Of a stretch of DNA of 64,000 nt, positions 1 through 64,000 are shown one piece after another; within the stretch, counting starts at the first letter, position 1; each line of letters starts with the position of its first letter. Where the stretch lies: positions 125,144-189,143 of the forward strand of contig DIYJ01000015.1 in NCBI GenBank assembly GCA_002428995.1. The letters run 5' to 3'. The DNA is from Flavobacteriales bacterium UBA6057 (GTDB taxonomy: Bacteria > Bacteroidota > Bacteroidia > Flavobacteriales_G > Salibacteraceae). Under the pieces are notes generated by a model that did no database searches, was not told the DNA's origin, and worked only from the letters and a program-made list of their open reading frames with translations. The position numbers and the translations under genes were made by a program.

Positions 1-2
1 AT

Positions 3-836
3 GGAGCAAAGGGAAGCGAGAATATTCAAGGAGAGGAGCAGCAAAAACTGGATGTTTATGCGGATAACCTCTTTACCGATGCGTTTCGCAAATCGGGAGT
101 GATCGCAGGAATGGCAAGCGAAGAAGTGGACAATGCACTTCAGTTTGATGAAAGCCTGGACGGCCGCTATGTGATCATGATCGATCCATTGGATGGTTCT
201 TCAAACATTGATGTAAATGTGGCGATCGGAACCATTTTCGCCATTTACGAGCGCGTTTCTCCTGTGGGTCAGCCTTTGACGCCTGAAGACTTTCTGCAAG
301 CCGGTTCAAAGCAGGTTGCTTCCGGTTATGTGAGCTACAGTGTGTCCACCCAATTGGTGTTCAGCGTGGGTGCGGGAGTTCACATCTTCACCTTGGATCC
401 TTCTTCTCAAGAGTACATGCTCATCCAGGAGAATGTCACCATCCCCGAGGACGGAAAGGTTTATTCCATCAACGAGGTGAACTTCGATGATTTCAACGCA
501 CCGTTGCAGCGCTTTGTGCAATACTGCCGTGATAAGCGTAATGAAAAAGGAAAGCGCAAGTACACGGGCAGATACATTGGGTCGTTGGTAGCGGATTTTC
601 ACCGAAACCTGCTCAAGGGAGGAATCTATGTGTATCCCGCCACGGTTGAGGCTCCCAATGGGAAACTGCGCTTGCTTTACGAAGGAAATCCAATGGCTTT
701 TCTGATTACTCAGGCAGGAGGAAAAGCGACCGATGGCGTTCAGAACATCCTTGACATTGTGCCTACGGAGCTGCACCAGCGCTGTCCGCTCTACATTGGT
801 AGCCCTGTGATGATGGATGAGGTGATGAAACCTTAA
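3..836 (+). CDS. fbp: Fructose-1,6-bisphosphatase class 1; 5' end lies outside the window (reading frame is open from nt 3)
   Basis: Translation from nt 3 reads ...[32 protein letters not shown]..., then [19 protein letters not shown] (FBPase metal-binding motif). No stop precedes it back to the window edge. Confidence 0.9.
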
Positions 837-937
837 AGAATCTCATAGTTGCAATTCCTCGTGAGTAACCACTGAGCTTCTCTGTGTGCTCTGTGAAAAA
901 CTCTGTGACCTCTGTGGTTAAAAAACGTTTCGAGCAC

Positions 938-1864
938 TCACGCTAAGTAGAGATGCATCAGCAAAACGGCAATGAAGGCAGCGCTCAACGCCAGCGATGA
1001 AATGGCGTTCATGTTCATGGTATTTCGAAAATTGACATGAGCCTCATCCTTCCAGGATAACCACATCCATCGAACGAAATAGGCCCCAATGGGAGCTGTG
1101 GCAGCTACTACGGTGATTAAGTCCATGATCCGGTTCTCCAGCATGTAGAGTGTTTGCATGCTGATGAAGCCCAGCGCAAAAAGCACGGCTGAAAAGATGA
1201 AGGTGCCGCGGACCCCAAGCATCAGTGAAAGCGTTTGATCTCCTCTTTCGCTGTCCTCCTTATGTTGGTAGATCTGTGTGAGCGGGTAGGAGCCAGCAAT
1301 GAGCAAGGTGCTTACTGCAGCAAAAGCCAAATGCGTCCCATCGATTTCAACTCCGATCCCAACGAGAACTGTCAGATAAGTGAAAGCTCCCTGGAAAGAA
1401 GTCACCACCACGGTACTGGTAATCGGAAAGCGCTTCAATCGGATCTTGTCGTAGCTGTAAGCCTTTGATACGAGCGTATAAGCGAAGATCATCGCGGCAA
1501 ACAGGGGTGAAATGAAGCATCCCCCGAAAACGGCAAGGACATCAAACAGGATGACAAGCAAGAAAAGCTCGTTGGTGACAGTGGGTGGTTTTTCCAAGCC
1601 TCCAATACTCTCTTCGTCACGATCGAAGTAGCTGTTGTATCCGTTGCTGGCCGGATAGAGGAATACGTGAATGATGATGAATACCCAAAGTGCATTCCAG
1701 AGTTCAAAGTCCTGACTGTTGCTAAGCGCAAACCAGAACACGGGCATGAGGAAGATCGAAAACGGAATCCGCATCAACACCAGTGCGTTCCGCCAGTTCC
1801 TTGCCTGACTCACCGGCTCCGAAAGAGAGGTGCTGCTATGATCCTGGGAAGAACGGTTTGCCAT
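938..1864 (-). CDS. UbiA-family aromatic prenyltransferase, integral membrane; last gene of the type III PKS operon
   Basis: 308 aa with about 8 hydrophobic helices. Asp-rich segment YNSYFDRDEE. Its start overlaps the stop of the upstream oxidoreductase by 29 nt. Confidence 0.6.
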   Translation of the reverse strand: MANRSSQDHSSTSLSEPVSQARNWRNALVLMRIPFSIFLMPVFWFALSNSQDFELWNALWVFIIIHVFLYPASNGYNSYFDRDEESIGGLEKPPTVTNELFLLVILFDVLAVFGGCFISPLFAAMIFAYTLVSKAYSYDKIRLKRFPITSTVVVTSFQGAFTYLTVLVGIGVEIDGTHLAFAAVSTLLIAGSYPLTQIYQHKEDSERGDQTLSLMLGVRGTFIFSAVLFALGFISMQTLYMLENRIMDLITVVAATAPIGAYFVRWMWLSWKDEAHVNFRNTMNMNAISSLALSAAFIAVLLMHLYLA

Positions 1865-2960
1865 GAGTTTGCTTGATCATTACGGTGGCTAAAGGTGGAA
1901 AGAAGTTGGCGCTTTGCACCAGGGCTTCCATCAGTGGAGGCGAGAAAAAAGCGCGCTGCATCCAGCGGGCAAAACTGAAACGATGACCAAATGCTCTCTG
2001 CCAATCGCGTTCGTAGTTGGAGGTCATTTCACGGGCTGAAATCTGTCCTTTCAGGTGAGCGCTCACCTGTTGGTGCAGCAAGTAACCACTGTGCAGCGCC
2101 ATGCTCATGCCATTGCCACTCAGCGGGGCGATCAATCCAGCTGCATCTCCTGCAAACAAGACTTCCGAGTTGCCTTTTTCCTTGTTCTGAAAGTTCACCT
2201 GAGAAATGACCTTCGGTTCGTCATAGAGTCGCTCGAAGCGGTTGAAGTAATCAGCCAGATTCGGGTTTCGGGACAACACTAACTGCTCCATGTCTGAAAT
2301 GGTCATTCCTTTTTTGAGGTTAGAGGCCTTGCTCAGATAACACATGCAGTAGCGATCCCCTTCGATGGCTGAGATGCCGCAGTAACCTTCATGAAAGAGG
2401 TGCAGCTCTATCAAGTCCTGGGGTAAATCAGCTTTTACATGGTACTTCACACCGATGAAGTTTTCGGATGCAGGAAGCGGTTTTTGGATGAAATCCCGGT
2501 TGAGCTGCTTGTCAATGGTAGAACGCTTTCCGTGTGCTCCGATCACCAAGCTTGCTTCAAATGCTCCCGCACTTGTCTCAAGAATGCCATCGCTCAGGTT
2601 CTTCACAGTAGTTCCATCACACACTGTTACTCCTTCATGGCGAGCACGTTCAGCAAGTGCCTCATCGAGTGCATAACGGCTAATGCCGATGCCTCCGAGT
2701 GGGAGTTGGGATTGAAGCGAGCTGCCGGAAGTCAAGGTGATCCGCAGTCGATGGATGGGCTTTGCATCCAAAGCTTCCAGATCTGCTCCCAAGTGCTGTA
2801 AGTAGGAAACGGATTCATTGGAGATGTACTCGCCACATACTTTGTGAAAGGGGTAGGTGTTCTTTTCGAAGAGCACAACAGAGAAACCTGCACGGGCAAG
2901 TTCAATGCTCATTGAAAGTCCTGCAAGCCCTCCACCTATGATGGCTACATCGTACTTCAT
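1836..2960 (-). CDS. FAD-dependent oxidoreductase (geranylgeranyl-reductase / SrsC-like flavoprotein hydroxylase family)
   Basis: Rossmann FAD motif MKYDVAIIGGGLAGLSMSIELARAG at the N-terminus. Start placed at 2960 because rc(2957-2960) reads ATGA, with the methyltransferase stop. The longer ORF reaching 3002 is rejected. Confidence 0.75.
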   Translation of the reverse strand: MKYDVAIIGGGLAGLSMSIELARAGFSVVLFEKNTYPFHKVCGEYISNESVSYLQHLGADLEALDAKPIHRLRITLTSGSSLQSQLPLGGIGISRYALDEALAERARHEGVTVCDGTTVKNLSDGILETSAGAFEASLVIGAHGKRSTIDKQLNRDFIQKPLPASENFIGVKYHVKADLPQDLIELHLFHEGYCGISAIEGDRYCMCYLSKASNLKKGMTISDMEQLVLSRNPNLADYFNRFERLYDEPKVISQVNFQNKEKGNSEVLFAGDAAGLIAPLSGNGMSMALHSGYLLHQQVSAHLKGQISAREMTSNYERDWQRAFGHRFSFARWMQRAFFSPPLMEALVQSANFFPPLATVMIKQTHGKPFFPGS

Positions 2961-3661
2961 CCCTTGAATCCGATGACGCAGTGACGAAAAGCCCATTGCC
3001 ACGAAAGCTCTACGTGAAGCACTCCGGCTTTGAGGAGCATTTCACGCCATTCCCCCAGCGTGAAGCCGCGCTGTACCGAGAGCGGAGCATCGTGTTTCAC
3101 CAGGTGAGATTTAGACAGCAAGCGTGTCAGCAGTGTGATGCTGGCGTGTGCAATGCGGTGCCGCTCCAGATCGTTGATCACAAAACCGATGCGACTGTTT
3201 TGATGCATGACCTGCAGCAATGTCGTGAGTTCCTGATCATAGAAATGATGGCAGAAAAGGCTGCACATGGCGATGTCGAACTTGTCCGTCTGCCCTTCAA
3301 GCGCCTGAAAGGGCATTTGCAAAAACTCTATGCGTTCGATGGATGCACATCGCTCTTTGGCGTACTCAATAGCTGTCGGGGAAAGGTCCAGTCCGGTAAA
3401 TCGAACTTTCAGTTTTCGTTTTTGCGCCCATCGATCCACTGCCGCAATGGTATCTCCACCACCGCAACCAATGTCCAGGATGTGGTAGGTTTTCTCGGGC
3501 TTTTTCATGAGCCTTTTCAGGCCGTGGAAAGTGGTTTGGTAACCACCGAGTAGCGTATTGATGGTTTCCAGTTCGCGCAGGTTCAGCCTCAACGCATCCC
3601 GATCTACTTTAGGGTCGTCCATGAGTTCCGGTCCGGGATGGCGGTGAGCAAAATGCCACAT
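2957..3661 (-). CDS. Class I SAM-dependent methyltransferase (SrsB-like O-methyltransferase candidate)
   Basis: SAM motif ILDIGCGGGDT and acidic loop FTGLDLSP. The ATG at rc(3659-3661) overlaps the PKS TGA stop by 1 nt (TGATG). Confidence 0.8.
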   Translation of the reverse strand: MWHFAHRHPGPELMDDPKVDRDALRLNLRELETINTLLGGYQTTFHGLKRLMKKPEKTYHILDIGCGGGDTIAAVDRWAQKRKLKVRFTGLDLSPTAIEYAKERCASIERIEFLQMPFQALEGQTDKFDIAMCSLFCHHFYDQELTTLLQVMHQNSRIGFVINDLERHRIAHASITLLTRLLSKSHLVKHDAPLSVQRGFTLGEWREMLLKAGVLHVELSWQWAFRHCVIGFKG

Positions 3662-4710
3662 CACACCCTGATTTTTCCGTACAAATGCTCGATGGTAATG
3701 CCTGGGCCAAATCCCAGCGCCTGAAGATTGCGATCCGAAACCGCGGATTCCATCAACTTCTTGAGCACAAAAAGGATCGTAGCAGAAGAGAGGTTTCCAA
3801 CTTCTTCCAACACTTGCCTCGATGCATCCAAGCTGCCTTTATCAAGCTTCAATCCTGTTTCCACCGCTTCAAGGATATTCTTGCCTCCTGGGTGAACAGC
3901 CCAGGAAGTGGAGCTGTCAGGACGTCCTTCATGCTCAAAAATATCCGCGATTCCAAGCTCCAGAACCTTGGGGACGTATGAACTCAGTTTCAACAAGAAG
4001 CCGTCAGAGTGAATGTTCCAGGCCATGAGTTGACTGTCGTTCGGGAAAAAGCGCTGGGAAAAACCATCCATCTGAATAGCGATACCAGTTGGGTTTTCCG
4101 AAGAGACAATGCAGGCCGCTGCACCATCCCCGAACAGTGCGTTTGCAAGAATGCTGTCATCGTCCTCTGAAGGTTGAAAATGCAGGCTACAGAGCTCTAC
4201 GCTGACGATCAGAATACGGGCTTGTGAATCGGCCAACGCCATTTGACGAGCCATTTTCAGCGCGTGAAAGGCTCCGTGGCAACCGATGAAATTTACCGCG
4301 TGCCTGGCACAGTTTTGATCCAGTTCCAACTCCTGCGCAATCTGCAATTCCAGCCCAGGAGCCGAGAGGCCCGTGCATGAAACCGTGATCACATGCGTGA
4401 TCTCAGCAGGCCTCAGTCCTTCAAGTTTGCGAATCGCTTGCATGGTGAGCGGCAGTGCCTCTCGTTGATACGTTCTCATCCGCTCTTCTACCTTAGGATT
4501 GTGCCCATTGAACAAGGCTCGCTCGTTGGGGAAGTTAAAGTCATTCAGCACTGAATAGCGTGATTGAATCCCCGACTTCCGCGCCACAAGCTTCACTTTC
4601 CGTGCGGCTTCTTCCGTTTGAGCGGATGTAATGAGAAAACGCGTGATCTGCTCTGCATCGTAACGATGGGTCGGCAGTGCGGTGGCAATTTGTTGAATGT
4701 AAACAGGCAA
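3661..4710 (-). CDS. Type III polyketide synthase (chalcone/stilbene synthase superfamily; SrsA/ArsB-like alkylresorcinol synthase candidate)
   Basis: 349 aa. Catalytic triad motifs are present: IGCHGAF (Cys), AVHPGGKNIL (His), VGNLSSATILF (Asn). Confidence 0.9.
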   Translation of the reverse strand: MPVYIQQIATALPTHRYDAEQITRFLITSAQTEEAARKVKLVARKSGIQSRYSVLNDFNFPNERALFNGHNPKVEERMRTYQREALPLTMQAIRKLEGLRPAEITHVITVSCTGLSAPGLELQIAQELELDQNCARHAVNFIGCHGAFHALKMARQMALADSQARILIVSVELCSLHFQPSEDDDSILANALFGDGAAACIVSSENPTGIAIQMDGFSQRFFPNDSQLMAWNIHSDGFLLKLSSYVPKVLELGIADIFEHEGRPDSSTSWAVHPGGKNILEAVETGLKLDKGSLDASRQVLEEVGNLSSATILFVLKKLMESAVSDRNLQALGFGPGITIEHLYGKIRV

Positions 4711-4822
4711 TGCGGAGGTGATGACTGAAAGCTAAACATACGATTTGGTATCAAGTTTAGCGGACACGAAAATCATCCTGTTAAAGACAGATGCCGAGCC
4801 TCACATAAGCCGGGGAGAGATG

Positions 4823-6619
4823 TTAGCTGATCAGCTCCAAATAGCTGGTGTCGATGACGCTTCTGATCTCATTCTCAAGACGTTGGCTGGTGACTGGCTT
4901 CGACAAGAAACCGTGCATTCCGAGTTTTCTGCACTGTTCTTCGTCCTCCTTCAGTGCATTGGCAGTGAGCGCAATGATGTGAGGTTTGTGCTCAATGGAG
5001 CTATCCGTGAGGATTTTTGTGGAGGCATCGAGGCCATTCATCACGGGCATGTGCAGGTCCATTAACACAATATCGTACTTGTTCTGGCGAACCATTTCAA
5101 CTGCTTCTGCACCGTTTTCAGCCAGGTCGGCTTTGATGGATAAGCTTTCCAGGAGCTTGGCGATGATGATTTGGTTGACTCTGTTGTCCTCCGTCAACAA
5201 TACCTTGACTTCATTCAGTGGTTTGTTGGAGACAAGCCTTGGAGTGTGGCCTTTTTCAATGGCAAAATCATGACGCCTCAGCGGCAGTGCAAAGGTGAAA
5301 GTAGAGCCTTGTCCCACTTCACTTTCAATGGTCATATAGCCGCCCATGAGCGTTGCCAGTGACTGGCAAATTGCTAATCCCAGTCCTGCGCCTCCATTTT
5401 CGTTTCGGGTATTGATCACCTGCCTGAAGGGCTGCCGAATGAACTCCATTTGTGAAGCCGGAATGCCAATCCCCGTGTCTTCGATCCGAAAGCTTAACCA
5501 TTCTTTTTGGCCGGGGTCTGTAAAGCAATCAATGGAGAAACCGATTTTACCTTGATCTGTGTACTTAACGGCATTGGAAATCAGGTTGGTTAAAACCTGC
5601 TTCAGACGTAGGTTGTCGCCAATGATTCCTTTGGGCACATTCTGTCCCATCGACCATGAAAACTCAATGGACTTATTGGTTTCTTCAATTTTGAAACGGG
5701 TGAACTGCGCCATGTTTTTAGCCAGCTCGTGGATGTCGGTAGGCGCATTTTTCACTTCCAGGCGATCGGCCTCCACCTTGGAAAGATCCAAAATATCGGA
5801 TATCAGATTCAGCAGAAGATCGCTGCTTTCTTCCATGAGCTGAACCAACTCGGCTTGCTCCGGGGTTAGTTTCTTTTTCTTGAGCAAGTCATTTGCCCCG
5901 ATGATCGTGTTCAAAGGAGTGCGCAGTTCATGGCTCATCTTGGCAAGGAAAGATGTTTTGGCATTGGAAGCCTGCTCGGCAACTTCCTTCGCTACTTGAA
6001 GTTTTTTGTTGGACCTGTTCAGGTCTTGGGTGACGTTCAGAAGTTGATCATGGTCTTTGATGTAGCTGAGTCTGAACGTGATGATTAACCCCGCGCTGGC
6101 CATCAGTGTGGATACAAGACTCAGGGCTATGTCCCAACGCTGCACCGCTTCTGATTCGTAGTCTACCACCAGGTCGGGATACAGAAACTCGATCGTGACC
6201 AAACCACCCAGACAGATGAGAATACTAACAGGAAGGTGGTATTGATACTGCTTGTCGAGCACAATGGAGCCCATGAACAGCAGAAGGAATAGGAAGGGAG
6301 TGACAGAACCGAGGATTCCACCGTTCAGAAACCAAAGAGGAATGAGCAGCGAAAAACCAAGACCAATGAAGACCAGCTTTACCTTGCTGGTGATTGGATG
6401 TTTTTTGGTGTAAAAGAAAATCCCGCTGTAAAAAACAATCAATACACCCAGGATAGCATTGATAGCCGGAGGTAGATCGAGCATGTAGTTCAATCCCACC
6501 GTAGGAATCAACAGCAGACTGAGCACGAGGCTGATCATTCTGATCAATCGATCTTCTATATGATGATGATCGTTGAACAGATTCTTCCAAAGAAGTCTCA
6601 GCTTGCTCATGAGAGACAC
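4823..6619 (-). CDS. Hybrid sensor histidine kinase/response regulator with multi-TM N-terminal sensor domain
   Basis: About 6-7 TM helices, HisKA H-box SHELRTPLNTIIG, HATPase G-boxes (DTGIGI, GAGLGLAI), C-terminal receiver (VLLTEDNRVNQ..DIVLMDLHMPVMNGL..KP). Confidence 0.85.
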   Translation of the reverse strand: MSLMSKLRLLWKNLFNDHHHIEDRLIRMISLVLSLLLIPTVGLNYMLDLPPAINAILGVLIVFYSGIFFYTKKHPITSKVKLVFIGLGFSLLIPLWFLNGGILGSVTPFLFLLLFMGSIVLDKQYQYHLPVSILICLGGLVTIEFLYPDLVVDYESEAVQRWDIALSLVSTLMASAGLIITFRLSYIKDHDQLLNVTQDLNRSNKKLQVAKEVAEQASNAKTSFLAKMSHELRTPLNTIIGANDLLKKKKLTPEQAELVQLMEESSDLLLNLISDILDLSKVEADRLEVKNAPTDIHELAKNMAQFTRFKIEETNKSIEFSWSMGQNVPKGIIGDNLRLKQVLTNLISNAVKYTDQGKIGFSIDCFTDPGQKEWLSFRIEDTGIGIPASQMEFIRQPFRQVINTRNENGGAGLGLAICQSLATLMGGYMTIESEVGQGSTFTFALPLRRHDFAIEKGHTPRLVSNKPLNEVKVLLTEDNRVNQIIIAKLLESLSIKADLAENGAEAVEMVRQNKYDIVLMDLHMPVMNGLDASTKILTDSSIEHKPHIIALTANALKEDEEQCRKLGMHGFLSKPVTSQRLENEIRSVIDTSYLELIS

Positions 6620-6846
6620 GAGGCTTTGTAAATGGATAGCATATGTAAGAACCGCTGCAGGTTAGAGAAGCTCTTACGGCTAGCTTTTTGTTTTTGTTTC
6701 TAAATCAATGTGCGTTTGCTTTTAGGAGGTTAGTTTTTGTGTTGATGTTTAATGTTCTGTTATTCAGGTATTTAGGGTGGGTTTAATTGCGGTTGTGTCT
6801 TCGCAAAAAAAGGTCGTATTCTCGCCTTCCTGACCTCATTTTCAAC

Positions 6847-6888
6847 AAAAAAAAGTGCGGAGCCCGTATTCACGAACTCCGCACTTTT
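6847..6888 (-). terminator. Rho-independent terminator downstream of AhpD-like gene (hairpin AGTGCGGAG..CTCCGCACT with A-run and T-run on either side, so it could act in both directions)
   Basis: 9-bp GC-rich stem 6854-6862 / 6877-6885. The minus strand shows a T8 tract after the stem. Confidence 0.6.
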
Positions 6889-6907
6889 CAACCCATAACC
6901 TAACTTG

Positions 6908-7456
6908 CTATGCTGTCACTGTTTCCAAAGGTTCCGCCAGTGGGAAATCGATTGGAATGTTTGTCGTTCCATGGATGAAGTTGCTTACCATCTTGTCTCC
7001 GATTACCATGATAATGTCAACGAGGTTTTCCTGGTTGTAACCTGCTGCCAGGAGTCCATCGATGGCGCCTTGAGAAGGATGGCTTCTGTTTACGACCGAA
7101 TCTTTTACGAATCGAGCCAAAGCGTCAAACTTTGCATCGAAGCTTGCCTGACCGCTTCTGATCTCAAGGATCTGCTCGTCTGTGAATCCGTTCATTTTAC
7201 CGAGAGCCGTGTGAGCTGAGAGGCAGTAGAAGCACTGGTTTACTTCACTCACTACGAGGTTGATGATCTCACGCTCTTTAGCGCGCAATGAGCTTTTTCG
7301 GTTTTGAAGTGCGAGGTAATCTCCGAGCGCTGTGCCGCTGTGTGCGTAGTAAGCATAGAGGTTTGGAACAAAGCCCAGGTTCTTGTTCAGGTTGTCGAAG
7401 ATACCTTGGTTTCCTTCGCTTACTTCTTCTCTTGTGGGGACTGTTAAAGTTGCCAT
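6908..7456 (-). CDS. Carboxymuconolactone decarboxylase / AhpD-family peroxidase-like protein
   Basis: 182 aa. AhpD core CxxC-H motif (NQCFYCLSAHTALGK). Confidence 0.75.
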   Translation of the reverse strand: MATLTVPTREEVSEGNQGIFDNLNKNLGFVPNLYAYYAHSGTALGDYLALQNRKSSLRAKEREIINLVVSEVNQCFYCLSAHTALGKMNGFTDEQILEIRSGQASFDAKFDALARFVKDSVVNRSHPSQGAIDGLLAAGYNQENLVDIIMVIGDKMVSNFIHGTTNIPIDFPLAEPLETVTA

Positions 7457-7558
7457 AACTATTGTGTTTAAATGTGTTTTTGTTTTGATGGTACAAGGTT
7501 ATGGCGGTTTCAGAGGGGAGTCTATGACCAGGTTTCCCGGCTCATTGTCCATTTTTCC

Positions 7559-8404
7559 CTAAGCAGCATTTTTTGCCGTTTCACGGAACTCCTGCGGGCT
7601 TTTTCCTTCCAGTTTCTTGAAGAGTTTGTGGAAGGAGCTTACTTCTACGTAGCCTAGTTCTACCGCAATTTCTTTGATGGACAGATCAGTGTAGACGAGT
7701 AACCTGCGCGCTTCCAAAACAATGCGCTCGTGAACGACCTGAAGCGGAGACTTCTGATTGTAAAGCTTGAAGATGTTGGAGAGTGTTTTGGGAGATCGAT
7801 GCAGCCGGTCTGCATATTCATTCACGGTTTTAAGCTCCCGAAAGTGCATGTCGACCAGGAAGTTGAATTGACGAATCACCTCCACCTGGGAGTCGCTCAC
7901 TTCTTTATTGACCAGCTGTTCTTTCGCCAGGCGCGTACATATAATGATGAGCCTCTTGAGGAGCATTTGAAGCATTTCACCTTGAATCTTATCGGCTGTT
8001 TGAAATTCATCCTTGAACACCTCCAGCAGCAGGTTGAGTTTCCGTTGGTGTTCTTTGTCCAGGTGAATCACGGGAATGGTTTGCGTACCGAAGAAGATGA
8101 TCCCGTTGCATGATACTTCCTCATCGTGCGTGTGAATGCAGTAAAACTCCTTGTTGAAAGAAAAGGTGGTGATGTCTGGCTGATCTTCCAGCAAATGCAC
8201 CTTATGAAGAAAGGTGATGGTGGTGATGTGGTGAGGAGGAAGGGTGACCGGCATTTCATCCACCTTGAAATGATAAGGCTCATTGGAATGGTTCCAGAGA
8301 AAGTGGATGAGCTGGCTGTCTTCAAACGGTCCCTCGTTCCGTGTTAGCGGGTTCTGAAGGACAAAACGGCCCTTAAGCTTGGGTTCTGTGAAATCGTAGA
8401 ACAT
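7559..8404 (-). CDS. AraC-family transcriptional regulator
   Basis: C-terminal twin HTH (KTLSNIFKLYNQKSPLQ...TDLSIKEIAVELGYVEVSSFHKLFKKLEGKSPQEFRE). Confidence 0.85.
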   Translation of the reverse strand: MFYDFTEPKLKGRFVLQNPLTRNEGPFEDSQLIHFLWNHSNEPYHFKVDEMPVTLPPHHITTITFLHKVHLLEDQPDITTFSFNKEFYCIHTHDEEVSCNGIIFFGTQTIPVIHLDKEHQRKLNLLLEVFKDEFQTADKIQGEMLQMLLKRLIIICTRLAKEQLVNKEVSDSQVEVIRQFNFLVDMHFRELKTVNEYADRLHRSPKTLSNIFKLYNQKSPLQVVHERIVLEARRLLVYTDLSIKEIAVELGYVEVSSFHKLFKKLEGKSPQEFRETAKNAA

Positions 8405-8584
8405 GATGGTAAGTGATCGCTTGCTAATGTCGAAGTCTCTGGGAAAAACTTACCCGGTTGCTGAGAGTCTTGTTCACAGTCACACCTCGAAACAAGTTGC
8501 CAAGCGACTTTCCTCAGTGTGACAAAGTGCCTGAGTCTGCGCAGGTGCTTCAACTTTTCTGCACCTTCGCGGTTCGTTTGAGTC

Positions 8585-11500
8585 TTGGGAATTGACGATC
8601 TAAAACGGAAGTTTGAAAAAAGCCCGCAAATCACTGAATTTGACTTTGGGCCAGACCTCGCTTTGCCTGTTCGCCACCGGCTCAAGGGAATTGCCGGCTC
8701 TGCGCTGAGTTTTATTGTTTCCGCTTTATTCAGGAAACACGATGTGCATCACCTGCTCCTTTTCAACGATCGGGAAGAGGCGGCTTACTTCTACAACGAC
8801 CTTCAAAACCTGATCAGCCCAAATCGTGTGTTTTTCCTTCCCCACAGTGGCAAGAAGCCTTACGCGTTTGAAGAGGAGGATGAGCATGTCTCAGCGCGCA
8901 AGACAGAGTCTGAGAGCGGGCTGATGAGAGCAGAGGTGCTGAACGCAATCAATACCCGCAAGCGGCACTTTGTAATGGTGAGCTACGCAGAGGCTTTGAG
9001 CGAGCGTGTAGTCACAAAGAAGAGCCTGGCCAAGAATACACTGAGTGTACAGGTAGATGATAAGCTGTCGCTGGACTTTGTCAACGAGATGCTTTTCGAG
9101 CTGGAATTTGAACGGGTTGATTTTGTGCACAAGCCCGGTCAGTTTGCCATTCGGGGAGGCATTGTGGACATCTGGAGCTTTTCCAACGATCGTCCCTTTC
9201 GCGTGGAGTTGTTTGGCGATGAAGTAGACAGCATCCGAACGTTCGATCCGGTTTCGCAGCTTTCTGTCAAAAACCATCAGCACATCAACATCATTCCTGA
9301 TGTTCAGAAACAGGCGATGAAAGAGGTAAGGCAGACCTTCATGGAGTTTCTGCCGCAAAACACGGTGGTTTGGCTGAAAAACTTTGAGCTTGTTCAGGAG
9401 AAGATCGCCAGCTCTTTTGAAGAAGCGCAAGAGGCCTTTGAGGGACTGAGCAAAGAAGTAGAACACGTGCCTGCCGAAGATCTTTACCTCACCGAGCAGG
9501 TATTCCTTGATCAGTTGGCAGGCTTTACCCAGGTGGAATTTGATCGGCCATCGATGATGAAGCCGGATGTGGAAGTGAGCTTTCATCAATCGCCACAGCC
9601 ATCCTTCAACAAGAATTTTGATCTCCTGATCCGGGACCTTACAAACCACCAGAACAACCAGTTTAGAAACATCCTGTTTGCTTCAAACCCGAAGCAGATC
9701 GAGCGGCTTCACCAGATTTTTGACGACATCTTCAAAAACAAGGAGATGAAGGAGATTCCCTTTGATTTTGAGGGAGTCAACACGGCCATTCACGAAGGTT
9801 TCATTGACCATGACCTGAAAATCGTTTGCTACACCGACCATCAGGTTTTTGAACGCTACCATCGCTACAAACTGAAGGAAGGTTTTGCAGATGCAGAGCG
9901 GCAGATCACCCTCAATGAGTTGACCAACCTCCAGCCCGGAGACTATGTGGTTCACATTGACCATGGGGTAGGTGAGTACAGCGGTATTCAGAAGATTGAT
10001 GTCAACGGGAAGATGCAGGAGGCGATTCGATTGATCTATTCGGGTGGTGATGTGCTCTATGTAAGCATTCATTCGCTGCACCGCATCTCGAAGTATGTGG
10101 GCAAGGAAGGTACACCACCGAAGATCAACAAGCTCGGATCACAGGCCTGGCAAAACCTGAAGAACAAGACCAAGAAGAAGGTCAAGGAAATTGCCTATGA
10201 CCTCATTAAGCTTTACGCAGAGCGCAAGCTGAAGGATGGTCACGCGTTTGAGCCGGATACCTATTTGCAGACGGAGCTGGAGTCATCCTTTATTTATGAG
10301 GATACCCCTGACCAGCAAAAAGCGACCAAGGATGTGAAGGCGGACATGGAAAAGACCTATCCGATGGATCGCCTTGTATGCGGTGATGTTGGTTTCGGGA
10401 AAACCGAAATCGCCATTCGCGCAGCTTTCAAAGCGGCCACCGATGGCAAGCAGGTAGCAGTTTTGGCGCCTACCACCATCCTGACCTCTCAGCATTATAA
10501 GACCTTCAGCAATCGATTGTCTGAATTTCCTGTGAAGGTCGATTACATCAATCGCTTTCGAACGGCTAAGCAGCAGAAGGAAACCTTGAAAGCTGTGGCC
10601 GAAGGCAAAGTCGATATCCTGATAGGAACTCACCGCCTGGTAAGCAAGGATGTGAAATTCAATGACCTCGGTCTGCTCATTATTGATGAAGAGCAGAAGT
10701 TTGGGGTAGGGGTGAAGGATAAGCTGAAGACCATGAAGGTGAACGTGGATACGCTCACACTGACGGCAACACCGATTCCCAGAACCTTGCAATTTTCATT
10801 GATGAGCGCGCGTGATTTGAGCATCATCAATACGCCACCACCCAATCGCTATCCTGTTCAGACGGAATTGCACACCTTCAATGAAGCCGTCATCAAGGAT
10901 GCGATCTATTCTGAGCTCAGCAGAAACGGTCAGGTATTTTTCATTCACAACCGCATTCAGAACATTGGCGAGGTGTGCGCGATGATCAATAAGATCGTGC
11001 CGCAGGCCAAGGTTCAGTTTGCGCACGGCCAGATGGATGGTAAGCAGCTCGAAGAGATCATGATGGGATTCATCGATGGTGAGTTTGATGTGCTCGTTTC
11101 TACCTCTATCGTAGAGAGTGGGCTGGACATACCGAATGCCAATACCATCATCATCAACCAGGCGCAAAACTTCGGATTGAGTGACCTTCATCAGATGCGC
11201 GGCCGGGTGGGACGTTCCAACCGAAAGGCATTTTGCTACCTGCTCTGCCCGCCTTTGTCATCCCTGACTACCGAGGCGCGGAAGCGTTTGCAGGCCATTG
11301 AGCAGTTCAGCGACCTGGGCAGTGGGTTCAATATTTCCATGCGCGACCTTGATATCCGGGGAGCCGGAAACCTACTCGGAGGTGAGCAAAGCGGCTTCAT
11401 TTCAGACATTGGCTACGAGACCTATCAGAAGATCCTCGAAGAGGCGATGGAAGAGCTCAAGGAGACAGAGTTCAGAGATCTGTTCAAAGAAGAACAGGGT

Positions 11501-11977
11501 AAGATGTACGTGAAGGAATGCCAGCTGGAAACGGACCTCGAACTGCTGATTCCTGACAACTACATCAACAACATAACGGAGCGGATGAGCGTCTACCGAA
11601 AGTTGGCCGATGTGAATGATGGTCATGCTCTGCTGAGCTTCCAGGAGGGTCTTGAGGATCGGTTTGGCCCTATTCCGGCAACTGTGGAGCGATTACTTCA
11701 ATCCAAGCGTTTGCAATGGGCTGGGCAGGACATCGGGCTGGAAAAAGTCGTGTTCAAGCAAAAGAAGCTCATCGGCTACTTCATCGGAGATAAGAACTCG
11801 CGCTACTTTGAGTCTCCCAAGTTCACCAAGGTGCTACAGTATGTTCAGGCGAATGTCAATCGCGTGCAGATTCGTGAACGCAAAGAGCGACTGTCAATGG
11901 TGTTTACCAACGTGAACTCGCTCGATAAGGCCATTCAGTTGCTGGAAGAGGTGATGGTATTGCCGGAAACCGCCTGA
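8585..11977 (+). CDS. mfd: Transcription-repair coupling factor Mfd
   Basis: 1130 aa. UvrB-homology N-terminus. DEAD/DEAH helicase motifs (GDVGFGKTEIAIRAA, LLIIDEEQKFGV, helicase C QMRGRVGRS). TRCF C-terminal domain. Apparent TTG start, with an in-frame TGA at 8579-8581. Confidence 0.93.
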   Translation: MGIDDLKRKFEKSPQITEFDFGPDLALPVRHRLKGIAGSALSFIVSALFRKHDVHHLLLFNDREEAAYFYNDLQNLISPNRVFFLPHSGKKPYAFEEEDEHVSARKTESESGLMRAEVLNAINTRKRHFVMVSYAEALSERVVTKKSLAKNTLSVQVDDKLSLDFVNEMLFELEFERVDFVHKPGQFAIRGGIVDIWSFSNDRPFRVELFGDEVDSIRTFDPVSQLSVKNHQHINIIPDVQKQAMKEVRQTFMEFLPQNTVVWLKNFELVQEKIASSFEEAQEAFEGLSKEVEHVPAEDLYLTEQVFLDQLAGFTQVEFDRPSMMKPDVEVSFHQSPQPSFNKNFDLLIRDLTNHQNNQFRNILFASNPKQIERLHQIFDDIFKNKEMKEIPFDFEGVNTAIHEGFIDHDLKIVCYTDHQVFERYHRYKLKEGFADAERQITLNELTNLQPGDYVVHIDHGVGEYSGIQKIDVNGKMQEAIRLIYSGGDVLYVSIHSLHRISKYVGKEGTPPKINKLGSQAWQNLKNKTKKKVKEIAYDLIKLYAERKLKDGHAFEPDTYLQTELESSFIYEDTPDQQKATKDVKADMEKTYPMDRLVCGDVGFGKTEIAIRAAFKAATDGKQVAVLAPTTILTSQHYKTFSNRLSEFPVKVDYINRFRTAKQQKETLKAVAEGKVDILIGTHRLVSKDVKFNDLGLLIIDEEQKFGVGVKDKLKTMKVNVDTLTLTATPIPRTLQFSLMSARDLSIINTPPPNRYPVQTELHTFNEAVIKDAIYSELSRNGQVFFIHNRIQNIGEVCAMINKIVPQAKVQFAHGQMDGKQLEEIMMGFIDGEFDVLVSTSIVESGLDIPNANTIIINQAQNFGLSDLHQMRGRVGRSNRKAFCYLLCPPLSSLTTEARKRLQAIEQFSDLGSGFNISMRDLDIRGAGNLLGGEQSGFISDIGYETYQKILEEAMEELKETEFRDLFKEEQGKMYVKECQLETDLELLIPDNYINNITERMSVYRKLADVNDGHALLSFQEGLEDRFGPIPATVERLLQSKRLQWAGQDIGLEKVVFKQKKLIGYFIGDKNSRYFESPKFTKVLQYVQANVNRVQIRERKERLSMVFTNVNSLDKAIQLLEEVMVLPETA

Positions 11978-12021
11978 TCTGGCAGAAGGCCCGCAGCTTC
12001 ATTGATACGCCCATGGCGAAC

Positions 12022-12489
12022 CTAGAAGGCGGTCATGATTTCAACGATGAAGAGGTAGCGCAGAAATTTCCCGAGCAGCATCCATATCCCGACTTTGAGG
12101 GGAGAGACTCTGAATACTCCAAGCGCAACGGCAACAACATCTCCGATAAAAGGCAGCCAACACAGGAAAGCCAGGTAAGCACCAAAACGCTCACTTCGTG
12201 TTTTCCATGCTGTCACCGCATCCTCGCTGACTCTGAGCCAGCGCGATAGTATGCGCCAGTTGGCTAAATACCCGATGTAGTAACTGGACATTCCTCCGGC
12301 TGTATTGCCCAAAGTGGCCACAGCAAGGCATATCCATGGATCGAATTCGGCTGTGAGCATGCCTGCGAGGATGGCTTCCGAACTGAAGGGGACAATGGTG
12401 GCTGCCAGAAATGTGGCAAGGAAGAGTCCCACGTATCCCAATTCAAGCCAAGGCATTTGCAAGGATGGGGAATGGAAGTGGAGTAGCAA
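12022..12489 (-). CDS. YqaA/DedA-like (VTT domain) small membrane protein
   Basis: 155 aa, 4 TM helices, G-rich motif NTAGGMSSYYIGY typical of YqaA family. Confidence 0.55.
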   Translation of the reverse strand: MLLHFHSPSLQMPWLELGYVGLFLATFLAATIVPFSSEAILAGMLTAEFDPWICLAVATLGNTAGGMSSYYIGYLANWRILSRWLRVSEDAVTAWKTRSERFGAYLAFLCWLPFIGDVVAVALGVFRVSPLKVGIWMLLGKFLRYLFIVEIMTAF

Positions 12490-12653
12490 TGGGTTTTTTG
12501 GTTTGCTCTTCCACCACTCCAGGCATATTCATGCCCGATTCAAGGGGCGGGTATGGAGCGAAGCCATTGCATGGTCACAAGGAAAGAATACGCGTTGGTG
12601 GAACAAGCTGTTTATGTTTGCACTCGGGTCAACATCCTGAAGAATTTCAAACC

Positions 12654-12824
12654 ATGCTGAAAAAGCTCCTCTTTGTTGTCAGTATAATCTCGCTGAGCAG
12701 TTGCGAAACAGAGGAGTGTGTGGACTGCGTAGACAATGCAGGGAATGTTTTTACGTTCTGTGATCCACCCGAGTCACCCATTGACTCTGTCTCTTGTGGA
12801 GACGTCTATACAAGTCGAAAATGA
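12654..12824 (+). CDS. Small Cys-rich lipoprotein (56 aa), hypothetical
   Basis: Internal ATG at 12654 gives MLKKLLFVVSIISLSSC (lipobox). Six Cys in the 39-aa mature part. Its TGA overlaps the ATG of the next gene (ATGA at 12821-12824). Confidence 0.45.
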   Translation: MLKKLLFVVSIISLSSCETEECVDCVDNAGNVFTFCDPPESPIDSVSCGDVYTSRK

Positions 12825-13309
12825 AGAACATTCTCATTGCTTCCCTAAGTCTGCTCACCTTGTTGAGCTGTGAGCGCGTGGTTGATGTTCAGGACCCTGT
12901 GCCGGAAGAGGTGGTCTATTGCTTTGCTGATGAGGTGCTTATCGGTGATTGGCGCACAGACTCAGTTTGGATCATCACGGAAGTTGATACGCTGGACTCG
13001 TTGATTGAAAACAGGCAGCCGGGTTTTTTCTACGATCTATCCGTCAATTGCGGAGATCAGAAAGAGCTTTTGCTGACTTACACTGGTTTTCACAACCTCA
13101 CAACCGTTGACGTTCGCTCTACGAACTATGAATCTTCTGACAGCACGCTATTTGCTTATGATCAGTTCGAAGATCAACAGGATACCTCCAAGGCAAGCTT
13201 TCGAATGCCATTCACCATCGTGAACGATACGCTGATGAACTGCACCCTGAAGCAGGACCTCGGCAACGGTCAGCTAAGCACCTACTTCCTCTTCTTTAAG
13301 TCGATCTGA
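12821..13309 (+). CDS. Lipoprotein, hypothetical
   Basis: MKNILIASLSLLTLLSC lipobox. The ORF-track start at 12794 is a TTG upstream of this ATG. Confidence 0.55.
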   Translation: MKNILIASLSLLTLLSCERVVDVQDPVPEEVVYCFADEVLIGDWRTDSVWIITEVDTLDSLIENRQPGFFYDLSVNCGDQKELLLTYTGFHNLTTVDVRSTNYESSDSTLFAYDQFEDQQDTSKASFRMPFTIVNDTLMNCTLKQDLGNGQLSTYFLFFKSI

Positions 13310-13323
13310 TTCTCTCTTCGATG

Positions 13324-13716
13324 CTAACGCACTCGCTCAGTAGGTCTGTAGCGATAGGCAAACCATTTTGGATGTACTTTAACCTGAGTCACCGGACGCA
13401 TGTCGTGTACGCGTACAGCCGAGTGCAATTCCTGAGCAGTCAGGTTTTCCTGGGCCCTGGGTATGATGATCCAGAAAATGGCATCAAAGTCACTGCCATT
13501 CACCGCGTTTTCGATCTTGGCATCCAAGTCTGTCTTATCAAGGGCAAAAAGAAGAGTGCATTTTGATTTTTCGTCTGTGGGTAGTTGTGTTTCAAATCCA
13601 CCAGATTTCAATTCTTCTTCGATCTCCTCAGGGGCACTGAGGACAATACCCGGTTCCTTGAGCCGGAGCCGGATCAATACCTTTTTTACTTCCATTTGAA
13701 CTACTGCTTTGCTCAC
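13324..13716 (-). CDS. Hypothetical cytoplasmic protein (130 aa)
   Basis: Intact ORF with no recognisable motifs. A Bacteroidota-like -7 element TATGTTTG lies 21 nt upstream of the ATG. Confidence 0.45.
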   Translation of the reverse strand: MSKAVVQMEVKKVLIRLRLKEPGIVLSAPEEIEEELKSGGFETQLPTDEKSKCTLLFALDKTDLDAKIENAVNGSDFDAIFWIIIPRAQENLTAQELHSAVRVHDMRPVTQVKVHPKWFAYRYRPTERVR

Positions 13717-14028
13717 GAATTTGGGGCAAAATCTTTAGACTTTTGGTCTAATAGCCTCAAAGACAGTAGTGTTAGTAGTTCAAAAAATGACGGTCAGAGA
13801 ACTGCTGTAATAGGTTGTAGCCGAGAGATTTAGAGGCATGCAAAGCGACTCACGTTAGTTTGTATTTTTTTACTCAAACTAACTGCTTTGCCAATGCTTA
13901 AAGCGCTACTGGTGGAACAGAAAAAAGTATGGTCTGAATCGACCATAACATGCAGCCTCATAAGGATGCATTTCGGTTTTGATAAGTTGTATCAGGGTTT
14001 CTTTCCGGAGAATCTGGCAAAGCGATGT

Positions 14029-14613
14029 TTACCAGTCAATCTCGAACGATCCACCATTGAGAATGGCCGTTTCAGCCGGATCACCTTCGTTGATAAGATC
14101 CATGGGTGGCAGATCTGCAGTTAGTTTTCCGTTCGCGATGGTAAAATTGAGGTTTTCTCCTTTTGGACTCAGGAAGTTCTTGGACTCTAACGGATGCCCG
14201 GTGTTTATAAAGAAGCTGGTGTAGAAGTTCACCGAATCTGTCCCCATTGCCGGGAAGCGAGAGCTGCTAAAAGGAGCTGAGCCGCTTTGAGTCGGTTTGT
14301 CCTTGAAGGTCATGACGATTGCCAGGGTGCTTTCTGTGTTCCCGTCATTTCCCGTTTGATCCAACTGAGCTGCCGAACTGAAATTGACCTGATAACGATA
14401 AGCATTGGCATCGGGAGCGACAGAGTTGGCCGACATATAGAACGAATCTCCTTCGATGACTACATAGGTGGATGGGAGATCTGTGGGTTCCTCCGTTGGT
14501 GTGGTGCCAGGATTCGTGGTGTCATCATTGGTGTCGTCATCGTCTTTGTTGCACGCTGAAAAGGTGGTGAGCGCTGCAATGGCCAGGATCAGGTATCGGT
14601 TCATATCTCTCAA
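14029..14613 (-). CDS. Lipoprotein, hypothetical (Asp/Thr-rich linker)
   Basis: Signal and lipobox (LILAIAALTTFSAC), followed by NKDDDDTNDDTTNPGTTPTEEPTD linker. Confidence 0.6.
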   Translation of the reverse strand: MRDMNRYLILAIAALTTFSACNKDDDDTNDDTTNPGTTPTEEPTDLPSTYVVIEGDSFYMSANSVAPDANAYRYQVNFSSAAQLDQTGNDGNTESTLAIVMTFKDKPTQSGSAPFSSSRFPAMGTDSVNFYTSFFINTGHPLESKNFLSPKGENLNFTIANGKLTADLPPMDLINEGDPAETAILNGGSFEIDW

Positions 14614-14698
14614 TTTAAAGCGAAGCTATTCGCTTCGCTTCTGGCGTTGAATAAGGCATTTGACGTATTCTTGCTTCCCTCATCTGGTGTGTCACAAA

Positions 14699-14722
14699 CA
14701 AAAAAGGGGGCCGAAGCCCCCT
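14699..14722 (-). terminator. Rho-independent terminator for the Cys-rich paralog A gene
   Basis: GGGGGCCGAAGCCCCC hairpin with a T-run on the minus strand. Confidence 0.65.
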
Positions 14723-14746
14723 TGAGAAATGATATGCGATGATGCA

Positions 14747-15151
14747 TTATAAGATGTACACCACGTTTGGCGCTACAGAGAAATCTGCTACGAAAGGCCC
14801 GCAAATGCAGTGCGTTCCTCCCGCAACTGCCGGGAATGGGCAAAATCCTCCGGGTGGGCTCACACCGGTGCTTGGTCCGGGACATGGAGCTGTACAGGTG
14901 TTGTTTGCGGGCACTACGCGAGCTACATCCCAAACCCAGGTGCCAGGACCGCAGGGAGGAATAATAGTAGCGACACCCGGCAAACAGCATACAGGGCCGG
15001 ATACACATGTAAGACCGCAGCCACCGGGAGAGGCATAGCCATAAACCCAGAAGGCACAGTTAGTTCCGTTCTTCACCGTAAGGGGAACGGCTTGGGCATA
15101 CATCGCAGCGGTAATGAACAATGCAGCGCAAAGTAGAAGTAGTTTTTTCAT
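14747..15151 (-). CDS. Small secreted Cys/Pro-rich protein, paralog A (134 aa)
   Basis: Signal peptide MKKLLLLCAALFITAAMYAQA. 13 Cys. Clear homology to the 17763..18158 product (…IPPCGP.TW.W…CT..CP…SP.G…P.VAGG.HC.CG…ADF.V.P). Confidence 0.7.
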   Translation of the reverse strand: MKKLLLLCAALFITAAMYAQAVPLTVKNGTNCAFWVYGYASPGGCGLTCVSGPVCCLPGVATIIPPCGPGTWVWDVARVVPANNTCTAPCPGPSTGVSPPGGFCPFPAVAGGTHCICGPFVADFSVAPNVVYIL

Positions 15152-15215
15152 AGTGTGTTAGATTTAGTTTCTACCAAACTATGAACATGCGAAAATATAT
15201 CCAAGAAAAAACTTG

Positions 15216-15228
15216 ATTATTTGCGTTT
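15216..15228. promoter_or_regulatory. Shared 13-mer ATTATTTGCGTTT upstream of paralog A; its reverse complement is also present upstream of paralog B
   Basis: Exact 13/13 match to rc(18216-18228). Both copies lie about 58-77 nt upstream of their start codons. Confidence 0.4.
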
Positions 15229-15282
15229 GTTCATCTATAGATAGTAAACGCTTCGGAGCAGAAGAGCGCCTTCACCACGAAA

Positions 15283-15318
15283 CAAAAAAGGGCGACTCTC
15301 CTGAAGAGTCGCCCTTTT
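15283..15318 (-). terminator. Rho-independent terminator downstream of ALDH7-like gene
   Basis: GGGCGACTCTCCTGAAGAGTCGCCC hairpin with T-run on the minus strand. Confidence 0.65.
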
Positions 15319-15343
15319 GATATCAAAGGATTGAAGGTCTGGT

Positions 15344-16891
15344 TTAGAAATCGAACTTGATTCCTTGTGCCAGTGGAAGCTCAGTGCTCCAGTTGATGGT
15401 GTTGGTTTGACGTCTCATGTACGCCTTCCAGGCATCAGAACCGCTTTCGCGGCCGCCACCAGTTTCCTTTTCTCCACCGAAAGCTCCACCAATCTCCGCA
15501 CCGCTCGTACCGATGTTCACGTTGGCAATTCCACAGTCGCTGCCTCGATGGCTCAGGAAGGTTTCTCCCTCACGCATGTTGGTACTCATCAATGCAGAAC
15601 TCAAGCCTTGCTTCACACCGTTTTGCATGTTCAGCGCTTCCTCAAACGTGTCGTACTTCATCAAGTACAGGATGGGAGCAAAAGTCTCTTCCTGAACGAT
15701 TTCCCATGAGTTGTCAGCTTCCGCGATGGCTGGCTTCACGTAGCAACCGCTTTCGTAACCACTGCCTTCCAATACTCCGCCTTCTACTACAATGTTTCCA
15801 CCCTTCGAGCGAATAGCGTCAATCGCTTCGTTGTACATTCTTACGGCATCCGTATCGATCAATGGTCCAACGTGATTGTTAGCGTCCAATGGATCTCCGA
15901 TGCGGAGTTGCTCGTAAGCACTCGCAAGCGTGTTCTTGACCTCATCGTAAATCGAAGAATGAATGATCAGTCTTCGGGTAGAAGTGCAGCGCTGGCCGCA
16001 GGTTCCCACCGCTCCGAAAACAATACCCGGAATGGCGAGCTTCAGGTCGGCATGCTCACTTATGATGATCGCGTTGTTTCCGCCCAATTCAAGAATGGTC
16101 TTGCCCAATCTTCGCCCTACAGCTTCGCCTACTTTTTTACCCATGCGGATGGATCCCGTAGCTGAAACCAGAGGTACACGCGTATCGTTGGTCATCAACT
16201 CACCTACTTTGTAATCACCAACCACGAGCCCTGAAACACCTTCAGGTACTTCGTTGCGCTCAAATACTTCAGCAATGATCTTCTGACAAGCCACAGCACA
16301 CAACGGCACTTTTTCAGAAGGCTTCCAGATGCAAACATCACCACACACCCATGCGAGTGCACTGTTCCATGCCCAAACGGCTACCGGAAAGTTGAATGCG
16401 GAGATGATCCCAACAATTCCCAGCGGGTGATACTGCTCATACATGCGGTGCATGGGGCGCTCGCTGTGCATGGTAAGGCCATGAAGCTGACGAGAAAGAC
16501 CCACGGCAAAATCGCAGATGTCAATCATTTCCTGTACTTCACCCAAGCCTTCTTGCAGACTCTTTCCCATCTCATAGCTCACTAGCTTTCCAAGGGCGTC
16601 TTTTTTCTCGCGAAGCGCCTCACCGAACTGGCGAACTACTTCACCTCTTCGCGGTGCCGGCCACATGCGCCATGCTTCAAAGGCTTCCTGGGCCTTCTTC
16701 ACTGTCGCTTCATATTCTTCTGCAGAGCTTCCTTTTACACTGCCAATCTTCTTTCCATCTACAGGAGAAAAGGATTCAAACACTTCTCCGTTTGAGGCCG
16801 ACCACTGTGATCCTGTGGAGGTGCCTTCGTTCATTGCTTCAATGCCCAGTTCTTTCAAAAAATCTTCCATCATTCGATTTTGGTGGTGCAA
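15344..16891 (-). CDS. Aldehyde dehydrogenase, ALDH7 (alpha-aminoadipic/piperideine-6-carboxylate semialdehyde dehydrogenase)-like
   Basis: 515 aa. ALDH catalytic Cys (FGAVGTCGQRCTS) and Glu (LELGGNNAIII). The N-terminal region resembles the ALDH7/antiquitin family. Confidence 0.85.
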   Translation of the reverse strand: MHHQNRMMEDFLKELGIEAMNEGTSTGSQWSASNGEVFESFSPVDGKKIGSVKGSSAEEYEATVKKAQEAFEAWRMWPAPRRGEVVRQFGEALREKKDALGKLVSYEMGKSLQEGLGEVQEMIDICDFAVGLSRQLHGLTMHSERPMHRMYEQYHPLGIVGIISAFNFPVAVWAWNSALAWVCGDVCIWKPSEKVPLCAVACQKIIAEVFERNEVPEGVSGLVVGDYKVGELMTNDTRVPLVSATGSIRMGKKVGEAVGRRLGKTILELGGNNAIIISEHADLKLAIPGIVFGAVGTCGQRCTSTRRLIIHSSIYDEVKNTLASAYEQLRIGDPLDANNHVGPLIDTDAVRMYNEAIDAIRSKGGNIVVEGGVLEGSGYESGCYVKPAIAEADNSWEIVQEETFAPILYLMKYDTFEEALNMQNGVKQGLSSALMSTNMREGETFLSHRGSDCGIANVNIGTSGAEIGGAFGGEKETGGGRESGSDAWKAYMRRQTNTINWSTELPLAQGIKFDF

Positions 16892-16919
16892 AAGTAGGCA
16901 GCTTTTTCAGGCTTTTTCG

Positions 16920-17582
16920 CTAAAAAGATGCTTCAGTTGAGAGCAAGTATTGATTTAGGATTTCACTGATCTCGGCCGCTCTGCTCGAAACCATGAAATG
17001 GGGGCCGTTGGGAACGAGGTAATCGGCTTTTACGTAGCGGTGCGGGAAAATCTTGTCGTTCGTTCCGTGAATATGTCGGATGCCTGGAATGACCGTCCTG
17101 TTTTTCCAATTCAGCAGCTGATCAATGCTCCAGCGAAAGACTTCTGGATGTCCGCTGTTCAGGATTTCTCTGACACGCAAGCGCTGCTCTTTGGTCCGCG
17201 CACCAAAAGCATAGTAGATGGCTGGATAGTCCCGCATGATCAATTTGATGGGTGCGATGCGGTGGAGTCGGCTCCAACCAATCGCGCGGAAAAGGGCGGG
17301 CATTTCATCCACGGTTTTGACGGAACTGATCAGAACGGTCTTGTGAATGGGTGCAAGTTTGTTGATCTCAATGCTCATAATGCCACCAAAGGAGAGTCCC
17401 ACGAGCGCGGACTGTTCAGGATACTGAATGCCATCGAGCATGCGCTGTGCATAATGCTCCGTGCTTTCTTTGGGTTCAGGAATTAACCAGGGAAGATGGA
17501 TGAATTCGATCTCAGGATGGAGTTGAAGACGATCGAAGACACTGGCGCCCGTTCCGAGGCCGCTGATGAAATAGGTTTTCAC
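16920..17582 (-). CDS. Alpha/beta hydrolase fold protein
   Basis: 220 aa. Nucleophile elbow GLSFGG. Confidence 0.7.
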   Translation of the reverse strand: MKTYFISGLGTGASVFDRLQLHPEIEFIHLPWLIPEPKESTEHYAQRMLDGIQYPEQSALVGLSFGGIMSIEINKLAPIHKTVLISSVKTVDEMPALFRAIGWSRLHRIAPIKLIMRDYPAIYYAFGARTKEQRLRVREILNSGHPEVFRWSIDQLLNWKNRTVIPGIRHIHGTNDKIFPHRYVKADYLVPNGPHFMVSSRAAEISEILNQYLLSTEASF

Positions 17583-17608
17583 AGGGCCAAATTAAGGTGT
17601 AGATGATG

Positions 17609-17685
17609 GAAAAAAGTTCGGCTTTGCCCGATGATAACCGACACCACTTGACTAAAAATGTCGGGTCACTCGAACAAAGCCGAAA
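17609..17685 (-). terminator. Long compound stem-loop plus T6 (terminator / structured 3' UTR of paralog B)
   Basis: Outer 11-bp stem GTTCGGCTTTG / CAAAGCCGAAAC encloses inner CCCGA/TCGGG pairings. T6 follows on the minus strand. Confidence 0.5.
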
Positions 17686-17762
17686 CGGGCAGTGAGAATC
17701 TTTGACGAGGGGATAGAAGATTGCGGGCGTTACAGATCCATCCTCATGTCTTGAAACTCACG

Positions 17763-18158
17763 CTAGTAGATCGCCAGCGATCCTGGTATGACGGTGAAAT
17801 CAGCCGTGTAGGTAATTCCACAAACACAGTGAATGCCTCCCGCAACAGGGGGCATGCAACCGGAGGGACTTACCATTACCGGAGGACAAACTTTCGTGCA
17901 AGTCTGATCCGTTGGCATCACAATGGCATGTTCCCAAATCCAGTTTACGGGTCCGCATGGTGGAACCGGAATCACGGCTCCTGCGGGTACACAAATCGCT
18001 GGAGGATTGCAGTTTGGCATGACAAAACAGCCAGGCGCGGCCTGGAAGGTTACCAGATAGTCACAACCGGTGAAATTCTGGATGAGCATGCCCGGTGGTT
18101 GAGCATAAGAGACGGCACTTAAACAAAGCACCGTTAAGAGTAACATGAGTTTTTTCAT
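17763..18158 (-). CDS. Small secreted Cys/Pro-rich protein, paralog B (131 aa)
   Basis: Signal peptide MKKLMLLLTVLCLSAVSYAQ. 12 Cys. Homologous to the 14747..15151 product. Confidence 0.7.
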   Translation of the reverse strand: MKKLMLLLTVLCLSAVSYAQPPGMLIQNFTGCDYLVTFQAAPGCFVMPNCNPPAICVPAGAVIPVPPCGPVNWIWEHAIVMPTDQTCTKVCPPVMVSPSGCMPPVAGGIHCVCGITYTADFTVIPGSLAIY

Positions 18159-18215
18159 GGTGATTGTGGTTTGGTTTACATCAAAATAAGGTTATAAAAA
18201 ACTAACGTCAAAGTA

Positions 18216-18228
18216 AAAACGCAAATAA
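18216..18228. promoter_or_regulatory. Copy of the shared 13-mer (AAACGCAAATAAT, inverted relative to copy A), embedded in the near-palindrome GCAAATtATTTGC
   Basis: Exact reverse-complement match to 15216-15228. A Bacteroidota-like -33 TTTG and a -7 TTATTTTG lie between it and the ATG. Confidence 0.4.
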
Positions 18229-18394
18229 TTTGCATCTGTTCTTAATTGAACGAAATGTTAGCCAGATAAATTCAACGGGCGCACTTGGCCTTAAAGGCCT
18301 TGTGTTTACTGATCTGTACGAGGGTCGTAACGAGAAAACAGGTCTGTTTGAAAATCGAACAGACGAAAGTTGGATGGAAGTGTGAAAAGTTGAG

Positions 18395-20338
18395 CTAGTG
18401 AATGACTGTGCGCCCCAGATTCTTGTTGATCTCCTTTTTAATGCCTTCGAGTTGAATCTGGCGAATAAGGAGTTCTTCCACATCGGCACCGAGCGTTTCC
18501 TGATCTTTCATCAGCTGCTGATTTTCTTTGATCATTCGATCAACGCGCTTCGACTTGTAGGAATAGATGGACGCCAGCACAGCCCTTCGCATCCGCTGCT
18601 CTTCGAGTGTAACGTAGATGTCTCTGCGCTCCCAGTCATGCAATTCATGGGGAGAGGTGATCAGGTCGATGTACAGGCTTTGGATCTCCTGGTTTTCGTG
18701 ATTCACAAAGCGATCAAAGGAAAACTCTTCGTTCTCGTATCCGCTGGAGATCGCTTCGAAGAGCTGACGGTAGCTTTCGGTTTCGAACACCAGTTCATCG
18801 CCCTCTATTTCGTCCAGGATGAAGTCCAACACCTTGAAACGCTCCGAGTCTTCCGTTTCATCCATCGCGTCTTCCATCACAAAGTCCAGCTCAGGATAGT
18901 TCACCATGATTCGAAGCAGGTCGTATTCCTGGTTGTCCAGCGTGTTTTCAACGAACTTCTTCTCTTCTGTAAAATCCGTTTCGATGATGGGAGCTTCAGG
19001 CTCTTCCTCGTGACGGATGCGGTGCTTCTGCCGGTGGTGTTTTCGAAGTGCCTTGTTGAGCTCGCTGATCAGCGCCCGCTCGGAGACTCTCATGAGCTTC
19101 GAGCATTCAGCTACATAGATGGAGCGCAGAATAGTGTCAGGGATCAGCGCGATGGAATCGACCATCGCGTGGATGACCTCATTCGTTTTGATCGGGTCGC
19201 CCTGCGCCTCCTTCATCAGGAGGTCGGCCTTGAACACGATGAAGTCACGCGCTGATTTTTCGAGGTATTCCTTTACTTCGATGCGATCATGCTCCTTGCT
19301 GAACGAATCCGGATCGTGGCCGTCAGGCAGCAACACGATTTTGACGTTCATGCCTTCTTCAAGGATCAAGTCGATTCCCCGCAAACTAGCCTTGATACCG
19401 GCAGGGTCACCGTCATACACCAAGGTGATGTTTTGCGAATAGCGCTGGATGATCTTGATCTGATCCCGCGTCAGTGCGGTTCCAGAAGAAGCCACCGTGT
19501 TTTCGATGTGCTTCTGATAAAAGGCGAGCACGTCCGTGTAGCCCTCAACGAGGTAGCAGTTGTCTTCCCGTGCAATGGCACTCTTGGCGAAGTAGATGCC
19601 ATAGAGTGTCTTGCTCTTATCGTAAATCGCATTCTCGGGCGAGTTGATGTACTTCGGGATGTTCTTATCCGCTTTCAGCGTTCGCCCACCAAAACCGATC
19701 ACGCGCCCGCTCAGGTTTTGGATCGGAAAGATCACACGGCCCTTGTAGCCATCGTACTGCCGTCCGTTTTTTTCCTTCACCAGCGCAGTGGCCAGCAAGT
19801 ATTCGTCTTTGTAGCCCTTCTCCTTGGAAACCGTGGTGAAAGCCCGGAAATCATCCGGATTGTAGCCCAGCTGGAACTTTTTCAGAATGCTCTCATTGAA
19901 GCCGCGCTCTTTGAAGTAGCTCAGCCCAATGTTCTGACCTTCTTCCGTTTCCCACATCTGCTCGCTGAACCAGTTTCGAGCAAACTCATTGATCACGTAG
20001 AGGGATTCACGCTCGTTGCGCGCTTCCTCCATCTCCGGGCTCAGCTTTTCCTCCTCTATCTCGATGTTGTAGCGTTCCGCCAGCCAGCGCAGTGCTTCCG
20101 GATAGCTGAACTGCTCGTGCTCCATCAGGAAACTCACCACGTTTCCGCCCTTTCCGGAACTGAAGTCTTTGTAGATACCCTTGGCGGGGGACACCATGAA
20201 AGACGGTGTCTTCTCAGCCGTCCACGGGCTGAGGCCTTTCAGGCTGGCTCCTGATTTCTTGAGGTTTACAAATTCTCCAATGACCTCCTCAATGCGGGCT
20301 GCACTGAATATTTCTTCGACTTTCTCAGGAGGGATCAT
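18395..20338 (-). CDS. dnaG: DNA primase DnaG
   Basis: 647 aa. N-terminal Zn-binding region, RNA polymerase domain, TOPRIM (NCYLVEGYTDVLAFYQ...VYDGDPAG). Confidence 0.95.
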   Translation of the reverse strand: MIPPEKVEEIFSAARIEEVIGEFVNLKKSGASLKGLSPWTAEKTPSFMVSPAKGIYKDFSSGKGGNVVSFLMEHEQFSYPEALRWLAERYNIEIEEEKLSPEMEEARNERESLYVINEFARNWFSEQMWETEEGQNIGLSYFKERGFNESILKKFQLGYNPDDFRAFTTVSKEKGYKDEYLLATALVKEKNGRQYDGYKGRVIFPIQNLSGRVIGFGGRTLKADKNIPKYINSPENAIYDKSKTLYGIYFAKSAIAREDNCYLVEGYTDVLAFYQKHIENTVASSGTALTRDQIKIIQRYSQNITLVYDGDPAGIKASLRGIDLILEEGMNVKIVLLPDGHDPDSFSKEHDRIEVKEYLEKSARDFIVFKADLLMKEAQGDPIKTNEVIHAMVDSIALIPDTILRSIYVAECSKLMRVSERALISELNKALRKHHRQKHRIRHEEEPEAPIIETDFTEEKKFVENTLDNQEYDLLRIMVNYPELDFVMEDAMDETEDSERFKVLDFILDEIEGDELVFETESYRQLFEAISSGYENEEFSFDRFVNHENQEIQSLYIDLITSPHELHDWERRDIYVTLEEQRMRRAVLASIYSYKSKRVDRMIKENQQLMKDQETLGADVEELLIRQIQLEGIKKEINKNLGRTVIH

Positions 20339-20420
20339 AGCTGCAAAATTACAGGGCTGATTGAGATGACCTCAAAGTGCAAAGATTAGAGAGCCAGTGC
20401 AGTTTTATTATGCCTTCGTC

Positions 20421-21707
20421 TCAGCGATAGAGAATGCGATGCGTAGCTGCGCCCTTCGCATGTTTAAGCTGTAGGATGTAGACACCGGACGGTAGCGAAG
20501 ACAAGTCAATCGATGCGCTGCTGCTTTCTACGGTGATGAAGGTTTGACCAGTTACCTCCTGTCCACTGACATCGAAGAGTTGCATTTCCAGATCCTTCAA
20601 GACTCCAGTCCAATGAAGTCGGGTAAGGCCATTGGTGGGATTCGGGTAGAGTCCCAGAATTTCAGATTGCTCAGGATTATCAGTGCCAACAACTACCGTA
20701 TTCATTGACAATCTTGAAACACCCAATCCATGCCCGACCCAAACAACACCTTCCTCATTGCTGCTGATGGAAACAAGGTCTGAAGAGTTTAGCAAGAGGT
20801 TGAGTGCAGGCAAGTCGTTGGAAATCGGCTGGAAATCTACACCAACACCTTTAGCTGTTGCCAGCCATTCTACGTAGTAGTTACCATAGTCTACAACGTC
20901 AATTGCTCGTATTTCTCTTGAGGGTAGATTGTTGAAGAAGCTGAAGTTTGAGAAGGTGAATTCCGTATTCGCATTGATGGAAATCAACCCGGCAGTGCCG
21001 GAAGCAAACCACACGATTCCATTCTCATCGGCTGTAATGGCGCTGATTTGATCCCTGAAGATGTTGACTGTTTGAGGGGTGTAGTTTCTCCACTGGCTGC
21101 CATTAAAACTGATGAGTCCATTCGATTCAGTGGCAATCCAAAGCTTTGAATCCGCACCTGATGCGATACCGTTGATCTCTGAAAGGTCGATTACATTCCA
21201 GTAGCTGTAGGCAGGGTCAAAAGCTGGTGTGCTTACGGTTAGGTTATGAATTTGATTCGATACCGCGATCCAAACACGACCGTCAGGCCTGAAAGCCATT
21301 CCGTAGACGTAGTCGTGAGGCATTCCCAGCTGACCGGTTGCAGTGCTTTCCCAAGTGTTGTTGGCAGCGTCAAACCTTGAAATGCCCTTGTCATTCGGAG
21401 CGCCCAGTTGCTGGCCATTATGGTAGGTCCAAATCACTCCGTTGCGTTCAATGACGCCTGCGCAGCCATTGGCGCCAAGGCCTGAATTGAGGGTGTCATA
21501 ACACACCCAAACACTATCCTTGAAACGACAGATGCCTGCATCCTCGGTTCCGACCCAAATAGATCCGTCTTCAGCAGCCACTACTTCCGTTACATTATTG
21601 GAAGCCAGGCCCGAGTTAAACGAAGTATAGTTGGTGACTACTTGCGCAAAGGCTTGCGCTGAAAAGGCCAACAGATAACTAAGAATGAAAAGGCGAATGG
21701 AGCGCAT
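20421..21707 (-). CDS. Secreted beta-propeller (two-component-regulator-propeller-like repeats) protein with T9SS C-terminal sorting domain
   Basis: Signal peptide. Repeated ...DGSIWVGT.. / ..GIVWFASGTAGL.. blades. C-terminus LYPNPTNG...GVYILQLK matches the Por secretion tail. Confidence 0.75.
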   Translation of the reverse strand: MRSIRLFILSYLLAFSAQAFAQVVTNYTSFNSGLASNNVTEVVAAEDGSIWVGTEDAGICRFKDSVWVCYDTLNSGLGANGCAGVIERNGVIWTYHNGQQLGAPNDKGISRFDAANNTWESTATGQLGMPHDYVYGMAFRPDGRVWIAVSNQIHNLTVSTPAFDPAYSYWNVIDLSEINGIASGADSKLWIATESNGLISFNGSQWRNYTPQTVNIFRDQISAITADENGIVWFASGTAGLISINANTEFTFSNFSFFNNLPSREIRAIDVVDYGNYYVEWLATAKGVGVDFQPISNDLPALNLLLNSSDLVSISSNEEGVVWVGHGLGVSRLSMNTVVVGTDNPEQSEILGLYPNPTNGLTRLHWTGVLKDLEMQLFDVSGQEVTGQTFITVESSSASIDLSSLPSGVYILQLKHAKGAATHRILYR

Positions 21708-21757
21708 TCCAGAATTTTTGGGGTGTGAAACTGCTCTTTACGCCACAAGATACGGAA

Positions 21758-22258
21758 CTACCTTGCGTTTGGTGCTTTCGTTTTCTCGTAGCTGTCGAAG
21801 TCAATCTCGTTCAACAGCGAGCCATCTTCCTTGTGAAAGATCCATTGTCCCACTTCTTTGTTGTCCTTGAACTGGCCCTTGTAGCGCAGGTTGCCGTTTT
21901 CATAGTACACCTCTGCAGGACCCGTTCTGCGACCTTCTACAAATTCTCCGGTGCTCCAAAGCTTGCCATTGGCATACCAATACTTCCACGAACCATGGCG
22001 CTTGCCCTCTTGGTCGTAACTCCCTACATATTCCATCTGGCCATTCTCGTAGAACTTTTCTTCCTTCACCTTCATGCGTTCCTTGCCCTCGGTTTTGAAA
22101 TAGCCTACGAGCTTGGGTTGTTCTTCCGTCCAGCTTTCGAGGACTTCACTTTCCAGTTCGTTGCATCCCGCAGCGATGGTTAAGAAGAAGAGAAAAGAGA
22201 AAAAAATGGATCGTTTCATATTCGCGAATTTACGCGCACTCGGGCTTTCATCAACCAC
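21758..22258 (-). CDS. MORN-repeat-variant lipoprotein (YwqK-like)
   Basis: Lipobox FLTIAAGC. Repeated YENGQ..G.Y..G.R.G.W..YY.NG modules. Confidence 0.65.
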   Translation of the reverse strand: MVDESPSARKFANMKRSIFFSFLFFLTIAAGCNELESEVLESWTEEQPKLVGYFKTEGKERMKVKEEKFYENGQMEYVGSYDQEGKRHGSWKYWYANGKLWSTGEFVEGRRTGPAEVYYENGNLRYKGQFKDNKEVGQWIFHKEDGSLLNEIDFDSYEKTKAPNAR

Positions 22259-22285
22259 AATCCAGCATTCGGACTTTGGTCGAAG

Positions 22286-23410
22286 CTACATACATGCATT
22301 CTCAGCAGTTGGCTGCGTATTCATCTGCTCGCCCCGCCAGAGATTGGCAAGGTATTGCTGCTTATAGACTCGGTAAAAATCTTCGAGTTTGCGCGTTCCT
22401 TCGAACATGCCCTTACCACCCATGAGGTTCGCGTTCAATCCTAGGTACATATCTGCTTTGTCGAATTCTCCTTTCCACATATGAGCCAATACAAGATTGT
22501 AGCAGATGGCGTTGAGAACCTTGGTATTCACCTTCGCTTTTCGGTCATCGGTGTCTCTTTCGGCATAAAGCTTTGTGAGTACTTCGATTACTTCTGAGAG
22601 TTCCCGGCTCATGTCATCATAACTCATTCTTCTTAGCGTGTTGACAGGGCAGATTTGATCACTGGACATTCGCTTCATGGCGGTCATTAACATATCGCTC
22701 GCTCTGTTCAGGCCATCGTAGGTGTGGCGTTTGCTCTTCTTGATGCTGGGAATCTTGAATTCCTCGGAACTATGAGTAAGGCAGTAAGTTCTGACAAAGC
22801 CATTCAGTTGGCGCAAGCCACTAAACTGCATCTCTTTTTTTGCCAAATAGCTCTGCTTGTTTTTGGACCATGCGCTAAGTGCGGAGCTTGCGGAGAGATG
22901 CTCGTTGGTGGTGCTATAATCTTCCCATGACTCTTTCACTACATGGCCTCCGTAGGTTTCTTTGAACACCGTTCGTGTTTGATGGTCAGTGGCGGTTACT
23001 TCGAAAACAGGCGTTCTGTAATTCAGTAGAACATCGTAGACCATGTATTTTACCTTCTTCTTGTTTTCACCTTTTCCCACCGTTTTGGAGCGTTCATGTT
23101 CATTCGCAGCTTCTGAGATGAACTCTAGTCCAGAGATGAATCGAATGTGGATTTGAAGGTCTCCTTCTCTCTCAACGCGCTCATATCCGGGCATTTCACC
23201 ATGGATGTGCAAATTGCCCTTGGAGCCTAGCCGTTCAATGTAATTTCCCCTCAGGCTATTGAGGTGGTAGGTGTAGGTTTCGATGCTCGAGTCCAGTTTT
23301 TGCTCGGGAAACCTTACGTAACCTATTTTGACTTTTTCTCTGGATACTTTTTGAGCAGAAACACCTGAGATAAACAAAGAAAGTGAGAGAATGATGGAGG
23401 CTGTGCGCAT
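22286..23410 (-). CDS. Hypothetical secreted protein (374 aa)
   Basis: Signal peptide MRTASIILSLSLFISGVSAQ. No recognisable catalytic motifs. Confidence 0.5.
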   Translation of the reverse strand: MRTASIILSLSLFISGVSAQKVSREKVKIGYVRFPEQKLDSSIETYTYHLNSLRGNYIERLGSKGNLHIHGEMPGYERVEREGDLQIHIRFISGLEFISEAANEHERSKTVGKGENKKKVKYMVYDVLLNYRTPVFEVTATDHQTRTVFKETYGGHVVKESWEDYSTTNEHLSASSALSAWSKNKQSYLAKKEMQFSGLRQLNGFVRTYCLTHSSEEFKIPSIKKSKRHTYDGLNRASDMLMTAMKRMSSDQICPVNTLRRMSYDDMSRELSEVIEVLTKLYAERDTDDRKAKVNTKVLNAICYNLVLAHMWKGEFDKADMYLGLNANLMGGKGMFEGTRKLEDFYRVYKQQYLANLWRGEQMNTQPTAENACM

Positions 23411-23566
23411 AACGAAGAGTTGTTAGCGCAAAGCTCTTTGGGAACGCGCATGTGCAAACCCTCAGACTCGAGGATAATGCCTCCACAGTTCCAATGAAAC
23501 TTTACATAGGGGTGAAGATGTCAACAATGAGCTTCAAGCGGGGCTTCACATTGGTGAGCGCAAAGC

Positions 23567-24976
23567 TTAATTAGGATTCACCTCCAACAACTCCCACTCC
23601 TTCTGGAAGAAAAATTGCTCCTCGCCAAAGGCGGGCTTCAGGTCATCCAACCAGATAGCTTCCGGGTCGTATTTCGCGAAGAATGGGCGATGTACCCAGT
23701 TGGCTACGCGGCCTTGCAAAAAGCGGAGCATGAACACCTTCTCGCCATGGATTTCGGTGATGCCGAGAATTTGAACCTTCCCAGGATCAGCGCTCATGCT
23801 TGGCCCTCTTACCGTTCTTGAAACTCCGCTCACCTGCTGGTAGGCTTTTTGGAAAATGCGCCATGCACGTCCCAGTGGAACTGCAAAGTATTCCTGCGCT
23901 CCGGTATCGCGCGCCAGAAACATGTAGTAAGGAATGATACCTAATCTGACCTGCTCTTTCCACATATCTCGCCATGCTTCAGGAGTGTCATTGATATTCT
24001 TCATGATGGGCGACTGCGAACGAATCTGCGTCCCCGTGGCGCGGATGCGCTTGATCGCCTCTTTCACACCCTCGGTCTTGAGCTCAGCCGGATGGTTGAA
24101 GTGCGCCATAAATGCCAGGTGCATACCTGAGTTGTTCACCTTTTTGAACAGTTCCATCACCTCGTCCGCATCATTGTCGTGCGTGAAGCGATAAGGCCAG
24201 TAGCCGAGTGCTTTGGTGCCAATGCGAATGGTCTGCACATTGTGTGTTCCCATGCTTTCGAGGATCGGCTCCAGGTACATTTTCAGGCGATCGATCTTCA
24301 TGATCATAGGATCGCCACCGGTGAATAGCACGTCTGTGATCTCTGGATGCGCTTGAAGGTATTTCACCATCAGCTCGGTTTCGCGCATGGCAAACTTTAG
24401 CTCGTCCATGCCCACAAACTGCGGCCATCGGAAGCAGAAGGTGCAATAGGCGTGGCATGTCTGTCCCTGCTGTGGGAAGAAGAGCATCGTTTGATCATAC
24501 TTATGCTGAATACCTGTCAGCTTTACATCCTCGATCATGGGAACGTTGTGCTCCATCTGTCCAGCAGGATGTGGGTTAAGCTGCATCCTGATCTCGTTGG
24601 CAACCTCCTTGATCTCCTTCTTGTTCTTTCCAGCTTTCAATGCATCGGCCATTTGGTCGAAATGAGCTTTGCTCAGCATTTCGCGCTGTGGGAACGTCAG
24701 AATGTAAATGGGATCATTGGGTACATTCTCCCACTCAATCAATTCATCGATGACGTAGTTGTTTGCCTTGAAAGGGAGAACGTTTCCCACCACTTCAATG
24801 GCAAATTTTTCCTCTTCGCTCAGAAATTGCTGTACTTGAGGTATGTTTCGAAAATTGTGGAGGCCGAAGACTTTGTACTTGATTTCTTCCATAAACTTTT
24901 GATTCGGGATCGTGCGAGCGGGTCGCTTTGAGGCTGCGAAGAAAGTCAATGAAAGGCAAACACTGATCCCTAGCAA
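23567..24976 (-). CDS. KamA-family radical SAM aminomutase (lysine 2,3-aminomutase-like)
   Basis: CxxxCxxC cluster CHAYCTFCFRW. KamA-type C-terminal PLP-binding region. 469 aa, with about 60 extra N-terminal residues. Confidence 0.8.
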   Translation of the reverse strand: MLGISVCLSLTFFAASKRPARTIPNQKFMEEIKYKVFGLHNFRNIPQVQQFLSEEEKFAIEVVGNVLPFKANNYVIDELIEWENVPNDPIYILTFPQREMLSKAHFDQMADALKAGKNKKEIKEVANEIRMQLNPHPAGQMEHNVPMIEDVKLTGIQHKYDQTMLFFPQQGQTCHAYCTFCFRWPQFVGMDELKFAMRETELMVKYLQAHPEITDVLFTGGDPMIMKIDRLKMYLEPILESMGTHNVQTIRIGTKALGYWPYRFTHDNDADEVMELFKKVNNSGMHLAFMAHFNHPAELKTEGVKEAIKRIRATGTQIRSQSPIMKNINDTPEAWRDMWKEQVRLGIIPYYMFLARDTGAQEYFAVPLGRAWRIFQKAYQQVSGVSRTVRGPSMSADPGKVQILGITEIHGEKVFMLRFLQGRVANWVHRPFFAKYDPEAIWLDDLKPAFGEEQFFFQKEWELLEVNPN

Positions 24977-25063
24977 GAAATACCGGTCATTCTTAACTCA
25001 AAGATGATGAGATGCAGGAGGTTAGATCAAGGATGAAAGATCAACGATCAAAGCCCGGGTTTT

Positions 25064-25639
25064 TTAGCGCTCAATTCTTAAATCGTGCCGCTCCAATAGT
25101 CCGGGGAGTCCATCCAGGGAAAAGCGTGCTTTTTTCACTTCGTTTCTATCGGGGTCGATGCTAAAGGATTCTGCCTTTCGAAAGTCCGCTCCACGGAGAA
25201 CGGTACGTTCGAAGGAGGCATTGGTAAGGTTGGAGCCAGAGAAAACAGTTTCTGTCAAATCCGATTCCGTGAAGTCTGCTTCGCGAAGGCTACAGTCGAT
25301 GAAGTGCGTCTTTTTCAGCTTCCAACCGTGGAAAGAGGATAGGTCCAGTGTACAGCTTCTAAAGTTTACCGCAAACAGAAAGTCGCTGCACATTTCGAAG
25401 GCCAGCCCGACCATCTTACACTGCACGAATTCCAGCTCTCGAAAAGCAGTGTTCAGCAGCTTCGCATTGCTGAGGTTGCAGTTCTCAAAGGTGCATTCCA
25501 TGAAAATGCAATCTGTGAGGTCTGCATCGCTGAAATCACAGTCAATGAAGGCGCAGCCTTCGAAATCCTGTGGCGTGAATAGTTCCTGCCGGAAGTTCTT
25601 CCCTTCAATCTCCTGATTGGTGGTCAATGGCTTAGACAT
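25064..25639 (-). CDS. Pentapeptide-repeat protein (Qnr/MfpA-like fold)
   Basis: Tandem A(D/N)LxF-type pentapeptides throughout (CAFIDCDFSDADLTDCIFMECTFENCNLSNAKL...). Confidence 0.8.
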   Translation of the reverse strand: MSKPLTTNQEIEGKNFRQELFTPQDFEGCAFIDCDFSDADLTDCIFMECTFENCNLSNAKLLNTAFRELEFVQCKMVGLAFEMCSDFLFAVNFRSCTLDLSSFHGWKLKKTHFIDCSLREADFTESDLTETVFSGSNLTNASFERTVLRGADFRKAESFSIDPDRNEVKKARFSLDGLPGLLERHDLRIER

Positions 25640-26313
25640 CCCTCAAAAGCTCAAGAATGTTGTCGATAGATACTTTCTCAAAGGCGTGTGGAGTGTCCTT
25701 CAATACCTCCAATTTTGCCTTGGTCATTAGCTCACTGGCGTGTTCCGATTCTTCACGACTCACCATGTGATCCTGATCTCCCACGGCAATGGTCACAGAT
25801 TGTCGGATGGCCTTTAAGTCGGTGTCCGATAGCTTCTCTCCTGAAGCCAGCATCTTCATCATGTCCGCAGTTTTGTGAACCACCGTTTTCCAGTCGTTTG
25901 GAGCATGCGTTTTTGCCAAGGTGGCCGCGAAAGCAGGAACCTTTGCCTCTATCTTTTCAGGGTCGAGCATGCGTTTTTGCGCTTCATAAACTTCCATGGT
26001 CCAATCCAGCTTGGTGCCGAGGGTGATGATGCGTCCGACACGATCCGGAAGCTGATGTGCAAGGCAAAGGGCTACATAACCGCCCATACTGTAGCCGAAG
26101 ATGTCAGCCGTTTCAATTTCCTTCTCATCAAGAAAGTCCACCACGTTTTTCACGAACACTGGCATGGAGAAGTCCCGGTCGGAAAGTCGTCCTCCATGGC
26201 CCTCAAAGTTCATGGAATACACTGTTGTGGTCGGCTTGAGAGTCTTTTCCAGCTGTTCAAACTGCGCTGCTGAGCCGAGCGCACCGTGGAGGAGTAGAAG
26301 TGGGTTTGCCATG
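25632..26313 (-). CDS. Alpha/beta hydrolase
   Basis: Begins MANPLLLLHGALGS. Nucleophile elbow GYSMGG. The longer ORF to 26444 has an implausible N-terminal extension. Confidence 0.75.
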
Positions 26314-26460
26314 TGGTGGATTGATGGACTAAAAGTAACGGGTCGTTGAAAATGGCGAAGCTCCCCGCGTTTTTTGTTTAAAGCCCAGCAAGGTTCAAAC
26401 GGTGCCTGAAAGCTGGATTTACTGCAAGGCAAACACCTTCTCAATTCCTACTTTCGCGGC

Positions 26461-28893
26461 ATGAAAATTTCCTACAACTGGCTGAAGCAATTCATCTCCA
26501 TTGAAGAGTCGCCTGAAGAACTCGGTGACCTTTTGACAAGCATCGGACTTGAAGTGGAGGGGTTAGAAACCTTTGAATCCGTCAAGGGCGGTTTTAAGGG
26601 GCTGGTAGTAGGAGAAGTGATGGAAAAGAGCCAGCATCCGAATGCTGATCGCCTGAGCCTGACGAAAGTGAACATTGGCTCAGAAGAGCTCTTGCCCATT
26701 GTGTGTGGTGCTCCCAACGTGGCTGCCGGACAGAAGGTAATTGTAGCCACGGTGGGTACAACCTTGTATCCATCCGAAGGAGAACCATTCAAGATCAAGA
26801 AATCAAAAATCCGGGGAGAAGAATCCATCGGCATGATCTGCGCGGAAGATGAAATCGGTGTAGGTCAGAGTCATGATGGAATTCTGGTACTGCCCGCTGA
26901 AACCGTTGTAGGAACTCCCGTCAGTGAGCTCTACGATGTCGAAACGGACTACGTGTACGAAATCGGATTGACGCCCAACCGGGCAGATGCCGCTTCGCAT
27001 CTCGGGGTAGCCAGAGACCTGAAAGCAGCGCTCAAGCAGCGAAACAACAGAACCGTTGAATTGCAGAGAGCTGCAGTGGATGCATTCAAACAGGGCGATA
27101 AGAGCCTTGAAATCCCTGTGGAAGTAAAGAACGAAGAAGCTTGTCCGCGCTATTGCGGTGTGACTATTTCCGGCATTACGGTGAAGCCTTCACCAGACTG
27201 GCTTCAGAACAGGTTGAAGGCCGTAGGCGTGCGCCCGATCAACAACGTGGTGGACGTCACCAATTTTGTCAATCATGAACTCGGTCAACCCCTTCATGCC
27301 TTTGATGCCGCCAAAATCGAAGGGCAGAAAGTGATTGTCCAGACCCTTCCAGCTGGAAGCAAGTTCACGACTCTGGATGAAGAAGAACGAGAGCTAGCTT
27401 CTGAGGATCTGATGATCTGCAATACCAATGGTGGAATGTGCATTGCCGGAGTATTTGGCGGAGCTGAATCGGGTGTTACAGATGCTACCACTGATATTTT
27501 CCTGGAGAGCGCCTATTTCAATCCGGTCTGGGTTCGCAAGACCGCCAAACGACACGGACTTCATACCGATGCTTCGTTCCGCTTCGAGCGCGGAATTGAT
27601 CCGAACATCACAGCTTACGCGGCCCAGCGTGCTGCGCTTCTCATTGCGGAGCTCGCAGGAGGCACCATCAGCAGCGAGCTGAGTGATACACACCCCGAGG
27701 AGTTCCCTGACTTTGAGCTGACGTATGATGTCGCTAAGGCCAATCGCTTCATCGGCATCGACATTCCGGAAGCAGACACCGAGCAGATTCTCAAGGATCT
27801 TGAGGTGAAGGTGACGAGCAAGAACGGCCATCAATGGCAGCTCAGCATTCCGCCTTTCAAGGTGGATGTGACCAGAGAAGCCGATGTAGTGGAAGAAGTG
27901 TTGCGCGTGTTTGGCTACGATGAAGTGCCTTTCACCAACCAGATCCGCTCCACCGTGAAGGACATGAAGCCTTCGAAGAGTGTGCTGGCCAAGAAAGCCG
28001 TGATCGACCTGCTTTCCAGCAATGGTTTCCTCGAGTGTATGTCCAACTCCATGGTAGATGAAGCCTATGCAGGGATTTCTGCTGAGTGGTCAGAAGACAG
28101 TGTAGTAAGACTCAACAACCCACTCAGCTCTGAGCTCGGGATCATGCGTCCGGCACTGGTGTGCTCGGCTTTGCAAAACGCCAGCCACAACCTCAACCGC
28201 CAACAACTCAACCTCAAGCTGTTCGAATTCGGAAATACCTACCGCACTTCGGAAAATGGGTTCAGGGAAGAAGAACGCCTTTGCATCACTGTAGCAGGCC
28301 ATGAGCTTGCCGACCACTGGCGAATGGATGACCTGAACGCGGATTGGTACTTTTTGAAAAACGCGCTGGAACTGGTCAGTTCAAGACTCGGACTCAACAT
28401 GTCCAGACTGAAAACGGTTTCCACTTCCAACGATTGGTTTGCTTACGGCATGGACTGGATGCAGGGCGAAAAAGTGGTGATCACTGGTGGTTTGGTGTCA
28501 GACAAACTCAAAAAGACCTTTGAACTCAAGCGGGATGTATTCTACCTCGAGCTTCGCTGGAAGGACCTCTTGAAGCTCCGAAAGGATGAAATCCGCATTG
28601 GCGATCTGCCAAAGTATCCTGAGGTGAGAAGAGATTTGGCCTTGCTGGTAGACAGCGCCATCGAATACGCTGAACTGGAGAGACTAGCCTACCAAACCGA
28701 GAAGAAGCTTTTGACAAATGTCCGGTTGTTTGACGTTTATGAAGGCAAAGGCTTGCCTGAAGGCAAAAAGAGCTACGCCTTAGCCTTCAGCCTGCGAGAT
28801 GCCGCCAAAACGCTAACCGACAAGGAAGTCGATAAGACCATGCATCGCCTGATGGAACGCTTTAAGCGCGAGGTGGGAGCAGAACTTCGATGA
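26461..28893 (+). CDS. pheT: Phenylalanine--tRNA ligase beta subunit
   Basis: 810 aa. N-terminal tRNA-binding (EMP-II-like) domain, then B3/B4, B5 and FDX-ACB domains in the canonical order. Confidence 0.95.
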   Translation: MKISYNWLKQFISIEESPEELGDLLTSIGLEVEGLETFESVKGGFKGLVVGEVMEKSQHPNADRLSLTKVNIGSEELLPIVCGAPNVAAGQKVIVATVGTTLYPSEGEPFKIKKSKIRGEESIGMICAEDEIGVGQSHDGILVLPAETVVGTPVSELYDVETDYVYEIGLTPNRADAASHLGVARDLKAALKQRNNRTVELQRAAVDAFKQGDKSLEIPVEVKNEEACPRYCGVTISGITVKPSPDWLQNRLKAVGVRPINNVVDVTNFVNHELGQPLHAFDAAKIEGQKVIVQTLPAGSKFTTLDEEERELASEDLMICNTNGGMCIAGVFGGAESGVTDATTDIFLESAYFNPVWVRKTAKRHGLHTDASFRFERGIDPNITAYAAQRAALLIAELAGGTISSELSDTHPEEFPDFELTYDVAKANRFIGIDIPEADTEQILKDLEVKVTSKNGHQWQLSIPPFKVDVTREADVVEEVLRVFGYDEVPFTNQIRSTVKDMKPSKSVLAKKAVIDLLSSNGFLECMSNSMVDEAYAGISAEWSEDSVVRLNNPLSSELGIMRPALVCSALQNASHNLNRQQLNLKLFEFGNTYRTSENGFREEERLCITVAGHELADHWRMDDLNADWYFLKNALELVSSRLGLNMSRLKTVSTSNDWFAYGMDWMQGEKVVITGGLVSDKLKKTFELKRDVFYLELRWKDLLKLRKDEIRIGDLPKYPEVRRDLALLVDSAIEYAELERLAYQTEKKLLTNVRLFDVYEGKGLPEGKKSYALAFSLRDAAKTLTDKEVDKTMHRLMERFKREVGAELR

Positions 28894-28937
28894 TGACTTG
28901 GTATGGTTTTGGAGCTCTCGTGACGCTAACCAAAACC

Positions 28938-30575
28938 ATGAAACCTCTTTCCTTTCTTTTTCTTGGGATGTGCCTGAGCCTATTGTCTTGCAAAGGTGAA
29001 AGGGTCGTCATTAAGCATCCTGATTCGAAGGCCAGGATCACGGGTCGCCTGTTGGATGAAGAACGACATGGGATGTGGCGCTTGCGTTCCGCCAAAGGCC
29101 GTGTGATTCAAAAGGGTCGGTATGAGCGAGGCCAGAAGGTTGGTCGCTGGGTTGAGTACTTCCCCTATTATGATCAGCACAATTGGGGCGTAAAACTTGA
29201 GGAATGGATGATTACTCCCTTCTACAACGTGATCGAACGCAATCCAGAAGCTAGCTTCGAGGATGATCCACTTTACGGTGAATTGATCACAACAGCTGAG
29301 GTGGATGATCTACTCCATTTGCTTGAGACTGGACAAGATGCTTTTTATGGTCAACACAGTTGTCGAATGAAAGGCCGCTACCTGGAAGGTGAACGCGAAG
29401 GATTGTGGGAGGTTTACCGAGGGAAAAGACACATACAAACAAGACCATATCAGGGTGGTGTTTTGAATGGTAGGTGGACCGAATATTACTACAGTCGCGG
29501 TAAGAAGCTAAAGGATAAGGTATTGCTCCAGGGGCAAGTGAAGAATGAGAAACGCGAGGGAACGTGGAAGTACTACTACTGGGATCGCATGGGAGGCAGA
29601 AAGACACCCTTCCACTTGCGCTACACAGTCATAGCTTCCTACGAAAATGGGCAGTTGGTAGGGCCAGTGGAACTTTGGGAAAAGCCAAGGTGGAATGTGC
29701 CCGTAGAGGATTCATTGCTGACGCAGCGTGCTTTCTATGATGCTGAGGGCTGGCTTACGAGGATGGAAGAATGGCGGTATGAAGATGCTAGAACGGGACG
29801 GTCAGCTACTGGAAATATAGAATTGACGGGAAAGAAGATTTCCAACAAGCGCGAAGGTTTGTTGCATGGTCCTCAATATTCGATGAGAAAGCTGAAAGAT
29901 GAGTGGGATACCACGCGGGTTGAACACTACATCGATGGGTTGATCCAGTATTCGGTTCAATTCGGAAACGACACCAGTTTTTATCACTACAGTTATGACT
30001 CCATCTACGTGATCACCGTTGATGACGGGTCGAATGTCGATCCGTATTTTAATGGGCTTTGGAGGGGTGTTGCAGATCAAAGGGACAGCTTGCTGAAAGT
30101 GGTCAAGGTGAATCATTTCCTTCGGGCTGTGCGTGTCAATGACAGTGTCATTACCTACCAGCCAGTGACCTCTCCTTACCCTGGAGAGCGTATTACGAAA
30201 CCCTACAGAGTGGGGCCGATCGCTTTTAATGTGGTGCAGGACTCAAGCGGTAAGACGCTGAGAGAATACTATTCATTGCCTTACCAACTCGGGGAACGAT
30301 ATCCATGGGGTGGAAGTGGCCGTGGGTTGATGTGGTTGGAACGCAGCTTCACGGATTCTTTGATTCAGGAACGCTACTATCAGGGACTTTCCATTGCTAT
30401 TAACTATCAAAACGGGAAGAAGGAGACGACCACCAGACTCATGAGGGTTCGTCAACTGGATCTTGATGGAAGGGTGATTAGCGATGAATCGGTGGAGCGC
30501 CACATGCGATTGCTAAAAGGGCAATACCCGACCATAGATGAAGCACCCTATCTCAGGGGAAGGAGCTATCGCTAG
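28938..30575 (+). CDS. Large MORN-variant/YwqK-like repeat lipoprotein, hypothetical
   Basis: Lipobox MKPLSFLFLGMCLSLLSC. Repeated G.W..Y/ GRW.EY modules. An alternative ATG at 28890 overlaps the pheT stop. Confidence 0.55.
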   Translation: MKPLSFLFLGMCLSLLSCKGERVVIKHPDSKARITGRLLDEERHGMWRLRSAKGRVIQKGRYERGQKVGRWVEYFPYYDQHNWGVKLEEWMITPFYNVIERNPEASFEDDPLYGELITTAEVDDLLHLLETGQDAFYGQHSCRMKGRYLEGEREGLWEVYRGKRHIQTRPYQGGVLNGRWTEYYYSRGKKLKDKVLLQGQVKNEKREGTWKYYYWDRMGGRKTPFHLRYTVIASYENGQLVGPVELWEKPRWNVPVEDSLLTQRAFYDAEGWLTRMEEWRYEDARTGRSATGNIELTGKKISNKREGLLHGPQYSMRKLKDEWDTTRVEHYIDGLIQYSVQFGNDTSFYHYSYDSIYVITVDDGSNVDPYFNGLWRGVADQRDSLLKVVKVNHFLRAVRVNDSVITYQPVTSPYPGERITKPYRVGPIAFNVVQDSSGKTLREYYSLPYQLGERYPWGGSGRGLMWLERSFTDSLIQERYYQGLSIAINYQNGKKETTTRLMRVRQLDLDGRVISDESVERHMRLLKGQYPTIDEAPYLRGRSYR

Positions 30576-30703
30576 TAGACTTCCTTCTCTTCTTCAATTA
30601 CTCTGGCCATTCCGGATCTTGAGCGTGCCAGATCACTTTTTCTCGTTAGCGTTGAGGTTGTGCACAGAAAAAATTCTAGTTTGCCTGCTGAAGCATTAAC
30701 GCC

Positions 30704-31276
30704 ATGTTCGAAGACCTTCCCAGCTGGTGGGATGCCCTTTCCACCTACCAACAGATTTATTGGGGTATTGCGGTGCCCTTTACGCTGATTTTCATCATTC
30801 AGACCGTGCTCACTTTTATCGGCAGTGAGATAGATGCCGATGATATGGACGCGGATGGTGACACCGAGATGGGCTTTCAGTTCTTTACCATCAAGAACTT
30901 TGTCGCCTTCTTCACCATTTTCGGTTGGACCGGGCTTGCCTGCCTCGACAGTGGATACAGCTTGCCGCTAACTGTCATTGTTTCGCTCGTAGCTGGATTG
31001 ATCATGATGACCGTGATGGCGGCTATTTTCTTTTTCTTCAGCCGATTGACCGATAGCGGCACCATGGACATCAACAATGCCATTGGGGGAGTAGGTGAAG
31101 TCTACCTTACAGTCCAGGCAAAGCGCGGAAATGTGGGAAAAGTCAGCATCATGGTGCAAGGCTCTCTGCGAGAGCTCGAAGCCATTACAGATGACGAACA
31201 AGACCTCAAGAACGGGATGGTGATTGAGGTTAGGGAAGTCATCAATGGAAACTTATTACTGATAACGAAAAGCTAA
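30704..31276 (+). CDS. NfeD-like membrane protein (short form, OB-fold C-terminus)
   Basis: Three TM helices plus a C-terminal beta domain. Immediately followed by a flotillin gene (YuaF/YuaG-like pairing). Confidence 0.6.
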   Translation: MFEDLPSWWDALSTYQQIYWGIAVPFTLIFIIQTVLTFIGSEIDADDMDADGDTEMGFQFFTIKNFVAFFTIFGWTGLACLDSGYSLPLTVIVSLVAGLIMMTVMAAIFFFFSRLTDSGTMDINNAIGGVGEVYLTVQAKRGNVGKVSIMVQGSLRELEAITDDEQDLKNGMVIEVREVINGNLLLITKS

Positions 31277-31288
31277 TACACCTCAAGC

Positions 31289-32713
31289 ATGGGATCACAG
31301 TTTATCATCATTGCCGCAGCGGCAGTCGTCTTCATTTTTGTTCTGCTCATTGGCTTGTTCAGGCGCTACAAGCGTTGTCCGTCTGACAGGATTTTGGTTG
31401 TTTATGGTAAGGTAAGCGGTGGTGGCCCCGAGGGACGTTCCGCCAAGTGTATCCACGGTGGTGCTGCCTTCATCTGGCCGATCATTCAGGATTATGAATT
31501 TCTGGACCTGACTCCGATTTCCATTGAGGTGAACCTCACCAACGCTCTGAGCCGCCAAAACATTCGTGTGGATGTTCCCTCTCGCTTTACGGTCGGTATT
31601 TCCACAGAGCAGGGTATAATGAACAATGCCGCTGAACGCTTGCTCGGCCTGAGCATGCAGAATGTACATGACCTCGCCAAGGATATCATTTTTGGTCAGC
31701 TCCGTTTGGTAGTCGCGACCATGGACATTGAAGAGATCAACAGTAACCGTGATAAGTTCCTTGCCAACGTTGCCTCGAACGTAGAAGCTGAGCTCAAGAA
31801 GATCGGTTTGAAGCTGATCAACGTGAATGTCACCGACATCAAGGATGAGTCAGGTTACATCGAGGCACTCGGAAAAGAAGCCGCTGCCAAGGCGATCAAC
31901 GATGCTCGAAAGAGTGTGGCTGAAAAGAATCGAGACGGTTCCATTGGTGAGGCCGTGGCTGTTCAGGATCAGCGTGTTCAGGTGGCGGATGCAGATGCGA
32001 TTGCTGTAGAAGGGGAGAACCTTGCGAAGATTAAAGTAGCGCAGTCCGATGCCTCTCGTATGGAGAAAGAGGCGGAAGCTCAGAAGATTGCCACGGCTGC
32101 TGAGAAAGTCCAATCGGCCAAGGCGCTCGAAGAAGCTTATGCTGCGGAGCAGGCCGCGGAAAGTGCGCGGGCAGAGCGTGACCAAGCCTCACAAACGGCA
32201 GATATTGTGGTTCCTGCCAGAATCGACAAGGAGAAGGTGGAAATTGCGGCTGAAGCAGATGCGGAGCAGATCAGGCGCATTGCCAAGGGTGAGGCAGACG
32301 CCATCCTGTTTAAACGTCAGGCGGAAGCACAGGGACTCTATGAAGTGCTCACCAAGCAAGCCCAGGGATTGGATCAGATCGTGCAGGCAGCCGGTGGAAA
32401 TGCTAACCACGCGGCTATGCTTCTGATCACGGATAAACTGCCGGAACTGGTGAAATTGCAGTCTGAAGCCATCCAGAATATTGAGATTGATAAGATCACC
32501 GTTTGGGAAGGCGGAGACAGTGGAAACGGGAAGACTTCCACGGCTAATTTCATTTCAGGACTCTATCAGTCCGTGCCTCCCTTGCAGGACATGTTCAACA
32601 TGGCAGGCCTGGATTTACCTGAGTTTTTGAAAGGAAAAACGCCTGAAGAAATTCAGGAAATCGCGGATGAAGCCGCGCGAAGAAAGACTGAGAAAGGCGG
32701 AGATCCGTCTTAG
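31289..32713 (+). CDS. Flotillin (SPFH/band-7 family) protein
   Basis: N-terminal TM, SPFH domain, long Ala/Glu-rich coiled-coil flotillin repeats. Confidence 0.85.
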   Translation: MGSQFIIIAAAAVVFIFVLLIGLFRRYKRCPSDRILVVYGKVSGGGPEGRSAKCIHGGAAFIWPIIQDYEFLDLTPISIEVNLTNALSRQNIRVDVPSRFTVGISTEQGIMNNAAERLLGLSMQNVHDLAKDIIFGQLRLVVATMDIEEINSNRDKFLANVASNVEAELKKIGLKLINVNVTDIKDESGYIEALGKEAAAKAINDARKSVAEKNRDGSIGEAVAVQDQRVQVADADAIAVEGENLAKIKVAQSDASRMEKEAEAQKIATAAEKVQSAKALEEAYAAEQAAESARAERDQASQTADIVVPARIDKEKVEIAAEADAEQIRRIAKGEADAILFKRQAEAQGLYEVLTKQAQGLDQIVQAAGGNANHAAMLLITDKLPELVKLQSEAIQNIEIDKITVWEGGDSGNGKTSTANFISGLYQSVPPLQDMFNMAGLDLPEFLKGKTPEEIQEIADEAARRKTEKGGDPS

Positions 32714-33687
32714 TCCTGACTCCAGCCGCCCAGCACCTTTTGCATTCCCTCTTTCAGTGAAATGGGTTGGTAGCCCAGTGCTTTGATTTTGTCCGAATTC
32801 ACGCCCCAGTTTTGAAGGTAGCGCCTGACCCAGGGCGTGGTAATGGTGGGCTTTAATCCCAGTTTGTCAGCCAGGAAGAGTTGTGTTTTTCCAATTGCCA
32901 GGCTCAAGCTGTAGGGCACTTTGAGCACCGGGTAGCTCTTGCCTGTGACCGTCTTTAGAACTTCGAAGAACTCCAGGTACGAAAGGTTTTCGCCCCCGAG
33001 CAGGTATTCCTGTCCGTTCTCGCCTTCGGTCATTGCCAGCATGTGCCCGTGTACAATGTCATCGATGTAGACATAGCTTCCAACACCTTCACCGCTGGCC
33101 GGTACAAAGCCAAACTTGTTCTTCAGGAATAGGTGGAGCATCCTCACCGGAACGTTGCTTTCAGAAACCTCGCCCGGACTGTAAACACGCGCAGGACTTA
33201 TGATCGTGACTTCCAATCCCTTTTCGGAGTGGGAGAGGGCCACTTTCATTCCGTTCAACTTGCTTCGCTCATAGTCTGTATGATATTCCTCGGGCCAGGT
33301 GTCTTCGTGAATCAGTTCGCTCCCATGCTGCGCTCCGTGAATACCAGCCGAAGAAGTGTATACCAATCGTTTCACGCCATGCTTTATGCATGCCTCGCAT
33401 ACCTTGCGCGTTCCTTCTTCATTGATGGAGTAGTAGGTTTTCGGGTCACGGGCCCAAGGTTTGGCGAAGGCCGCCACATGAAAAACTCCATCCACACCTT
33501 CCATGATGCGGTCCAAGAAATCGGCATTGGTCACATCGCCTTTCACAAGCTCTATATTCTCCGCTTCCATGAATTCTACCGGAAGCGTAGATCGGTACAT
33601 TGCTACCACGTGATGGCCATCGTCCGCAAGCTTCAGCGTCAGTGCTCTGCCTACCAATCCACTCGCACCTGTTACCAGGTATTTCAT
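32710..33687 (-). CDS. NAD-dependent epimerase/dehydratase family protein (3beta-HSD/cinnamoyl-CoA-reductase-like)
   Basis: MKYLVTGASGLVGRALTLKL Rossmann motif and YxxxK (YERSK). The start at 33687 forms ATGA with the upstream CPBP stop. Confidence 0.8.
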   Translation of the reverse strand: MKYLVTGASGLVGRALTLKLADDGHHVVAMYRSTLPVEFMEAENIELVKGDVTNADFLDRIMEGVDGVFHVAAFAKPWARDPKTYYSINEEGTRKVCEACIKHGVKRLVYTSSAGIHGAQHGSELIHEDTWPEEYHTDYERSKLNGMKVALSHSEKGLEVTIISPARVYSPGEVSESNVPVRMLHLFLKNKFGFVPASGEGVGSYVYIDDIVHGHMLAMTEGENGQEYLLGGENLSYLEFFEVLKTVTGKSYPVLKVPYSLSLAIGKTQLFLADKLGLKPTITTPWVRRYLQNWGVNSDKIKALGYQPISLKEGMQKVLGGWSQD

Positions 33688-34376
33688 GCGCACAGCCAGG
33701 TATTGAGCATTCCCAAGTAAAAGTGAAAGAGGATGGCCCACCAAACAGATCCCGTTCGGTAGGTCAGCCAACCGAGGTAGATGCCTCCAACGGCCGCTCC
33801 CCAGGTTTCTCCCATCGGTTTTCCGATGTGCAAGAGCGTAGTCATGATCACCTGAATTCCGGTGGCTCCAATCTTGCCGTAAAATTTGCTCATTCCGATG
33901 CCTACAAATCCCCGGAAAAAGAACTCCCAACCGATGTAGTGAGGCAAGTAACTCAAGCCCCAAAGTGCGAAGTAACCTGCCGAAGCAGTAGCAAGCGTTG
34001 TCAATGGATACCACTCCCGGTGTTCAGGATTCAGGCTCGATATATACACTGGAATGGGCATCACAATAATGGCGATGAGCGTGGCCTTCAGTCCAAATTT
34101 CCAGTCACCCGCCTGCCAGCCGAAGTCACTGATCTTCTCTTTGAAGAGCAAGACAATGATCGCGAAGGGAACGAATGCCCAGAGTACGAGGCTTGCCAGA
34201 TGATGATAGAGCCAGCGGTACCAATCCAGCACAGGACCAGCCTCCATTCCGTTTGCGAAATGCTTGGTGTAAAAGGATTGATCACCTTGGTAGATCTTCA
34301 CCGTAATGAAAATGACCACGATGGCCCAGAGTAGTAGCTCTCGTTGATTTTCCCGGAAGTAAGTGCGAAGGTCCAA
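33684..34376 (-). CDS. CPBP-family intramembrane glutamic endopeptidase (CAAX protease/Abi-like)
   Basis: Multi-TM. Motif 1 EFFFRG. Conserved His motifs (HIGKPMGE..., ILFHFYLG). Confidence 0.75.
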   Translation of the reverse strand: MDLRTYFRENQRELLLWAIVVIFITVKIYQGDQSFYTKHFANGMEAGPVLDWYRWLYHHLASLVLWAFVPFAIIVLLFKEKISDFGWQAGDWKFGLKATLIAIIVMPIPVYISSLNPEHREWYPLTTLATASAGYFALWGLSYLPHYIGWEFFFRGFVGIGMSKFYGKIGATGIQVIMTTLLHIGKPMGETWGAAVGGIYLGWLTYRTGSVWWAILFHFYLGMLNTWLCA

Positions 34377-34380
34377 GCGC

Positions 34381-35202
34381 TTAATCGAGTTTCATGTACT
34401 GCTTTACGATCTGCCGAAACACGTGATTCGGAAGCAGATGACTGGCCGTGATGCTCAGGCGTTGGGTAATGGAGCCGACCACATAGCGAAATGCAGGGCT
34501 TTCAGTGGAGATGGCCTCGTTCACCCGCTTGCTCACTTCCATGGGATCCAAGCCATAGCTCACAGTATCCACAATGTGCTTCTCTGCTTTGCTGTACGAC
34601 TTCTCGTAAGGCGAATTCCCGTTCATCGAGTCTGCCTTCTGACGGTGTTCGTTGATGTCGGTCTTTACGTCTCCCGGTTCGATCAATGAGACTTTTATGC
34701 CAAAGGATTCTACCTCGTATTGAAGCGCCTCCATCATGTTTTCCAGAGCAGCCTTGGTAGAACTGTAAATTCCACGGAATGGAAGGCCAAACCGGCCTGC
34801 GATCGAGCTCAGGCTGATGATCCAGCCGCTATCCTGAGCGCGCATGATGGGCAATACTTCCTTCACCAAACGGTGAACACCAAACAGGTTGGTATTGTAT
34901 GCTTCCATCACCTGCTCCTCCGATGATTCTTCGATGGATCCCATCAAAGCAAACCCTGCATTGTTGACCAACACATCCAATCGGCCCTGCTCTTCCATGA
35001 TTTGAGCCACGGCCTTCTTCACAGACTCGGAATCCTTCACATCCAGCGCCAGTGGGCGAAACGGAGTGTCCATATCATCGAACTTGGCCAGATCACGAGA
35101 GGTTCCATAAACGGTGTGACCTTTCTCAGCGAGGAAGGTGGCGCAGCTTTTTCCGATGCCCGATGAGGCACCTGTGATGAGTATGACCTTGTGGTTGTTC
35201 AA
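34381..35202 (-). CDS. Short-chain dehydrogenase/reductase (SDR)
   Basis: TGASSGIGKS cofactor motif and catalytic YSSTK. Confidence 0.9.
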   Translation of the reverse strand: MNNHKVILITGASSGIGKSCATFLAEKGHTVYGTSRDLAKFDDMDTPFRPLALDVKDSESVKKAVAQIMEEQGRLDVLVNNAGFALMGSIEESSEEQVMEAYNTNLFGVHRLVKEVLPIMRAQDSGWIISLSSIAGRFGLPFRGIYSSTKAALENMMEALQYEVESFGIKVSLIEPGDVKTDINEHRQKADSMNGNSPYEKSYSKAEKHIVDTVSYGLDPMEVSKRVNEAISTESPAFRYVVGSITQRLSITASHLLPNHVFRQIVKQYMKLD

Positions 35203-35379
35203 TCCGAATCGAAGGAAGGGGCAAAGTTAGCCCAAGAAGTGAATGACGAGTTTATTTCTGTTTTAACCCTGAGCACAAAGAAAGGTTGCACGTTCCGTGA
35301 ATACTATTACCTTTGTCGACCCGATAAAAATCGGATGCGTTCTTGACAGTTTTTCAGCATCGCTGAACACAATATATAC

Positions 35380-35452
<73 letters not shown>

Positions 35453-35458
35453 CTAGGA

Positions 35459-35488
35459 AAAAGCCTTGAAGAAATTCAGGGCTTTTTT
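35459..35488. terminator. Terminator-like hairpin copy 1, directly after the tRNA (AAGCCTTGAAGAAATTCAGGGCTT plus T6, with an A-run before it)
   Basis: Stem-loop with flanking A- and T-tracts. It could terminate in either direction. Confidence 0.6.
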
Positions 35489-35636
35489 ATGCCGGAAACT
35501 TTCAAAAGAAGAGCAGGACGAGATCAACTTCGCAATGCTTCGTTGATTGAGAAAGTTTATGCTGATTGCGCTCAAGCTTCAGCTAAGGAGCAGCGAGTGA
35601 AGCATGAACGAATCGAAGTAAGTCTTGCCCCGCGAC

Positions 35637-35669
35637 TAAAAAAAGCCCTGAGAAACCTCAGGGCTTTTT
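35637..35669. terminator. Terminator-like hairpin copy 2 (AAGCCCTGAGAAACCTCAGGGCTT); terminator for the RHS gene on the minus strand
   Basis: Near-duplicate of copy 1, about 180 nt away. A6 before and T4-5 after it. On the minus strand it follows the stop at 35759 by about 90 nt and has T7. Confidence 0.6.
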
Positions 35670-35758
35670 ATGCTCGGTATTGTAGAAAGGGTAAAGATCT
35701 GCCTGTACTAGAAGTGCGCTCGGGGGTGAATTATCGCCCCCGAGCGGTTGGCCATGGA

Positions 35759-38700
35759 TCAATAAGATCCATCTTCTTGCACAGGACCTGAAATGCCTTC
35801 TGGTCTGCCACCTGGGTCAGCCATAGGGGGATGCCAATCGTCATTTTCTGTTCCGCCTGCTTCGGTATGCGCTGATTCAGAACGGTTCGATATATCATTG
35901 AGCATGCGCTGCATCAGAGCCTCAACCGTGAAAGACGGTGTTTGCAAAGAGAGACCGGGCATCTCAAAGTCAACATCTATTGTCAAACTACGAGGCAATC
36001 CTCCAATATTACTTTGACCCATCCCGGAAAGGTTACCAACCGAATAGCTTCCGTTCAGTTCAGTACCGAAAATTCCGGGCCGCGTGAAATTTGGTCCCAA
36101 AGACGAAGCCCCTAATCCTTTCTTTAGCGGAGTCTTGTACTTGGTTTTTTGTGTAACAGGTTGTACCAGTGTGTGCTGTTGCCCCGGATAAAGTCCAAAT
36201 CCTTTAGGAGTTTTTATAGGTGTCGTGGGTGGTACGTAGCCCTTTGAATCTTGCTTGAACTGCTTCATCACCGCCTTATTCTCTCGGGACTCAGCCTTAT
36301 CTACAAATGACTTCCATGTATTTCCCTCAGTACCAAATTTGTAAGTACCCGAAAAGCTGTACGAGTCGATAGGCCTATCATCCATGCTTTCGTCTTCGAA
36401 TGTCTCTTTGGTTTCGGACTTAAAAGAGAGTTTTTGTTTCGTCTCTCCCGCCAAAAACACAAAGCTTGGATAGACTCTCATGGTTGCCCTTGTTTCCAAG
36501 GTTAATCCACCACCATAGGTTGTGTTAATCCCGGGCCCTTCTTTTGGTTTGCCATACTTCCATGAGAATTTAGTCTCAGCTCCAAAAGTCAAATTGGCTT
36601 GCTCTACTGAAAACCCTCTGCCAACCGTGAGAGTTAATCCTATGCCAGCACCAAGCCATGGCGGAGGATCAAAAGAATGAAAACTGACACCACTTAATCC
36701 TTCTGATTCAACATTGGCGACAGGATTATTATGCGCGAATTGATAAGGGGTAAGCTCCGGGAAATCCGGTGCAGCCGGATCAACCGCAAAAAACCGCGAC
36801 AACCTGGGGTCATGCATTCTGAATGAATAGTTGGCGGAGTTGCCGTCTCCCTTGAACTCATCATCCATTTCTTGCCCATTGATGCCGTACCTGTAATCCT
36901 CCACGGCACCCTTCCGACCCGGCATAGCCATGCCATAAGGATAATAATCCGTGTAGCGCATCACATCGGGCAAGTAGCCTACGGCAACATCTTCGGTAAA
37001 GCTGCCATAGATGTCGCCTGGACCGCTGATGGTGATGCTGCCCAGTGTAAACTTGCCGCCTGGGCTCCCTTGCCCCGCCCAAAAGAGCTTGGTTTTAGTA
37101 GAGGTGGCCGTAAAGGTGTAGCTATAGCTTCCGGTACTAAAGATATCCAGCAAGCCTAGGTTTCCACCTCCGGAGCAGCTCTGTGCGCGGGCTTTTACCA
37201 CTGGCACGGTTTGCTCCAGTATGTCAAAGCTTACCGTATAGGTCTCACCTGTTTCGGTAGCGATGGTGAGAAAGGCCAGGAAGTTGGTGCTGGAAGGATG
37301 TTCCACCGCCAAGTCAGAATTGCCATCGGCATTTACATCAGCAATGGTAGCGGTGGTGGTTCCTACTGGAGATAAAAACCAGGTGCCGGGAGCGTCACAG
37401 CTGCTGTTGGCAATCACAAAATCGCTGTCCAGATCATACTCGTCTGGCACCAGTATTTTACGGTCGGTGATCACCTCCTTTACGTTGCCGAGATGATCGC
37501 CCAACTCGTACATTTTCTCACCAATCATGCGATGGTAGACCACTGGTGCATCAGCTACTCCATATACGTCTCCCGGGCCTGTAATTTTCACATTGCCCAA
37601 GGTGAAGTTGCCCGTGCTGCCCCATCCTCTGAAGTAGACGCGGCTTTGTGTGGCATTTGCGGTGAAGGTGTAGCTATACACTCCTGGGGCTACTACGTTG
37701 AGAGAACCCAAAGAGCTACCTCCAATCCCACAACCGCGTGCCTGGCTGTATACCCATGGCACTGTCTTAGCTACCACTTCGAAGCTTACCGTGTAGGTTT
37801 CTGTTGGAATGGTGTTGAAGGTATGTGCCACTCTGAAGTTGGTGGCCGTTGCATTCATCACCGTTAAGTCCGTGTTGCCGTCCATATCCACATCGCTGAA
37901 TCCGTGGGTGGTGCCTGCGGTTTCGGTCATGTACCAGCTGCCAGGCGCCCCGCACAATGCATCTTCCAGGAAGTCATCAAAGCTGTAGGCATACGAGTCT
38001 TCCGTGATTTCTACGCTGCGCGTATCTAAACCATGGCGCTTGGAGCCATAAATAGTGGCTTCTGTGCGGTGTAGTTCGGGTTGACTCTCGGTCTTTTGAT
38101 AGATGGCCATTGGCACCCCATTGGCGTCCATGCCATACCATGTTTTGTTCCACTGCGCTTCGGGTAGAATATTGCCTCCCATATCGCGCGGCATTTCCAC
38201 CTTTAAGATGCGATTGCCCATCGGGCCGTACTCAAAATAAAGGTCAGGATCTGTGGACAATCCATCGCGCCAAACGCGCTTCAGTTTTCCGTTAGGATAC
38301 CATTCCAGGTAACCGATTCCTTCCTGAAGGTCGCTCTTTAATGCACCGTCACTGTGGTATTGGTAGTTGCCCGGCAATTGCCCATTTTGGATGTCATCAT
38401 AGGCAGTGCCTGCAATGGCGTCCTCCACATAATCCAAGCGGTTATTCGTTTCATAGGGCAACAGCGCATCGTCATAGGTGAACTGATCCATGGCATTGAT
38501 GGTAGCGCCAAAGGTGTAGGCACGCCTGTCAAGCGCGGTGATATTGCCATTCGGATCGTAGTCCACATGCACTTCGTAATCGCCTAACGTGTGGCTACCG
38601 CTGGCGGTCATGTTTTGCCGCGCAGCGTTTACGAACGAGTTCAACTCTGTGATGTCGCTGGCGCTGTGCACATGACTCTCTTTGAAGCGGTGCAACTGGT

Positions 38701-41700
38701 CGTAGCGATAAGCTGTCCCGGTCACGTCAATAGGTAACTCGTCCAGGTCCATCATGGCCGTGGTCACGCCTGCTATGTTGCCGTTGAAGAGCTCGTTCAA
38801 GTCGGTTTTGTAATCACCGGTGGTAGCTGCTAAAAACTGATTCAACGGATCGGTGTCGATGGACTGGTAATCGCCTTCGTAATAGTCCAGCGTAAAGGCC
38901 AGCGCATCCTGTGCCACGGTTGAACTGAGGTGTGAAAGCGAACCGGTGAGCTGGCGACCGTCTTTGCCCATGTCTTTGGTAGGGTCGAGCACTGCGCTGT
39001 TCAGGCCTTTGATCCAGCCTTGCAGGGTGTAGGCATAGTCAGCGCCCTGCACATCCATTTCACCGAGCTCTGTTCGAGCCAGCTTGCCATCGAGTCGGTA
39101 GTTGTACTCCGCATCGCGGTCCCAGATGAAACCGTCTTTCGAGGTGTGTACTTCCTTCAGTCGGTTGTCGGCATCGTAGGTGTAGCGATGGCTGTATTGA
39201 TCGAGCTTACCTTGTTGAAAGTGTGCGTAGTGCGGCAAACCGCTCAACAAGTCATACTCATAATTGCTCTGGAAGAACTGTCGGCCATCGGCCACCAAGT
39301 CTGCGTTTTCTTGCAAGTGTGAACGCACATTTCCGTGCACATCATAGGCATAGTGGTAGAGGTAATCCGGATCTTCCAGAACCCAGCTGGGCACCATGTG
39401 TGTGTAGCCTTCCACAATGGACACAGAGGATACACGATTGCGTATGTCACCCTGCGCTGCTTCACCGAATGCATCCAGTGCGGCCGTGCTGGTTGGATTG
39501 GAGTAATTGACCCGCATGACCTGGTTACGGTAGCGATCTTCCCCAACTGCCGACAATTGGTTGAACCAAGTGGCGAATTGGGAAGGGTCCTTGGCCTTGG
39601 CCTTGGTGAATGGAGTAGGTTGCACAAACTCACCCATTTCAACCGGTCTGCCCAAGTCATCAAATTGAGTGTAGGACCACGCTTGGGTTGCATAACCCGT
39701 ACCCATCGGGTCGCCTGTGATGACGTTATGCGTCAACTCGGCTTGTCGTGCATTTTGGCTCACAATCAATCGGCCCACCTGATCGTACCAAAGTTTGGAG
39801 GAACCACCATCGGGTGTCACCGTTTCAATAGGCTGATTCAGGGCATTGTAATAATGGTAGGTTACAAAACCGTGATTGTTGTAGTGCTCGGATCCGCCAT
39901 CACCATTGCGGTAATCCTGGAGCTCATCAATTTCTGCATCATCCAATGGTTGTACACCTTTTGGTGGAACTGTTTTTACAAGGTTGCCAGCGCGGTCATA
40001 GTACATGAGCGTGTAGTGGTAGCGGTTGGCTAAGTAGTTCATGTTGTAGGTTTCGTCCACACCACGGCATGTCTCGATGTAGTTCGCTATGAATTCCTCT
40101 TTGGCGGTTTCCAGGTAAATGCCATAAGCTGCATCGGCTTCCAGCTCAGCATTCGTGATGAGTGCATCGATGCAGTCATCTTCGATCTCAGGAATGTAGT
40201 TCTCGCACAGCGTGTTCCCGCCAAAAACGTCAAAACAGCGGTTAATGACCAAAACACTAATCTCGATGGGGTCACCACCCTCCGGATCTTCGACTAAAGC
40301 TGTAAGGTGAAAATGTACGGTGAGGGGTGCTGGGCCTGTTGTCAGGTCGGCCGGAGTCAAGTAGATTCCGGTGAATGAAATCACATGTTCGAACACTTCA
40401 TCGATGGGCCAACCTCCAAAACTTTCAGGGGTCAGCACAATGGAGCCTTTCGGGCAGAAGTCACAATCCGTAATTCCGGGAATATCCGTGCCCAACGGAA
40501 AGCTCAGTGCTCCCGTGATCGGGTTGACATAGGGTTCGTAGTAAAAAGGCACGACCTCTTCATCGCAGGTGTGGAACTCACTTTCGAAGTATTCAGGCAA
40601 CGGAGGATAGCCGCTACCATACGTTCCGGTGGTGGTCAAACCATCATCCACCAACCTGTTGAGCAGGACTTTGAAGTCCAGTGCCTCTTCTGAAAAGCCT
40701 TCTGTTATGGTAGCGCCCGCATCCAGCGAATCGCACATTTCCATGAAGGTCATCAGCGAAAAGTAGTCGAAGCCGGTACCGTGGGTTTCATTGACATACG
40801 AAACGAACACCACGGGGTCTTCCTCGATGCTTGCGGTAGGATAGGTGGTGAGGAAGCTCGTGATGGCCGCGTCAAGCTGGTCACAGTCGATGCAACCGTC
40901 ACCGTAGCAACCGTAGTCTGTTACGGTGGTGGTATCTGCAAGTTCGGCCATTTGGAGACCAGTCCATGTGATGCTTCCAGGTGCATACGTAGCCGCCAAA
41001 GGCACTGCAGCTATTTCGGCACAAATCGCACGATCGCGGCAAAAGTTCACAGGTATAAATCCGTACAAGGCTTCAAAGTCATCTTCATCTGAAGCGGCTA
41101 AGAGCTTGTTGCAGGCACAAGTGTCGAGCGCAGGAATGATGGTCACTTCACACACAGGCGAAGGCCGGTCGATGAGGTGGTGTGTACATTCCAGCACCAC
41201 AGGATCTACCAGGTGGTTTTTGATCACTTCCTCAAACGATGATAATTCAACCATGGTCGCCCCATCATCGCACTGACTTGGGAACGGGTAGTCGGCACCA
41301 CAGCCGCCCGTACATACCGTGATCAGATCAGTACGTACAGCATCGTACGTTGCCTGACCGGGTTCCCACGTTTCTCCGAAGGGAAGGAAAGGAACACAGC
41401 CTTCCAATTCAAACATCCAGCCATCGGCCATGGTTTCGCAGGCGCTCTGGCAATAGTCATTGATGTCCGCTTCCACATCCATTTCCAAATCATCCAAAAT
41501 GGTGGGGTCTGTCATCATCTGGATGAGCGGGTAGGGCGCCATTTGATCGTACATCATGAAGCGTTTCGCCCTGGTGGTATAATCCGCACAGCTCACCATA
41601 CATGGTGGTATGACGTTACCGATACACTTTACACAGTCGTTGTAGGTCATGGTACGGCCTTCCATTACCACACCCAGAATGATGTTTCTGCGGGCCAGGT

Positions 41701-44700
41701 AAAGATCTCTGAAGGCAATCCATTGCGCATCCAGATCGCAGGTGCTGGTACCAAAGGTGGAACCATCCGAAAGTGCGGAAGCCATTTCGTAGAGTGTGTT
41801 ACCTCCACTTACTCCGAGCATGTATTGGCAAACCTGTTCGTAATCGTTGGATCCAAACCCAGCATAGCCATCGTCATAGATGTAGTCTTCGTCATCCAAA
41901 ACAGTGCTGAGCGGTCCATTGATCAACGTGACCAATGGATCTTCGTTGGAAGCAATGAACGGATCAGGTGAGCCTGCAAAGCATGCGGGATAATCTCCTG
42001 GGTCAACAGGAGTGATATAGCCAGCAGCTGAAGCTTCGGCATAAGTTTCCGTCAGTTTAAAATCGGTGGCGTAGTCAAAAACTCCTGAGTATAGCTCGCA
42101 GAATCGATAGGTCTCGTATTCAGGGTGCGCGCCTATTAATTCTTCTGCCCACCAGTCTTTCCAGAGCAATGCAAACTGGCTGAGGGGTATGGTCGCGTGA
42201 TTTACACGCACCTCGTCTCCAAAAACGTTGGTAGTCATGGCTTCGGTGACTCCATCTATCTCGTAAAAGATGACATCACGCCAGCTGTAAAGCATAGGAT
42301 CGGCTGAATTGAATACGCTGAGCCCTGAACTTCCGCTGATATCACCGTATTGGCCTCCAGGGCTTACATCGGCCAGCAGTATCGGGCGCATTTGTGTGCA
42401 TAGGGGTTGGTTCTCGCAGTCTTCAAGGTATTCGGTGCGCAAGGTGTTGTATACTGCTTCATTTGTTTCGCCCGTCTCAAGCGAATATTCCTCCCAGGTG
42501 CCATACTCGTAGTAAAAGCTCATTTCACAGGGGCTGCCCTCATAGCAGTCGCTAAAGTCTATCTCCATTAAAGCATCTGCCAGGAAGTTGGAGTAGGGGA
42601 TCAGGCAGTTGGTGTCCGCCAGTTCCACGTATTGATCCCAGTAATACTCGATGGGTTCGTGCATCACGCGGAGTGTTTTCGTCACATAGTATTCTCCAAA
42701 CCGAGGAAACTTGAGGGTGAAGGTGCTGGGGTGATCATCCGAAAAACGAACCGTGTCACCACAAACTGAATCTAGGGGTAGCAACTGACCCACAGTATCA
42801 ATCCAGACTGATTCGATCATGTCAGTGCCATCGCTCAACTGGCACGCATCTGTGAACGCTCCTTCGGTGGGCGTTACCTTGAATTCAATCTCGTAAATAC
42901 AATCGAAGCAAAAGCCTGGAGGCAGGCAGTCGGTAAATTGCTCGGCTGCAAAATCGTAGTTAAACGTGTAGACCTGAGCGGGGTCAGTCACTGCAATCTT
43001 TTGCTCCACAAGCAAGATTCCTTGATCAAGCAATTCGGGGCTATCGCTGGTGAAATCGACAAGGTTGGTATGAATGGGAGTTTCGGGGCCATTGCCTTCA
43101 ATCGCTTCTAAACCAGCCGGAGCTGATCCTTCGAGGTAGCTGATGACGGTGCGTCCCATGTTGTCCAGGATGGTTACGCTCACCTGGCCGTGCACATCTT
43201 TGGTGATGACGCGTGTGTAATTCACATAGTCTGCGGCTTCCGAGCCGATGAAGCGGTCTACCTCATCTGGATCTTGTTGAGCTTCGATGATCACTTCAGT
43301 ATAATGTCCCGCAGGATCGAGCTGATGATCAGGACCAACACCGCCTGAACGTCTTACTCTTCCAGTGGGGTCGTTGGTATAGTGAACCTGTGCGAAATTG
43401 AATCCTTCTGATTCGGGTACAAAGGCCTCAACTCCTTCTTGATTGGGGTTTTGGTGGCTGTAGTACTTGGCGGAACCCATAGAGTGTTCTGAACTCATCG
43501 GTAATGCGGCCTTTGGGCCACAGTCACCGAGCATGGCTTCATCTGAATGGAAGACGTGCTTATCGTATTGAGTATCATGGTCCAACATGTTCAGGTTCTC
43601 GATATACCCGAGGTTGGTTTCGCCTACCGGACTACCCATCACACCGATGGCCGGTCGGCCGTAGAAATCGTAGAGGGCTGAACCCACAATGAGTTCATCC
43701 TGGCTGCTGAGTTGCGATACGCTCTGACGCGGCTTCATGGTGCCATCTACATAGGTAATGCTGGTGTTTCGCTTCCCTTCTTCCACAAAGGCCATGGAAG
43801 CGCTGTAGCTCATGTTGTTGTCTTCGTGTGGGGTGACGGTGATTTTGCACGTGCCACAGTAGTCGTTTACTACACCATTGTCCACATACCCCCAGGCTCC
43901 ATTGGTGTTCCAGAGTCCATCGATGTCATGGTCAATGAAATCGGGAATGCGACCCACACCGCGATAGCGAACCAGCAGGTATCCATCGCCATAGATCATA
44001 GGGATGCGGTATTCATTGCCGGTTACGCGAACACGAGAGGCGTTGTTCTCAAAGTCGTAATTCACGGCTGTTTCTGTCGCTACTACCGGGTCGCCTGCAA
44101 CTTCCTCGCCCGTGTAACCATTCACCCAGGTCCACTCCAGGTCGTATTGATCGGCTCCATCGAGCGATGGCCAGGTCACAATCCAATTGCTGGTGCCGAT
44201 CTCCTCGGCAATGGTCATCGCATCCGATGGAATCACGTTGTAGGCAAAAGCATCGAAGTATTCTGTTTGGATGGATGCATGCAGAAAAAGGTTTTCGCGG
44301 TCGACCGCCACCGGGGTGTAGGTCACTCCACCATCGCTGGATTTATGCAATTCAATATCCCTTAAATCCATGCTGAGGGCGCCATTGAAGGTGTAAACCT
44401 GCCGGTCCTGATAGGCCATATCTGGCGCATAATCCACAAAGAGTTCAATGCCGGAGGTCGTGTTCGATACCAGTATGCCGCCCTCTATTTCATCCCAATC
44501 GAGCGTAAACACGATTTTGTAGTGAAACTCAGGGTCGATGAGGTGCATGGTCTCATCAATACCAAAGGTGATTTCGTTGGTGATTTGGGTAAACCCAAAG
44601 TCAGACTCCCATCCTGGAAGGATGTCTGGATGCTTGCTGGAAGCTACACTGAGGTCCAGCGTAAGATCCAACCCGGTATTGCTTGCTTCTTGGGTTTCTG

Positions 44701-44785
44701 TGGTAGCGTAAGCAGCGAACTGGCAAACCAATAACGCTAGGATAAACGCGATTTTTTTCATCGGAGTTTTCATGATGTTCTGCAT
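35759..44785 (-). CDS. Giant secreted YD/RHS-repeat protein (3008 aa): RHS repeat-associated core followed by a 311-aa C-terminal domain of unknown function; polymorphic-toxin/TcC-like architecture
   Basis: Sec signal peptide (MKKIAFILALLVCQFAAYA). Many YD repeats (YDRAGNLVKTV, YDQVGRLIVSQN, YTYDADNRLKEVH...). RHS core YYPYGM...RMHDPRLSRFFAVDP...NNPVANVESEGL. C-terminal tail 35762-36694. Confidence 0.9.
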   Translation of the reverse strand: MQNIMKTPMKKIAFILALLVCQFAAYATTETQEASNTGLDLTLDLSVASSKHPDILPGWESDFGFTQITNEITFGIDETMHLIDPEFHYKIVFTLDWDEIEGGILVSNTTSGIELFVDYAPDMAYQDRQVYTFNGALSMDLRDIELHKSSDGGVTYTPVAVDRENLFLHASIQTEYFDAFAYNVIPSDAMTIAEEIGTSNWIVTWPSLDGADQYDLEWTWVNGYTGEEVAGDPVVATETAVNYDFENNASRVRVTGNEYRIPMIYGDGYLLVRYRGVGRIPDFIDHDIDGLWNTNGAWGYVDNGVVNDYCGTCKITVTPHEDNNMSYSASMAFVEEGKRNTSITYVDGTMKPRQSVSQLSSQDELIVGSALYDFYGRPAIGVMGSPVGETNLGYIENLNMLDHDTQYDKHVFHSDEAMLGDCGPKAALPMSSEHSMGSAKYYSHQNPNQEGVEAFVPESEGFNFAQVHYTNDPTGRVRRSGGVGPDHQLDPAGHYTEVIIEAQQDPDEVDRFIGSEAADYVNYTRVITKDVHGQVSVTILDNMGRTVISYLEGSAPAGLEAIEGNGPETPIHTNLVDFTSDSPELLDQGILLVEQKIAVTDPAQVYTFNYDFAAEQFTDCLPPGFCFDCIYEIEFKVTPTEGAFTDACQLSDGTDMIESVWIDTVGQLLPLDSVCGDTVRFSDDHPSTFTLKFPRFGEYYVTKTLRVMHEPIEYYWDQYVELADTNCLIPYSNFLADALMEIDFSDCYEGSPCEMSFYYEYGTWEEYSLETGETNEAVYNTLRTEYLEDCENQPLCTQMRPILLADVSPGGQYGDISGSSGLSVFNSADPMLYSWRDVIFYEIDGVTEAMTTNVFGDEVRVNHATIPLSQFALLWKDWWAEELIGAHPEYETYRFCELYSGVFDYATDFKLTETYAEASAAGYITPVDPGDYPACFAGSPDPFIASNEDPLVTLINGPLSTVLDDEDYIYDDGYAGFGSNDYEQVCQYMLGVSGGNTLYEMASALSDGSTFGTSTCDLDAQWIAFRDLYLARRNIILGVVMEGRTMTYNDCVKCIGNVIPPCMVSCADYTTRAKRFMMYDQMAPYPLIQMMTDPTILDDLEMDVEADINDYCQSACETMADGWMFELEGCVPFLPFGETWEPGQATYDAVRTDLITVCTGGCGADYPFPSQCDDGATMVELSSFEEVIKNHLVDPVVLECTHHLIDRPSPVCEVTIIPALDTCACNKLLAASDEDDFEALYGFIPVNFCRDRAICAEIAAVPLAATYAPGSITWTGLQMAELADTTTVTDYGCYGDGCIDCDQLDAAITSFLTTYPTASIEEDPVVFVSYVNETHGTGFDYFSLMTFMEMCDSLDAGATITEGFSEEALDFKVLLNRLVDDGLTTTGTYGSGYPPLPEYFESEFHTCDEEVVPFYYEPYVNPITGALSFPLGTDIPGITDCDFCPKGSIVLTPESFGGWPIDEVFEHVISFTGIYLTPADLTTGPAPLTVHFHLTALVEDPEGGDPIEISVLVINRCFDVFGGNTLCENYIPEIEDDCIDALITNAELEADAAYGIYLETAKEEFIANYIETCRGVDETYNMNYLANRYHYTLMYYDRAGNLVKTVPPKGVQPLDDAEIDELQDYRNGDGGSEHYNNHGFVTYHYYNALNQPIETVTPDGGSSKLWYDQVGRLIVSQNARQAELTHNVITGDPMGTGYATQAWSYTQFDDLGRPVEMGEFVQPTPFTKAKAKDPSQFATWFNQLSAVGEDRYRNQVMRVNYSNPTSTAALDAFGEAAQGDIRNRVSSVSIVEGYTHMVPSWVLEDPDYLYHYAYDVHGNVRSHLQENADLVADGRQFFQSNYEYDLLSGLPHYAHFQQGKLDQYSHRYTYDADNRLKEVHTSKDGFIWDRDAEYNYRLDGKLARTELGEMDVQGADYAYTLQGWIKGLNSAVLDPTKDMGKDGRQLTGSLSHLSSTVAQDALAFTLDYYEGDYQSIDTDPLNQFLAATTGDYKTDLNELFNGNIAGVTTAMMDLDELPIDVTGTAYRYDQLHRFKESHVHSASDITELNSFVNAARQNMTASGSHTLGDYEVHVDYDPNGNITALDRRAYTFGATINAMDQFTYDDALLPYETNNRLDYVEDAIAGTAYDDIQNGQLPGNYQYHSDGALKSDLQEGIGYLEWYPNGKLKRVWRDGLSTDPDLYFEYGPMGNRILKVEMPRDMGGNILPEAQWNKTWYGMDANGVPMAIYQKTESQPELHRTEATIYGSKRHGLDTRSVEITEDSYAYSFDDFLEDALCGAPGSWYMTETAGTTHGFSDVDMDGNTDLTVMNATATNFRVAHTFNTIPTETYTVSFEVVAKTVPWVYSQARGCGIGGSSLGSLNVVAPGVYSYTFTANATQSRVYFRGWGSTGNFTLGNVKITGPGDVYGVADAPVVYHRMIGEKMYELGDHLGNVKEVITDRKILVPDEYDLDSDFVIANSSCDAPGTWFLSPVGTTTATIADVNADGNSDLAVEHPSSTNFLAFLTIATETGETYTVSFDILEQTVPVVKARAQSCSGGGNLGLLDIFSTGSYSYTFTATSTKTKLFWAGQGSPGGKFTLGSITISGPGDIYGSFTEDVAVGYLPDVMRYTDYYPYGMAMPGRKGAVEDYRYGINGQEMDDEFKGDGNSANYSFRMHDPRLSRFFAVDPAAPDFPELTPYQFAHNNPVANVESEGLSGVSFHSFDPPPWLGAGIGLTLTVGRGFSVEQANLTFGAETKFSWKYGKPKEGPGINTTYGGGLTLETRATMRVYPSFVFLAGETKQKLSFKSETKETFEDESMDDRPIDSYSFSGTYKFGTEGNTWKSFVDKAESRENKAVMKQFKQDSKGYVPPTTPIKTPKGFGLYPGQQHTLVQPVTQKTKYKTPLKKGLGASSLGPNFTRPGIFGTELNGSYSVGNLSGMGQSNIGGLPRSLTIDVDFEMPGLSLQTPSFTVEALMQRMLNDISNRSESAHTEAGGTENDDWHPPMADPGGRPEGISGPVQEDGSY

Positions 44786-44797
44786 GGTTTCTCGTTC

Positions 44798-55022: not shown

Positions 55023-56771
55023 ATGAGCCGAAGGCTGATTTTCCCGTTTCTATCATTTTGTTTCCTGGTGAATCTTGCTGTTACCGCACAGGAATCTGAA
55101 GTGCTGATGCTCGAAGCAACCATTGTTGACTTTGAGACGAGCGAGCCGCTGCCTTACGTCACGGTTTACAACCTTGGGAATGGAACGGGAACGGTCTCTA
55201 ACAACGAAGGCTTTTTCAGGCTTGCGGGCGTTTCAACCGAGGATACGGTTCGTTTCTCCTTTGTAGGCTACACCACCCTGAAGCTTTCCGGCAGTGAACT
55301 TCAGAGGAGCAATCGGACACTGAAATTGGAACGAAAGCCTGCCATGCTCTCAGAGTTTACGCTGCTGGGAGATTGGTCGGTACTGTACAAGCTCATCCAG
55401 CGTGCGCGCAAAGCGCAGACCTATCGCAAGCAAAGCGCCAAGACTTACTTCTCGCTGGAATCGTTTGCGAATGATCAGCGGGTAGAGCTTTTAGAGTGTT
55501 ACTACAACGGTCATTTTGCGGGTTATGACATTCAGAAACTGGAGTTGAAAAACGGCCGCATTGCGCTGGCAGAGTTTGGCAATCGCTTTTTCGTGTCTAC
55601 CGAGAGTTCTAAGGCGATCTACTCTCACGAACTGTTTGGGGACAATCCTTACTTCCCTGCAAGTCCCTTCCAGTTAACCAAAGGCCGCCTGAAAAAAGAC
55701 TACGACCTGCGCTTGCTGAGCAAGTACAAGGACGAACAGGATAACCTAATTTTTGTCATCGATTTCACACCGCGGGACTCTACGGATGATCTGTTTAGCG
55801 GCCAGGTTTGGATCGATTCGCTGACTGCGGATATCTACAAGGTGAACCTTCAAAAACGCAGTGCGAAGAATCATCCGTTTCTACCTATGGGTAATGTGAA
55901 GCGACTGGATCGCATTGATCTGGACATCACCAAGAACTTCAAACCCGCGGACAAAGGGATGATCTTTGAATCGGTGAATTTCGACTACAGTGTGCATTAC
56001 ACGACCAACAAAAGCGAAAAGCTTGTGACAGATACACGCGCGGTACTCATAGGATACAACTCTGAAGAGCTCTTTCGCCTACCCCAATTTGATTTTATCG
56101 ATGCTCGCTACGGTGATTATGTGAAGATCAATGCGGCACCGTACAATGCCTTTTTCTGGGAGAATATGAATGAGTTTGCGGACGACAGTCGTGCAGAGAA
56201 GAATCAGCTCTTCTTACCCGGGAATTCGGCACTTACCGATCGTGACATGTTTGGAGACAATGAATTCTTTGTGGGTGGTGTTCTGCAGCAACCTTATGTC
56301 CATTGGAATGGGGATCCTGTTTTTTTGGCGGGTGGCGGGGCGATCAAAACACCTCGGGAAGAATGGCAGGGAACGCTGCCTTCTGAGCGCTATGCGTTGA
56401 CGGTGAAGTACTACCTGGATATCAATAGCTTTGATAATGAACTCCATTTCCTTTCGGCCAATGTGTTGGATCCGTTTGAGACTTACTACGACTACAAGAT
56501 GAATCCGGTGGATCACATGTTTGTCAACATGTATTTCGACCTTTTTGAAATCCACTACCGTGAAATGGTGAAGGCTCTGGAGCGCTGCGATTGTGACGAA
56601 AGCCGCATGGAAGAGATCTTTGACGAATACACCGAAAAAGCGAAAGAGCAAGGCAAGCTCTTCAGGTATGAGGTGAACCGCGGAAAGAATTGGGGGCAGA
56701 TGGAAAAGTGGGATCGTCACATTTTTGATGTGTTGCAGATTAGCAACATCGAGCGATTTCAAGGAAAATAG
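55023..56771 (+). CDS. Secreted protein with N-terminal carboxypeptidase-regulatory-like (CarbopepD_reg) beta-sandwich domain; function unknown
   Basis: Signal peptide. EATIVDFETSEPLPYVTVYNLGNGTGTVSNNEGFFRLAG matches the carboxypeptidase-like regulatory fold. No catalytic motifs seen in the rest. Confidence 0.55.
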   Translation: MSRRLIFPFLSFCFLVNLAVTAQESEVLMLEATIVDFETSEPLPYVTVYNLGNGTGTVSNNEGFFRLAGVSTEDTVRFSFVGYTTLKLSGSELQRSNRTLKLERKPAMLSEFTLLGDWSVLYKLIQRARKAQTYRKQSAKTYFSLESFANDQRVELLECYYNGHFAGYDIQKLELKNGRIALAEFGNRFFVSTESSKAIYSHELFGDNPYFPASPFQLTKGRLKKDYDLRLLSKYKDEQDNLIFVIDFTPRDSTDDLFSGQVWIDSLTADIYKVNLQKRSAKNHPFLPMGNVKRLDRIDLDITKNFKPADKGMIFESVNFDYSVHYTTNKSEKLVTDTRAVLIGYNSEELFRLPQFDFIDARYGDYVKINAAPYNAFFWENMNEFADDSRAEKNQLFLPGNSALTDRDMFGDNEFFVGGVLQQPYVHWNGDPVFLAGGGAIKTPREEWQGTLPSERYALTVKYYLDINSFDNELHFLSANVLDPFETYYDYKMNPVDHMFVNMYFDLFEIHYREMVKALERCDCDESRMEEIFDEYTEKAKEQGKLFRYEVNRGKNWGQMEKWDRHIFDVLQISNIERFQGK

Positions 56772-56958
56772 TCTCATTGCATATCCAGCGTGATACGGGA
56801 AAGGCGAGTGAGATAGAGTCGACCTCCACACATACATCTCATTTCTTATCTGTATCAAGGTTTAGAGTCACCTGGATCAATGAAGATGCATGAATGTGGA
56901 GTGCAAATAACTATTGAGCTTGGGCGCTAGCTCGATGCTGGAAAGTGTTTTGCGTAGC

Positions 56959-57957
56959 TTATTCTGCAGTTGCCGTAAAAACAGAACTGCCTATAAGTAA
57001 GTTGGGATTAATCTGTGGGTCTGATGCTATGCAAAGGAAGGACTCGACTCTAATGATACAGTCTCGCTTGTACCAACCTGTGAGATCCGAAGATATGTAG
57101 TCAAAGTCCCAAACTGGTTTGTCCTTCAAGTTTGAACATCGCAGCAGGCATAAGCCTTGAAATCCATTTGCCGAACCATCATAGAGTATAGATTCTTCCT
57201 CATGACCTGCGTTAGTATAAGTTGTTTCGGTAATATTCACTCGTATCAAAACCCCATAATGATTAACGTTGGAACCAGACTCAGATACGAGATCAACGAG
57301 CCGGGAACCATATATCCTTATTGGAAGCCGGTTCGCTTTTGGTTTATTCAGAATTTCAATGTCTGCTCTAACTTTGGAGAAACGGTCATTCACGTTTTGA
57401 TTTTCGGAATACAAAATTGCAGGGTCAAACCGAGTGGAATCTTTGTAGTTAATCAGCTTTTTTTTCGCCATGTCCAGCTCTTCTTGCTTAATTCTTAGCT
57501 CGATCCTCAGGCTGTCCGCGATCTTAGCTTGATCAGACGATAGTTCTATCACCTGGCCACCATCCTTCTTTCTTTTGACTCGAAGCTTTTGTCGAACCTT
57601 TTCCAATTCTCTAATGACAGAATCCCGCTGATGATTGGCCTGAATCACCTCTTGCATAAGGACTAGCTTTTCTTTGTAAGATCTAATGGTGTCTTCAGAA
57701 GCTTTGGCCTGAATGACGGTGTTCTCAATTTCCCTTTTTTGAGCCCAGAGACTATCGCTGAGTGCCCTAAACCCATTCGTATCCAGAGCAAGTTGCTGAA
57801 TCATCTCTTCGTTCTGTTGTATTTGGTGCGCGGCAGCCTCTACCTCATCGGTGTATCCATAAATCAATACGGCCGAAACGAGAAAAACCATCAAGACCGC
57901 TCCGGCTACCATTACCGAAACAGAATACGATTTTCGGTATGAATCAATCTCCGTCAT
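56959..57957 (-). CDS. Hypothetical single-pass membrane protein with long coiled-coil and about 170-aa C-terminal globular domain (low-GC module, gene 2)
   Basis: TM at residues about 13-33, heptad-rich region of about 150 aa, C-terminal domain with 4 Cys. Overlaps the upstream gene by 14 nt. Confidence 0.5.
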   Translation of the reverse strand: MTEIDSYRKSYSVSVMVAGAVLMVFLVSAVLIYGYTDEVEAAAHQIQQNEEMIQQLALDTNGFRALSDSLWAQKREIENTVIQAKASEDTIRSYKEKLVLMQEVIQANHQRDSVIRELEKVRQKLRVKRKKDGGQVIELSSDQAKIADSLRIELRIKQEELDMAKKKLINYKDSTRFDPAILYSENQNVNDRFSKVRADIEILNKPKANRLPIRIYGSRLVDLVSESGSNVNHYGVLIRVNITETTYTNAGHEEESILYDGSANGFQGLCLLRCSNLKDKPVWDFDYISSDLTGWYKRDCIIRVESFLCIASDPQINPNLLIGSSVFTATAE

Positions 57958-58516
57958 CTGGGTTGCGTTTGAAGCGCGAGAAAACCTTAGTGTAAAATCC
58001 TTCAGTATGTCTTATTACCAGTGCTTCGGCTTTGCGTAAATCCTTCTTTAGTAACTTCAGCTCGTCTTGGATTTCCTTGTTACGATATGGCAGCTCGGAT
58101 TCGTCACCGACTTTGCATCTCTCAATGATTTGATCAAGTAGCCAGTAGCACTTCAGATATACCCTCAGGTAATAGGTGTTTCGCTTATGTATTGTCCAAA
58201 TGAAGATCAGTACAGATCCGGGTGCGAAAGGCAACAGAGCCTTCGTCTTGGTGTCTATGCTGTTAGTGTTTATTTCCCAAGGAAGTTCAACCATAAGAGA
58301 GAGAAGGTAGCAGGCAATAAATGAAATGCACAAAAAGAGAGGTGAAATCAAGAAGATCCTAAGGGCAGTTCGCATCTTCAACCGTGATCTTATTTCACTA
58401 TTGAATTCAGTTTGACGCTGCGAATAGTGCTTGATGTCAGCCGCCCAAAAACCTGGACTGGAATCAGGTTTGGTGGTTTCTGTTTGATCAATCTGCAGTT
58501 GTAGGATTTTGCTCAT
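57944..58516 (-). CDS. Hypothetical two-TM membrane protein with charged C-terminal tail (low-GC module, gene 1)
   Basis: 190 aa. Two hydrophobic helices (residues about 50-75 and 95-112). Lys/Glu-rich C-terminal segment. Confidence 0.5.
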   Translation of the reverse strand: MSKILQLQIDQTETTKPDSSPGFWAADIKHYSQRQTEFNSEIRSRLKMRTALRIFLISPLFLCISFIACYLLSLMVELPWEINTNSIDTKTKALLPFAPGSVLIFIWTIHKRNTYYLRVYLKCYWLLDQIIERCKVGDESELPYRNKEIQDELKLLKKDLRKAEALVIRHTEGFYTKVFSRFKRNPDDGD

Positions 58517-58640
58517 TTAATTAACACCAAGTTGTTCAAAAATAACAATTAAGTATAGATATAAAATACTTAAAACGTTAGTTTTTAATGTGTCGGAATT
58601 CAAATGAGTAAGCAGTCATATATGGCCGCTATTCCCATAT

Positions 58641-59234
58641 TTGGTCATGATCTATGAATTTGAGGGCTATAAACCTGTCATCCACGAGAGCGCTTTCATC
58701 CATCCGCAGGCGGCTGTCACTGGGAATGTATTCATTGGGAAAAACGTTTACATCGGCCCTGGAGCAGCTATTCGCGGTGACTGGGGAAAGATTGTGATCG
58801 AAGACGGTTGTAATGTGCAGGAGAATTGCACCATCCATATGTTTCCCGGTGTTGAAATACGCCTGCATGAAGGGGCGCATGTGGGACATGGAGCCATTGT
58901 TCATGGTGCCACGCTCGGCCGCAATTGCCTGATTGGGATGAATGCTGTGTTGATGGATGAGGTGGTGATCGGAGATGAGTGCATCGTGGGTGCTCTCTGT
59001 TTTGTACCGGCCAAAACACAAATCCCTCCTCGCAAGGTGGTGGTCGGGAATCCTGCCAAGATTGTAAAGGACGTGAGCGATGACATGATTCAGTGGAAGA
59101 CCAAGGGCACAGAGCTCTATCAGAAATTGCCTTCTGATTGCTACGCTACACTGCGGGAGTGCGAACCCTTGAGAGAGGTTGAACCCAACCGGCCTGAACA
59201 GCAAAAAATCTACGACCTATGGAAAAATCAGTAG
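58641..59234 (+). CDS. Gamma-carbonic anhydrase / hexapeptide-repeat (PaaY/CaiE-like) protein
   Basis: Left-handed beta-helix hexapeptide repeats and metal-ligand His pattern (HMFPG...HGAIVHGA). Confidence 0.8.
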   Translation: MVMIYEFEGYKPVIHESAFIHPQAAVTGNVFIGKNVYIGPGAAIRGDWGKIVIEDGCNVQENCTIHMFPGVEIRLHEGAHVGHGAIVHGATLGRNCLIGMNAVLMDEVVIGDECIVGALCFVPAKTQIPPRKVVVGNPAKIVKDVSDDMIQWKTKGTELYQKLPSDCYATLRECEPLREVEPNRPEQQKIYDLWKNQ

Positions 59235-59605
59235 TCCTCGCCCTTGCCCTTTTGTGCCTTTGTGTGGCAGGAGTGAGCCAGGAGAAAGAAGCGCCACGCG
59301 AGTTTGAAATGACCGAGGGCGACACTACGTATACCATGAAGCAGTATGTCTTCTGCCTCTACCTGAGTGGTGACAATCGCTCACAGTCTGAAGAAGAAGC
59401 GCAGGCTTTGCAGGCACAGCACATGAATCATATGAATTCCATGGCTGAAGAAAAGGGCTTGATCGTAGCTGGACCTTTTGGTGATGAATCCGAAAAGCGA
59501 GGCATTCTGGTCTTTGATGTGGCTACTACGGAAGAGGCAGAAGAAGCAATCAGTTCGGATCCTGCTGTGAAGGCCGGGCGATTGACCTATGAGTGTCACC
59601 CCTAG
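59219..59605 (+). CDS. YciI-like (Dabb fold) protein with signal peptide
   Basis: YVFCLYLSGDNRSQSEEEAQALQAQHMNHMNSMAEEKGLIVAGPF...DPAVKAGRLTYECHP matches the YciI family pattern. Confidence 0.6.
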   Translation: MEKSVVLALALLCLCVAGVSQEKEAPREFEMTEGDTTYTMKQYVFCLYLSGDNRSQSEEEAQALQAQHMNHMNSMAEEKGLIVAGPFGDESEKRGILVFDVATTEEAEEAISSDPAVKAGRLTYECHP

Positions 59606-59721
59606 TGGGCAGCCAAGGGAACCTGCCTGAAATAGAAAGTCGAGTAAGTATATTCGCGAAAGGCCCGGGAAGGGTGAGTCGAGAGGCTTGTTCAGGGCAC
59701 ATAAATCACTAGAACACAACA

Positions 59722-61776
59722 TTGCAACATATGAAGATCAAGAACTATGTACAAGGCCAGTGGGTCGAGGGTGAAGGGGAAGAATTGGTGGCTTACAACG
59801 CGATCAATGGTGAGGCGATTGGCGCGGTTTCCAGTGCCGGGCTCGACTACAAGGCCATGCTGGATTATGCACGAAATACGGGTGGTCCTGCATTGCGTAA
59901 AATGACCTTCCAGGAACGGGGAAGAATGCTCAAGGCATTGGCCCTTTACCTGATCGAGCGCAAAGAGAAGTTCTACACGCTGAGTGCCGCTACTGGTGCC
60001 ACGCGCGTGGATAGCTGGATCGACATTGAAGGAGGTATCGGGAACCTATTTGCTTACGCTTCGCTCAGGAGACAATTTCCGGATCTGCCTTATGCCGTGG
60101 AGGGTGATGTTGCTCCTCTGTCAAAAGGAGGGTCGTTCATTGGTCATCACATCTTGGTGCCTAAGCGCGGTGTTGCCGTTCATATCAATGCCTTCAACTT
60201 CCCAATCTGGGGCATGCTGGAGAAAATTGCAGTGAACCTACTGGCCGGAGTTCCAGCAGTAGTGAAGCCTTCGGAGATCACAGGCTACCTCACCGAGCTG
60301 ATGGTCAAGGAAATCCTCGACTCTAAGATTCTTCCGGAAGGAAGCTTGCAACTGGTGAGCGGCCTTGGCCGTGGAATCATTGATCATGTTACCAATCAGG
60401 ATGTGGTTACGTTCACGGGTTCTGCCGCCACCGGGCGAAAGCTGAAGGCATTGCCACACATCACTGAAAACTCGGTTCCTTTCAACCTCGAAGCAGACTC
60501 GCTGAATGCTTCCATGCTGGGCGAAGATGCTGCTCCCGGTACCCCTGAATTCGACATCTTCATCAAGGCTGTAAGAGCGGAGATTACCGTGAAAGCAGGA
60601 CAAAAGTGTACCGCCATTCGAAGGATCATTGTCCCTGAAAAATACATGGAGGATGTACAAATCGCTCTTGGCAAGCAGCTGGCCAAAACCACTATTGGAG
60701 ACCCATCCGTTGATGGTGTTCGAATGGGTTCGCTGGCTTCTCGATTGCAGGTGGAGCGTGTGCGCCAGAATGTTGAGCTGCTGATGAAAGAGCAGGACAT
60801 TGTGTATGGAGACATGGACAACTTTGATGTAGTTGGAGCAGACAAGGACAAAGGCGCGTTCTTCAGTCCCATCCTGTTCCGCAACGATGATCCGTTCAAC
60901 AAAACGGCCGTGCACGACATTGAAGCCTTTGGTCCGGTGAGCACGCTCATTCCCTACAAGGACATGGACGAGGCAATCCGCATCACCGAAATGGGTAAAG
61001 GCTCATTGGTGACTTCGATCGTTACTGCCGATGATAACATTGCCAAGGAATTTGTACTCAATACAGCACATCTCCACGGCCGTATTCTGGTGCTGAACGA
61101 GCGATGCGCCAAGGAAAGCACGGGTCATGGTTCGCCCATGCCACTGCTGAGCCACGGTGGACCTGGTAGAGCAGGAGGTGGCGAAGAAATGGGTGGTGTA
61201 AGAGGTGTGAAACACTACATGCAGCGTACGGCCATTCAGGGTCATCCTGAAACGATCACACGCATCACGGAGCAATTCCAGGTTGGAGCAGATCAGCCAG
61301 AAGCCAATCCGCATGTATTCCGCCAGCACTTTGAGGAGTTGACGGTGGGAGATACCGTCTTCACCCATAAGCACACGATCACGGAGGCGGACATCGTGAA
61401 CTTTGCGAATGTGAGTGGCGATAACTTCTATGCACACATGGATGCTACCTCACTGGATGGAACCATCTTCGAGGAGCGCGTTGCACATGGGTATTTCTTG
61501 CTTTCGAAGGCGGCAGGACTCTTTGTTGATCCTAAGAAGGGGCCAGTGTTGTTGAACTATGGAGTGGAGCAGGCTCGTTTTACCAAGCCGGTTTATTTCG
61601 GTACTACGGTGGGTGTTCGCTTTACGGTGAAGGAGAAGATTGATCAGGAGAAGCGCAGTGAGGATGATGTGGCGAAGGGTATCGTGAAGTTCTTGGTGGA
61701 TATGTATGATGATGAAGGAGAGACGGTTGCTATTGCTACGATTCTTACGATGGTGAAGAAGCTGGATCAGTCTTAG
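59722..61776 (+). CDS. paaZ: Bifunctional aldehyde dehydrogenase / MaoC-like hydratase (PaaZ-like; oxepin-CoA hydrolase / 3-oxo-5,6-dehydrosuberyl-CoA semialdehyde dehydrogenase)
   Basis: N-terminal ALDH domain (catalytic GQKCTAIRR) fused to a C-terminal hotdog MaoC dehydratase domain. 684 aa is PaaZ-sized. Confidence 0.75.
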   Translation: MQHMKIKNYVQGQWVEGEGEELVAYNAINGEAIGAVSSAGLDYKAMLDYARNTGGPALRKMTFQERGRMLKALALYLIERKEKFYTLSAATGATRVDSWIDIEGGIGNLFAYASLRRQFPDLPYAVEGDVAPLSKGGSFIGHHILVPKRGVAVHINAFNFPIWGMLEKIAVNLLAGVPAVVKPSEITGYLTELMVKEILDSKILPEGSLQLVSGLGRGIIDHVTNQDVVTFTGSAATGRKLKALPHITENSVPFNLEADSLNASMLGEDAAPGTPEFDIFIKAVRAEITVKAGQKCTAIRRIIVPEKYMEDVQIALGKQLAKTTIGDPSVDGVRMGSLASRLQVERVRQNVELLMKEQDIVYGDMDNFDVVGADKDKGAFFSPILFRNDDPFNKTAVHDIEAFGPVSTLIPYKDMDEAIRITEMGKGSLVTSIVTADDNIAKEFVLNTAHLHGRILVLNERCAKESTGHGSPMPLLSHGGPGRAGGGEEMGGVRGVKHYMQRTAIQGHPETITRITEQFQVGADQPEANPHVFRQHFEELTVGDTVFTHKHTITEADIVNFANVSGDNFYAHMDATSLDGTIFEERVAHGYFLLSKAAGLFVDPKKGPVLLNYGVEQARFTKPVYFGTTVGVRFTVKEKIDQEKRSEDDVAKGIVKFLVDMYDDEGETVAIATILTMVKKLDQS

Positions 61777-61834
61777 GCTTTCGGGCGGGTTCACGCAGAG
61801 TTCGCAAAGGGAAGACACGCAGAGAACGCAAAGG

Positions 61835-62212
61835 ATGACGGAGAACGAGATTTCTTATAAGATCATTGGTGCTTCTATTGAGTTGCATAAGGCGCTTGGG
61901 CCGGGATTACTGGAAAGTGTATATGAGGAGTCTTTAGCACTGGATTTGCGTGCCTCAGGTCTGAAGGTAAAGCAGCAGGTTTCAGTTCCCATGAGTTACA
62001 AGTCTTTGAATTTTGAACGTGGTTTTCGGTTGGATTTGCTAGTAGAGGACATGGTGATCATTGAAATCAAATCGGTTCAGGCTATACTCCCGGTACATAA
62101 GTCTCAACTACTAACCTATTTGCGTTTGTCTGATCGAAGACTGGGCCTTCTTATCAATTTCAACTCGAAAGTCTTGAAAGAGAGTATTCATCGTATTGCC
62201 AACGGACTTTAA
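61835..62212 (+). CDS. GxxExxY protein (PD-(D/E)XK-like small protein)
   Basis: GPGLLESVYEE motif plus the EIK/Q core typical of this family. Confidence 0.75.
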   Translation: MTENEISYKIIGASIELHKALGPGLLESVYEESLALDLRASGLKVKQQVSVPMSYKSLNFERGFRLDLLVEDMVIIEIKSVQAILPVHKSQLLTYLRLSDRRLGLLINFNSKVLKESIHRIANGL

Positions 62213-62228
62213 GCTCCAAAGCCTACGC

Positions 62229-62582
62229 ATGTATGATCTTTGCGTGAAAATGATCAACTGGAAAAACAACAAAGCCCCCGAACCGCCCTACTACGCCTCC
62301 ATCTTCCATTACTACCTCGGAGATGACCTGGAAGGCTATGCAGCAATGGACGACATCACCCTGGAGCTTGCCCAGCAAAACCCGGGCTATCTCGGCTATG
62401 AAAGCCACAAGTCCAACGGCCGCGGTTCATTCATAAGCTACTGGAAGGACCTGGAGTCGATAGACGAATGGCGAAAGAATAGCACCCACATCAAAGCCAA
62501 AGCAGAAGGCATGAAGCGATGGTATAAATACTACCACTCCATGATCGCCAAGGTGGAGAGTGCCCGCTTTCATGAGCTCTGA
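62229..62582 (+). CDS. Small alpha+beta protein, possibly ABM (antibiotic biosynthesis monooxygenase)-like
   Basis: About 115 aa. Pattern ...YLGYESHKSN.RGSFISYWKDLESIDEWRKNSTH..AKAEG..WY loosely fits the ABM/ferredoxin-like dimeric barrel. Start uncertain. Confidence 0.35.
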   Translation: MYDLCVKMINWKNNKAPEPPYYASIFHYYLGDDLEGYAAMDDITLELAQQNPGYLGYESHKSNGRGSFISYWKDLESIDEWRKNSTHIKAKAEGMKRWYKYYHSMIAKVESARFHEL

Positions 62583-62643
62583 GCGGGATCAAACCTGAAT
62601 TCAAGTAGTCGCGTCTTGTAGGAAACCTACTAACTACAAGCGC

Positions 62644-63537
62644 ATGACTACACCACGAAGCATCCTCCTTCTCTGCACATTGCTGGCAACGGCAGTTGGA
62701 TTTTCTCAAACCTTCACGGCCAATGCCGGAGCAGACGTTTTGGTTTGTGTCCAGGCCATAAACTTTGACACCAACTTCACGATTGGCGGCTCTCCAACGG
62801 CTGAAAACGGAACTGGTCCTTACACGTATAGATGGTATTCGGCTGATTCGGGTTGGAGTGCCAGCGAGATTCTGAACGATACTACGATCGCCAATCCAGA
62901 AGTAACCATCTCTACTTTTTTCATGCCCGGACCGGAGCACAACATTCAGTTGGAGATTACGGATTCAACCGGTGCTGTAGCCCTGGATACCATGTTCATT
63001 CAGATCTGTGGCCAACTGCCCGTCCCTCTCGGAGTCAGCGTGGTTTATGCAGAGCAAGGAGACACTATTGTTCTACGTGCTCGCCCTTCCTTTTCCTGCG
63101 AGTTAGATTCCATTGTGTGGTCTCCGCAAGATCACTTGATTTCACCGCCCTATGGCGACTCAGTCATCGTAGTGGTGGATGACCTGGATTTCAACTATCA
63201 GTATTCTACCCAGTTCTTCGGCCCCTTCGGATGCATGGGTACGGGTGACTATGAGCCCATCATCGCGGACGTTTACCCAAAAGGAGTATCCGAGCTGGGC
63301 GATGCCGGATTCAACCTTTTCCCCAATCCATCCTCTGACGGCCGCTTGGTGATTGAATCAGAATTCAGAATCTCTGAAATTCAGGTCACGGATGTTCAGG
63401 GACGTGTGTTGATTCAAACCACAGCCAACGGTCAGCGAACGGAACTAAATCATGACCTGCCTTCTGGTATGTACACCGTTTCTGTGTTGACGGGTAGCCA
63501 GTGGATGAAGCAAAGGCTGGTAGTAGACAACAATTGA
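62644..63537 (+). CDS. Secreted protein with T9SS C-terminal sorting domain
   Basis: Signal peptide MTTPRSILLLCTLLATAVGFSQ. C-terminus NLFPNPSSDGRLVIESEFRISEIQVTDVQGRVL...SGMYTVSV matches the Por secretion tail. Confidence 0.7.
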   Translation: MTTPRSILLLCTLLATAVGFSQTFTANAGADVLVCVQAINFDTNFTIGGSPTAENGTGPYTYRWYSADSGWSASEILNDTTIANPEVTISTFFMPGPEHNIQLEITDSTGAVALDTMFIQICGQLPVPLGVSVVYAEQGDTIVLRARPSFSCELDSIVWSPQDHLISPPYGDSVIVVVDDLDFNYQYSTQFFGPFGCMGTGDYEPIIADVYPKGVSELGDAGFNLFPNPSSDGRLVIESEFRISEIQVTDVQGRVLIQTTANGQRTELNHDLPSGMYTVSVLTGSQWMKQRLVVDNN

Positions 63538-63593
63538 TAGAAAGCGATCGGCTAGTGTGAACTGCTGATAGCTAGCAGCTGACAGCCTTTTCA

Positions 63594-64000
63594 TCAATAC
63601 TTAATGCAAACGTTCTTGGGCTCCGTAAAGAATTGAAGCGCCTCAAAACCACCTTCGCGGCCCACGCCTGAGCTTTTCACACCTCCGAATGGCGTACGCA
63701 GATCGCGGAGCAACCAGCAGTTGACCCATACAATGCCTGTGTGAAGGCCTTTCGCAACTCTGTGTGCTTTACTCAGGTTCTCAGTCCAGACGGAGCTGGC
63801 TAAACCGTATTTGGTGCTATTGGCCATTTCCAGCACTTCTTCTTCAGAATCGAAGGGAATGAGTGTAACTACCGGGCCGAAAATCTCTTCCTGATTGGTG
63901 CGGCAGGTGTGTGGCAACCCTTCAATGACTGTGGGCTCCAGGTAATAGCCGTCTTTAAACTCGCCCGTCATTTCAGCCTGCTTGCCACCAGTCAACACGG
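63594..64000 (-). CDS. Aldehyde dehydrogenase family protein, C-terminal part (start lies beyond the window end)
   Basis: EEIFGPVV and C-terminal ALDH motifs. ORF open to the window edge. Confidence 0.85.
   Translation of the reverse strand, partial: VLTGGKQAEMTGEFKDGYYLEPTVIEGLPHTCRTNQEEIFGPVVTLIPFDSEEEVLEMANSTKYGLASSVWTENLSKAHRVAKGLHTGIVWVNCWLLRDLRTPFGGVKSSGVGREGGFEALQFFTEPKNVCIKY

Follow-up and report, generated by a model that had tools for sequence, protein, structure and literature searches.

The window, a stretch of 64,000 nucleotides of contig DIYJ01000015.1 from Flavobacteriales bacterium UBA6057, carries on its minus strand two small genes, hereafter copy A and copy B, which lie on either side of a two-gene operon. 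The features of this region are the following:

14694..14723, minus strand: copy A intrinsic terminator (8-bp GC-rich stem GGGGGCTTCGGCCCCC followed by a T-run)
14747..15151, minus strand: copy A gene (ORF of 134 aa)
15132..15181, minus strand: copy A 5' region (direct repeat D1, partner of the copy B 5' region)
15286..15318, minus strand: strong ALDH-gene terminator (15-bp stem and T-run)
15344..17582, minus strand: bracketed two-gene operon (hydrolase and ALDH7-type gene, 28 nt apart)
15344..16891, minus strand: ALDH7-type L-piperidine-6-carboxylate dehydrogenase (NCBIfam match of 834.6 bits, cut-off 730)
16920..17582, minus strand: alpha/beta hydrolase (Abhydrolase_6, E = 1e-4, just under the cut-off)
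17610..17684, minus strand: intrinsic-terminator-like element after copy B (extended hairpin 17684..17617, then CUUUUUU)
17763..18158, minus strand: copy B gene (ORF of 131 aa)
18139..18188, minus strand: copy B 5' region (about 30 nt upstream and the first codons; direct repeat D1)

The original prediction placed an ALDH7-like dehydrogenase and an alpha/beta hydrolase between the two copies, and the NCBIfam and Pfam matches agree with this; the orthologue of the hydrolase at locus L001 carries PF12697. Separate terminators had likewise been predicted for the two copies, and both were found. The hairpin and T-run of copy A lie at 14723..14704, and the hairpin of copy B (17684..17617), whose stem is the inverted repeat I11 of the window repeat search, has a minimum free energy of -35.3 kcal/mol (z -4.65; 0 of 200 shuffled sequences fold as well). 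Copy A and the hydrolase-ALDH operon are kept apart by the terminator of the ALDH gene, in which the repeat search shows a perfect inverted repeat of 14 nt (I3). The 5' regions of copies A and B are 70% identical, and in that of copy B a TAxTTTG box, possibly a -7-like element of the Bacteroidota type, lies some 20 nt ahead of the start codon ATG. Copies A and B are monocistronic and, each with its own 5' region and terminator, constitute independent transcription units. Their 50-nt 5' regions are the sole notable repeat between the two copies; a composite transposon or mobile element around the hydrolase-ALDH block was considered and rejected, no flanking inverted repeats being present.

The two proteins are true paralogues, with 42% identity over 135 columns (BLASTP, E = 1e-23; 41-42% at the protein level overall); the scaffold motif that had been described for the pair holds and recurs throughout the family, whose profile copy B matches at 1.4e-59. 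The DNA of the two genes is unalignable except for one 29-nt stretch, so the duplication is old. The predicted local duplication is therefore not borne out as a recent event, and the divergence between A and B is comparable to the spread among family members of other lineages. A third copy was found in the window neither by tblastn nor by a six-frame HMM scan. Copy A has an orthologue at L001 (P0003, 73% identity), in the same place after the ALDH gene, with a saturated dS and a dN of 0.19, which lies between those of the ALDH (0.10) and of the hydrolase (0.30) compared with the same locus. On sequence grounds, copies A and B are old paralogues of a rare family.

The four genes are adjacent and on the same strand in the window, and the copy A orthologue also follows the ALDH gene in L001. 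This arrangement could suggest that both copies act with the hydrolase and the ALDH7, e.g. that they serve lysine or pipecolate catabolism as periplasmic factors for binding or delivery. Each unit is isolated by strong terminators, however, and the operon exists without any family gene in L012, a Flavobacteriales MAG in which the order dnaG-...-hydrolase-ALDH is kept and the ALDH is 81% identical. L001 keeps the hydrolase-ALDH pair with only a copy A orthologue, and neither an ALDH nor this hydrolase occurs at the other family loci. Both enzymes are devoid of signal peptides and are therefore presumed cytoplasmic. Such a partnership is extremely improbable and can be regarded as largely refuted already. 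The bracketing noted at the outset stands as an arrangement and fails as a functional link, given the L012 operon and the unrelated contexts elsewhere; the position of copies A and B around the operon is incidental.

Both precursors carry a signal peptide at residues 1-19 (MKKLMLLLTVLCLSAVSYA in copy B), in which n-, h- and c-parts are followed by an invariant A/S/G-Q junction; residues 2-19 are helical in the AF2 model of copy B. The mature proteins start at Gln20 and comprise 115 aa (copy A) and 112 aa (copy B). Gln20, preceded by a hydrophobic h-region and a small residue, is invariant in 35/35 and 37/37 aligned members. The presence of Gln at +1 is the Q-rule of Bacteroidetes Sec/SPase I substrates (PMC5837995, PMC10653852). 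The family members fit this rule, and the predicted cleavage would expose a Gln that could be capped as pyroglutamate. Export through a Bacteroidota-type signal peptide, as first proposed for the pair, is thus supported by a Sec/SPase I signal with an invariant Gln at +1. A lipobox is absent, the mature N-terminus being Gln and the first mature Cys lying at precursor position 32. Searches for a T9SS sorting domain (PF18962 and NCBIfam CTD models) returned no match for A and B at E<=1 or for 35-37 members at E<=0.1, and the mature chain is too short for a cargo plus a CTD of about 75-100 aa; a neighbouring 428-aa protein does match the T9SS CTD. Since the chains lack this C-terminal domain, it is not apparent how they would cross the outer membrane, and a purely periplasmic role is therefore equally compatible. 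In the model, the first beta-hairpin has the conserved N-x-[ST] motif in its turn; the motif is taken to be structural, and its reading as an N-glycosylation site was set aside. The motif of Bacteroidota O-glycosylation is D-[ST]-[ALIVMT]; inspection by eye of copies A and B revealed none.

The 12-13 cysteines first reported are 12 in copy A and 11 in copy B; the count is thus amended, and the Cys-rich character stands. One Cys of each copy is inside the signal peptide, which leaves 11 in mature A and 10 in mature B. Exactly 10 mature Cys occur in 25/35 members, and copy A has this 10-Cys framework plus one extra Cys in a CC doublet found only in copy A and P0003. In copy B numbering, C50 and C68 are lost jointly in 4/4 cases and C32 and C113 in 2/2 cases. 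From this loss in pairs we infer five disulfides per mature chain, including C32-C113 and C50-C68. A metal cluster built on the Cys and His residues is less likely, since the Cys are even in number and are lost in pairs and the proteins are located outside the cytoplasm. A radical-SAM maturase link was rejected, because the nearby radical-SAM genes of the window and those of L014 share no homology and the co-loss of Cys favours disulfides.

AF2 models of high confidence (pLDDT 93.4 for copy A and 93.1 for copy B; pTM 0.82) show an identical strand order in both copies, and for the mature chain of about 112 aa they predict an Ig-like beta-sandwich of nine strands. Charged residues (DEKR) make up 3.5% (A) and 4.5% (B) of the mature chain, i.e. 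4-5 residues, compared with 13-32% in the other proteins of the window; AVILMFWYC account for 50-52% of residues, and the mature GRAVY is +0.62 in both copies. The window pair thus appears almost uncharged and as apolar as a membrane protein. Comparable values (GRAVY +0.4 to +0.8, 3-5% charged residues) characterize the clade of the window. The family means are 10% DEKR, 2.7% K+R and a pI of about 4.6, and distant members have 10-18% charged residues and a GRAVY near 0, extreme apolarity being a trait of the window's clade.

An exhaustive profile search of 1.84 billion representatives yielded about 54 family clusters at E<1e-3, 16 of them at E<1e-10, and nearly all members are 125-145 aa long and matched over their full length. 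The family was seen only through this search: word-indexed protein searches with B, A and a 35-sequence profile returned only A and B themselves, P0003 and three distant members, and a scan of genome and metagenome contig collections with one alignment of family members detected no relative, even the source genome remaining unmatched. Three long repeat proteins (P0024, P0039, P0046) were left out as spurious, their many repeated matches covering only a hairpin-like motif of about 30 residues. In the family alignment, Q20, N28, C56, C87, C91, C101 and C111 are invariant and C32, W75 and C113 nearly so. Pfam, NCBIfam, PHROG and PADLOC gave no match, and a PDB sequence-profile search gave chance matches only; the Pfam and NCBIfam searches, performed with A, B and 35-37 members, bear out the earlier statement that the two proteins have no known domain. 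The loci nearest to that of the window come from MAGs of Flavobacteriales and Bacteroidetes. The family is rare and unnamed, and apparently restricted to Bacteroidota.

Pairs of family genes spaced 0.1-1.6 kb apart also occur at L008, where they bracket a T9SS cargo gene, at L016, where they bracket a PhzF gene, and at L017, where they are directly tandem. About two thirds of the sampled loci have one copy within 10 kb, and these single-copy genes sit in unrelated contexts. Some members adjoin housekeeping operons (e.g. rpsL, dnaG). Genes for T9SS cargo, i.e. surface proteins, are adjacent at L003, L008 and L019; such genes are abundant in Flavobacteriales, and those next to family loci have only the C-terminal domain in common. 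The window and the surroundings of P0023 contain giant DUF6443 or RHS-like ORFs. Only one distant member, P0022 (L005), has T2SSE, secretin and PilN genes in its vicinity, and no gene of these types was identified near the window copies.

The loci and the model bear on the suggestion that the products are secreted bacteriocin-like toxins or signalling peptides. The signal is of the Sec/SPase I type, with no double-glycine leader, and the predicted product is a folded sandwich of 112-115 aa rather than a peptide. No C39-ABC exporter, immunity gene or maturase was found at about 11 family loci, no processing, ABC-export, immunity or MACPF-partner gene is near any locus, and no aegerolysin match was obtained in Pfam. 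This first suggestion was therefore abandoned as very unlikely.

Foldseek comparisons with the PDB and with viral structures gave no significant match. The nearest structural neighbours, all below significance, are small sandwiches that bind lipids, membranes or ligands, namely NttC, aegerolysins and cytolysin domain 4. NttC, which is secreted and about 108 aa long, has an Ig-like fold of one helix and ten strands with a single disulfide, and a hydrophobic cavity is buried inside it (PMC7325957). Legionella pneumophila secretes it by the type II system (PF24268; PDB 6sjt), whereas the present family belongs to Bacteroidota and is modelled as nine strands without a helix, with five predicted disulfides. 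No PF24268 match extends over the mature domain: the best scores (P0012, 17.3; P0013, 15.1; P0010, 12.9 bits; cut-off 27) are all confined to profile positions 1-35 of 130, i.e. the signal peptide and first strand. Copies A and B have no PF24268 match, and 6sjt was not found when the family profile was searched against PDB sequences. A sequence relationship to NttC was rejected, the sub-cut-off matches being limited to the signal-peptide end. Aegerolysins (OlyA6, RahU, Cry34Ab1), cytolysin domain 4, Nakanori and C2 domains are likewise lipid-binding beta-sandwiches. Aegerolysins are not known to have this disulfide framework or a signal peptide, no family member matches PF06355, and no MACPF or other partner gene is found near the family loci. 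Thaumatin-like proteins, among them the xylanase inhibitor TLXI with its five disulfides, superpose only through a part of their larger domain and differ in Cys spacing, and the family has no Pfam thaumatin match.

A likeness to hydrophobins and BslA lies in the small, secreted, multi-copy nature of the family, its conserved Cys scaffold with low conservation otherwise, and, in the window's clade, very apolar chains of low charge. BslA is also Ig-like (PMC5532214), and is further described in PMC7615278. The products could thus be read as surface-active proteins, shown at the cell surface or set free from it, that self-assemble into an amphipathic film at hydrophobic-hydrophilic interfaces, and that could alter cell-surface hydrophobicity, particle or biofilm attachment, or gliding. 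The size of about 112 aa, the several paralogues per genome, the GRAVY and charge of the clade, the Ig-like sandwich and the T9SS cargo genes at L003, L008 and L019 are in line with this, but the eight-Cys hydrophobin pattern C-CC-C-C-CC-C (four disulfides) is absent from a framework of 10 Cys with other spacing, and Pfam hydrophobin models have no match in the family. Moreover, the distant members are much less apolar, the lack of an identifiable route across the outer membrane is unfavourable, and the adjacent cargo genes are alike only in their C-terminal domain. A surface-active film is for these reasons rated improbable. A bolder version, which we hold to be more doubtful still, would make the family the first hydrophobin-like class from a two-membrane bacterium: pyroglutamate-capped beta-sandwich amphiphiles, nearly uncharged and with five disulfides, whose neighbouring paralogues would assemble together in aquatic or marine Flavobacteriales, either on the outer surface or where particles meet water, and would get to the surface by a route without the T9SS CTD.

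Copies A and B, as small Sec-exported proteins without an outer-membrane targeting signal, may also be periplasmic inhibitors or immunity proteins: compact, disulfide-locked beta-sandwiches that would shield the cell envelope by binding a hydrolase (a protease, a lysozyme or a contact-dependent toxin) that either comes from outside or is made by the cell itself. Ecotin, the lysozyme inhibitors PliC/PliI/PliG, chagasin-type inhibitors and the Tsi immunity proteins exemplify this type. A conserved scaffold with variable loops, the patchy, multi-copy, accessory distribution, and the DUF6443 or RHS-like ORFs of the window and of the P0023 region are all compatible with this role. It is nevertheless unlikely: about 11 loci contain no adjacent cognate toxin or hydrolase gene, PADLOC, Pfam and NCBIfam give no inhibitor or immunity match, soluble periplasmic inhibitors do not usually have a surface so nearly free of charge, and some members lie beside housekeeping operons (e.g. 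rpsL, dnaG).

We tentatively favour the possibility that copies A and B, old paralogues of an exported, disulfide-locked beta-sandwich family, act as extracytoplasmic binders of a hydrophobic interface or lipid. This role is proposed because the near-uncharged apolar chain is combined with structural neighbours that bind lipids, membranes or ligands; no conserved partner gene backs a lipid or membrane role among the family loci. The mature protein would act beyond the cytoplasm, whether periplasmic, located at the outer membrane or exposed on the cell surface, as a very stable, protease-resistant module with affinity for a hydrophobic ligand or surface such as a lipid, a membrane leaflet or an interface. 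A role as an adhesin or at the surface is possible. Since neighbouring divergent paralogues are recurrently retained, the two copies may form a homo- or hetero-oligomer; the single copy at about two thirds of the sampled loci weakens the hetero-oligomer idea.

In the modest outcome, an unnamed family is defined, with a Cys framework and a confident fold model, as a candidate Pfam/NCBIfam entry, and misleading associations with the ALDH7/hydrolase operon and with NttC are removed. If the favoured interpretation is true, it would raise the question of how an apolar five-disulfide protein folds and reaches the envelope in Bacteroidota, whose oxidative-folding and non-T9SS export routes are, to our knowledge, poorly known, and it would add from this phylum a very small, highly stable and nearly charge-free protein scaffold.

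Copies A and B, the two exported Cys-rich mini-protein genes of the window, were both present at the predicted coordinates. They lie on the minus strand, on either side of a hydrolase and a dehydrogenase gene that lie 28 nt apart. The features of this region are as follows:

17763..18158, minus strand: copy B, ORF of 131 aa
17684..17617, minus strand: terminator-like hairpin and T-run 3' of copy B (dG -35.3 kcal/mol, z -4.65)
16920..17582, minus strand: alpha/beta hydrolase (Abhydrolase_6, E=1e-4, slightly under cut-off)
15344..16891, minus strand: ALDH7-type enzyme (NCBIfam equivalog L-piperidine-6-carboxylate dehydrogenase, 834.6 bits; cut-off 730)
15318..15286, minus strand: terminator-like hairpin and T-run 3' of the ALDH gene
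14747..15151, minus strand: copy A, ORF of 134 aa
14723..14704, minus strand: terminator-like hairpin and T-run 3' of copy A

The identity proposed for the bracketed pair, an ALDH7-like dehydrogenase and an alpha/beta hydrolase, agrees with these matches, and copies A and B do have terminators of their own. Since hairpins follow the ALDH gene, copy A and copy B, the two copies are separate transcription units, and each is monocistronic. Directly past the copy A terminator lies a 194-aa lipoprotein-like ORF (14029..14613, minus strand), whose similarities are limited to weak, sub-threshold ones to Riean_0653 and NigD-type lipoproteins.

The two proteins are paralogues, as had been proposed, and align end to end at 42% identity (BLASTP, E=1e-23). 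At the DNA level the alignable stretch is restricted to 29 nt, so that the duplication is old, and the local duplication originally suggested is not upheld as a recent event. Their 5' regions have in common a 50-nt stretch of 70% identity (direct repeat D1); no repeats pointing to a mobile element were found around the hydrolase-ALDH block, and no third copy was detected in the 64-kb window by tblastn or by a six-frame scan with the family HMM. The motif string of the original prediction was accurate, and its count of 12-13 cysteines holds for copy A (12) and is too high for copy B (11), one cysteine of each protein being located in the signal peptide.

Word-indexed searches returned a single relative, P0003, a copy A orthologue with 73% identity, and otherwise almost nothing. 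When 1.84 billion representatives were searched exhaustively with an HMMER profile, 54 proteins scored at E<1e-3, 16 of them at E<1e-10; almost all are 125-145 aa long and are matched from end to end. Three long repeat proteins in this list were rejected as spurious, a short motif being matched repeatedly; one of them, P0039 (683 aa), is an unrelated repeat protein with five occurrences of INPFTCTNGGQYTVWVYDY, which mimics the first beta-hairpin of the family (LTVKNGTNCAFWVYGYA). This rare family is, on present sampling, limited to Flavobacteriales-like Bacteroidota, mostly metagenomic. The absence of any recognised domain was borne out: no member gave a meaningful match to Pfam, NCBIfam, PHROG or PADLOC models, a search of PDB sequences with the family profile found nothing, and the only label carried by members in source databases is "hypothetical protein". 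Copies A and B are on record from NCBI, JGI, ENA and Logan; peptide patterns exact for them had no match in genome and metagenome contig collections, from which the source genome is absent. Between copy A and P0003, dN is 0.19 (dS saturated), a value falling between those of the neighbouring ALDH (0.10) and hydrolase (0.30) genes, which indicates that copy A is a real gene under purifying selection.

Both copies begin with a typical signal peptide (MKK, then a hydrophobic core and a small residue), after which comes a Gln that is invariant in the family, and a lipobox Cys and a T9SS C-terminal domain are absent from both copies. Judged by this N-terminus, copies A and B are exported SPase I substrates obeying the Bacteroidetes Q-rule, under which that Gln is converted by cyclisation to pyroglutamate (PMC5837995, PMC10653852). 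About 112 aa long, the mature chain carries a 10-Cys framework, with exactly 10 Cys in 25 of 35 members. The exported Cys-rich mini-proteins originally described are indeed found. In the 35-member alignment Q20, N28, C56, C87, C91, C101 and C111 (copy B precursor numbering) are invariant, and C32, W75 and C113 nearly so. Cysteines are lost in pairs: four members lack both C50 and C68, and two lack both C32 and C113. Because such co-loss is the signature of disulfide partners, we infer a framework of five disulfides. AlphaFold2 models based on the family alignment (pLDDT 93.1 and 93.4, pTM 0.82) both contain nine beta-strands in the same order, the signal peptide being the sole helix, and copies A and B are thus confidently predicted to be beta-sandwiches.

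Foldseek searches gave nothing significant against the PDB (best E 0.07, TM<0.5) or against viral models. NttC may be the closest analogue at the level of fold, rather than a demonstrated relative; weak matches of three members to the Pfam NttC model, which seemed to lend it independent support, cover only profile positions 1-35, the signal peptide, and were discarded as artefacts, so that any likeness is confined to the fold. The sequence test was negative for NttC, aegerolysins, hydrophobins, thaumatins and T9SS cargo alike, and only the generic export signature of Q-rule substrates is shared by the family.

Divergent paralogues lie close together in four of about 11 independent family loci, a recurring feature; the window is one of the four. 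At L008 one member directly follows dnaG (DnaG 72% identical) and a second lies 1.6 kb further, with a T9SS-cargo gene between them on the opposite strand; at L016 a PhzF-family gene has a member on either side, the two sharing only 27% identity; and at L017 two members are in direct tandem, 102 nt apart, with a third (P0010) elsewhere in the same 3.04-Mb genome. Other settings are listed below:

L009 10001-10417 and L010 136-552, and L018 4332-4730: two divergent members (P0008 and P0019), each a single copy just upstream of the rpsL-rpsG-fusA ribosomal cluster, in divergent lineages
L003/L004 and L019: single copies adjoining T9SS cargo genes
L003 10572-12389, L008 1388-2512 and L019 6539-7876: T9SS-cargo (Por_Secre_tail) genes beside members
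Window 20421..21707: T9SS-cargo (Por_Secre_tail) gene, 2.3 kb from copy B
L005: single copy near a T2SSE/secretin cluster
L014 and L020: further single copies in other settings

The position before rpsL-rpsG-fusA may be conserved, and possibly one of high expression. The neighbouring T9SS-cargo genes have nothing but the sorting domain in common; their adjacency could be due to chance in T9SS-rich genomes. The radical-SAM genes close to two of the loci show no relationship with one another; for a 469-aa window ORF (23567..24976, minus strand) with a weak, sub-threshold radical-SAM match, none of the retrieved loci contains a homologue, not even L014, where a radical-SAM gene lies near P0010. 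IS1595 and IS1 transposase genes and one integrase-like gene occur near P0018 and P0023 (L019 4868-5797; L003 12916-15027), which fits an accessory, mobile neighbourhood. P0023 in L003 is also adjoined by giant ORFs; the window itself has two in tandem on the minus strand, of 3008 aa (35759..44785, DUF6443 as only Pfam match) and 2055 aa (44798..50965, no Pfam match), as well as a 1232-aa hybrid sensor (51272..54970, plus strand) with TPR repeats, HisKA, HATPase, a receiver domain and an AraC-type HTH.

No partner gene is conserved across the family loci. The role of bacteriocin or signalling peptide suggested for these small exported proteins is not supported and is very improbable. Functional coupling with the bracketed operon can hardly be expected: L001 keeps the order hydrolase-ALDH-copy A (85% identity for the ALDH) and lacks an upstream copy B, and in L012, a Flavobacteriales MAG, dnaG (73%), hydrolase and ALDH (81%) are syntenic with the window and the family gene is absent. 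The bracket is one accidental case of divergent paralogues staying close. A 171-aa lipoprotein-like ORF (window 12794..13309, plus strand; L012 13121..13636, minus strand) looks conserved by eye and points the same way in both with respect to the ALDH and the hydrolase; synteny with L012 would then reach past dnaG-hydrolase-ALDH despite the missing family genes. The L012 hydrolase orthologue (9962..10632) is split into two overlapping ORFs by a frameshift, so that it is either a pseudogene or the product of faulty assembly of the MAG.

The most unusual feature of copies A and B is their composition: mature A contains 4 charged residues (3.5%) and mature B contains 5 (4.5%), against 13-32% in other window proteins, and both have 15-16% Pro, 9% Cys and a GRAVY of +0.62. 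Family-wide, Lys+Arg averages 2.7% and the proteins are acidic (pI ~4.6), distant members being less extreme. That the proteins are almost free of charge and very rich in apolar residues, and that the nearest folds are lipid or ligand binders, tentatively suggests a highly stable extracytoplasmic module whose target would be some hydrophobic ligand or surface, for instance a lipid, an interface or one leaflet of a membrane; the retention of paralogue pairs suggests that it might act as an oligomer. A periplasmic inhibitor or immunity protein is unlikely, and a surface film protein of the hydrophobin or BslA type slightly more so; the remaining probability falls to functions outside these readings. 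The family is best seen as a new and nameless variation on small secreted beta-sandwiches stabilised by disulfides, made unusual by its composition together with a confidently predicted orphan fold.

Follow-up and report, generated by a model that had tools for sequence, protein, structure and literature searches.

A variable C-terminal tail without an adjoining immunity gene on a large RHS protein of Flavobacteriales

The 64-kb stretch of DNA analysed here (the window) carries on its reverse strand a large RHS/YD polymorphic-toxin gene, together with a large partner gene immediately upstream and a short region downstream that contains two hairpins and a convergent tRNA gene. The features are as follows.

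35380-35453 (+): tRNA-Met (CAT), convergent with the RHS gene (ARAGORN; Rfam RF00005, 68 bits)
35633-35676: terminator-like hairpin, an inverted repeat with 20-nt arms between an A-run and a T-run (inverted-repeat search and sequence)
35717-35746: hairpin rich in GC (arms of 13 nt, loop of 4 nt), beginning 12 nt past the RHS stop codon and unique in the window
35759-44785 (-): RHS/YD polymorphic-toxin gene, 3008 aa (ORF call, translation, Pfam and NCBIfam scans)
35762-36694 (-): 311-aa variable tail, residues 2698-3008, reading SGVSFHSF...QEDGSY, presumed encapsulated cargo or effector
36695-36709 (-): junction motif E2693-S-E-G-L2697, a family variant of DPxGL (alignment with 120 relatives)
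36695-36946 (-): Rhs-associated core domain, residues 2614-2697 (NCBIfam TIGR03696, Rhs_assc_core)
36779-36781 (-): Asp2669 in the sequence FAVDP, a column that is Asp in 119 of 120 relatives
36986-37978 (-): two inserted domains in tandem, ~140 aa each, at about residues 2270-2410 and 2460-2600 (translation and alignment)
43562-43801 (-): DUF6443 domain in the N-terminal part of the RHS protein, residues 329-408 (Pfam PF20041, 29.2 bits, cutoff 27.8)
44798-50965 (-): conserved partner gene, 2055 aa, ending 12 nt upstream of the RHS start

The RHS protein consists, in order, of a Sec-type signal peptide (MKKIAFILALLVCQFAAYA/TTE, read by eye), the DUF6443 domain, YD repeats, the Rhs-associated core and the variable tail. 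When its segment is scanned alone, DUF6443 scores 37.6 bits; a literature search on this domain found nothing relevant. The YD repeats are recognised by TIGR01643 (YD_repeat_2x, 18.2 bits, cutoff 15.8) and by Pfam RHS_repeat at sub-threshold scores only, and the protein has no match among PDB sequences at E<=1. Between the last YD repeats and the core lie the two tandem inserted domains, which look beta-rich by eye, give weak sub-threshold hints to FG-GAP and choice-of-anchor C in Pfam and NCBIfam, and are represented by a single copy in the closest orthologue, L004. The RHS body is 53-55% identical to those of the orthologues L001 and L002 from residue 1 or 24 to ~2700.

The core domain is matched over the full TIGR03696 profile (1-76/76) with 38.5 bits, above the cutoff of 32.5, and the last matched residue is L2697 of ESEGL, which leaves precisely the 311-residue tail that the preliminary description had placed after the RHS junction. 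By homology, the core would plug the RHS shell and serve as its autoprotease. Of the 45 positions conserved in at least 90% of 120 family members, 41 are kept, and the four altered ones include the residue after Leu2697, which is Glu in 116 of the 120 relatives and Ser here. Asp2669 appears from its position to be the counterpart of the first catalytic Asp of the Rhs autoprotease (D1324 in RhsA), and Glu2693 fills the place of the second (D1346), 24 residues further on where RhsA has a spacing of 22 (PMC8765631).

The sequence running into the junction is NPVANVESEGL. We considered whether ESEGL might be a degenerate, dead DPxGL and rejected this because ExEGL is the family majority: the second catalytic position is Glu in 93 and Asp in 26 of the 120 relatives, and ELEGLE is present in 66. 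Cores with ExEGL elsewhere carry genuine toxins (Tox-REase-5, WHH/Colicin-DNase and Ntox46), and the alignment argues that ESEGL is a legitimate junction of the commonest form in the Bacteroidota core family. As a by-product of this comparison, Glu rather than Asp emerges as the residue that usually fills the second acidic position of the junction in that family; a literature search found no paper mentioning the ExEGL motif. The two closest genome orthologues end their cores with DPLGL, not ExEGL.

Orthologues resemble the protein along the entire length of its RHS body, but no further than residues 2699-2708. Across nine orthologous or related full-length RHS loci, body identity is 50-59% up to the junction, and the nine orthologue tails are mutually unrelated (best cross E-value 0.066 in a nine-sequence search). 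More broadly, 117 family tails fall into 91 clusters, 74 of them singletons, with lengths of ~200-303 aa in relatives and 311 aa here. Third-position GC content (GC3) falls from 0.57-0.65 to 0.28-0.35 across residues 2660-2750, leaving the tail at 0.41 and the rest of the gene at 0.58, and a drop of the same kind, from 0.52 to 0.37, is seen in L004. Identity to L001 and L002 decreases to 32-36% over the last 22 core residues, a stretch in which ExEGL-type cassettes match it at 55-65% identity. The GC3 drop at the junction fits a cassette swap, and we regard it as very probable that the tail is a variable cassette. It would have arrived by recombination as a 3' cassette whose 5' breakpoint falls within the final 30-70 residues of the conserved core. 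Such an arrival would account for a core end of the ExEGL type, for the fall in GC3 and for the lack of similarity to orthologue tails.

The tail has a mass of ~33 kDa and, as had been described, is rich in Gly, Ser, Thr and Lys (12.9, 9.3, 9.3 and 7.1%, against 8.3, 5.9, 8.3 and 2.2% in the rest of the protein). Its Gly+Ser+Thr+Pro fraction of 0.39 is the highest in the comparison, with the tails of 38 relatives at 0.18-0.36. It contains no Cys and four His, and no stretch of 19 residues has a mean hydropathy above 0.93. The alternating hydrophobic patterns claimed earlier can be located at tail residues ~11-45, 55-70, 110-115 and 231-240, where they would correspond to amphipathic beta segments. 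With this composition the tail does not look enzymatic and is probably not an enzyme; a pore-forming effector, or one harmless to its producer in some other way, would fit its appearance. Amphipathic beta patterns are, however, not specific for pore-forming toxins, and no sequence match to a known family of such toxins was found in Pfam, PDB sequences or HMMER searches.

The preliminary description had also recognised no toxin domain in the tail, and the searches agree: it matches no family in Pfam or NCBIfam at E<=1 and no PDB sequence at E<=10. No relative was found by a word search of 5.8 billion protein clusters, in collections of genome, metagenome and viral contigs, by tblastn against plasmids and phages, or among 83 comparison loci, and a six-frame translation of the window contains nothing similar elsewhere. 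A full HMMER search of 1.84 billion representative proteins yielded no true homologue. Its four matches were rejected as artefacts in which either the motif PSFTVEAL or a beta-strand stretch of ~45 residues is matched against 3-14 repeats in repetitive proteins; in the three that we inspected the single matches are not significant, and the fourth, whose three internal repeats contain a short motif of similar kind, was judged alike without alignment. A weak tblastn match to another locus (L022; E 0.074, 23% identity) was set aside as noise; it lies within the RHS body. A single-sequence AF2 model of the tail reached a pLDDT of 36.5, which is of unusable quality, and a Foldseek search with it gave no match below E 0.6.

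These negative results should be read against the family as a whole. A Pfam scan of eight orthologue tails gave no hit in any, and most of the 120 family members listed are without a precomputed Pfam domain, so the lack of a recognisable toxin motif carries little information; tails that are unrelated to each other and unrecognisable are normal for this RHS toxin family. The orphan status of the tail likewise says little about function because the lineage is poorly sampled, with no self-match in any collection and a best orthologue that is only 59% identical. Where family tails are recognised, the toxin domain is confined to the final 70-175 residues, a second by-product of the analysis, and the domains are antibacterial: nucleases and peptidoglycan hydrolases (muramidase and M15 peptidase).

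Downstream of the RHS stop codon, the GC hairpin, terminator and tRNA listed in the preliminary description are all present. The gap between the stop codon and tRNA-Met is 305 nt, which is all the room available for an adjacent immunity gene, and the reported absence of such a gene is borne out, with no credible ORF in this interval. The accompanying statement that no same-strand ORF exceeds 15 aa is correct for ATG starts but fails for TTG starts, which give ORFs of 34 aa (35658-35762, across both hairpins) and 40 aa (35453-35575, past the terminator and without a family match); neither is credible as a gene. On that strand, the closest ORF with an ATG start and 30 aa or more begins 343 nt downstream, antisense to the tRNA. 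On the (+) strand, a 100-aa ORF at 35489-35791 was rejected, having no family match and traversing both hairpins. The hairpin at 35633-35676 was not flagged by a simple consensus terminator scan, and its stem and seven T on the (-) strand were seen in the sequence itself; given the flanking A-run and T-run it could act in both directions, and it would end the RHS transcript ~85-120 nt past the stop codon and the tRNA transcript too.

In 32 of 41 relatives an ORF with an ATG start and at least 70 aa begins no more than 150 nt from the stop codon, and in 29 of 38 there is one of at least 60 aa when any start codon is allowed. With a start within 150 nt of the stop as the definition, 76-78% of relatives thus have an adjacent ORF and about a quarter do not. 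The missing immunity gene is a real deviation from some three quarters of relatives and the one unusual feature. Downstream synteny with orthologous loci is absent, and seven related loci searched for a tRNA have none. As only 64 kb of the genome is visible, an immunity gene could lie elsewhere.

The 2055-aa partner has a signal peptide, read by eye, and its C-terminus bears a weak YD repeat. An outer-membrane-type beta-barrel is the fold predicted for the N-terminal region, and on this model the outer membrane would seem to anchor the partner. An SpvB domain (PF03534) is matched at residues 55-117 with 12.1-12.8 bits, below the cutoff of 22, and in the partner family four of 27 members show this match (best E-value 0.014). 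Scanned in segments, the partner contains no FG-GAP or propeller family; neither it nor the profile of its family matches TcB among PDB sequences, and the large ORFs of the window include no TcA-like gene. With SpvB sub-threshold, no propeller, no TcB match in the PDB and a barrel in the model, the possibility that the partner is a TcB is unsupported.

From these observations, the tail is most likely an encapsulated, released effector, possibly membrane-directed. The whole explanation, a Sec-exported RHS polymorphic toxin whose tail is a hypervariable cargo module, acquired as a cassette, released, and non-enzymatic in its action, is one that we hold tentatively and with slightly more doubt than confidence. 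If solved RHS and Tc proteins are a guide, the ~33-kDa tail would be enclosed, largely unfolded, in the YD-repeat shell, would be cut after Leu2697 by the acidic pair Asp2669/Glu2693, and would be released once the shell had been delivered to its target. By that analogy, encapsulation and self-cleavage are reasonably probable. The tail would then act from outside the target cell or on its envelope, the acting parts being amphipathic beta-hairpins (tail residues ~11-115), a flexible middle rich in Lys, Pro and Thr, and a strand-helix element (~231-276). The producer would not be exposed to a tail acting in this way, which would explain why no immunity gene is co-transcribed.

The activity is the weakest step, and an action that is both non-enzymatic and not self-toxic, as the composition might suggest, is doubtful. 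Pore-forming antibacterial effectors normally have immunity proteins, and this counts against the explanation, as do the Ser after the scissile Leu and the three other altered near-invariant core positions. No fold or homologue pointing to pore formation, adhesion or eukaryote targeting was found. Of the earlier interpretation, a variable segment following the RHS core stands, and eukaryote targeting is the less favoured use: because the recognised tails of the family are antibacterial nucleases and peptidoglycan hydrolases, use between bacteria is preferred.

That same family context leads to the strongest alternative, that the tail is an ordinary antibacterial toxin of an unsampled family whose immunity gene lies elsewhere, for example in an orphan cassette array outside the 64-kb window. 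Tails of the family with known domains are antibacterial and have immunity-like genes next to them, and an antibacterial tail with a distant immunity gene would therefore be an equally natural reading of the locus. The predominance of nuclease, muramidase and M15 peptidase tails in the core family, the small ORF adjoining 76-78% of relatives, and the cassette arrays of Wandonia haliotis, which have small genes between the cassettes, all speak for this alternative. The thin sampling of the lineage makes an orphan toxin unremarkable, and a small novel domain could hide at tail residues 236-311. On the other hand, cassette recombination normally imports toxin and immunity genes together (Zhang et al., 2012; PMC3482391), a terminator directly follows the stop codon, nothing else in the window resembles the tail, and the tail is a compositional outlier in the family in which catalytic-type residues are scarce. 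We consider this alternative possible but unlikely.

A second alternative is that the tail is a decaying or non-functional remnant, with the immunity gene lost through a deletion or a cassette swap, the toxin inactivated thereafter and drifting cargo filling the shell. The tail's coding score lies ~2.3 sd below host genes, at the bottom of the host range, and such codon usage may reflect a cassette that was recently acquired and is perhaps non-functional. The absence of homologues among 1.84 billion representative proteins, the highest share of low-complexity-type residues (Gly, Ser, Thr and Pro) in the family, the four changed core positions, including the one after the scissile Leu, and the lack of an adjacent immunity gene would all suit decay. 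Nevertheless, among the six frames the annotated one has the highest score in every third of the tail (0.03 to 0.08, with the others at -0.2 or below), and an open frame of 311 codons has by our calculation a probability below 1e-6 without selection at 46% GC, with a stop chance of ~3/64 per codon. The tail frame is genuinely coding. The rest of the 3008-aa RHS gene and the 2055-aa partner are intact, and decay strikes us as rather improbable.

A third alternative is a tail that stays uncleaved and projects from the shell, serving as a surface adhesin or a structural extension. For it one can cite the Glu at the second catalytic position, the atypical residue after the scissile Leu, the teneurin precedent of an uncleaved plug with its C-terminal domain outside (PMC8765631), the Sec export of the RHS protein and the apparent outer-membrane anchor of the partner. 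We hold it to be very improbable, given that Glu predominates in the family and occurs with nuclease tails, which need release in order to act, that the core retains the first Asp and 41 of its 45 conserved positions, and that the tail has no adhesin-type repeats, no significant internal repeats in its beta-rich N-terminal part (45 and 144 of 500 shuffles reach the observed scores) and only spurious database matches.

RHS tails form a large reservoir of undescribed toxins, and a tail without relatives or an immunity gene is a reasonable candidate for an effector that acts on non-kin targets or is non-enzymatic. The carrier is a conserved two-gene, Sec-dependent system and points to an unstudied route of RHS delivery. 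Should the released-effector reading hold in its most far-reaching form, this would be the first non-enzymatic, envelope-directed effector needing no immunity protein, acting through beta-hairpins and a flexible middle and delivered in marine Flavobacteriales by an undescribed Sec-dependent route that combines a DUF6443-RHS protein with a partner anchored by an outer-membrane beta-barrel; we think this improbable. On present evidence the tail is one more uncharacterised cassette, which alone changes little.

The closest known systems are the ExEGL/DxDGL cassettes of Bacteroidota, exemplified by the array in Wandonia haliotis (L003) and by RHS core proteins of Flavobacterium, Tenacibaculum and Crocinitomicaceae, with which the locus shares the class of junction motif, the core end (55-65% identity), a similar tail length and extreme tail diversity. 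Most of those cassettes are followed by a small ORF within ~20 nt, whereas here there are a terminator and a tRNA; the residue after the Leu, near-invariantly Glu in the cassettes, is Ser, and the tail is richer in Gly, Ser, Thr and Pro than any of the 38 compared. Rhs effectors of type VI secretion systems (T6SS) whose structures are solved, represented by RhsA of Pseudomonas protegens, have a YD-repeat shell with a conserved C-terminal core, two acidic residues 22-24 apart and a variable toxin after a (D/E)xxG-hydrophobic motif, as seen here, and release of the RhsA toxin requires cleavage (PMC8765631). In contrast to RhsA, the present protein is three times larger, has a Sec signal peptide and DUF6443 in place of PAAR, prePAAR or VgrG-binding modules, carries Glu for the second Asp, and is without an adjacent immunity gene.

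The BC component of Tc toxins (TcB-TcC) offers a further parallel, with two adjoining large genes, the second of which ends in an RHS core and a cargo of ~30 kDa. There, the hypervariable segment at the C-terminus acts against eukaryotes and is not accompanied by an immunity gene. The two systems also share the absence of an adjacent immunity gene and, in the partner, an SpvB-like N-terminal motif, here sub-threshold, and a C-terminal YD repeat; the size of the tail is close to the roughly 30 kDa of the Tc cocoon cargo (PMC8765631). However, SpvB is below threshold, no beta-propeller was found, there is no TcA in the window, and the N-terminal domain of the partner models as an outer-membrane barrel rather than as TcB. 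Moreover, the tail of the orthologue L004 shows a faint GIY-YIG hint and is followed by an adjacent 150-aa ORF, an arrangement that resembles an interbacterial toxin-immunity pair. Finally, the teneurins are likewise secreted YD-repeat proteins of large size, with additional domains at the N-terminus and a C-terminal domain that lies past the shell plug. Their plug, the homologous region, stays uncleaved, and the C-terminal region outside the shell is a conserved ABD/Tox-GHH unit (PMC8765631), whereas here the tail is hypervariable between orthologues and the acidic positions D2669 and E2693 are both occupied.

The tail comprises 311 aa (RHS residues 2698-3008, window 35762-36694), and translation and a composition count reproduced its residue numbers, coordinates, sequence and composition as they had been set down in the preliminary description. 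We consider it very probable that this tail serves an RHS polymorphic toxin as its variable cargo cassette. The RHS protein and its neighbor are laid out as follows:

35759-44785, minus strand: RHS gene, a single ORF of 3008 codons
RHS residues 329-408: DUF6443, 29.2 bits against a cutoff of 27.8
RHS residues 2614-2697: Rhs-associated core (TIGR03696), 38.5 bits against a cutoff of 32.5, full profile matched
44798-50965: 2055-aa partner gene, ending 12 nt before the RHS start

The N-terminus carries a Sec-type signal peptide (read by eye as MKKIAFILALLVCQFAAYA followed by TTE), a YD repeat scores above threshold (TIGR01643), and the match to the core stops precisely at the Leu of ...NNPVANVESEGL. 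We also note two tandem domains of ~140 aa each, inserted after the last YD repeats and before the core (36986-37978, minus strand), beta-rich by eye, with DxDxDG-like motifs and without family assignment; they presumably decorate the shell exterior, and the closest orthologue (metagenome locus L004) has a single copy.

The last 502 core residues retrieved 453 proteins at E<=1e-10, almost all Bacteroidota RHS proteins or C-terminal cassettes, and the best 120 of the 453 were aligned. The junction in this family reads E-x-E-G-L-E instead of DPxGL, with ELEGLE in 66 of the 120 (the junction lies at window 36695-36709, minus strand). At the first catalytic Asp, D2669 in the window protein, Asp is found in 119/120; at the second, Glu occupies 93 and Asp 26, and the junction's two acidic positions tend to switch as a pair, ExE or DxD. 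The window protein retains 41 of the 45 core positions conserved at >=90%; among the four at which it differs is the residue directly after the junction Leu, Glu in 116/120 relatives and Ser in the window protein. Since Glu is the majority residue at the second catalytic position, ESEGL is, to judge from the alignment, the usual local form of the site and not a degenerate one, and Glu may support cleavage; no paper on the ExEGL variant was found in the literature. In P. protegens RhsA, cleavage occurs after W1350 through the dyad D1324/D1346, and Asp-to-Asn substitution at either residue abolishes cleavage and killing (PMC8765631). If the solved RHS and Tc shells are a guide, the ~33-kDa tail would probably be enclosed in the shell and cut after L2697 by D2669/E2693.

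Tails in the core family span ~200-303 aa, and clustering 117 of them by sequence gives 91 groups, 74 of which are singletons. Where Pfam toxins are present they occupy the last 70-175 residues and include Tox-REase-5, WHH/Colicin-DNase, GH-E, Tox-URI2, Ntox46, muramidase, M15 peptidase and transglutaminase, also behind ExEGL-type junctions; for the majority of the 120 members listed, not a single Pfam domain is precomputed. Five proteins (P0006, P0008, P0035, P0094 and P0102) have tails of ~215-300 aa with ~110-190 unassigned residues after the junction, and such a stretch in toxin-bearing tails might serve as a module for entry or as a linker. Two MAGs, one from Fluviicola (L001) and one from Flavobacteriales (L002), have the same gene pair. 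Their partner proteins are 49-50% identical to the one in the window, and their RHS proteins are 53-55% identical over the whole stretch from the N-terminus to residue 2699-2708, beyond which no similarity remains. Further orthologues came from a metagenome scan: L004, which at 59% identity is closest in the RHS body, and L005, L007, L010, L014, L022 and L026. Whether the tail is hypervariable among related RHS proteins, a check the preliminary description had proposed, is answered by a clear yes: the nine tails compared show no relationship to one another, the best cross E-value being 0.066 in the nine-sequence search. Of the eight orthologue tails scanned, not one has a Pfam match at threshold, that of L004 giving only a faint GIY-YIG hint, and a missing recognizable toxin motif is the rule in this lineage. 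Lys and Arg are extremely frequent in several orthologue tails, which show strand-like patterns and belong to no enzyme family (L002, 11534-12268; L005, 11420-12157; L022, the last ~270 codons of ORF 3530-11602), those of L005 and L022 having by eye a short FQIG-type stretch in common; non-enzymatic, cationic cargo may be frequent among full-length members of the two-gene system.

How the tail was acquired can be read from the gene itself. GC3 is 0.55-0.65 over residues 2300-2690, 0.28-0.35 at 2660-2750 and 0.40-0.52 from there to the end, and a similar drop, from 0.52 to 0.37, is seen in L004. Identity to L001 and L002 is 70-75% over residues 2516-2595 and falls to 32-36% across the final 22 residues of the core; these two end their cores in FVDPLGL, and the window protein has the ExEGL type and a core end 55-65% identical to cassettes of other Flavobacteriia. 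The drops in GC3 and identity and the junction type together bear the marks of a 3' cassette replacement whose breakpoint lies within the conserved core end, a mechanism that has been put forward for polymorphic toxins as a class (Zhang et al. 2012, PMC3482391).

That the tail lacks a recognizable toxin motif holds against Pfam and NCBIfam (no family at E<=1) and PDB sequences (no match at E<=10). It likewise found no match among 5.8 billion protein clusters, genome, metagenome and viral contigs, plasmids and phages, or the 83 fetched loci, and no similarity in the remainder of the window. HMMER, run in full against 1.84 billion representatives, matched four proteins. Three, on inspection, align a short stretch of the tail with 9-14 repeats of Ig-like/IPT-type proteins and are read as artefacts because no single repeat match is significant; the fourth (P0004), with three internal repeats of a similar short motif, was judged likewise, unaligned. 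With no homologues to align, AlphaFold2 was run on the single sequence (pLDDT 36.5), and searching for similar folds with the resulting model yielded no match below E 0.6. Neither tail nor core retrieved the RHS protein or a near-identical sequence from any collection searched. The source organism, apparently of a Flavobacteriales lineage close to Fluviicola and Crocinitomicaceae and with ~49% GC, belongs to a thinly sampled lineage, which weakens conclusions drawn from orphan status.

The tail contains 12.9% Gly, 9.3% Ser, 9.3% Thr, 7.7% Pro and 7.1% Lys, no Cys and four His; its G+S+T+P fraction of 0.39 exceeds that of all 38 relatives' tails compared (0.18-0.36), and its pI is 6.1 versus 4.2 for the remainder of the protein. 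A hydropathy scan found no helix-length hydrophobic segment. The alternating hydrophobic patterns previously described are present at about tail residues 11-45, 55-70, 110-115 and 231-240: residues 1-135 hold five or six amphipathic beta segments, after which come a middle part rich in Lys, Pro and Thr, a single strand-helix element and an acidic end rich in Pro and Gly. Under a codon model trained on 15 window genes, with the tail scored in thirds and six frames, the annotated frame is best in every third (0.03-0.08 per codon versus <= -0.2), at ~2.3 sd under host-gene segments of equal length (mean 0.22, sd 0.07), and no alternative long ORF overlaps the tail in the window ORF scan; the tail thus reads as translated sequence with atypical codon usage.

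Downstream of the gene lie the following:

35759-35761, minus strand: RHS stop codon
35717-35746: GC hairpin with 13-nt arms
35633-35676: A-run/stem/T-run hairpin, reading from the sequence itself as a bidirectional intrinsic terminator
35380-35453, strand opposite to the RHS gene: tRNA-Met

The second hairpin looks like a terminator common to the RHS operon and the convergent tRNA-Met; a simple consensus scan did not list it, though it appears to satisfy the stated rule. The earlier statement that no ORF longer than 15 aa follows is not literally correct, as there are TTG-start ORFs of 34 and 40 aa, yet neither is credible, one spanning both hairpins and the other lying past the terminator. 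The nearest same-strand ATG ORF of at least 30 aa begins 343 nt off, antisense to the tRNA. Among relatives with >=600 nt of downstream sequence, 32 of 41 cassettes have an ATG ORF >=70 aa starting -30 to +150 nt from the stop, mostly within 20 nt, and with any start codon an ORF >=60 aa follows in 29/38; in Wandonia haliotis a 187-aa gene begins 7 nt after the cassette, in a typical array, and in L004 a 150-aa ORF begins 4 nt past the stop. The missing immunity gene is therefore a real departure from the relatives, even if about one quarter of them also have no adjacent ORF.

Like the RHS protein, the partner carries a signal peptide. In L001 and L002 the two genes are conserved together, and L004 and L022 have a large ORF that corresponds to the partner by position. 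It reached threshold with no Pfam or NCBIfam family, residues 55-117 being a sub-threshold SpvB-like stretch (12-13 bits versus a cutoff of 22, in 4/27 relatives), and a weak YD repeat lies at its C-terminus. A profile of the 27 relatives found no TcB among PDB sequences, and in an AlphaFold2 model from the same alignment (mean pLDDT 58) residues 111-340, mostly at 70-89, form 12-14 long antiparallel strands. These results make an outer-membrane-anchored protein with a ~1600-residue passenger more likely than TcB. Both proteins are predicted from their signal peptides to be Sec-dependent, which suggests that the RHS shell may be displayed on the surface or released, by a route for which no description was found in the literature. 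Divergent from the operon is a hybrid regulator (51272-54970, plus strand; TPR, histidine kinase, receiver, AraC HTH) that could be dedicated to it; a 34%-identical homologue adjoins the orthologous operon in L004 at a different position (13209-16418, minus strand).

For the function of the tail we tentatively favor a non-enzymatic effector, envelope-directed or otherwise acting extracellularly, a possibility to which the lack of Cys, the four His, the highest G+S+T+P, the amphipathic beta segments and the lack of a co-transcribed immunity gene point. It is also possible, at a similarly low level of confidence, that the tail belongs to a so far unsampled family of antibacterial toxins and that its immunity gene lies elsewhere; the recognized tails of the core family are antibacterial, and its cassettes mostly have an ORF close by. 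A decaying, inactive cassette is unlikely: the atypical codon usage and the missing adjacent gene speak for it, the reading frame kept throughout against it. Beside a junction in its usual local form, an uncleaved, teneurin-like external domain seems very improbable.

That a toxin lacks an immunity gene has served as a heuristic pointing to a eukaryotic target (Nachmias et al., bioRxiv 10.1101/2021.10.19.465003; Zhang et al. 2012, PMC3482391). The earlier observation is upheld with one small correction, and its interpretation, which had proposed such a target among others, is supported in part; the family's recognized tails are antibacterial, and nothing points specifically to a eukaryotic target. 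The missing immunity gene and odd composition make the tail a reasonable, not compelling, candidate for an unusual effector, and it adds a new member, unrelated to the others, to a well-known kind of element.

Follow-up and report, generated by a model that had tools for sequence, protein, structure and literature searches.

Introduction

Several described systems come close to the locus analysed here. Kiwa is a two-gene operon that starts with the gene for a small membrane protein, KwaA, and whose second product, KwaB (DUF4868), is soluble. Toxin tips and immunity genes are typically orphan and AT-rich. ORFans as a rule fall short of conserved genes in length and exceed them in AT content (PMC3514957). 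We compared with these systems two minus-strand genes, here called A and B, that lie within a 64-kb stretch of Flavobacteriales DNA (the whole stretch analysed, hereafter the window). A and B are an ordinary orphan gene pair, clean and well-bounded; a set of about 15 billion predicted proteins contains no relative of either. As it stands, the pair exemplifies the usual background of lineage-specific genes that are rich in AT, and opens no long-standing question. If functional, A and B would each found a new protein family, and Flavobacteriales would possibly gain a new accessory module associated with the envelope. The analysis also provides a correction useful for later work: what varies is a unit of 23 kb anchored on tRNA-Met, rather than one of 1.9 kb.

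Results

An overlapping gene pair with a candidate promoter

The ATG of B lies inside the final codons of A, in the +1 frame relative to A, giving a tidy overlap of the ATG/TGA type (Table 1). The open reading frames and an independent public gene set, in which both genes are called identically, agree with the initial annotation, which had placed 190-aa and 332-aa genes with a 14-nt overlap on the minus strand. Such an overlap is operon-like and compatible with translational coupling, and A and B probably make up a co-transcribed, translationally coupled two-gene operon. Arithmetic from the base composition puts the chance of a 332-codon open frame at ~1e-9 per start. When scored against host codon usage, the annotated frame was the top scorer among six for both A and B, as was also seen for a genuine PDDEXK_3 gene with comparable GC. 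The codon score itself was marginally positive (0.02-0.05 bits per codon), and the synonymous-codon score fell inside the range of host genes. GC2 was the lowest of the codon positions in both genes, with GC1 > GC3 > GC2 in B. A and B are almost certainly real genes that are read in the annotated frame. No paralogues of either were found elsewhere in the 64-kb window.

The initial annotation had also pointed to an AT-rich promoter region upstream of A, and the low GC of this divergent intergenic region, together with a -7-type motif, is in line with that suggestion. The -7 element of Bacteroidetes sigma-A promoters has the consensus TAnnTTTG. Sites matching this consensus are depleted in the 64-kb window (10 sites compared with 29.4 ± 5.0 expected) and lie mostly just upstream of gene starts. 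We regard the match upstream of A, TATTTTTG, as the putative promoter of the A-B operon. A scan for the sigma-70 consensus, which is uninformative for this phylum, gave 3 sites with 4.1 expected. Downstream of B, in the 187-bp gap shared with a convergent gene encoding a 582-aa protein, there is a weak terminator-like hairpin, a type for which 4 sites were found and 1.5 ± 1.4 were expected in the region. Rfam searches of 50-64 kb found nothing. On the other side of the pair, the public gene call gives a paaY product of 195 aa and the alignment with relatives starts exactly at the ATG listed in Table 1, which is probably the true paaY start.

Table 1. Features of the A/B locus and its surroundings, numbered from the first nucleotide of the window
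Feature	Position	Strand	Remarks
tRNA-Met (CAT)	35380-35453	+	left anchor of variable region
Lineage-specific stretch, tRNA-Met to paaY	35454-58646	.	23.2 kb; from synteny and domain matches
Rhs-type toxin gene	35759-44785	-	DUF6443 and RHS-associated core; C-terminal domain at 35762-36718
2055-aa gene	44798-50965	-	
Hybrid TPR/His-kinase/AraC regulator	51272-54970	+	
CarboxypepD_reg protein	55023-56771	+	outer-membrane-type
Weak terminator-like hairpin	56916-56933	-	26 nt downstream of B stop; 5-bp stem, 8-nt loop; consensus match only
Gene B	56959-57957	-	332 aa; ORF
A/B overlap	57944-57957	-	14 nt, ATGACGGAGATTGA; sequence read directly
Gene A	57944-58516	-	190 aa; ORF
AT-rich divergent intergenic region, A to paaY	58517-58646	.	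27.4% GC over 58517-58640
-7-type motif, TATTTTTG	58537-58544	-	putative promoter element; matches TAnnTTTG; 21 nt upstream of A ATG
paaY-like hexapeptide transferase gene	58647-59234	+	right anchor; 76-82% identical to copies of four closest relatives

A lineage-specific region between tRNA-Met and paaY

In the four closest relatives, tRNA-Met is located 66-131 bp upstream of paaY, compared with 23.2 kb here. The paaY and paaZ genes of these relatives are 76-90% identical and the site corresponding to A/B is empty. Likewise, A and B were absent from all of the related paaZ loci compared (80/80). The two genes, which form the paaY-proximal end of the 23.2-kb region, are thus very probably lineage-specific accessory genes, as first proposed. 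The initial annotation had however described a 1.9-kb two-gene insert, while the unit missing from the relatives is the entire 23.2 kb, and nothing sets A/B apart as an insertion of its own, no direct repeats flanking the pair. In two of the four closest relatives, tRNA-Met and paaY are abutted by homologues of the genes found at 26.4-34.4 kb of the window.

As in a tRNA-linked island, the region lies between a tRNA and the gene that usually flanks this tRNA in relatives. Neither an integrase or recombinase nor a distal repeat of the tRNA 3´ end accompanies it; no integrase-like ORF was detected among ORFs of at least 120 aa in 35-59 kb, nor was a transposase, and the tRNA region is not repeated in 50.9-59 kb. 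The only repeat found, a degenerate one, is local (~35627-35670, about 190 bp from the tRNA). Over most of the 23 kb, GC resembles that of the host. The presence of an Rhs polymorphic-toxin gene in the same variable region means that conflict genes do occur in the neighbourhood. The C-terminal tip of this gene is AT-richer (46.1% versus 51.4% GC), and there is no space for an immunity gene between its stop codon and the tRNA. We also considered a functional link between A/B and the neighbouring 582-aa protein and rejected it, given that three homologues of this protein have no A/B-like pair alongside.

Base composition of the pair

The segment comprising A and B (56790-58640) has 42.0% GC, compared with 49.4% for the whole window, and is the GC minimum of the window; only 2 of 1243 sliding windows of 1851 bp (SD 2.0%) were equally low or lower. 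Both A (42.8% GC) and B (42.9%) fall below the mean of the genes in the window (49.4%, SD 2.5). The same was true for GC3 (0.476 for A and 0.438 for B versus a gene mean of 0.561, SD 0.058) and for GC3 at fourfold sites (0.39 for A and 0.45 for B versus 0.54-0.63 for neighbours), with the values for the pair being the lowest in the window among genes of >130 aa. The synonymous sites of A and B are atypically AT-rich. Composition is accordingly not uniform, in agreement with the low GC originally noted. The reported contrast of ~43% to ~52% applies to the right flank, which contains paaY and paaZ and has 50-53% GC, but is overstated for the left flank (47-48%).

The deviant GC and GC3 are as expected for horizontally acquired genes. 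In contrast, the dinucleotide signature of the segment was ordinary (delta* 57 versus a window mean of 64, SD 24; rank 128/249), though this measure has low power at 1.85 kb, and the codon usage of A and B was only mildly atypical. Given the ordinary signature and the mildly atypical codon usage, a foreign origin is not proven; we lean slightly towards it. The low GC3 would equally result if selection were weak on a native gene that is young or evolves fast.

Searches for homologues and families

Word-indexed searches of 5.8 billion protein clusters recovered only A itself with A and only B itself with B, and no conserved core gene emerged as a homologue of either. An exhaustive HMMER search of 1.84 billion representatives was carried out with residues 172-332 of B, the C-terminal domain, as the sole query because coiled-coil matches would flood the listing. 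This search also returned only B, without even weak matches. At 1.8e9 targets, E = 1e-3 requires roughly 45 bits or more; with an identity of about 25%, a 161-aa domain could therefore escape detection. By these searches A and B are orphans with no detectable homologue. The conserved proteins of the genome that were looked up are all singletons at 90% identity, and this lack of close relatives in any collection means that the orphan status partly reflects sampling. A scan of the GTDB representative set with the neighbouring 582-aa protein gave no match, which places the source genome itself outside that set.

The family collections gave a similar picture. For A, there were no Pfam families at E <= 1, SLATT included. 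For B, only GMPPB_C, DUF7261 and NusG_II appeared in Pfam, all sub-threshold (E 0.03-0.7), and no match was found in Pfam, NCBIfam or the PDB to TolA/TonB or to the C-terminal or barrel domains of HlyD-type adaptors. NCBIfam had no significant family for either protein, and none at all for B. The PHROGs matches (E = 0.018 at best) were all to families of 'unknown function' and covered coiled-coil or TM stretches. PDB sequence searches with A and B gave E values of at least 0.049, with a best value of 0.063 for B. Both genes were absent from phage and plasmid collections searched by tblastn as well as from viral and metagenome contigs scanned by pattern and tblastn. Residues 267-326 of B weakly resemble left-handed beta-helix proteins (GMPPB_C in Pfam, E = 0.03; 7d72 in the PDB, E = 0.063); this lead was rejected, as comparison with the neighbouring beta-helix protein PaaY gave E = 2.4.

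Predicted architecture of the two proteins

A and B are predicted to be inner-membrane proteins. Protein A starts with ~52 aa of N-terminal sequence. A TM hairpin follows, in which the first hydrophobic segment (~53-76) is strong and the second (93-110; 17 aa, mean hydropathy ~1.9) weaker, and the C-terminus is a helical tail of 80 aa rich in charge (18 K/R, 14 D/E). Single-sequence AlphaFold modelling gave helices at 21-76, 95-135 and 143-180 (mean pLDDT 51.6). Since K/R-rich segments flank the hydrophobic stretches, the hairpin is predicted to have both termini, including the charged helical tail, in the cytoplasm.

Protein B begins with a 12-aa N-terminal tail and a single strong hydrophobic segment (13-35), features expected of a type II bitopic protein. 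In the AlphaFold model (single sequence, mean pLDDT 45), residues ~36-170 form long helices that constitute a helical or coiled-coil stalk of ~135 aa (pLDDT 64-86 over 90-170), and the C-terminal domain of ~160 aa (172-332) is beta-rich at 214-330, with low confidence (pLDDT <45) in this part. B has four cysteines (270, 274, 300 and 309), and the cysteines of the two proteins are confined to the predicted periplasmic head and to TM segments or the tail. The stalk would be long enough for about 10-20 nm, so that the beta-rich head with its cysteines could reach through the periplasm in the direction of the cell wall or outer membrane. These predictions agree with the architectures initially read from the sequence, namely two TM segments and a charged tail for A, and an N-terminal TM segment, a coiled coil and a Cys-containing C-terminal domain for B.

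Discussion

The best explanation overall, which we hold tentatively and with somewhat less than even confidence, is that A and B are a lineage-only operon in a variable region encoding an envelope-spanning inner-membrane complex with an accessory, conflict-type role. Such a complex is proposed as the function from predicted topology and architecture only. The two proteins would be made in a fixed ratio and assemble as one complex that spans the envelope. The periplasmic head of B could bind an envelope or incoming component, with the hairpin and cytoplasmic tail of A acting as a membrane-embedded partner, effector or relay. The role would be accessory and conflict-type (exclusion or immunity) rather than housekeeping. 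The individual parts of this model differ in strength. That A and B form a membrane complex is slightly favoured, while a conflict or exclusion role is rather unlikely.

The operon could instead be an anti-phage defence, abortive-infection or superinfection-exclusion pair, with B sensing phage at the envelope and the A hairpin depolarising or permeabilising the membrane. A compact, overlapping, AT-rich orphan operon encoding two membrane proteins within a variable region fits such a role, as does the two-TM hairpin of A, which with its flanking helices we take to resemble known 2TM effector proteins. However, the PADLOC matches were at noise. The sole match of A was to CARF_TM over the TM stretch (E = 0.016, 12.7 bits), and the best match of B, to JetC (E = 6e-5, 19.4 bits), was confined to the coiled coils of B and JetC, B being without an SMC ATPase head; taken component by component, PADLOC-DB v2 gave no significant match for A or B. 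Nine neighbouring genes matched only generic TPR, kinase and receiver domains and no defence family, and the surroundings (paa catabolic genes, a hybrid kinase, an outer-membrane-type protein and the Rhs locus) are not those of a defence island, for which no co-occurrence statistic could be drawn up given the lack of homologues. With the PHROGs, phage, plasmid and viral searches also empty, the defence and abortive-infection candidates of the initial annotation now appear unlikely, and its toxin candidate gained no positive evidence from the same collections. One form of the latter would tie A and B to the Rhs locus as a toxin/immunity or bacteriocin-type pair, with B as an exported toxin or receptor-binding part and A as the membrane immunity protein. 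The shared 23-kb region, the absence of immunity-gene space next to the Rhs stop codon, the AT-richer Rhs tip and the orphan, AT-rich character that we take to be usual for such genes speak for this pairing. Yet A and B are 12 kb upstream of the Rhs gene, beyond two plus-strand genes, instead of downstream of the toxin tip where an immunity gene is normally found, and B is dissimilar to the giant proteins and has no trafficking domain (Rhs, PAAR or T9SS C-terminal sorting domain), making the assignment quite improbable. Still less probable is a remnant of a prophage lysis cassette. Here A, with its TM hairpin and charged C-terminal tail, would presumably be holin-like, and B, with its N-terminal anchor, periplasmic coiled coil and Cys, i-spanin-like; we take these architectures to resemble class II holins and Rz-type i-spanins. 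No holin or spanin family was matched in PHROGs, though, and there was no endolysin or other phage gene in 35-64 kb, no muramidase or amidase domain among the neighbours, and no lipobox ORF of at least 30 aa, as expected for an o-spanin, in any minus-strand frame of 56700-58640. Moreover, at 190 aa for A and 332 aa for B the proteins have about double the usual sizes, and B has an additional 160-aa head domain.

Alternatively, A and B could be a native rather than a horizontally acquired pair of fast-evolving envelope proteins, consisting of a TolA-like tether with anchor, helical stalk and globular head and a small membrane partner, whose relatives have diverged beyond detection and whose low GC3 reflects weak selection. 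The host-typical dinucleotide signature, the fit of the annotated frame to host codon usage with a synonymous-codon score in the host range, and the lack of mobility genes and repeats are all compatible with this history. In addition, the adjacent 582-aa protein is only 42-44% identical to its best homologue, which suggests that envelope proteins evolve fast in this lineage. We nonetheless find a native pair unlikely: A and B have the lowest GC and GC3 of the genes in the window, the site is empty in four relatives despite the high identity of their paaY and paaZ genes, the exhaustive profile-free HMMER scan with the C-terminal domain of B lacked even weak matches, and the contexts of the 582-aa homologues contain no analogous pair. 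A and B might also be non-functional, as decaying or spurious frames in AT-rich spacer DNA. Evidence from conservation is absent because there are no homologues, and the codon score is barely positive. Against this, open frames of 190 and 332 codons are very improbable by chance at 42% GC, the annotated frame is the best of six as for the PDDEXK_3 gene, the ATG/TGA overlap is tidy with a promoter motif at the expected distance, and the architecture is coherent (positive-inside TM flanks, long amphipathic helices and Cys placement); non-functional frames are thus highly unlikely.

Returning to the envelope-spanning complex of our preferred reading, a more ambitious version would make A and B the founders of an unrecognised conflict system in which the stalked periplasmic head senses phage attachment or a competitor toxin and the 2TM partner excludes or immunises, overlooked so far because the family is limited to a poorly sampled Flavobacteriales lineage. 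We consider this version improbable.

Among known systems, B is predicted to resemble TolA and the i-spanin Rz in being anchored at its N-terminus, in its long helical stalk in the periplasm and in the cysteines of its C-terminal part. B differs in having no family match in Pfam, NCBIfam or PHROGs, sequence searches show no relation between its 160-aa head and TolA domain III, and the pair has no TolQ/TolR-like or o-spanin partner. SLATT-type 2TM and CARF-TM effectors are comparable to A as small proteins with a TM hairpin and flanking cytoplasmic helices. The Pfam SLATT family was nonetheless not matched at E <= 1, the CARF_TM match was at noise level, and there is no gene for a nucleotide sensor or cyclase partner nearby. 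We take Kiwa to be similar in its gene sizes and in having a small membrane protein first, but no Kiwa family was found in PADLOC at E <= 1, and B is a membrane-anchored coiled coil whereas KwaB is soluble. Finally, A and B resemble the AT-rich ORFans of tRNA-linked variable regions (genomic islets): they are present in one lineage only, they have the lowest GC and GC3 of their neighbourhood, and the stretch carrying them splits a tRNA from its usual neighbour and has conflict genes (Rhs) alongside. The stretch differs in having no integrase, no distal repeat of the tRNA 3´ end and a bulk GC that is host-like. Known ORFans are, as are A and B, short and AT-rich (PMC3514957).

Genes A and B form an AT-rich operon beside paaY

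The two minus-strand genes next to paaY, here called A and B, share 14 nt (ATGACGGAGATTGA), and this overlap suggests translational coupling. The same gene calls are present in the public collection. A codon-usage score trained on 20 supported genes in the window, and taken relative to the base composition of the scored segment, ranked the annotated frame top of six for both A (+0.049 bits per codon; runner-up -0.39) and B (+0.021; runner-up -0.24). These scores are below those of paaY and the 582-aa gene to the left of B (0.21-0.29) and on par with that of a bona fide, similarly AT-rich PDDEXK_3 gene (0.021). The start of A is well defined given an in-frame TAA immediately 5´ of its ATG, and a weak hairpin is found 3´ of the B stop codon. 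We conclude that A and B are a real two-gene operon.

TAnnTTTG is the consensus for the -7 element of Bacteroidetes promoters, and a matching sequence, TATTTTTG, lies 21 nt 5´ of the A start codon. This motif is about three-fold depleted across the window (10 sites, 29.4 ± 5.0 expected), which fits selection against spurious promoters, and most of the surviving sites are directly 5´ of gene starts or of a tRNA. Depletion and placement together make TATTTTTG credible as a putative promoter for A. The divergent intergenic region shared with paaY also carries a palindrome, AGCAGTCATATATGGCCGCT (core CATATATG), 17 nt 5´ of the paaY ATG, that may be an operator of the paa genes.

The initial annotation described a low-GC overlapping pair, and sliding-window GC agrees: 56790-58640 is the lowest of all 1851-bp windows (42.0% GC versus 49.4% for the window; SD 2.0%; 2 of 1243 equal or lower). 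The reported contrast of 43 versus 52% holds for the right flank with the paa genes (50-53%) but is overstated for the left (47-48%). GC is 42.8% for A and 42.9% for B (gene mean 49.4%, SD 2.5), GC3 is 0.476 and 0.438 (comparison 0.561, SD 0.058), and fourfold-site GC3 is 0.39 and 0.45 (0.54-0.63 in eight neighbors). As the shift is seen at synonymous sites, the Lys/Ile/Asn-rich composition of the proteins is not the sole explanation. The intergenic region 58517-58640 has 27.4% GC, and the A/B dinucleotide signature is ordinary (delta* 57 versus 64 ± 24). The only other gene equally AT-rich is the PDDEXK_3 gene (PD-(D/E)XK nuclease superfamily; 42.1% GC, fourfold GC3 0.36). It occupies the same position in L002 (69% identity), one of the four closest related loci (L002-L005), and has no match in the other three, making it a second small variable gene near paa.

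Features of the tRNA-Met to paaY region (window positions unless a related locus is named)
Feature	Position	Strand	Product or remark
tRNA-Met	35380-35453	+	followed by terminator hairpin
Variable stretch	35454-58646		
Repeated segment, tRNA-Met 3´ end	~35441-35489		
Degenerate copy of this segment	~35627-35670		
Rhs-type toxin gene	35759-44785	-	3008 aa
2055-aa gene	44798-50965	-	no family match
Hybrid regulator gene			TPR/His-kinase/receiver/AraC
CarboxypepD_reg protein gene	55023-56771	+	582 aa
B	56959-57957	-	332 aa
A	57944-58516	-	190 aa
Palindrome	58611-58630		candidate operator
paaY start	58647		
YCII-family gene	59219-59605	+	
PDDEXK_3 gene	61835-62212	+	
TAnnTTTG sites	3936, 12613, 16889, 20344, 35222, 35308, 51634, 56426, 57369, 58537		
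tRNA-Met, L002	8239-8312	-	
tRNA-Met, L003	8228-8301	-	
tRNA-Met, L004	8570-8645	-	
tRNA-Met, L005	8608-8681	+	

The unit absent from relatives spans 23.2 kb

The best matches of paaZ (87-90% identity) are from Cryomorphaceae and uncultured Flavobacteriales MAGs, placing the source in the Flavobacteriales. A and B are encoded in 0 of 80 related loci, and L002-L005 lack the entire stretch between tRNA-Met and paaY; the description of the pair as accessory and lineage-specific is upheld. In these four loci paaY is preceded, at a distance of 66-131 bp, by tRNA-Met(CAT), and in L004 and L005 homologues of the genes at 26.4-34.4 kb of the window run straight up to it. Here tRNA-Met and paaY are 23.2 kb apart, so that what the relatives lack is ten times larger than the "two-gene insert" initially proposed; no feature delimiting A and B as a separate insertion was found around the pair, which occupies the paaY-proximal end. 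The giant genes of the stretch have 50.7-50.8% GC and its bulk is host-like, so A and B are conspicuous even inside it.

A canonical integrative island was rejected for the stretch, in which neither an integrase nor a tRNA 3´-end repeat at the far boundary was found. The tRNA 3´ end and terminator recur only locally, as a degenerate copy about 190 bp 3´ of tRNA-Met that looks like an att-type scar of earlier integration or excision. The orientation of tRNA-Met in L005 is inverted relative to L002-L004, and the genes 5´ of it differ (an 810-aa gene directly upstream in L002 and L003, an additional four-gene block in L004 and L005); this suggests that rearrangements have recurred at the tRNA-Met/paaY junction in this family. 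Between paaY and paaZ, a YCII-family gene overlaps paaY by 16 nt; its N-terminus resembles a signal peptide. Of the related loci, just L002 and L003 carry this gene.

By its domains, the 3008-aa ORF is an Rhs-type polymorphic toxin gene, with DUF6443 at aa 329-408, an RHS-associated core at residues 2614-2697 and a variable tip of ~310 aa that has no family match and is lower in GC (46.1% versus 51.4%). The co-directional 2055-aa ORF precedes it. The interval between the stop of the Rhs gene (35759) and tRNA-Met (35453) is too short to hold an immunity gene in the conventional downstream position.

A and B are orphan, predicted membrane proteins

A word-indexed search of 5.8 billion clusters returned only self-matches for A and B, as did an exhaustive HMMER scan of 1.84 billion representatives for the B head domain. 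Matches in Pfam, NCBIfam, PHROGs, PADLOC and PDB sequences were all sub-threshold, on coiled-coil or TM stretches. The top one, JetC (19.4 bits), covers the coiled coil only and was treated as compositional because B has no ATPase head. A left-handed beta-helix likeness of B is faint (E 0.03-0.06) and does not extend to the neighboring beta-helix protein PaaY. No match was found by tblastn of phages and plasmids or in scans of viral and metagenomic contigs, and there are no paralogues within the window. E-value thresholds at such library sizes mask relatives of roughly 25% identity. Each conserved protein checked from the source genome was a singleton at 90% identity and the genome is outside the GTDB representative set, indicating a poorly sampled lineage.

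Hydropathy, charge and predicted helices matched the architecture initially assigned to both proteins. A has two hydrophobic segments, a strong one at ~53-76 and a weaker one of 17 residues at 93-110 with a mean hydropathy of about 1.9. K/R-rich sequence stands before the first and after the second, so that by the positive-inside rule both termini are predicted to be cytoplasmic. The protein ends in a helical, strongly charged stretch of 80 residues (18 K/R, 14 D/E). In B, a tail of 12 residues precedes the hydrophobic anchor, which spans 23 residues (13-35). Long helices, with a break at KRKKDGG, then extend to ~residue 170 (pLDDT 64-86 over 90-170). The remaining 160 residues, with four Cys, were modelled at low confidence as a beta-rich domain. 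B is likely N-in, with stalk and head periplasmic.

The "defence or toxin" suggestion of the initial annotation found no footing: the pair has no PADLOC matches, no defence genes among its nine neighbors and no phage or plasmid connection. We consider an accessory role, probably of conflict type, only tentatively, and an envelope-spanning conflict module that has escaped recognition is improbable. That A and B are simply a fast-evolving native envelope pair is unlikely. They might be linked to the Rhs locus, although their position, 12 kb 5´ of the Rhs gene and past two oppositely oriented genes, argues against this. A link to the 582-aa gene was rejected, as three of its homologues lack A/B-like neighbors, and so was a lysis cassette (no endolysin, o-spanin ORF or PHROG matches). 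Orphan genes of high AT content are a familiar phenomenon in tRNA-linked variable regions (PMC3514957); A and B would be new protein families in an ordinary kind of gene pair.

Architecture and gene overlap are most economically read as pointing to one inner-membrane complex that would span the periplasm, formed by A, a small hairpin facing the cytoplasm, and B, stalked and periplasmic. It is in this reach across the periplasm that the proposed complex would resemble TolA and the i-spanins.
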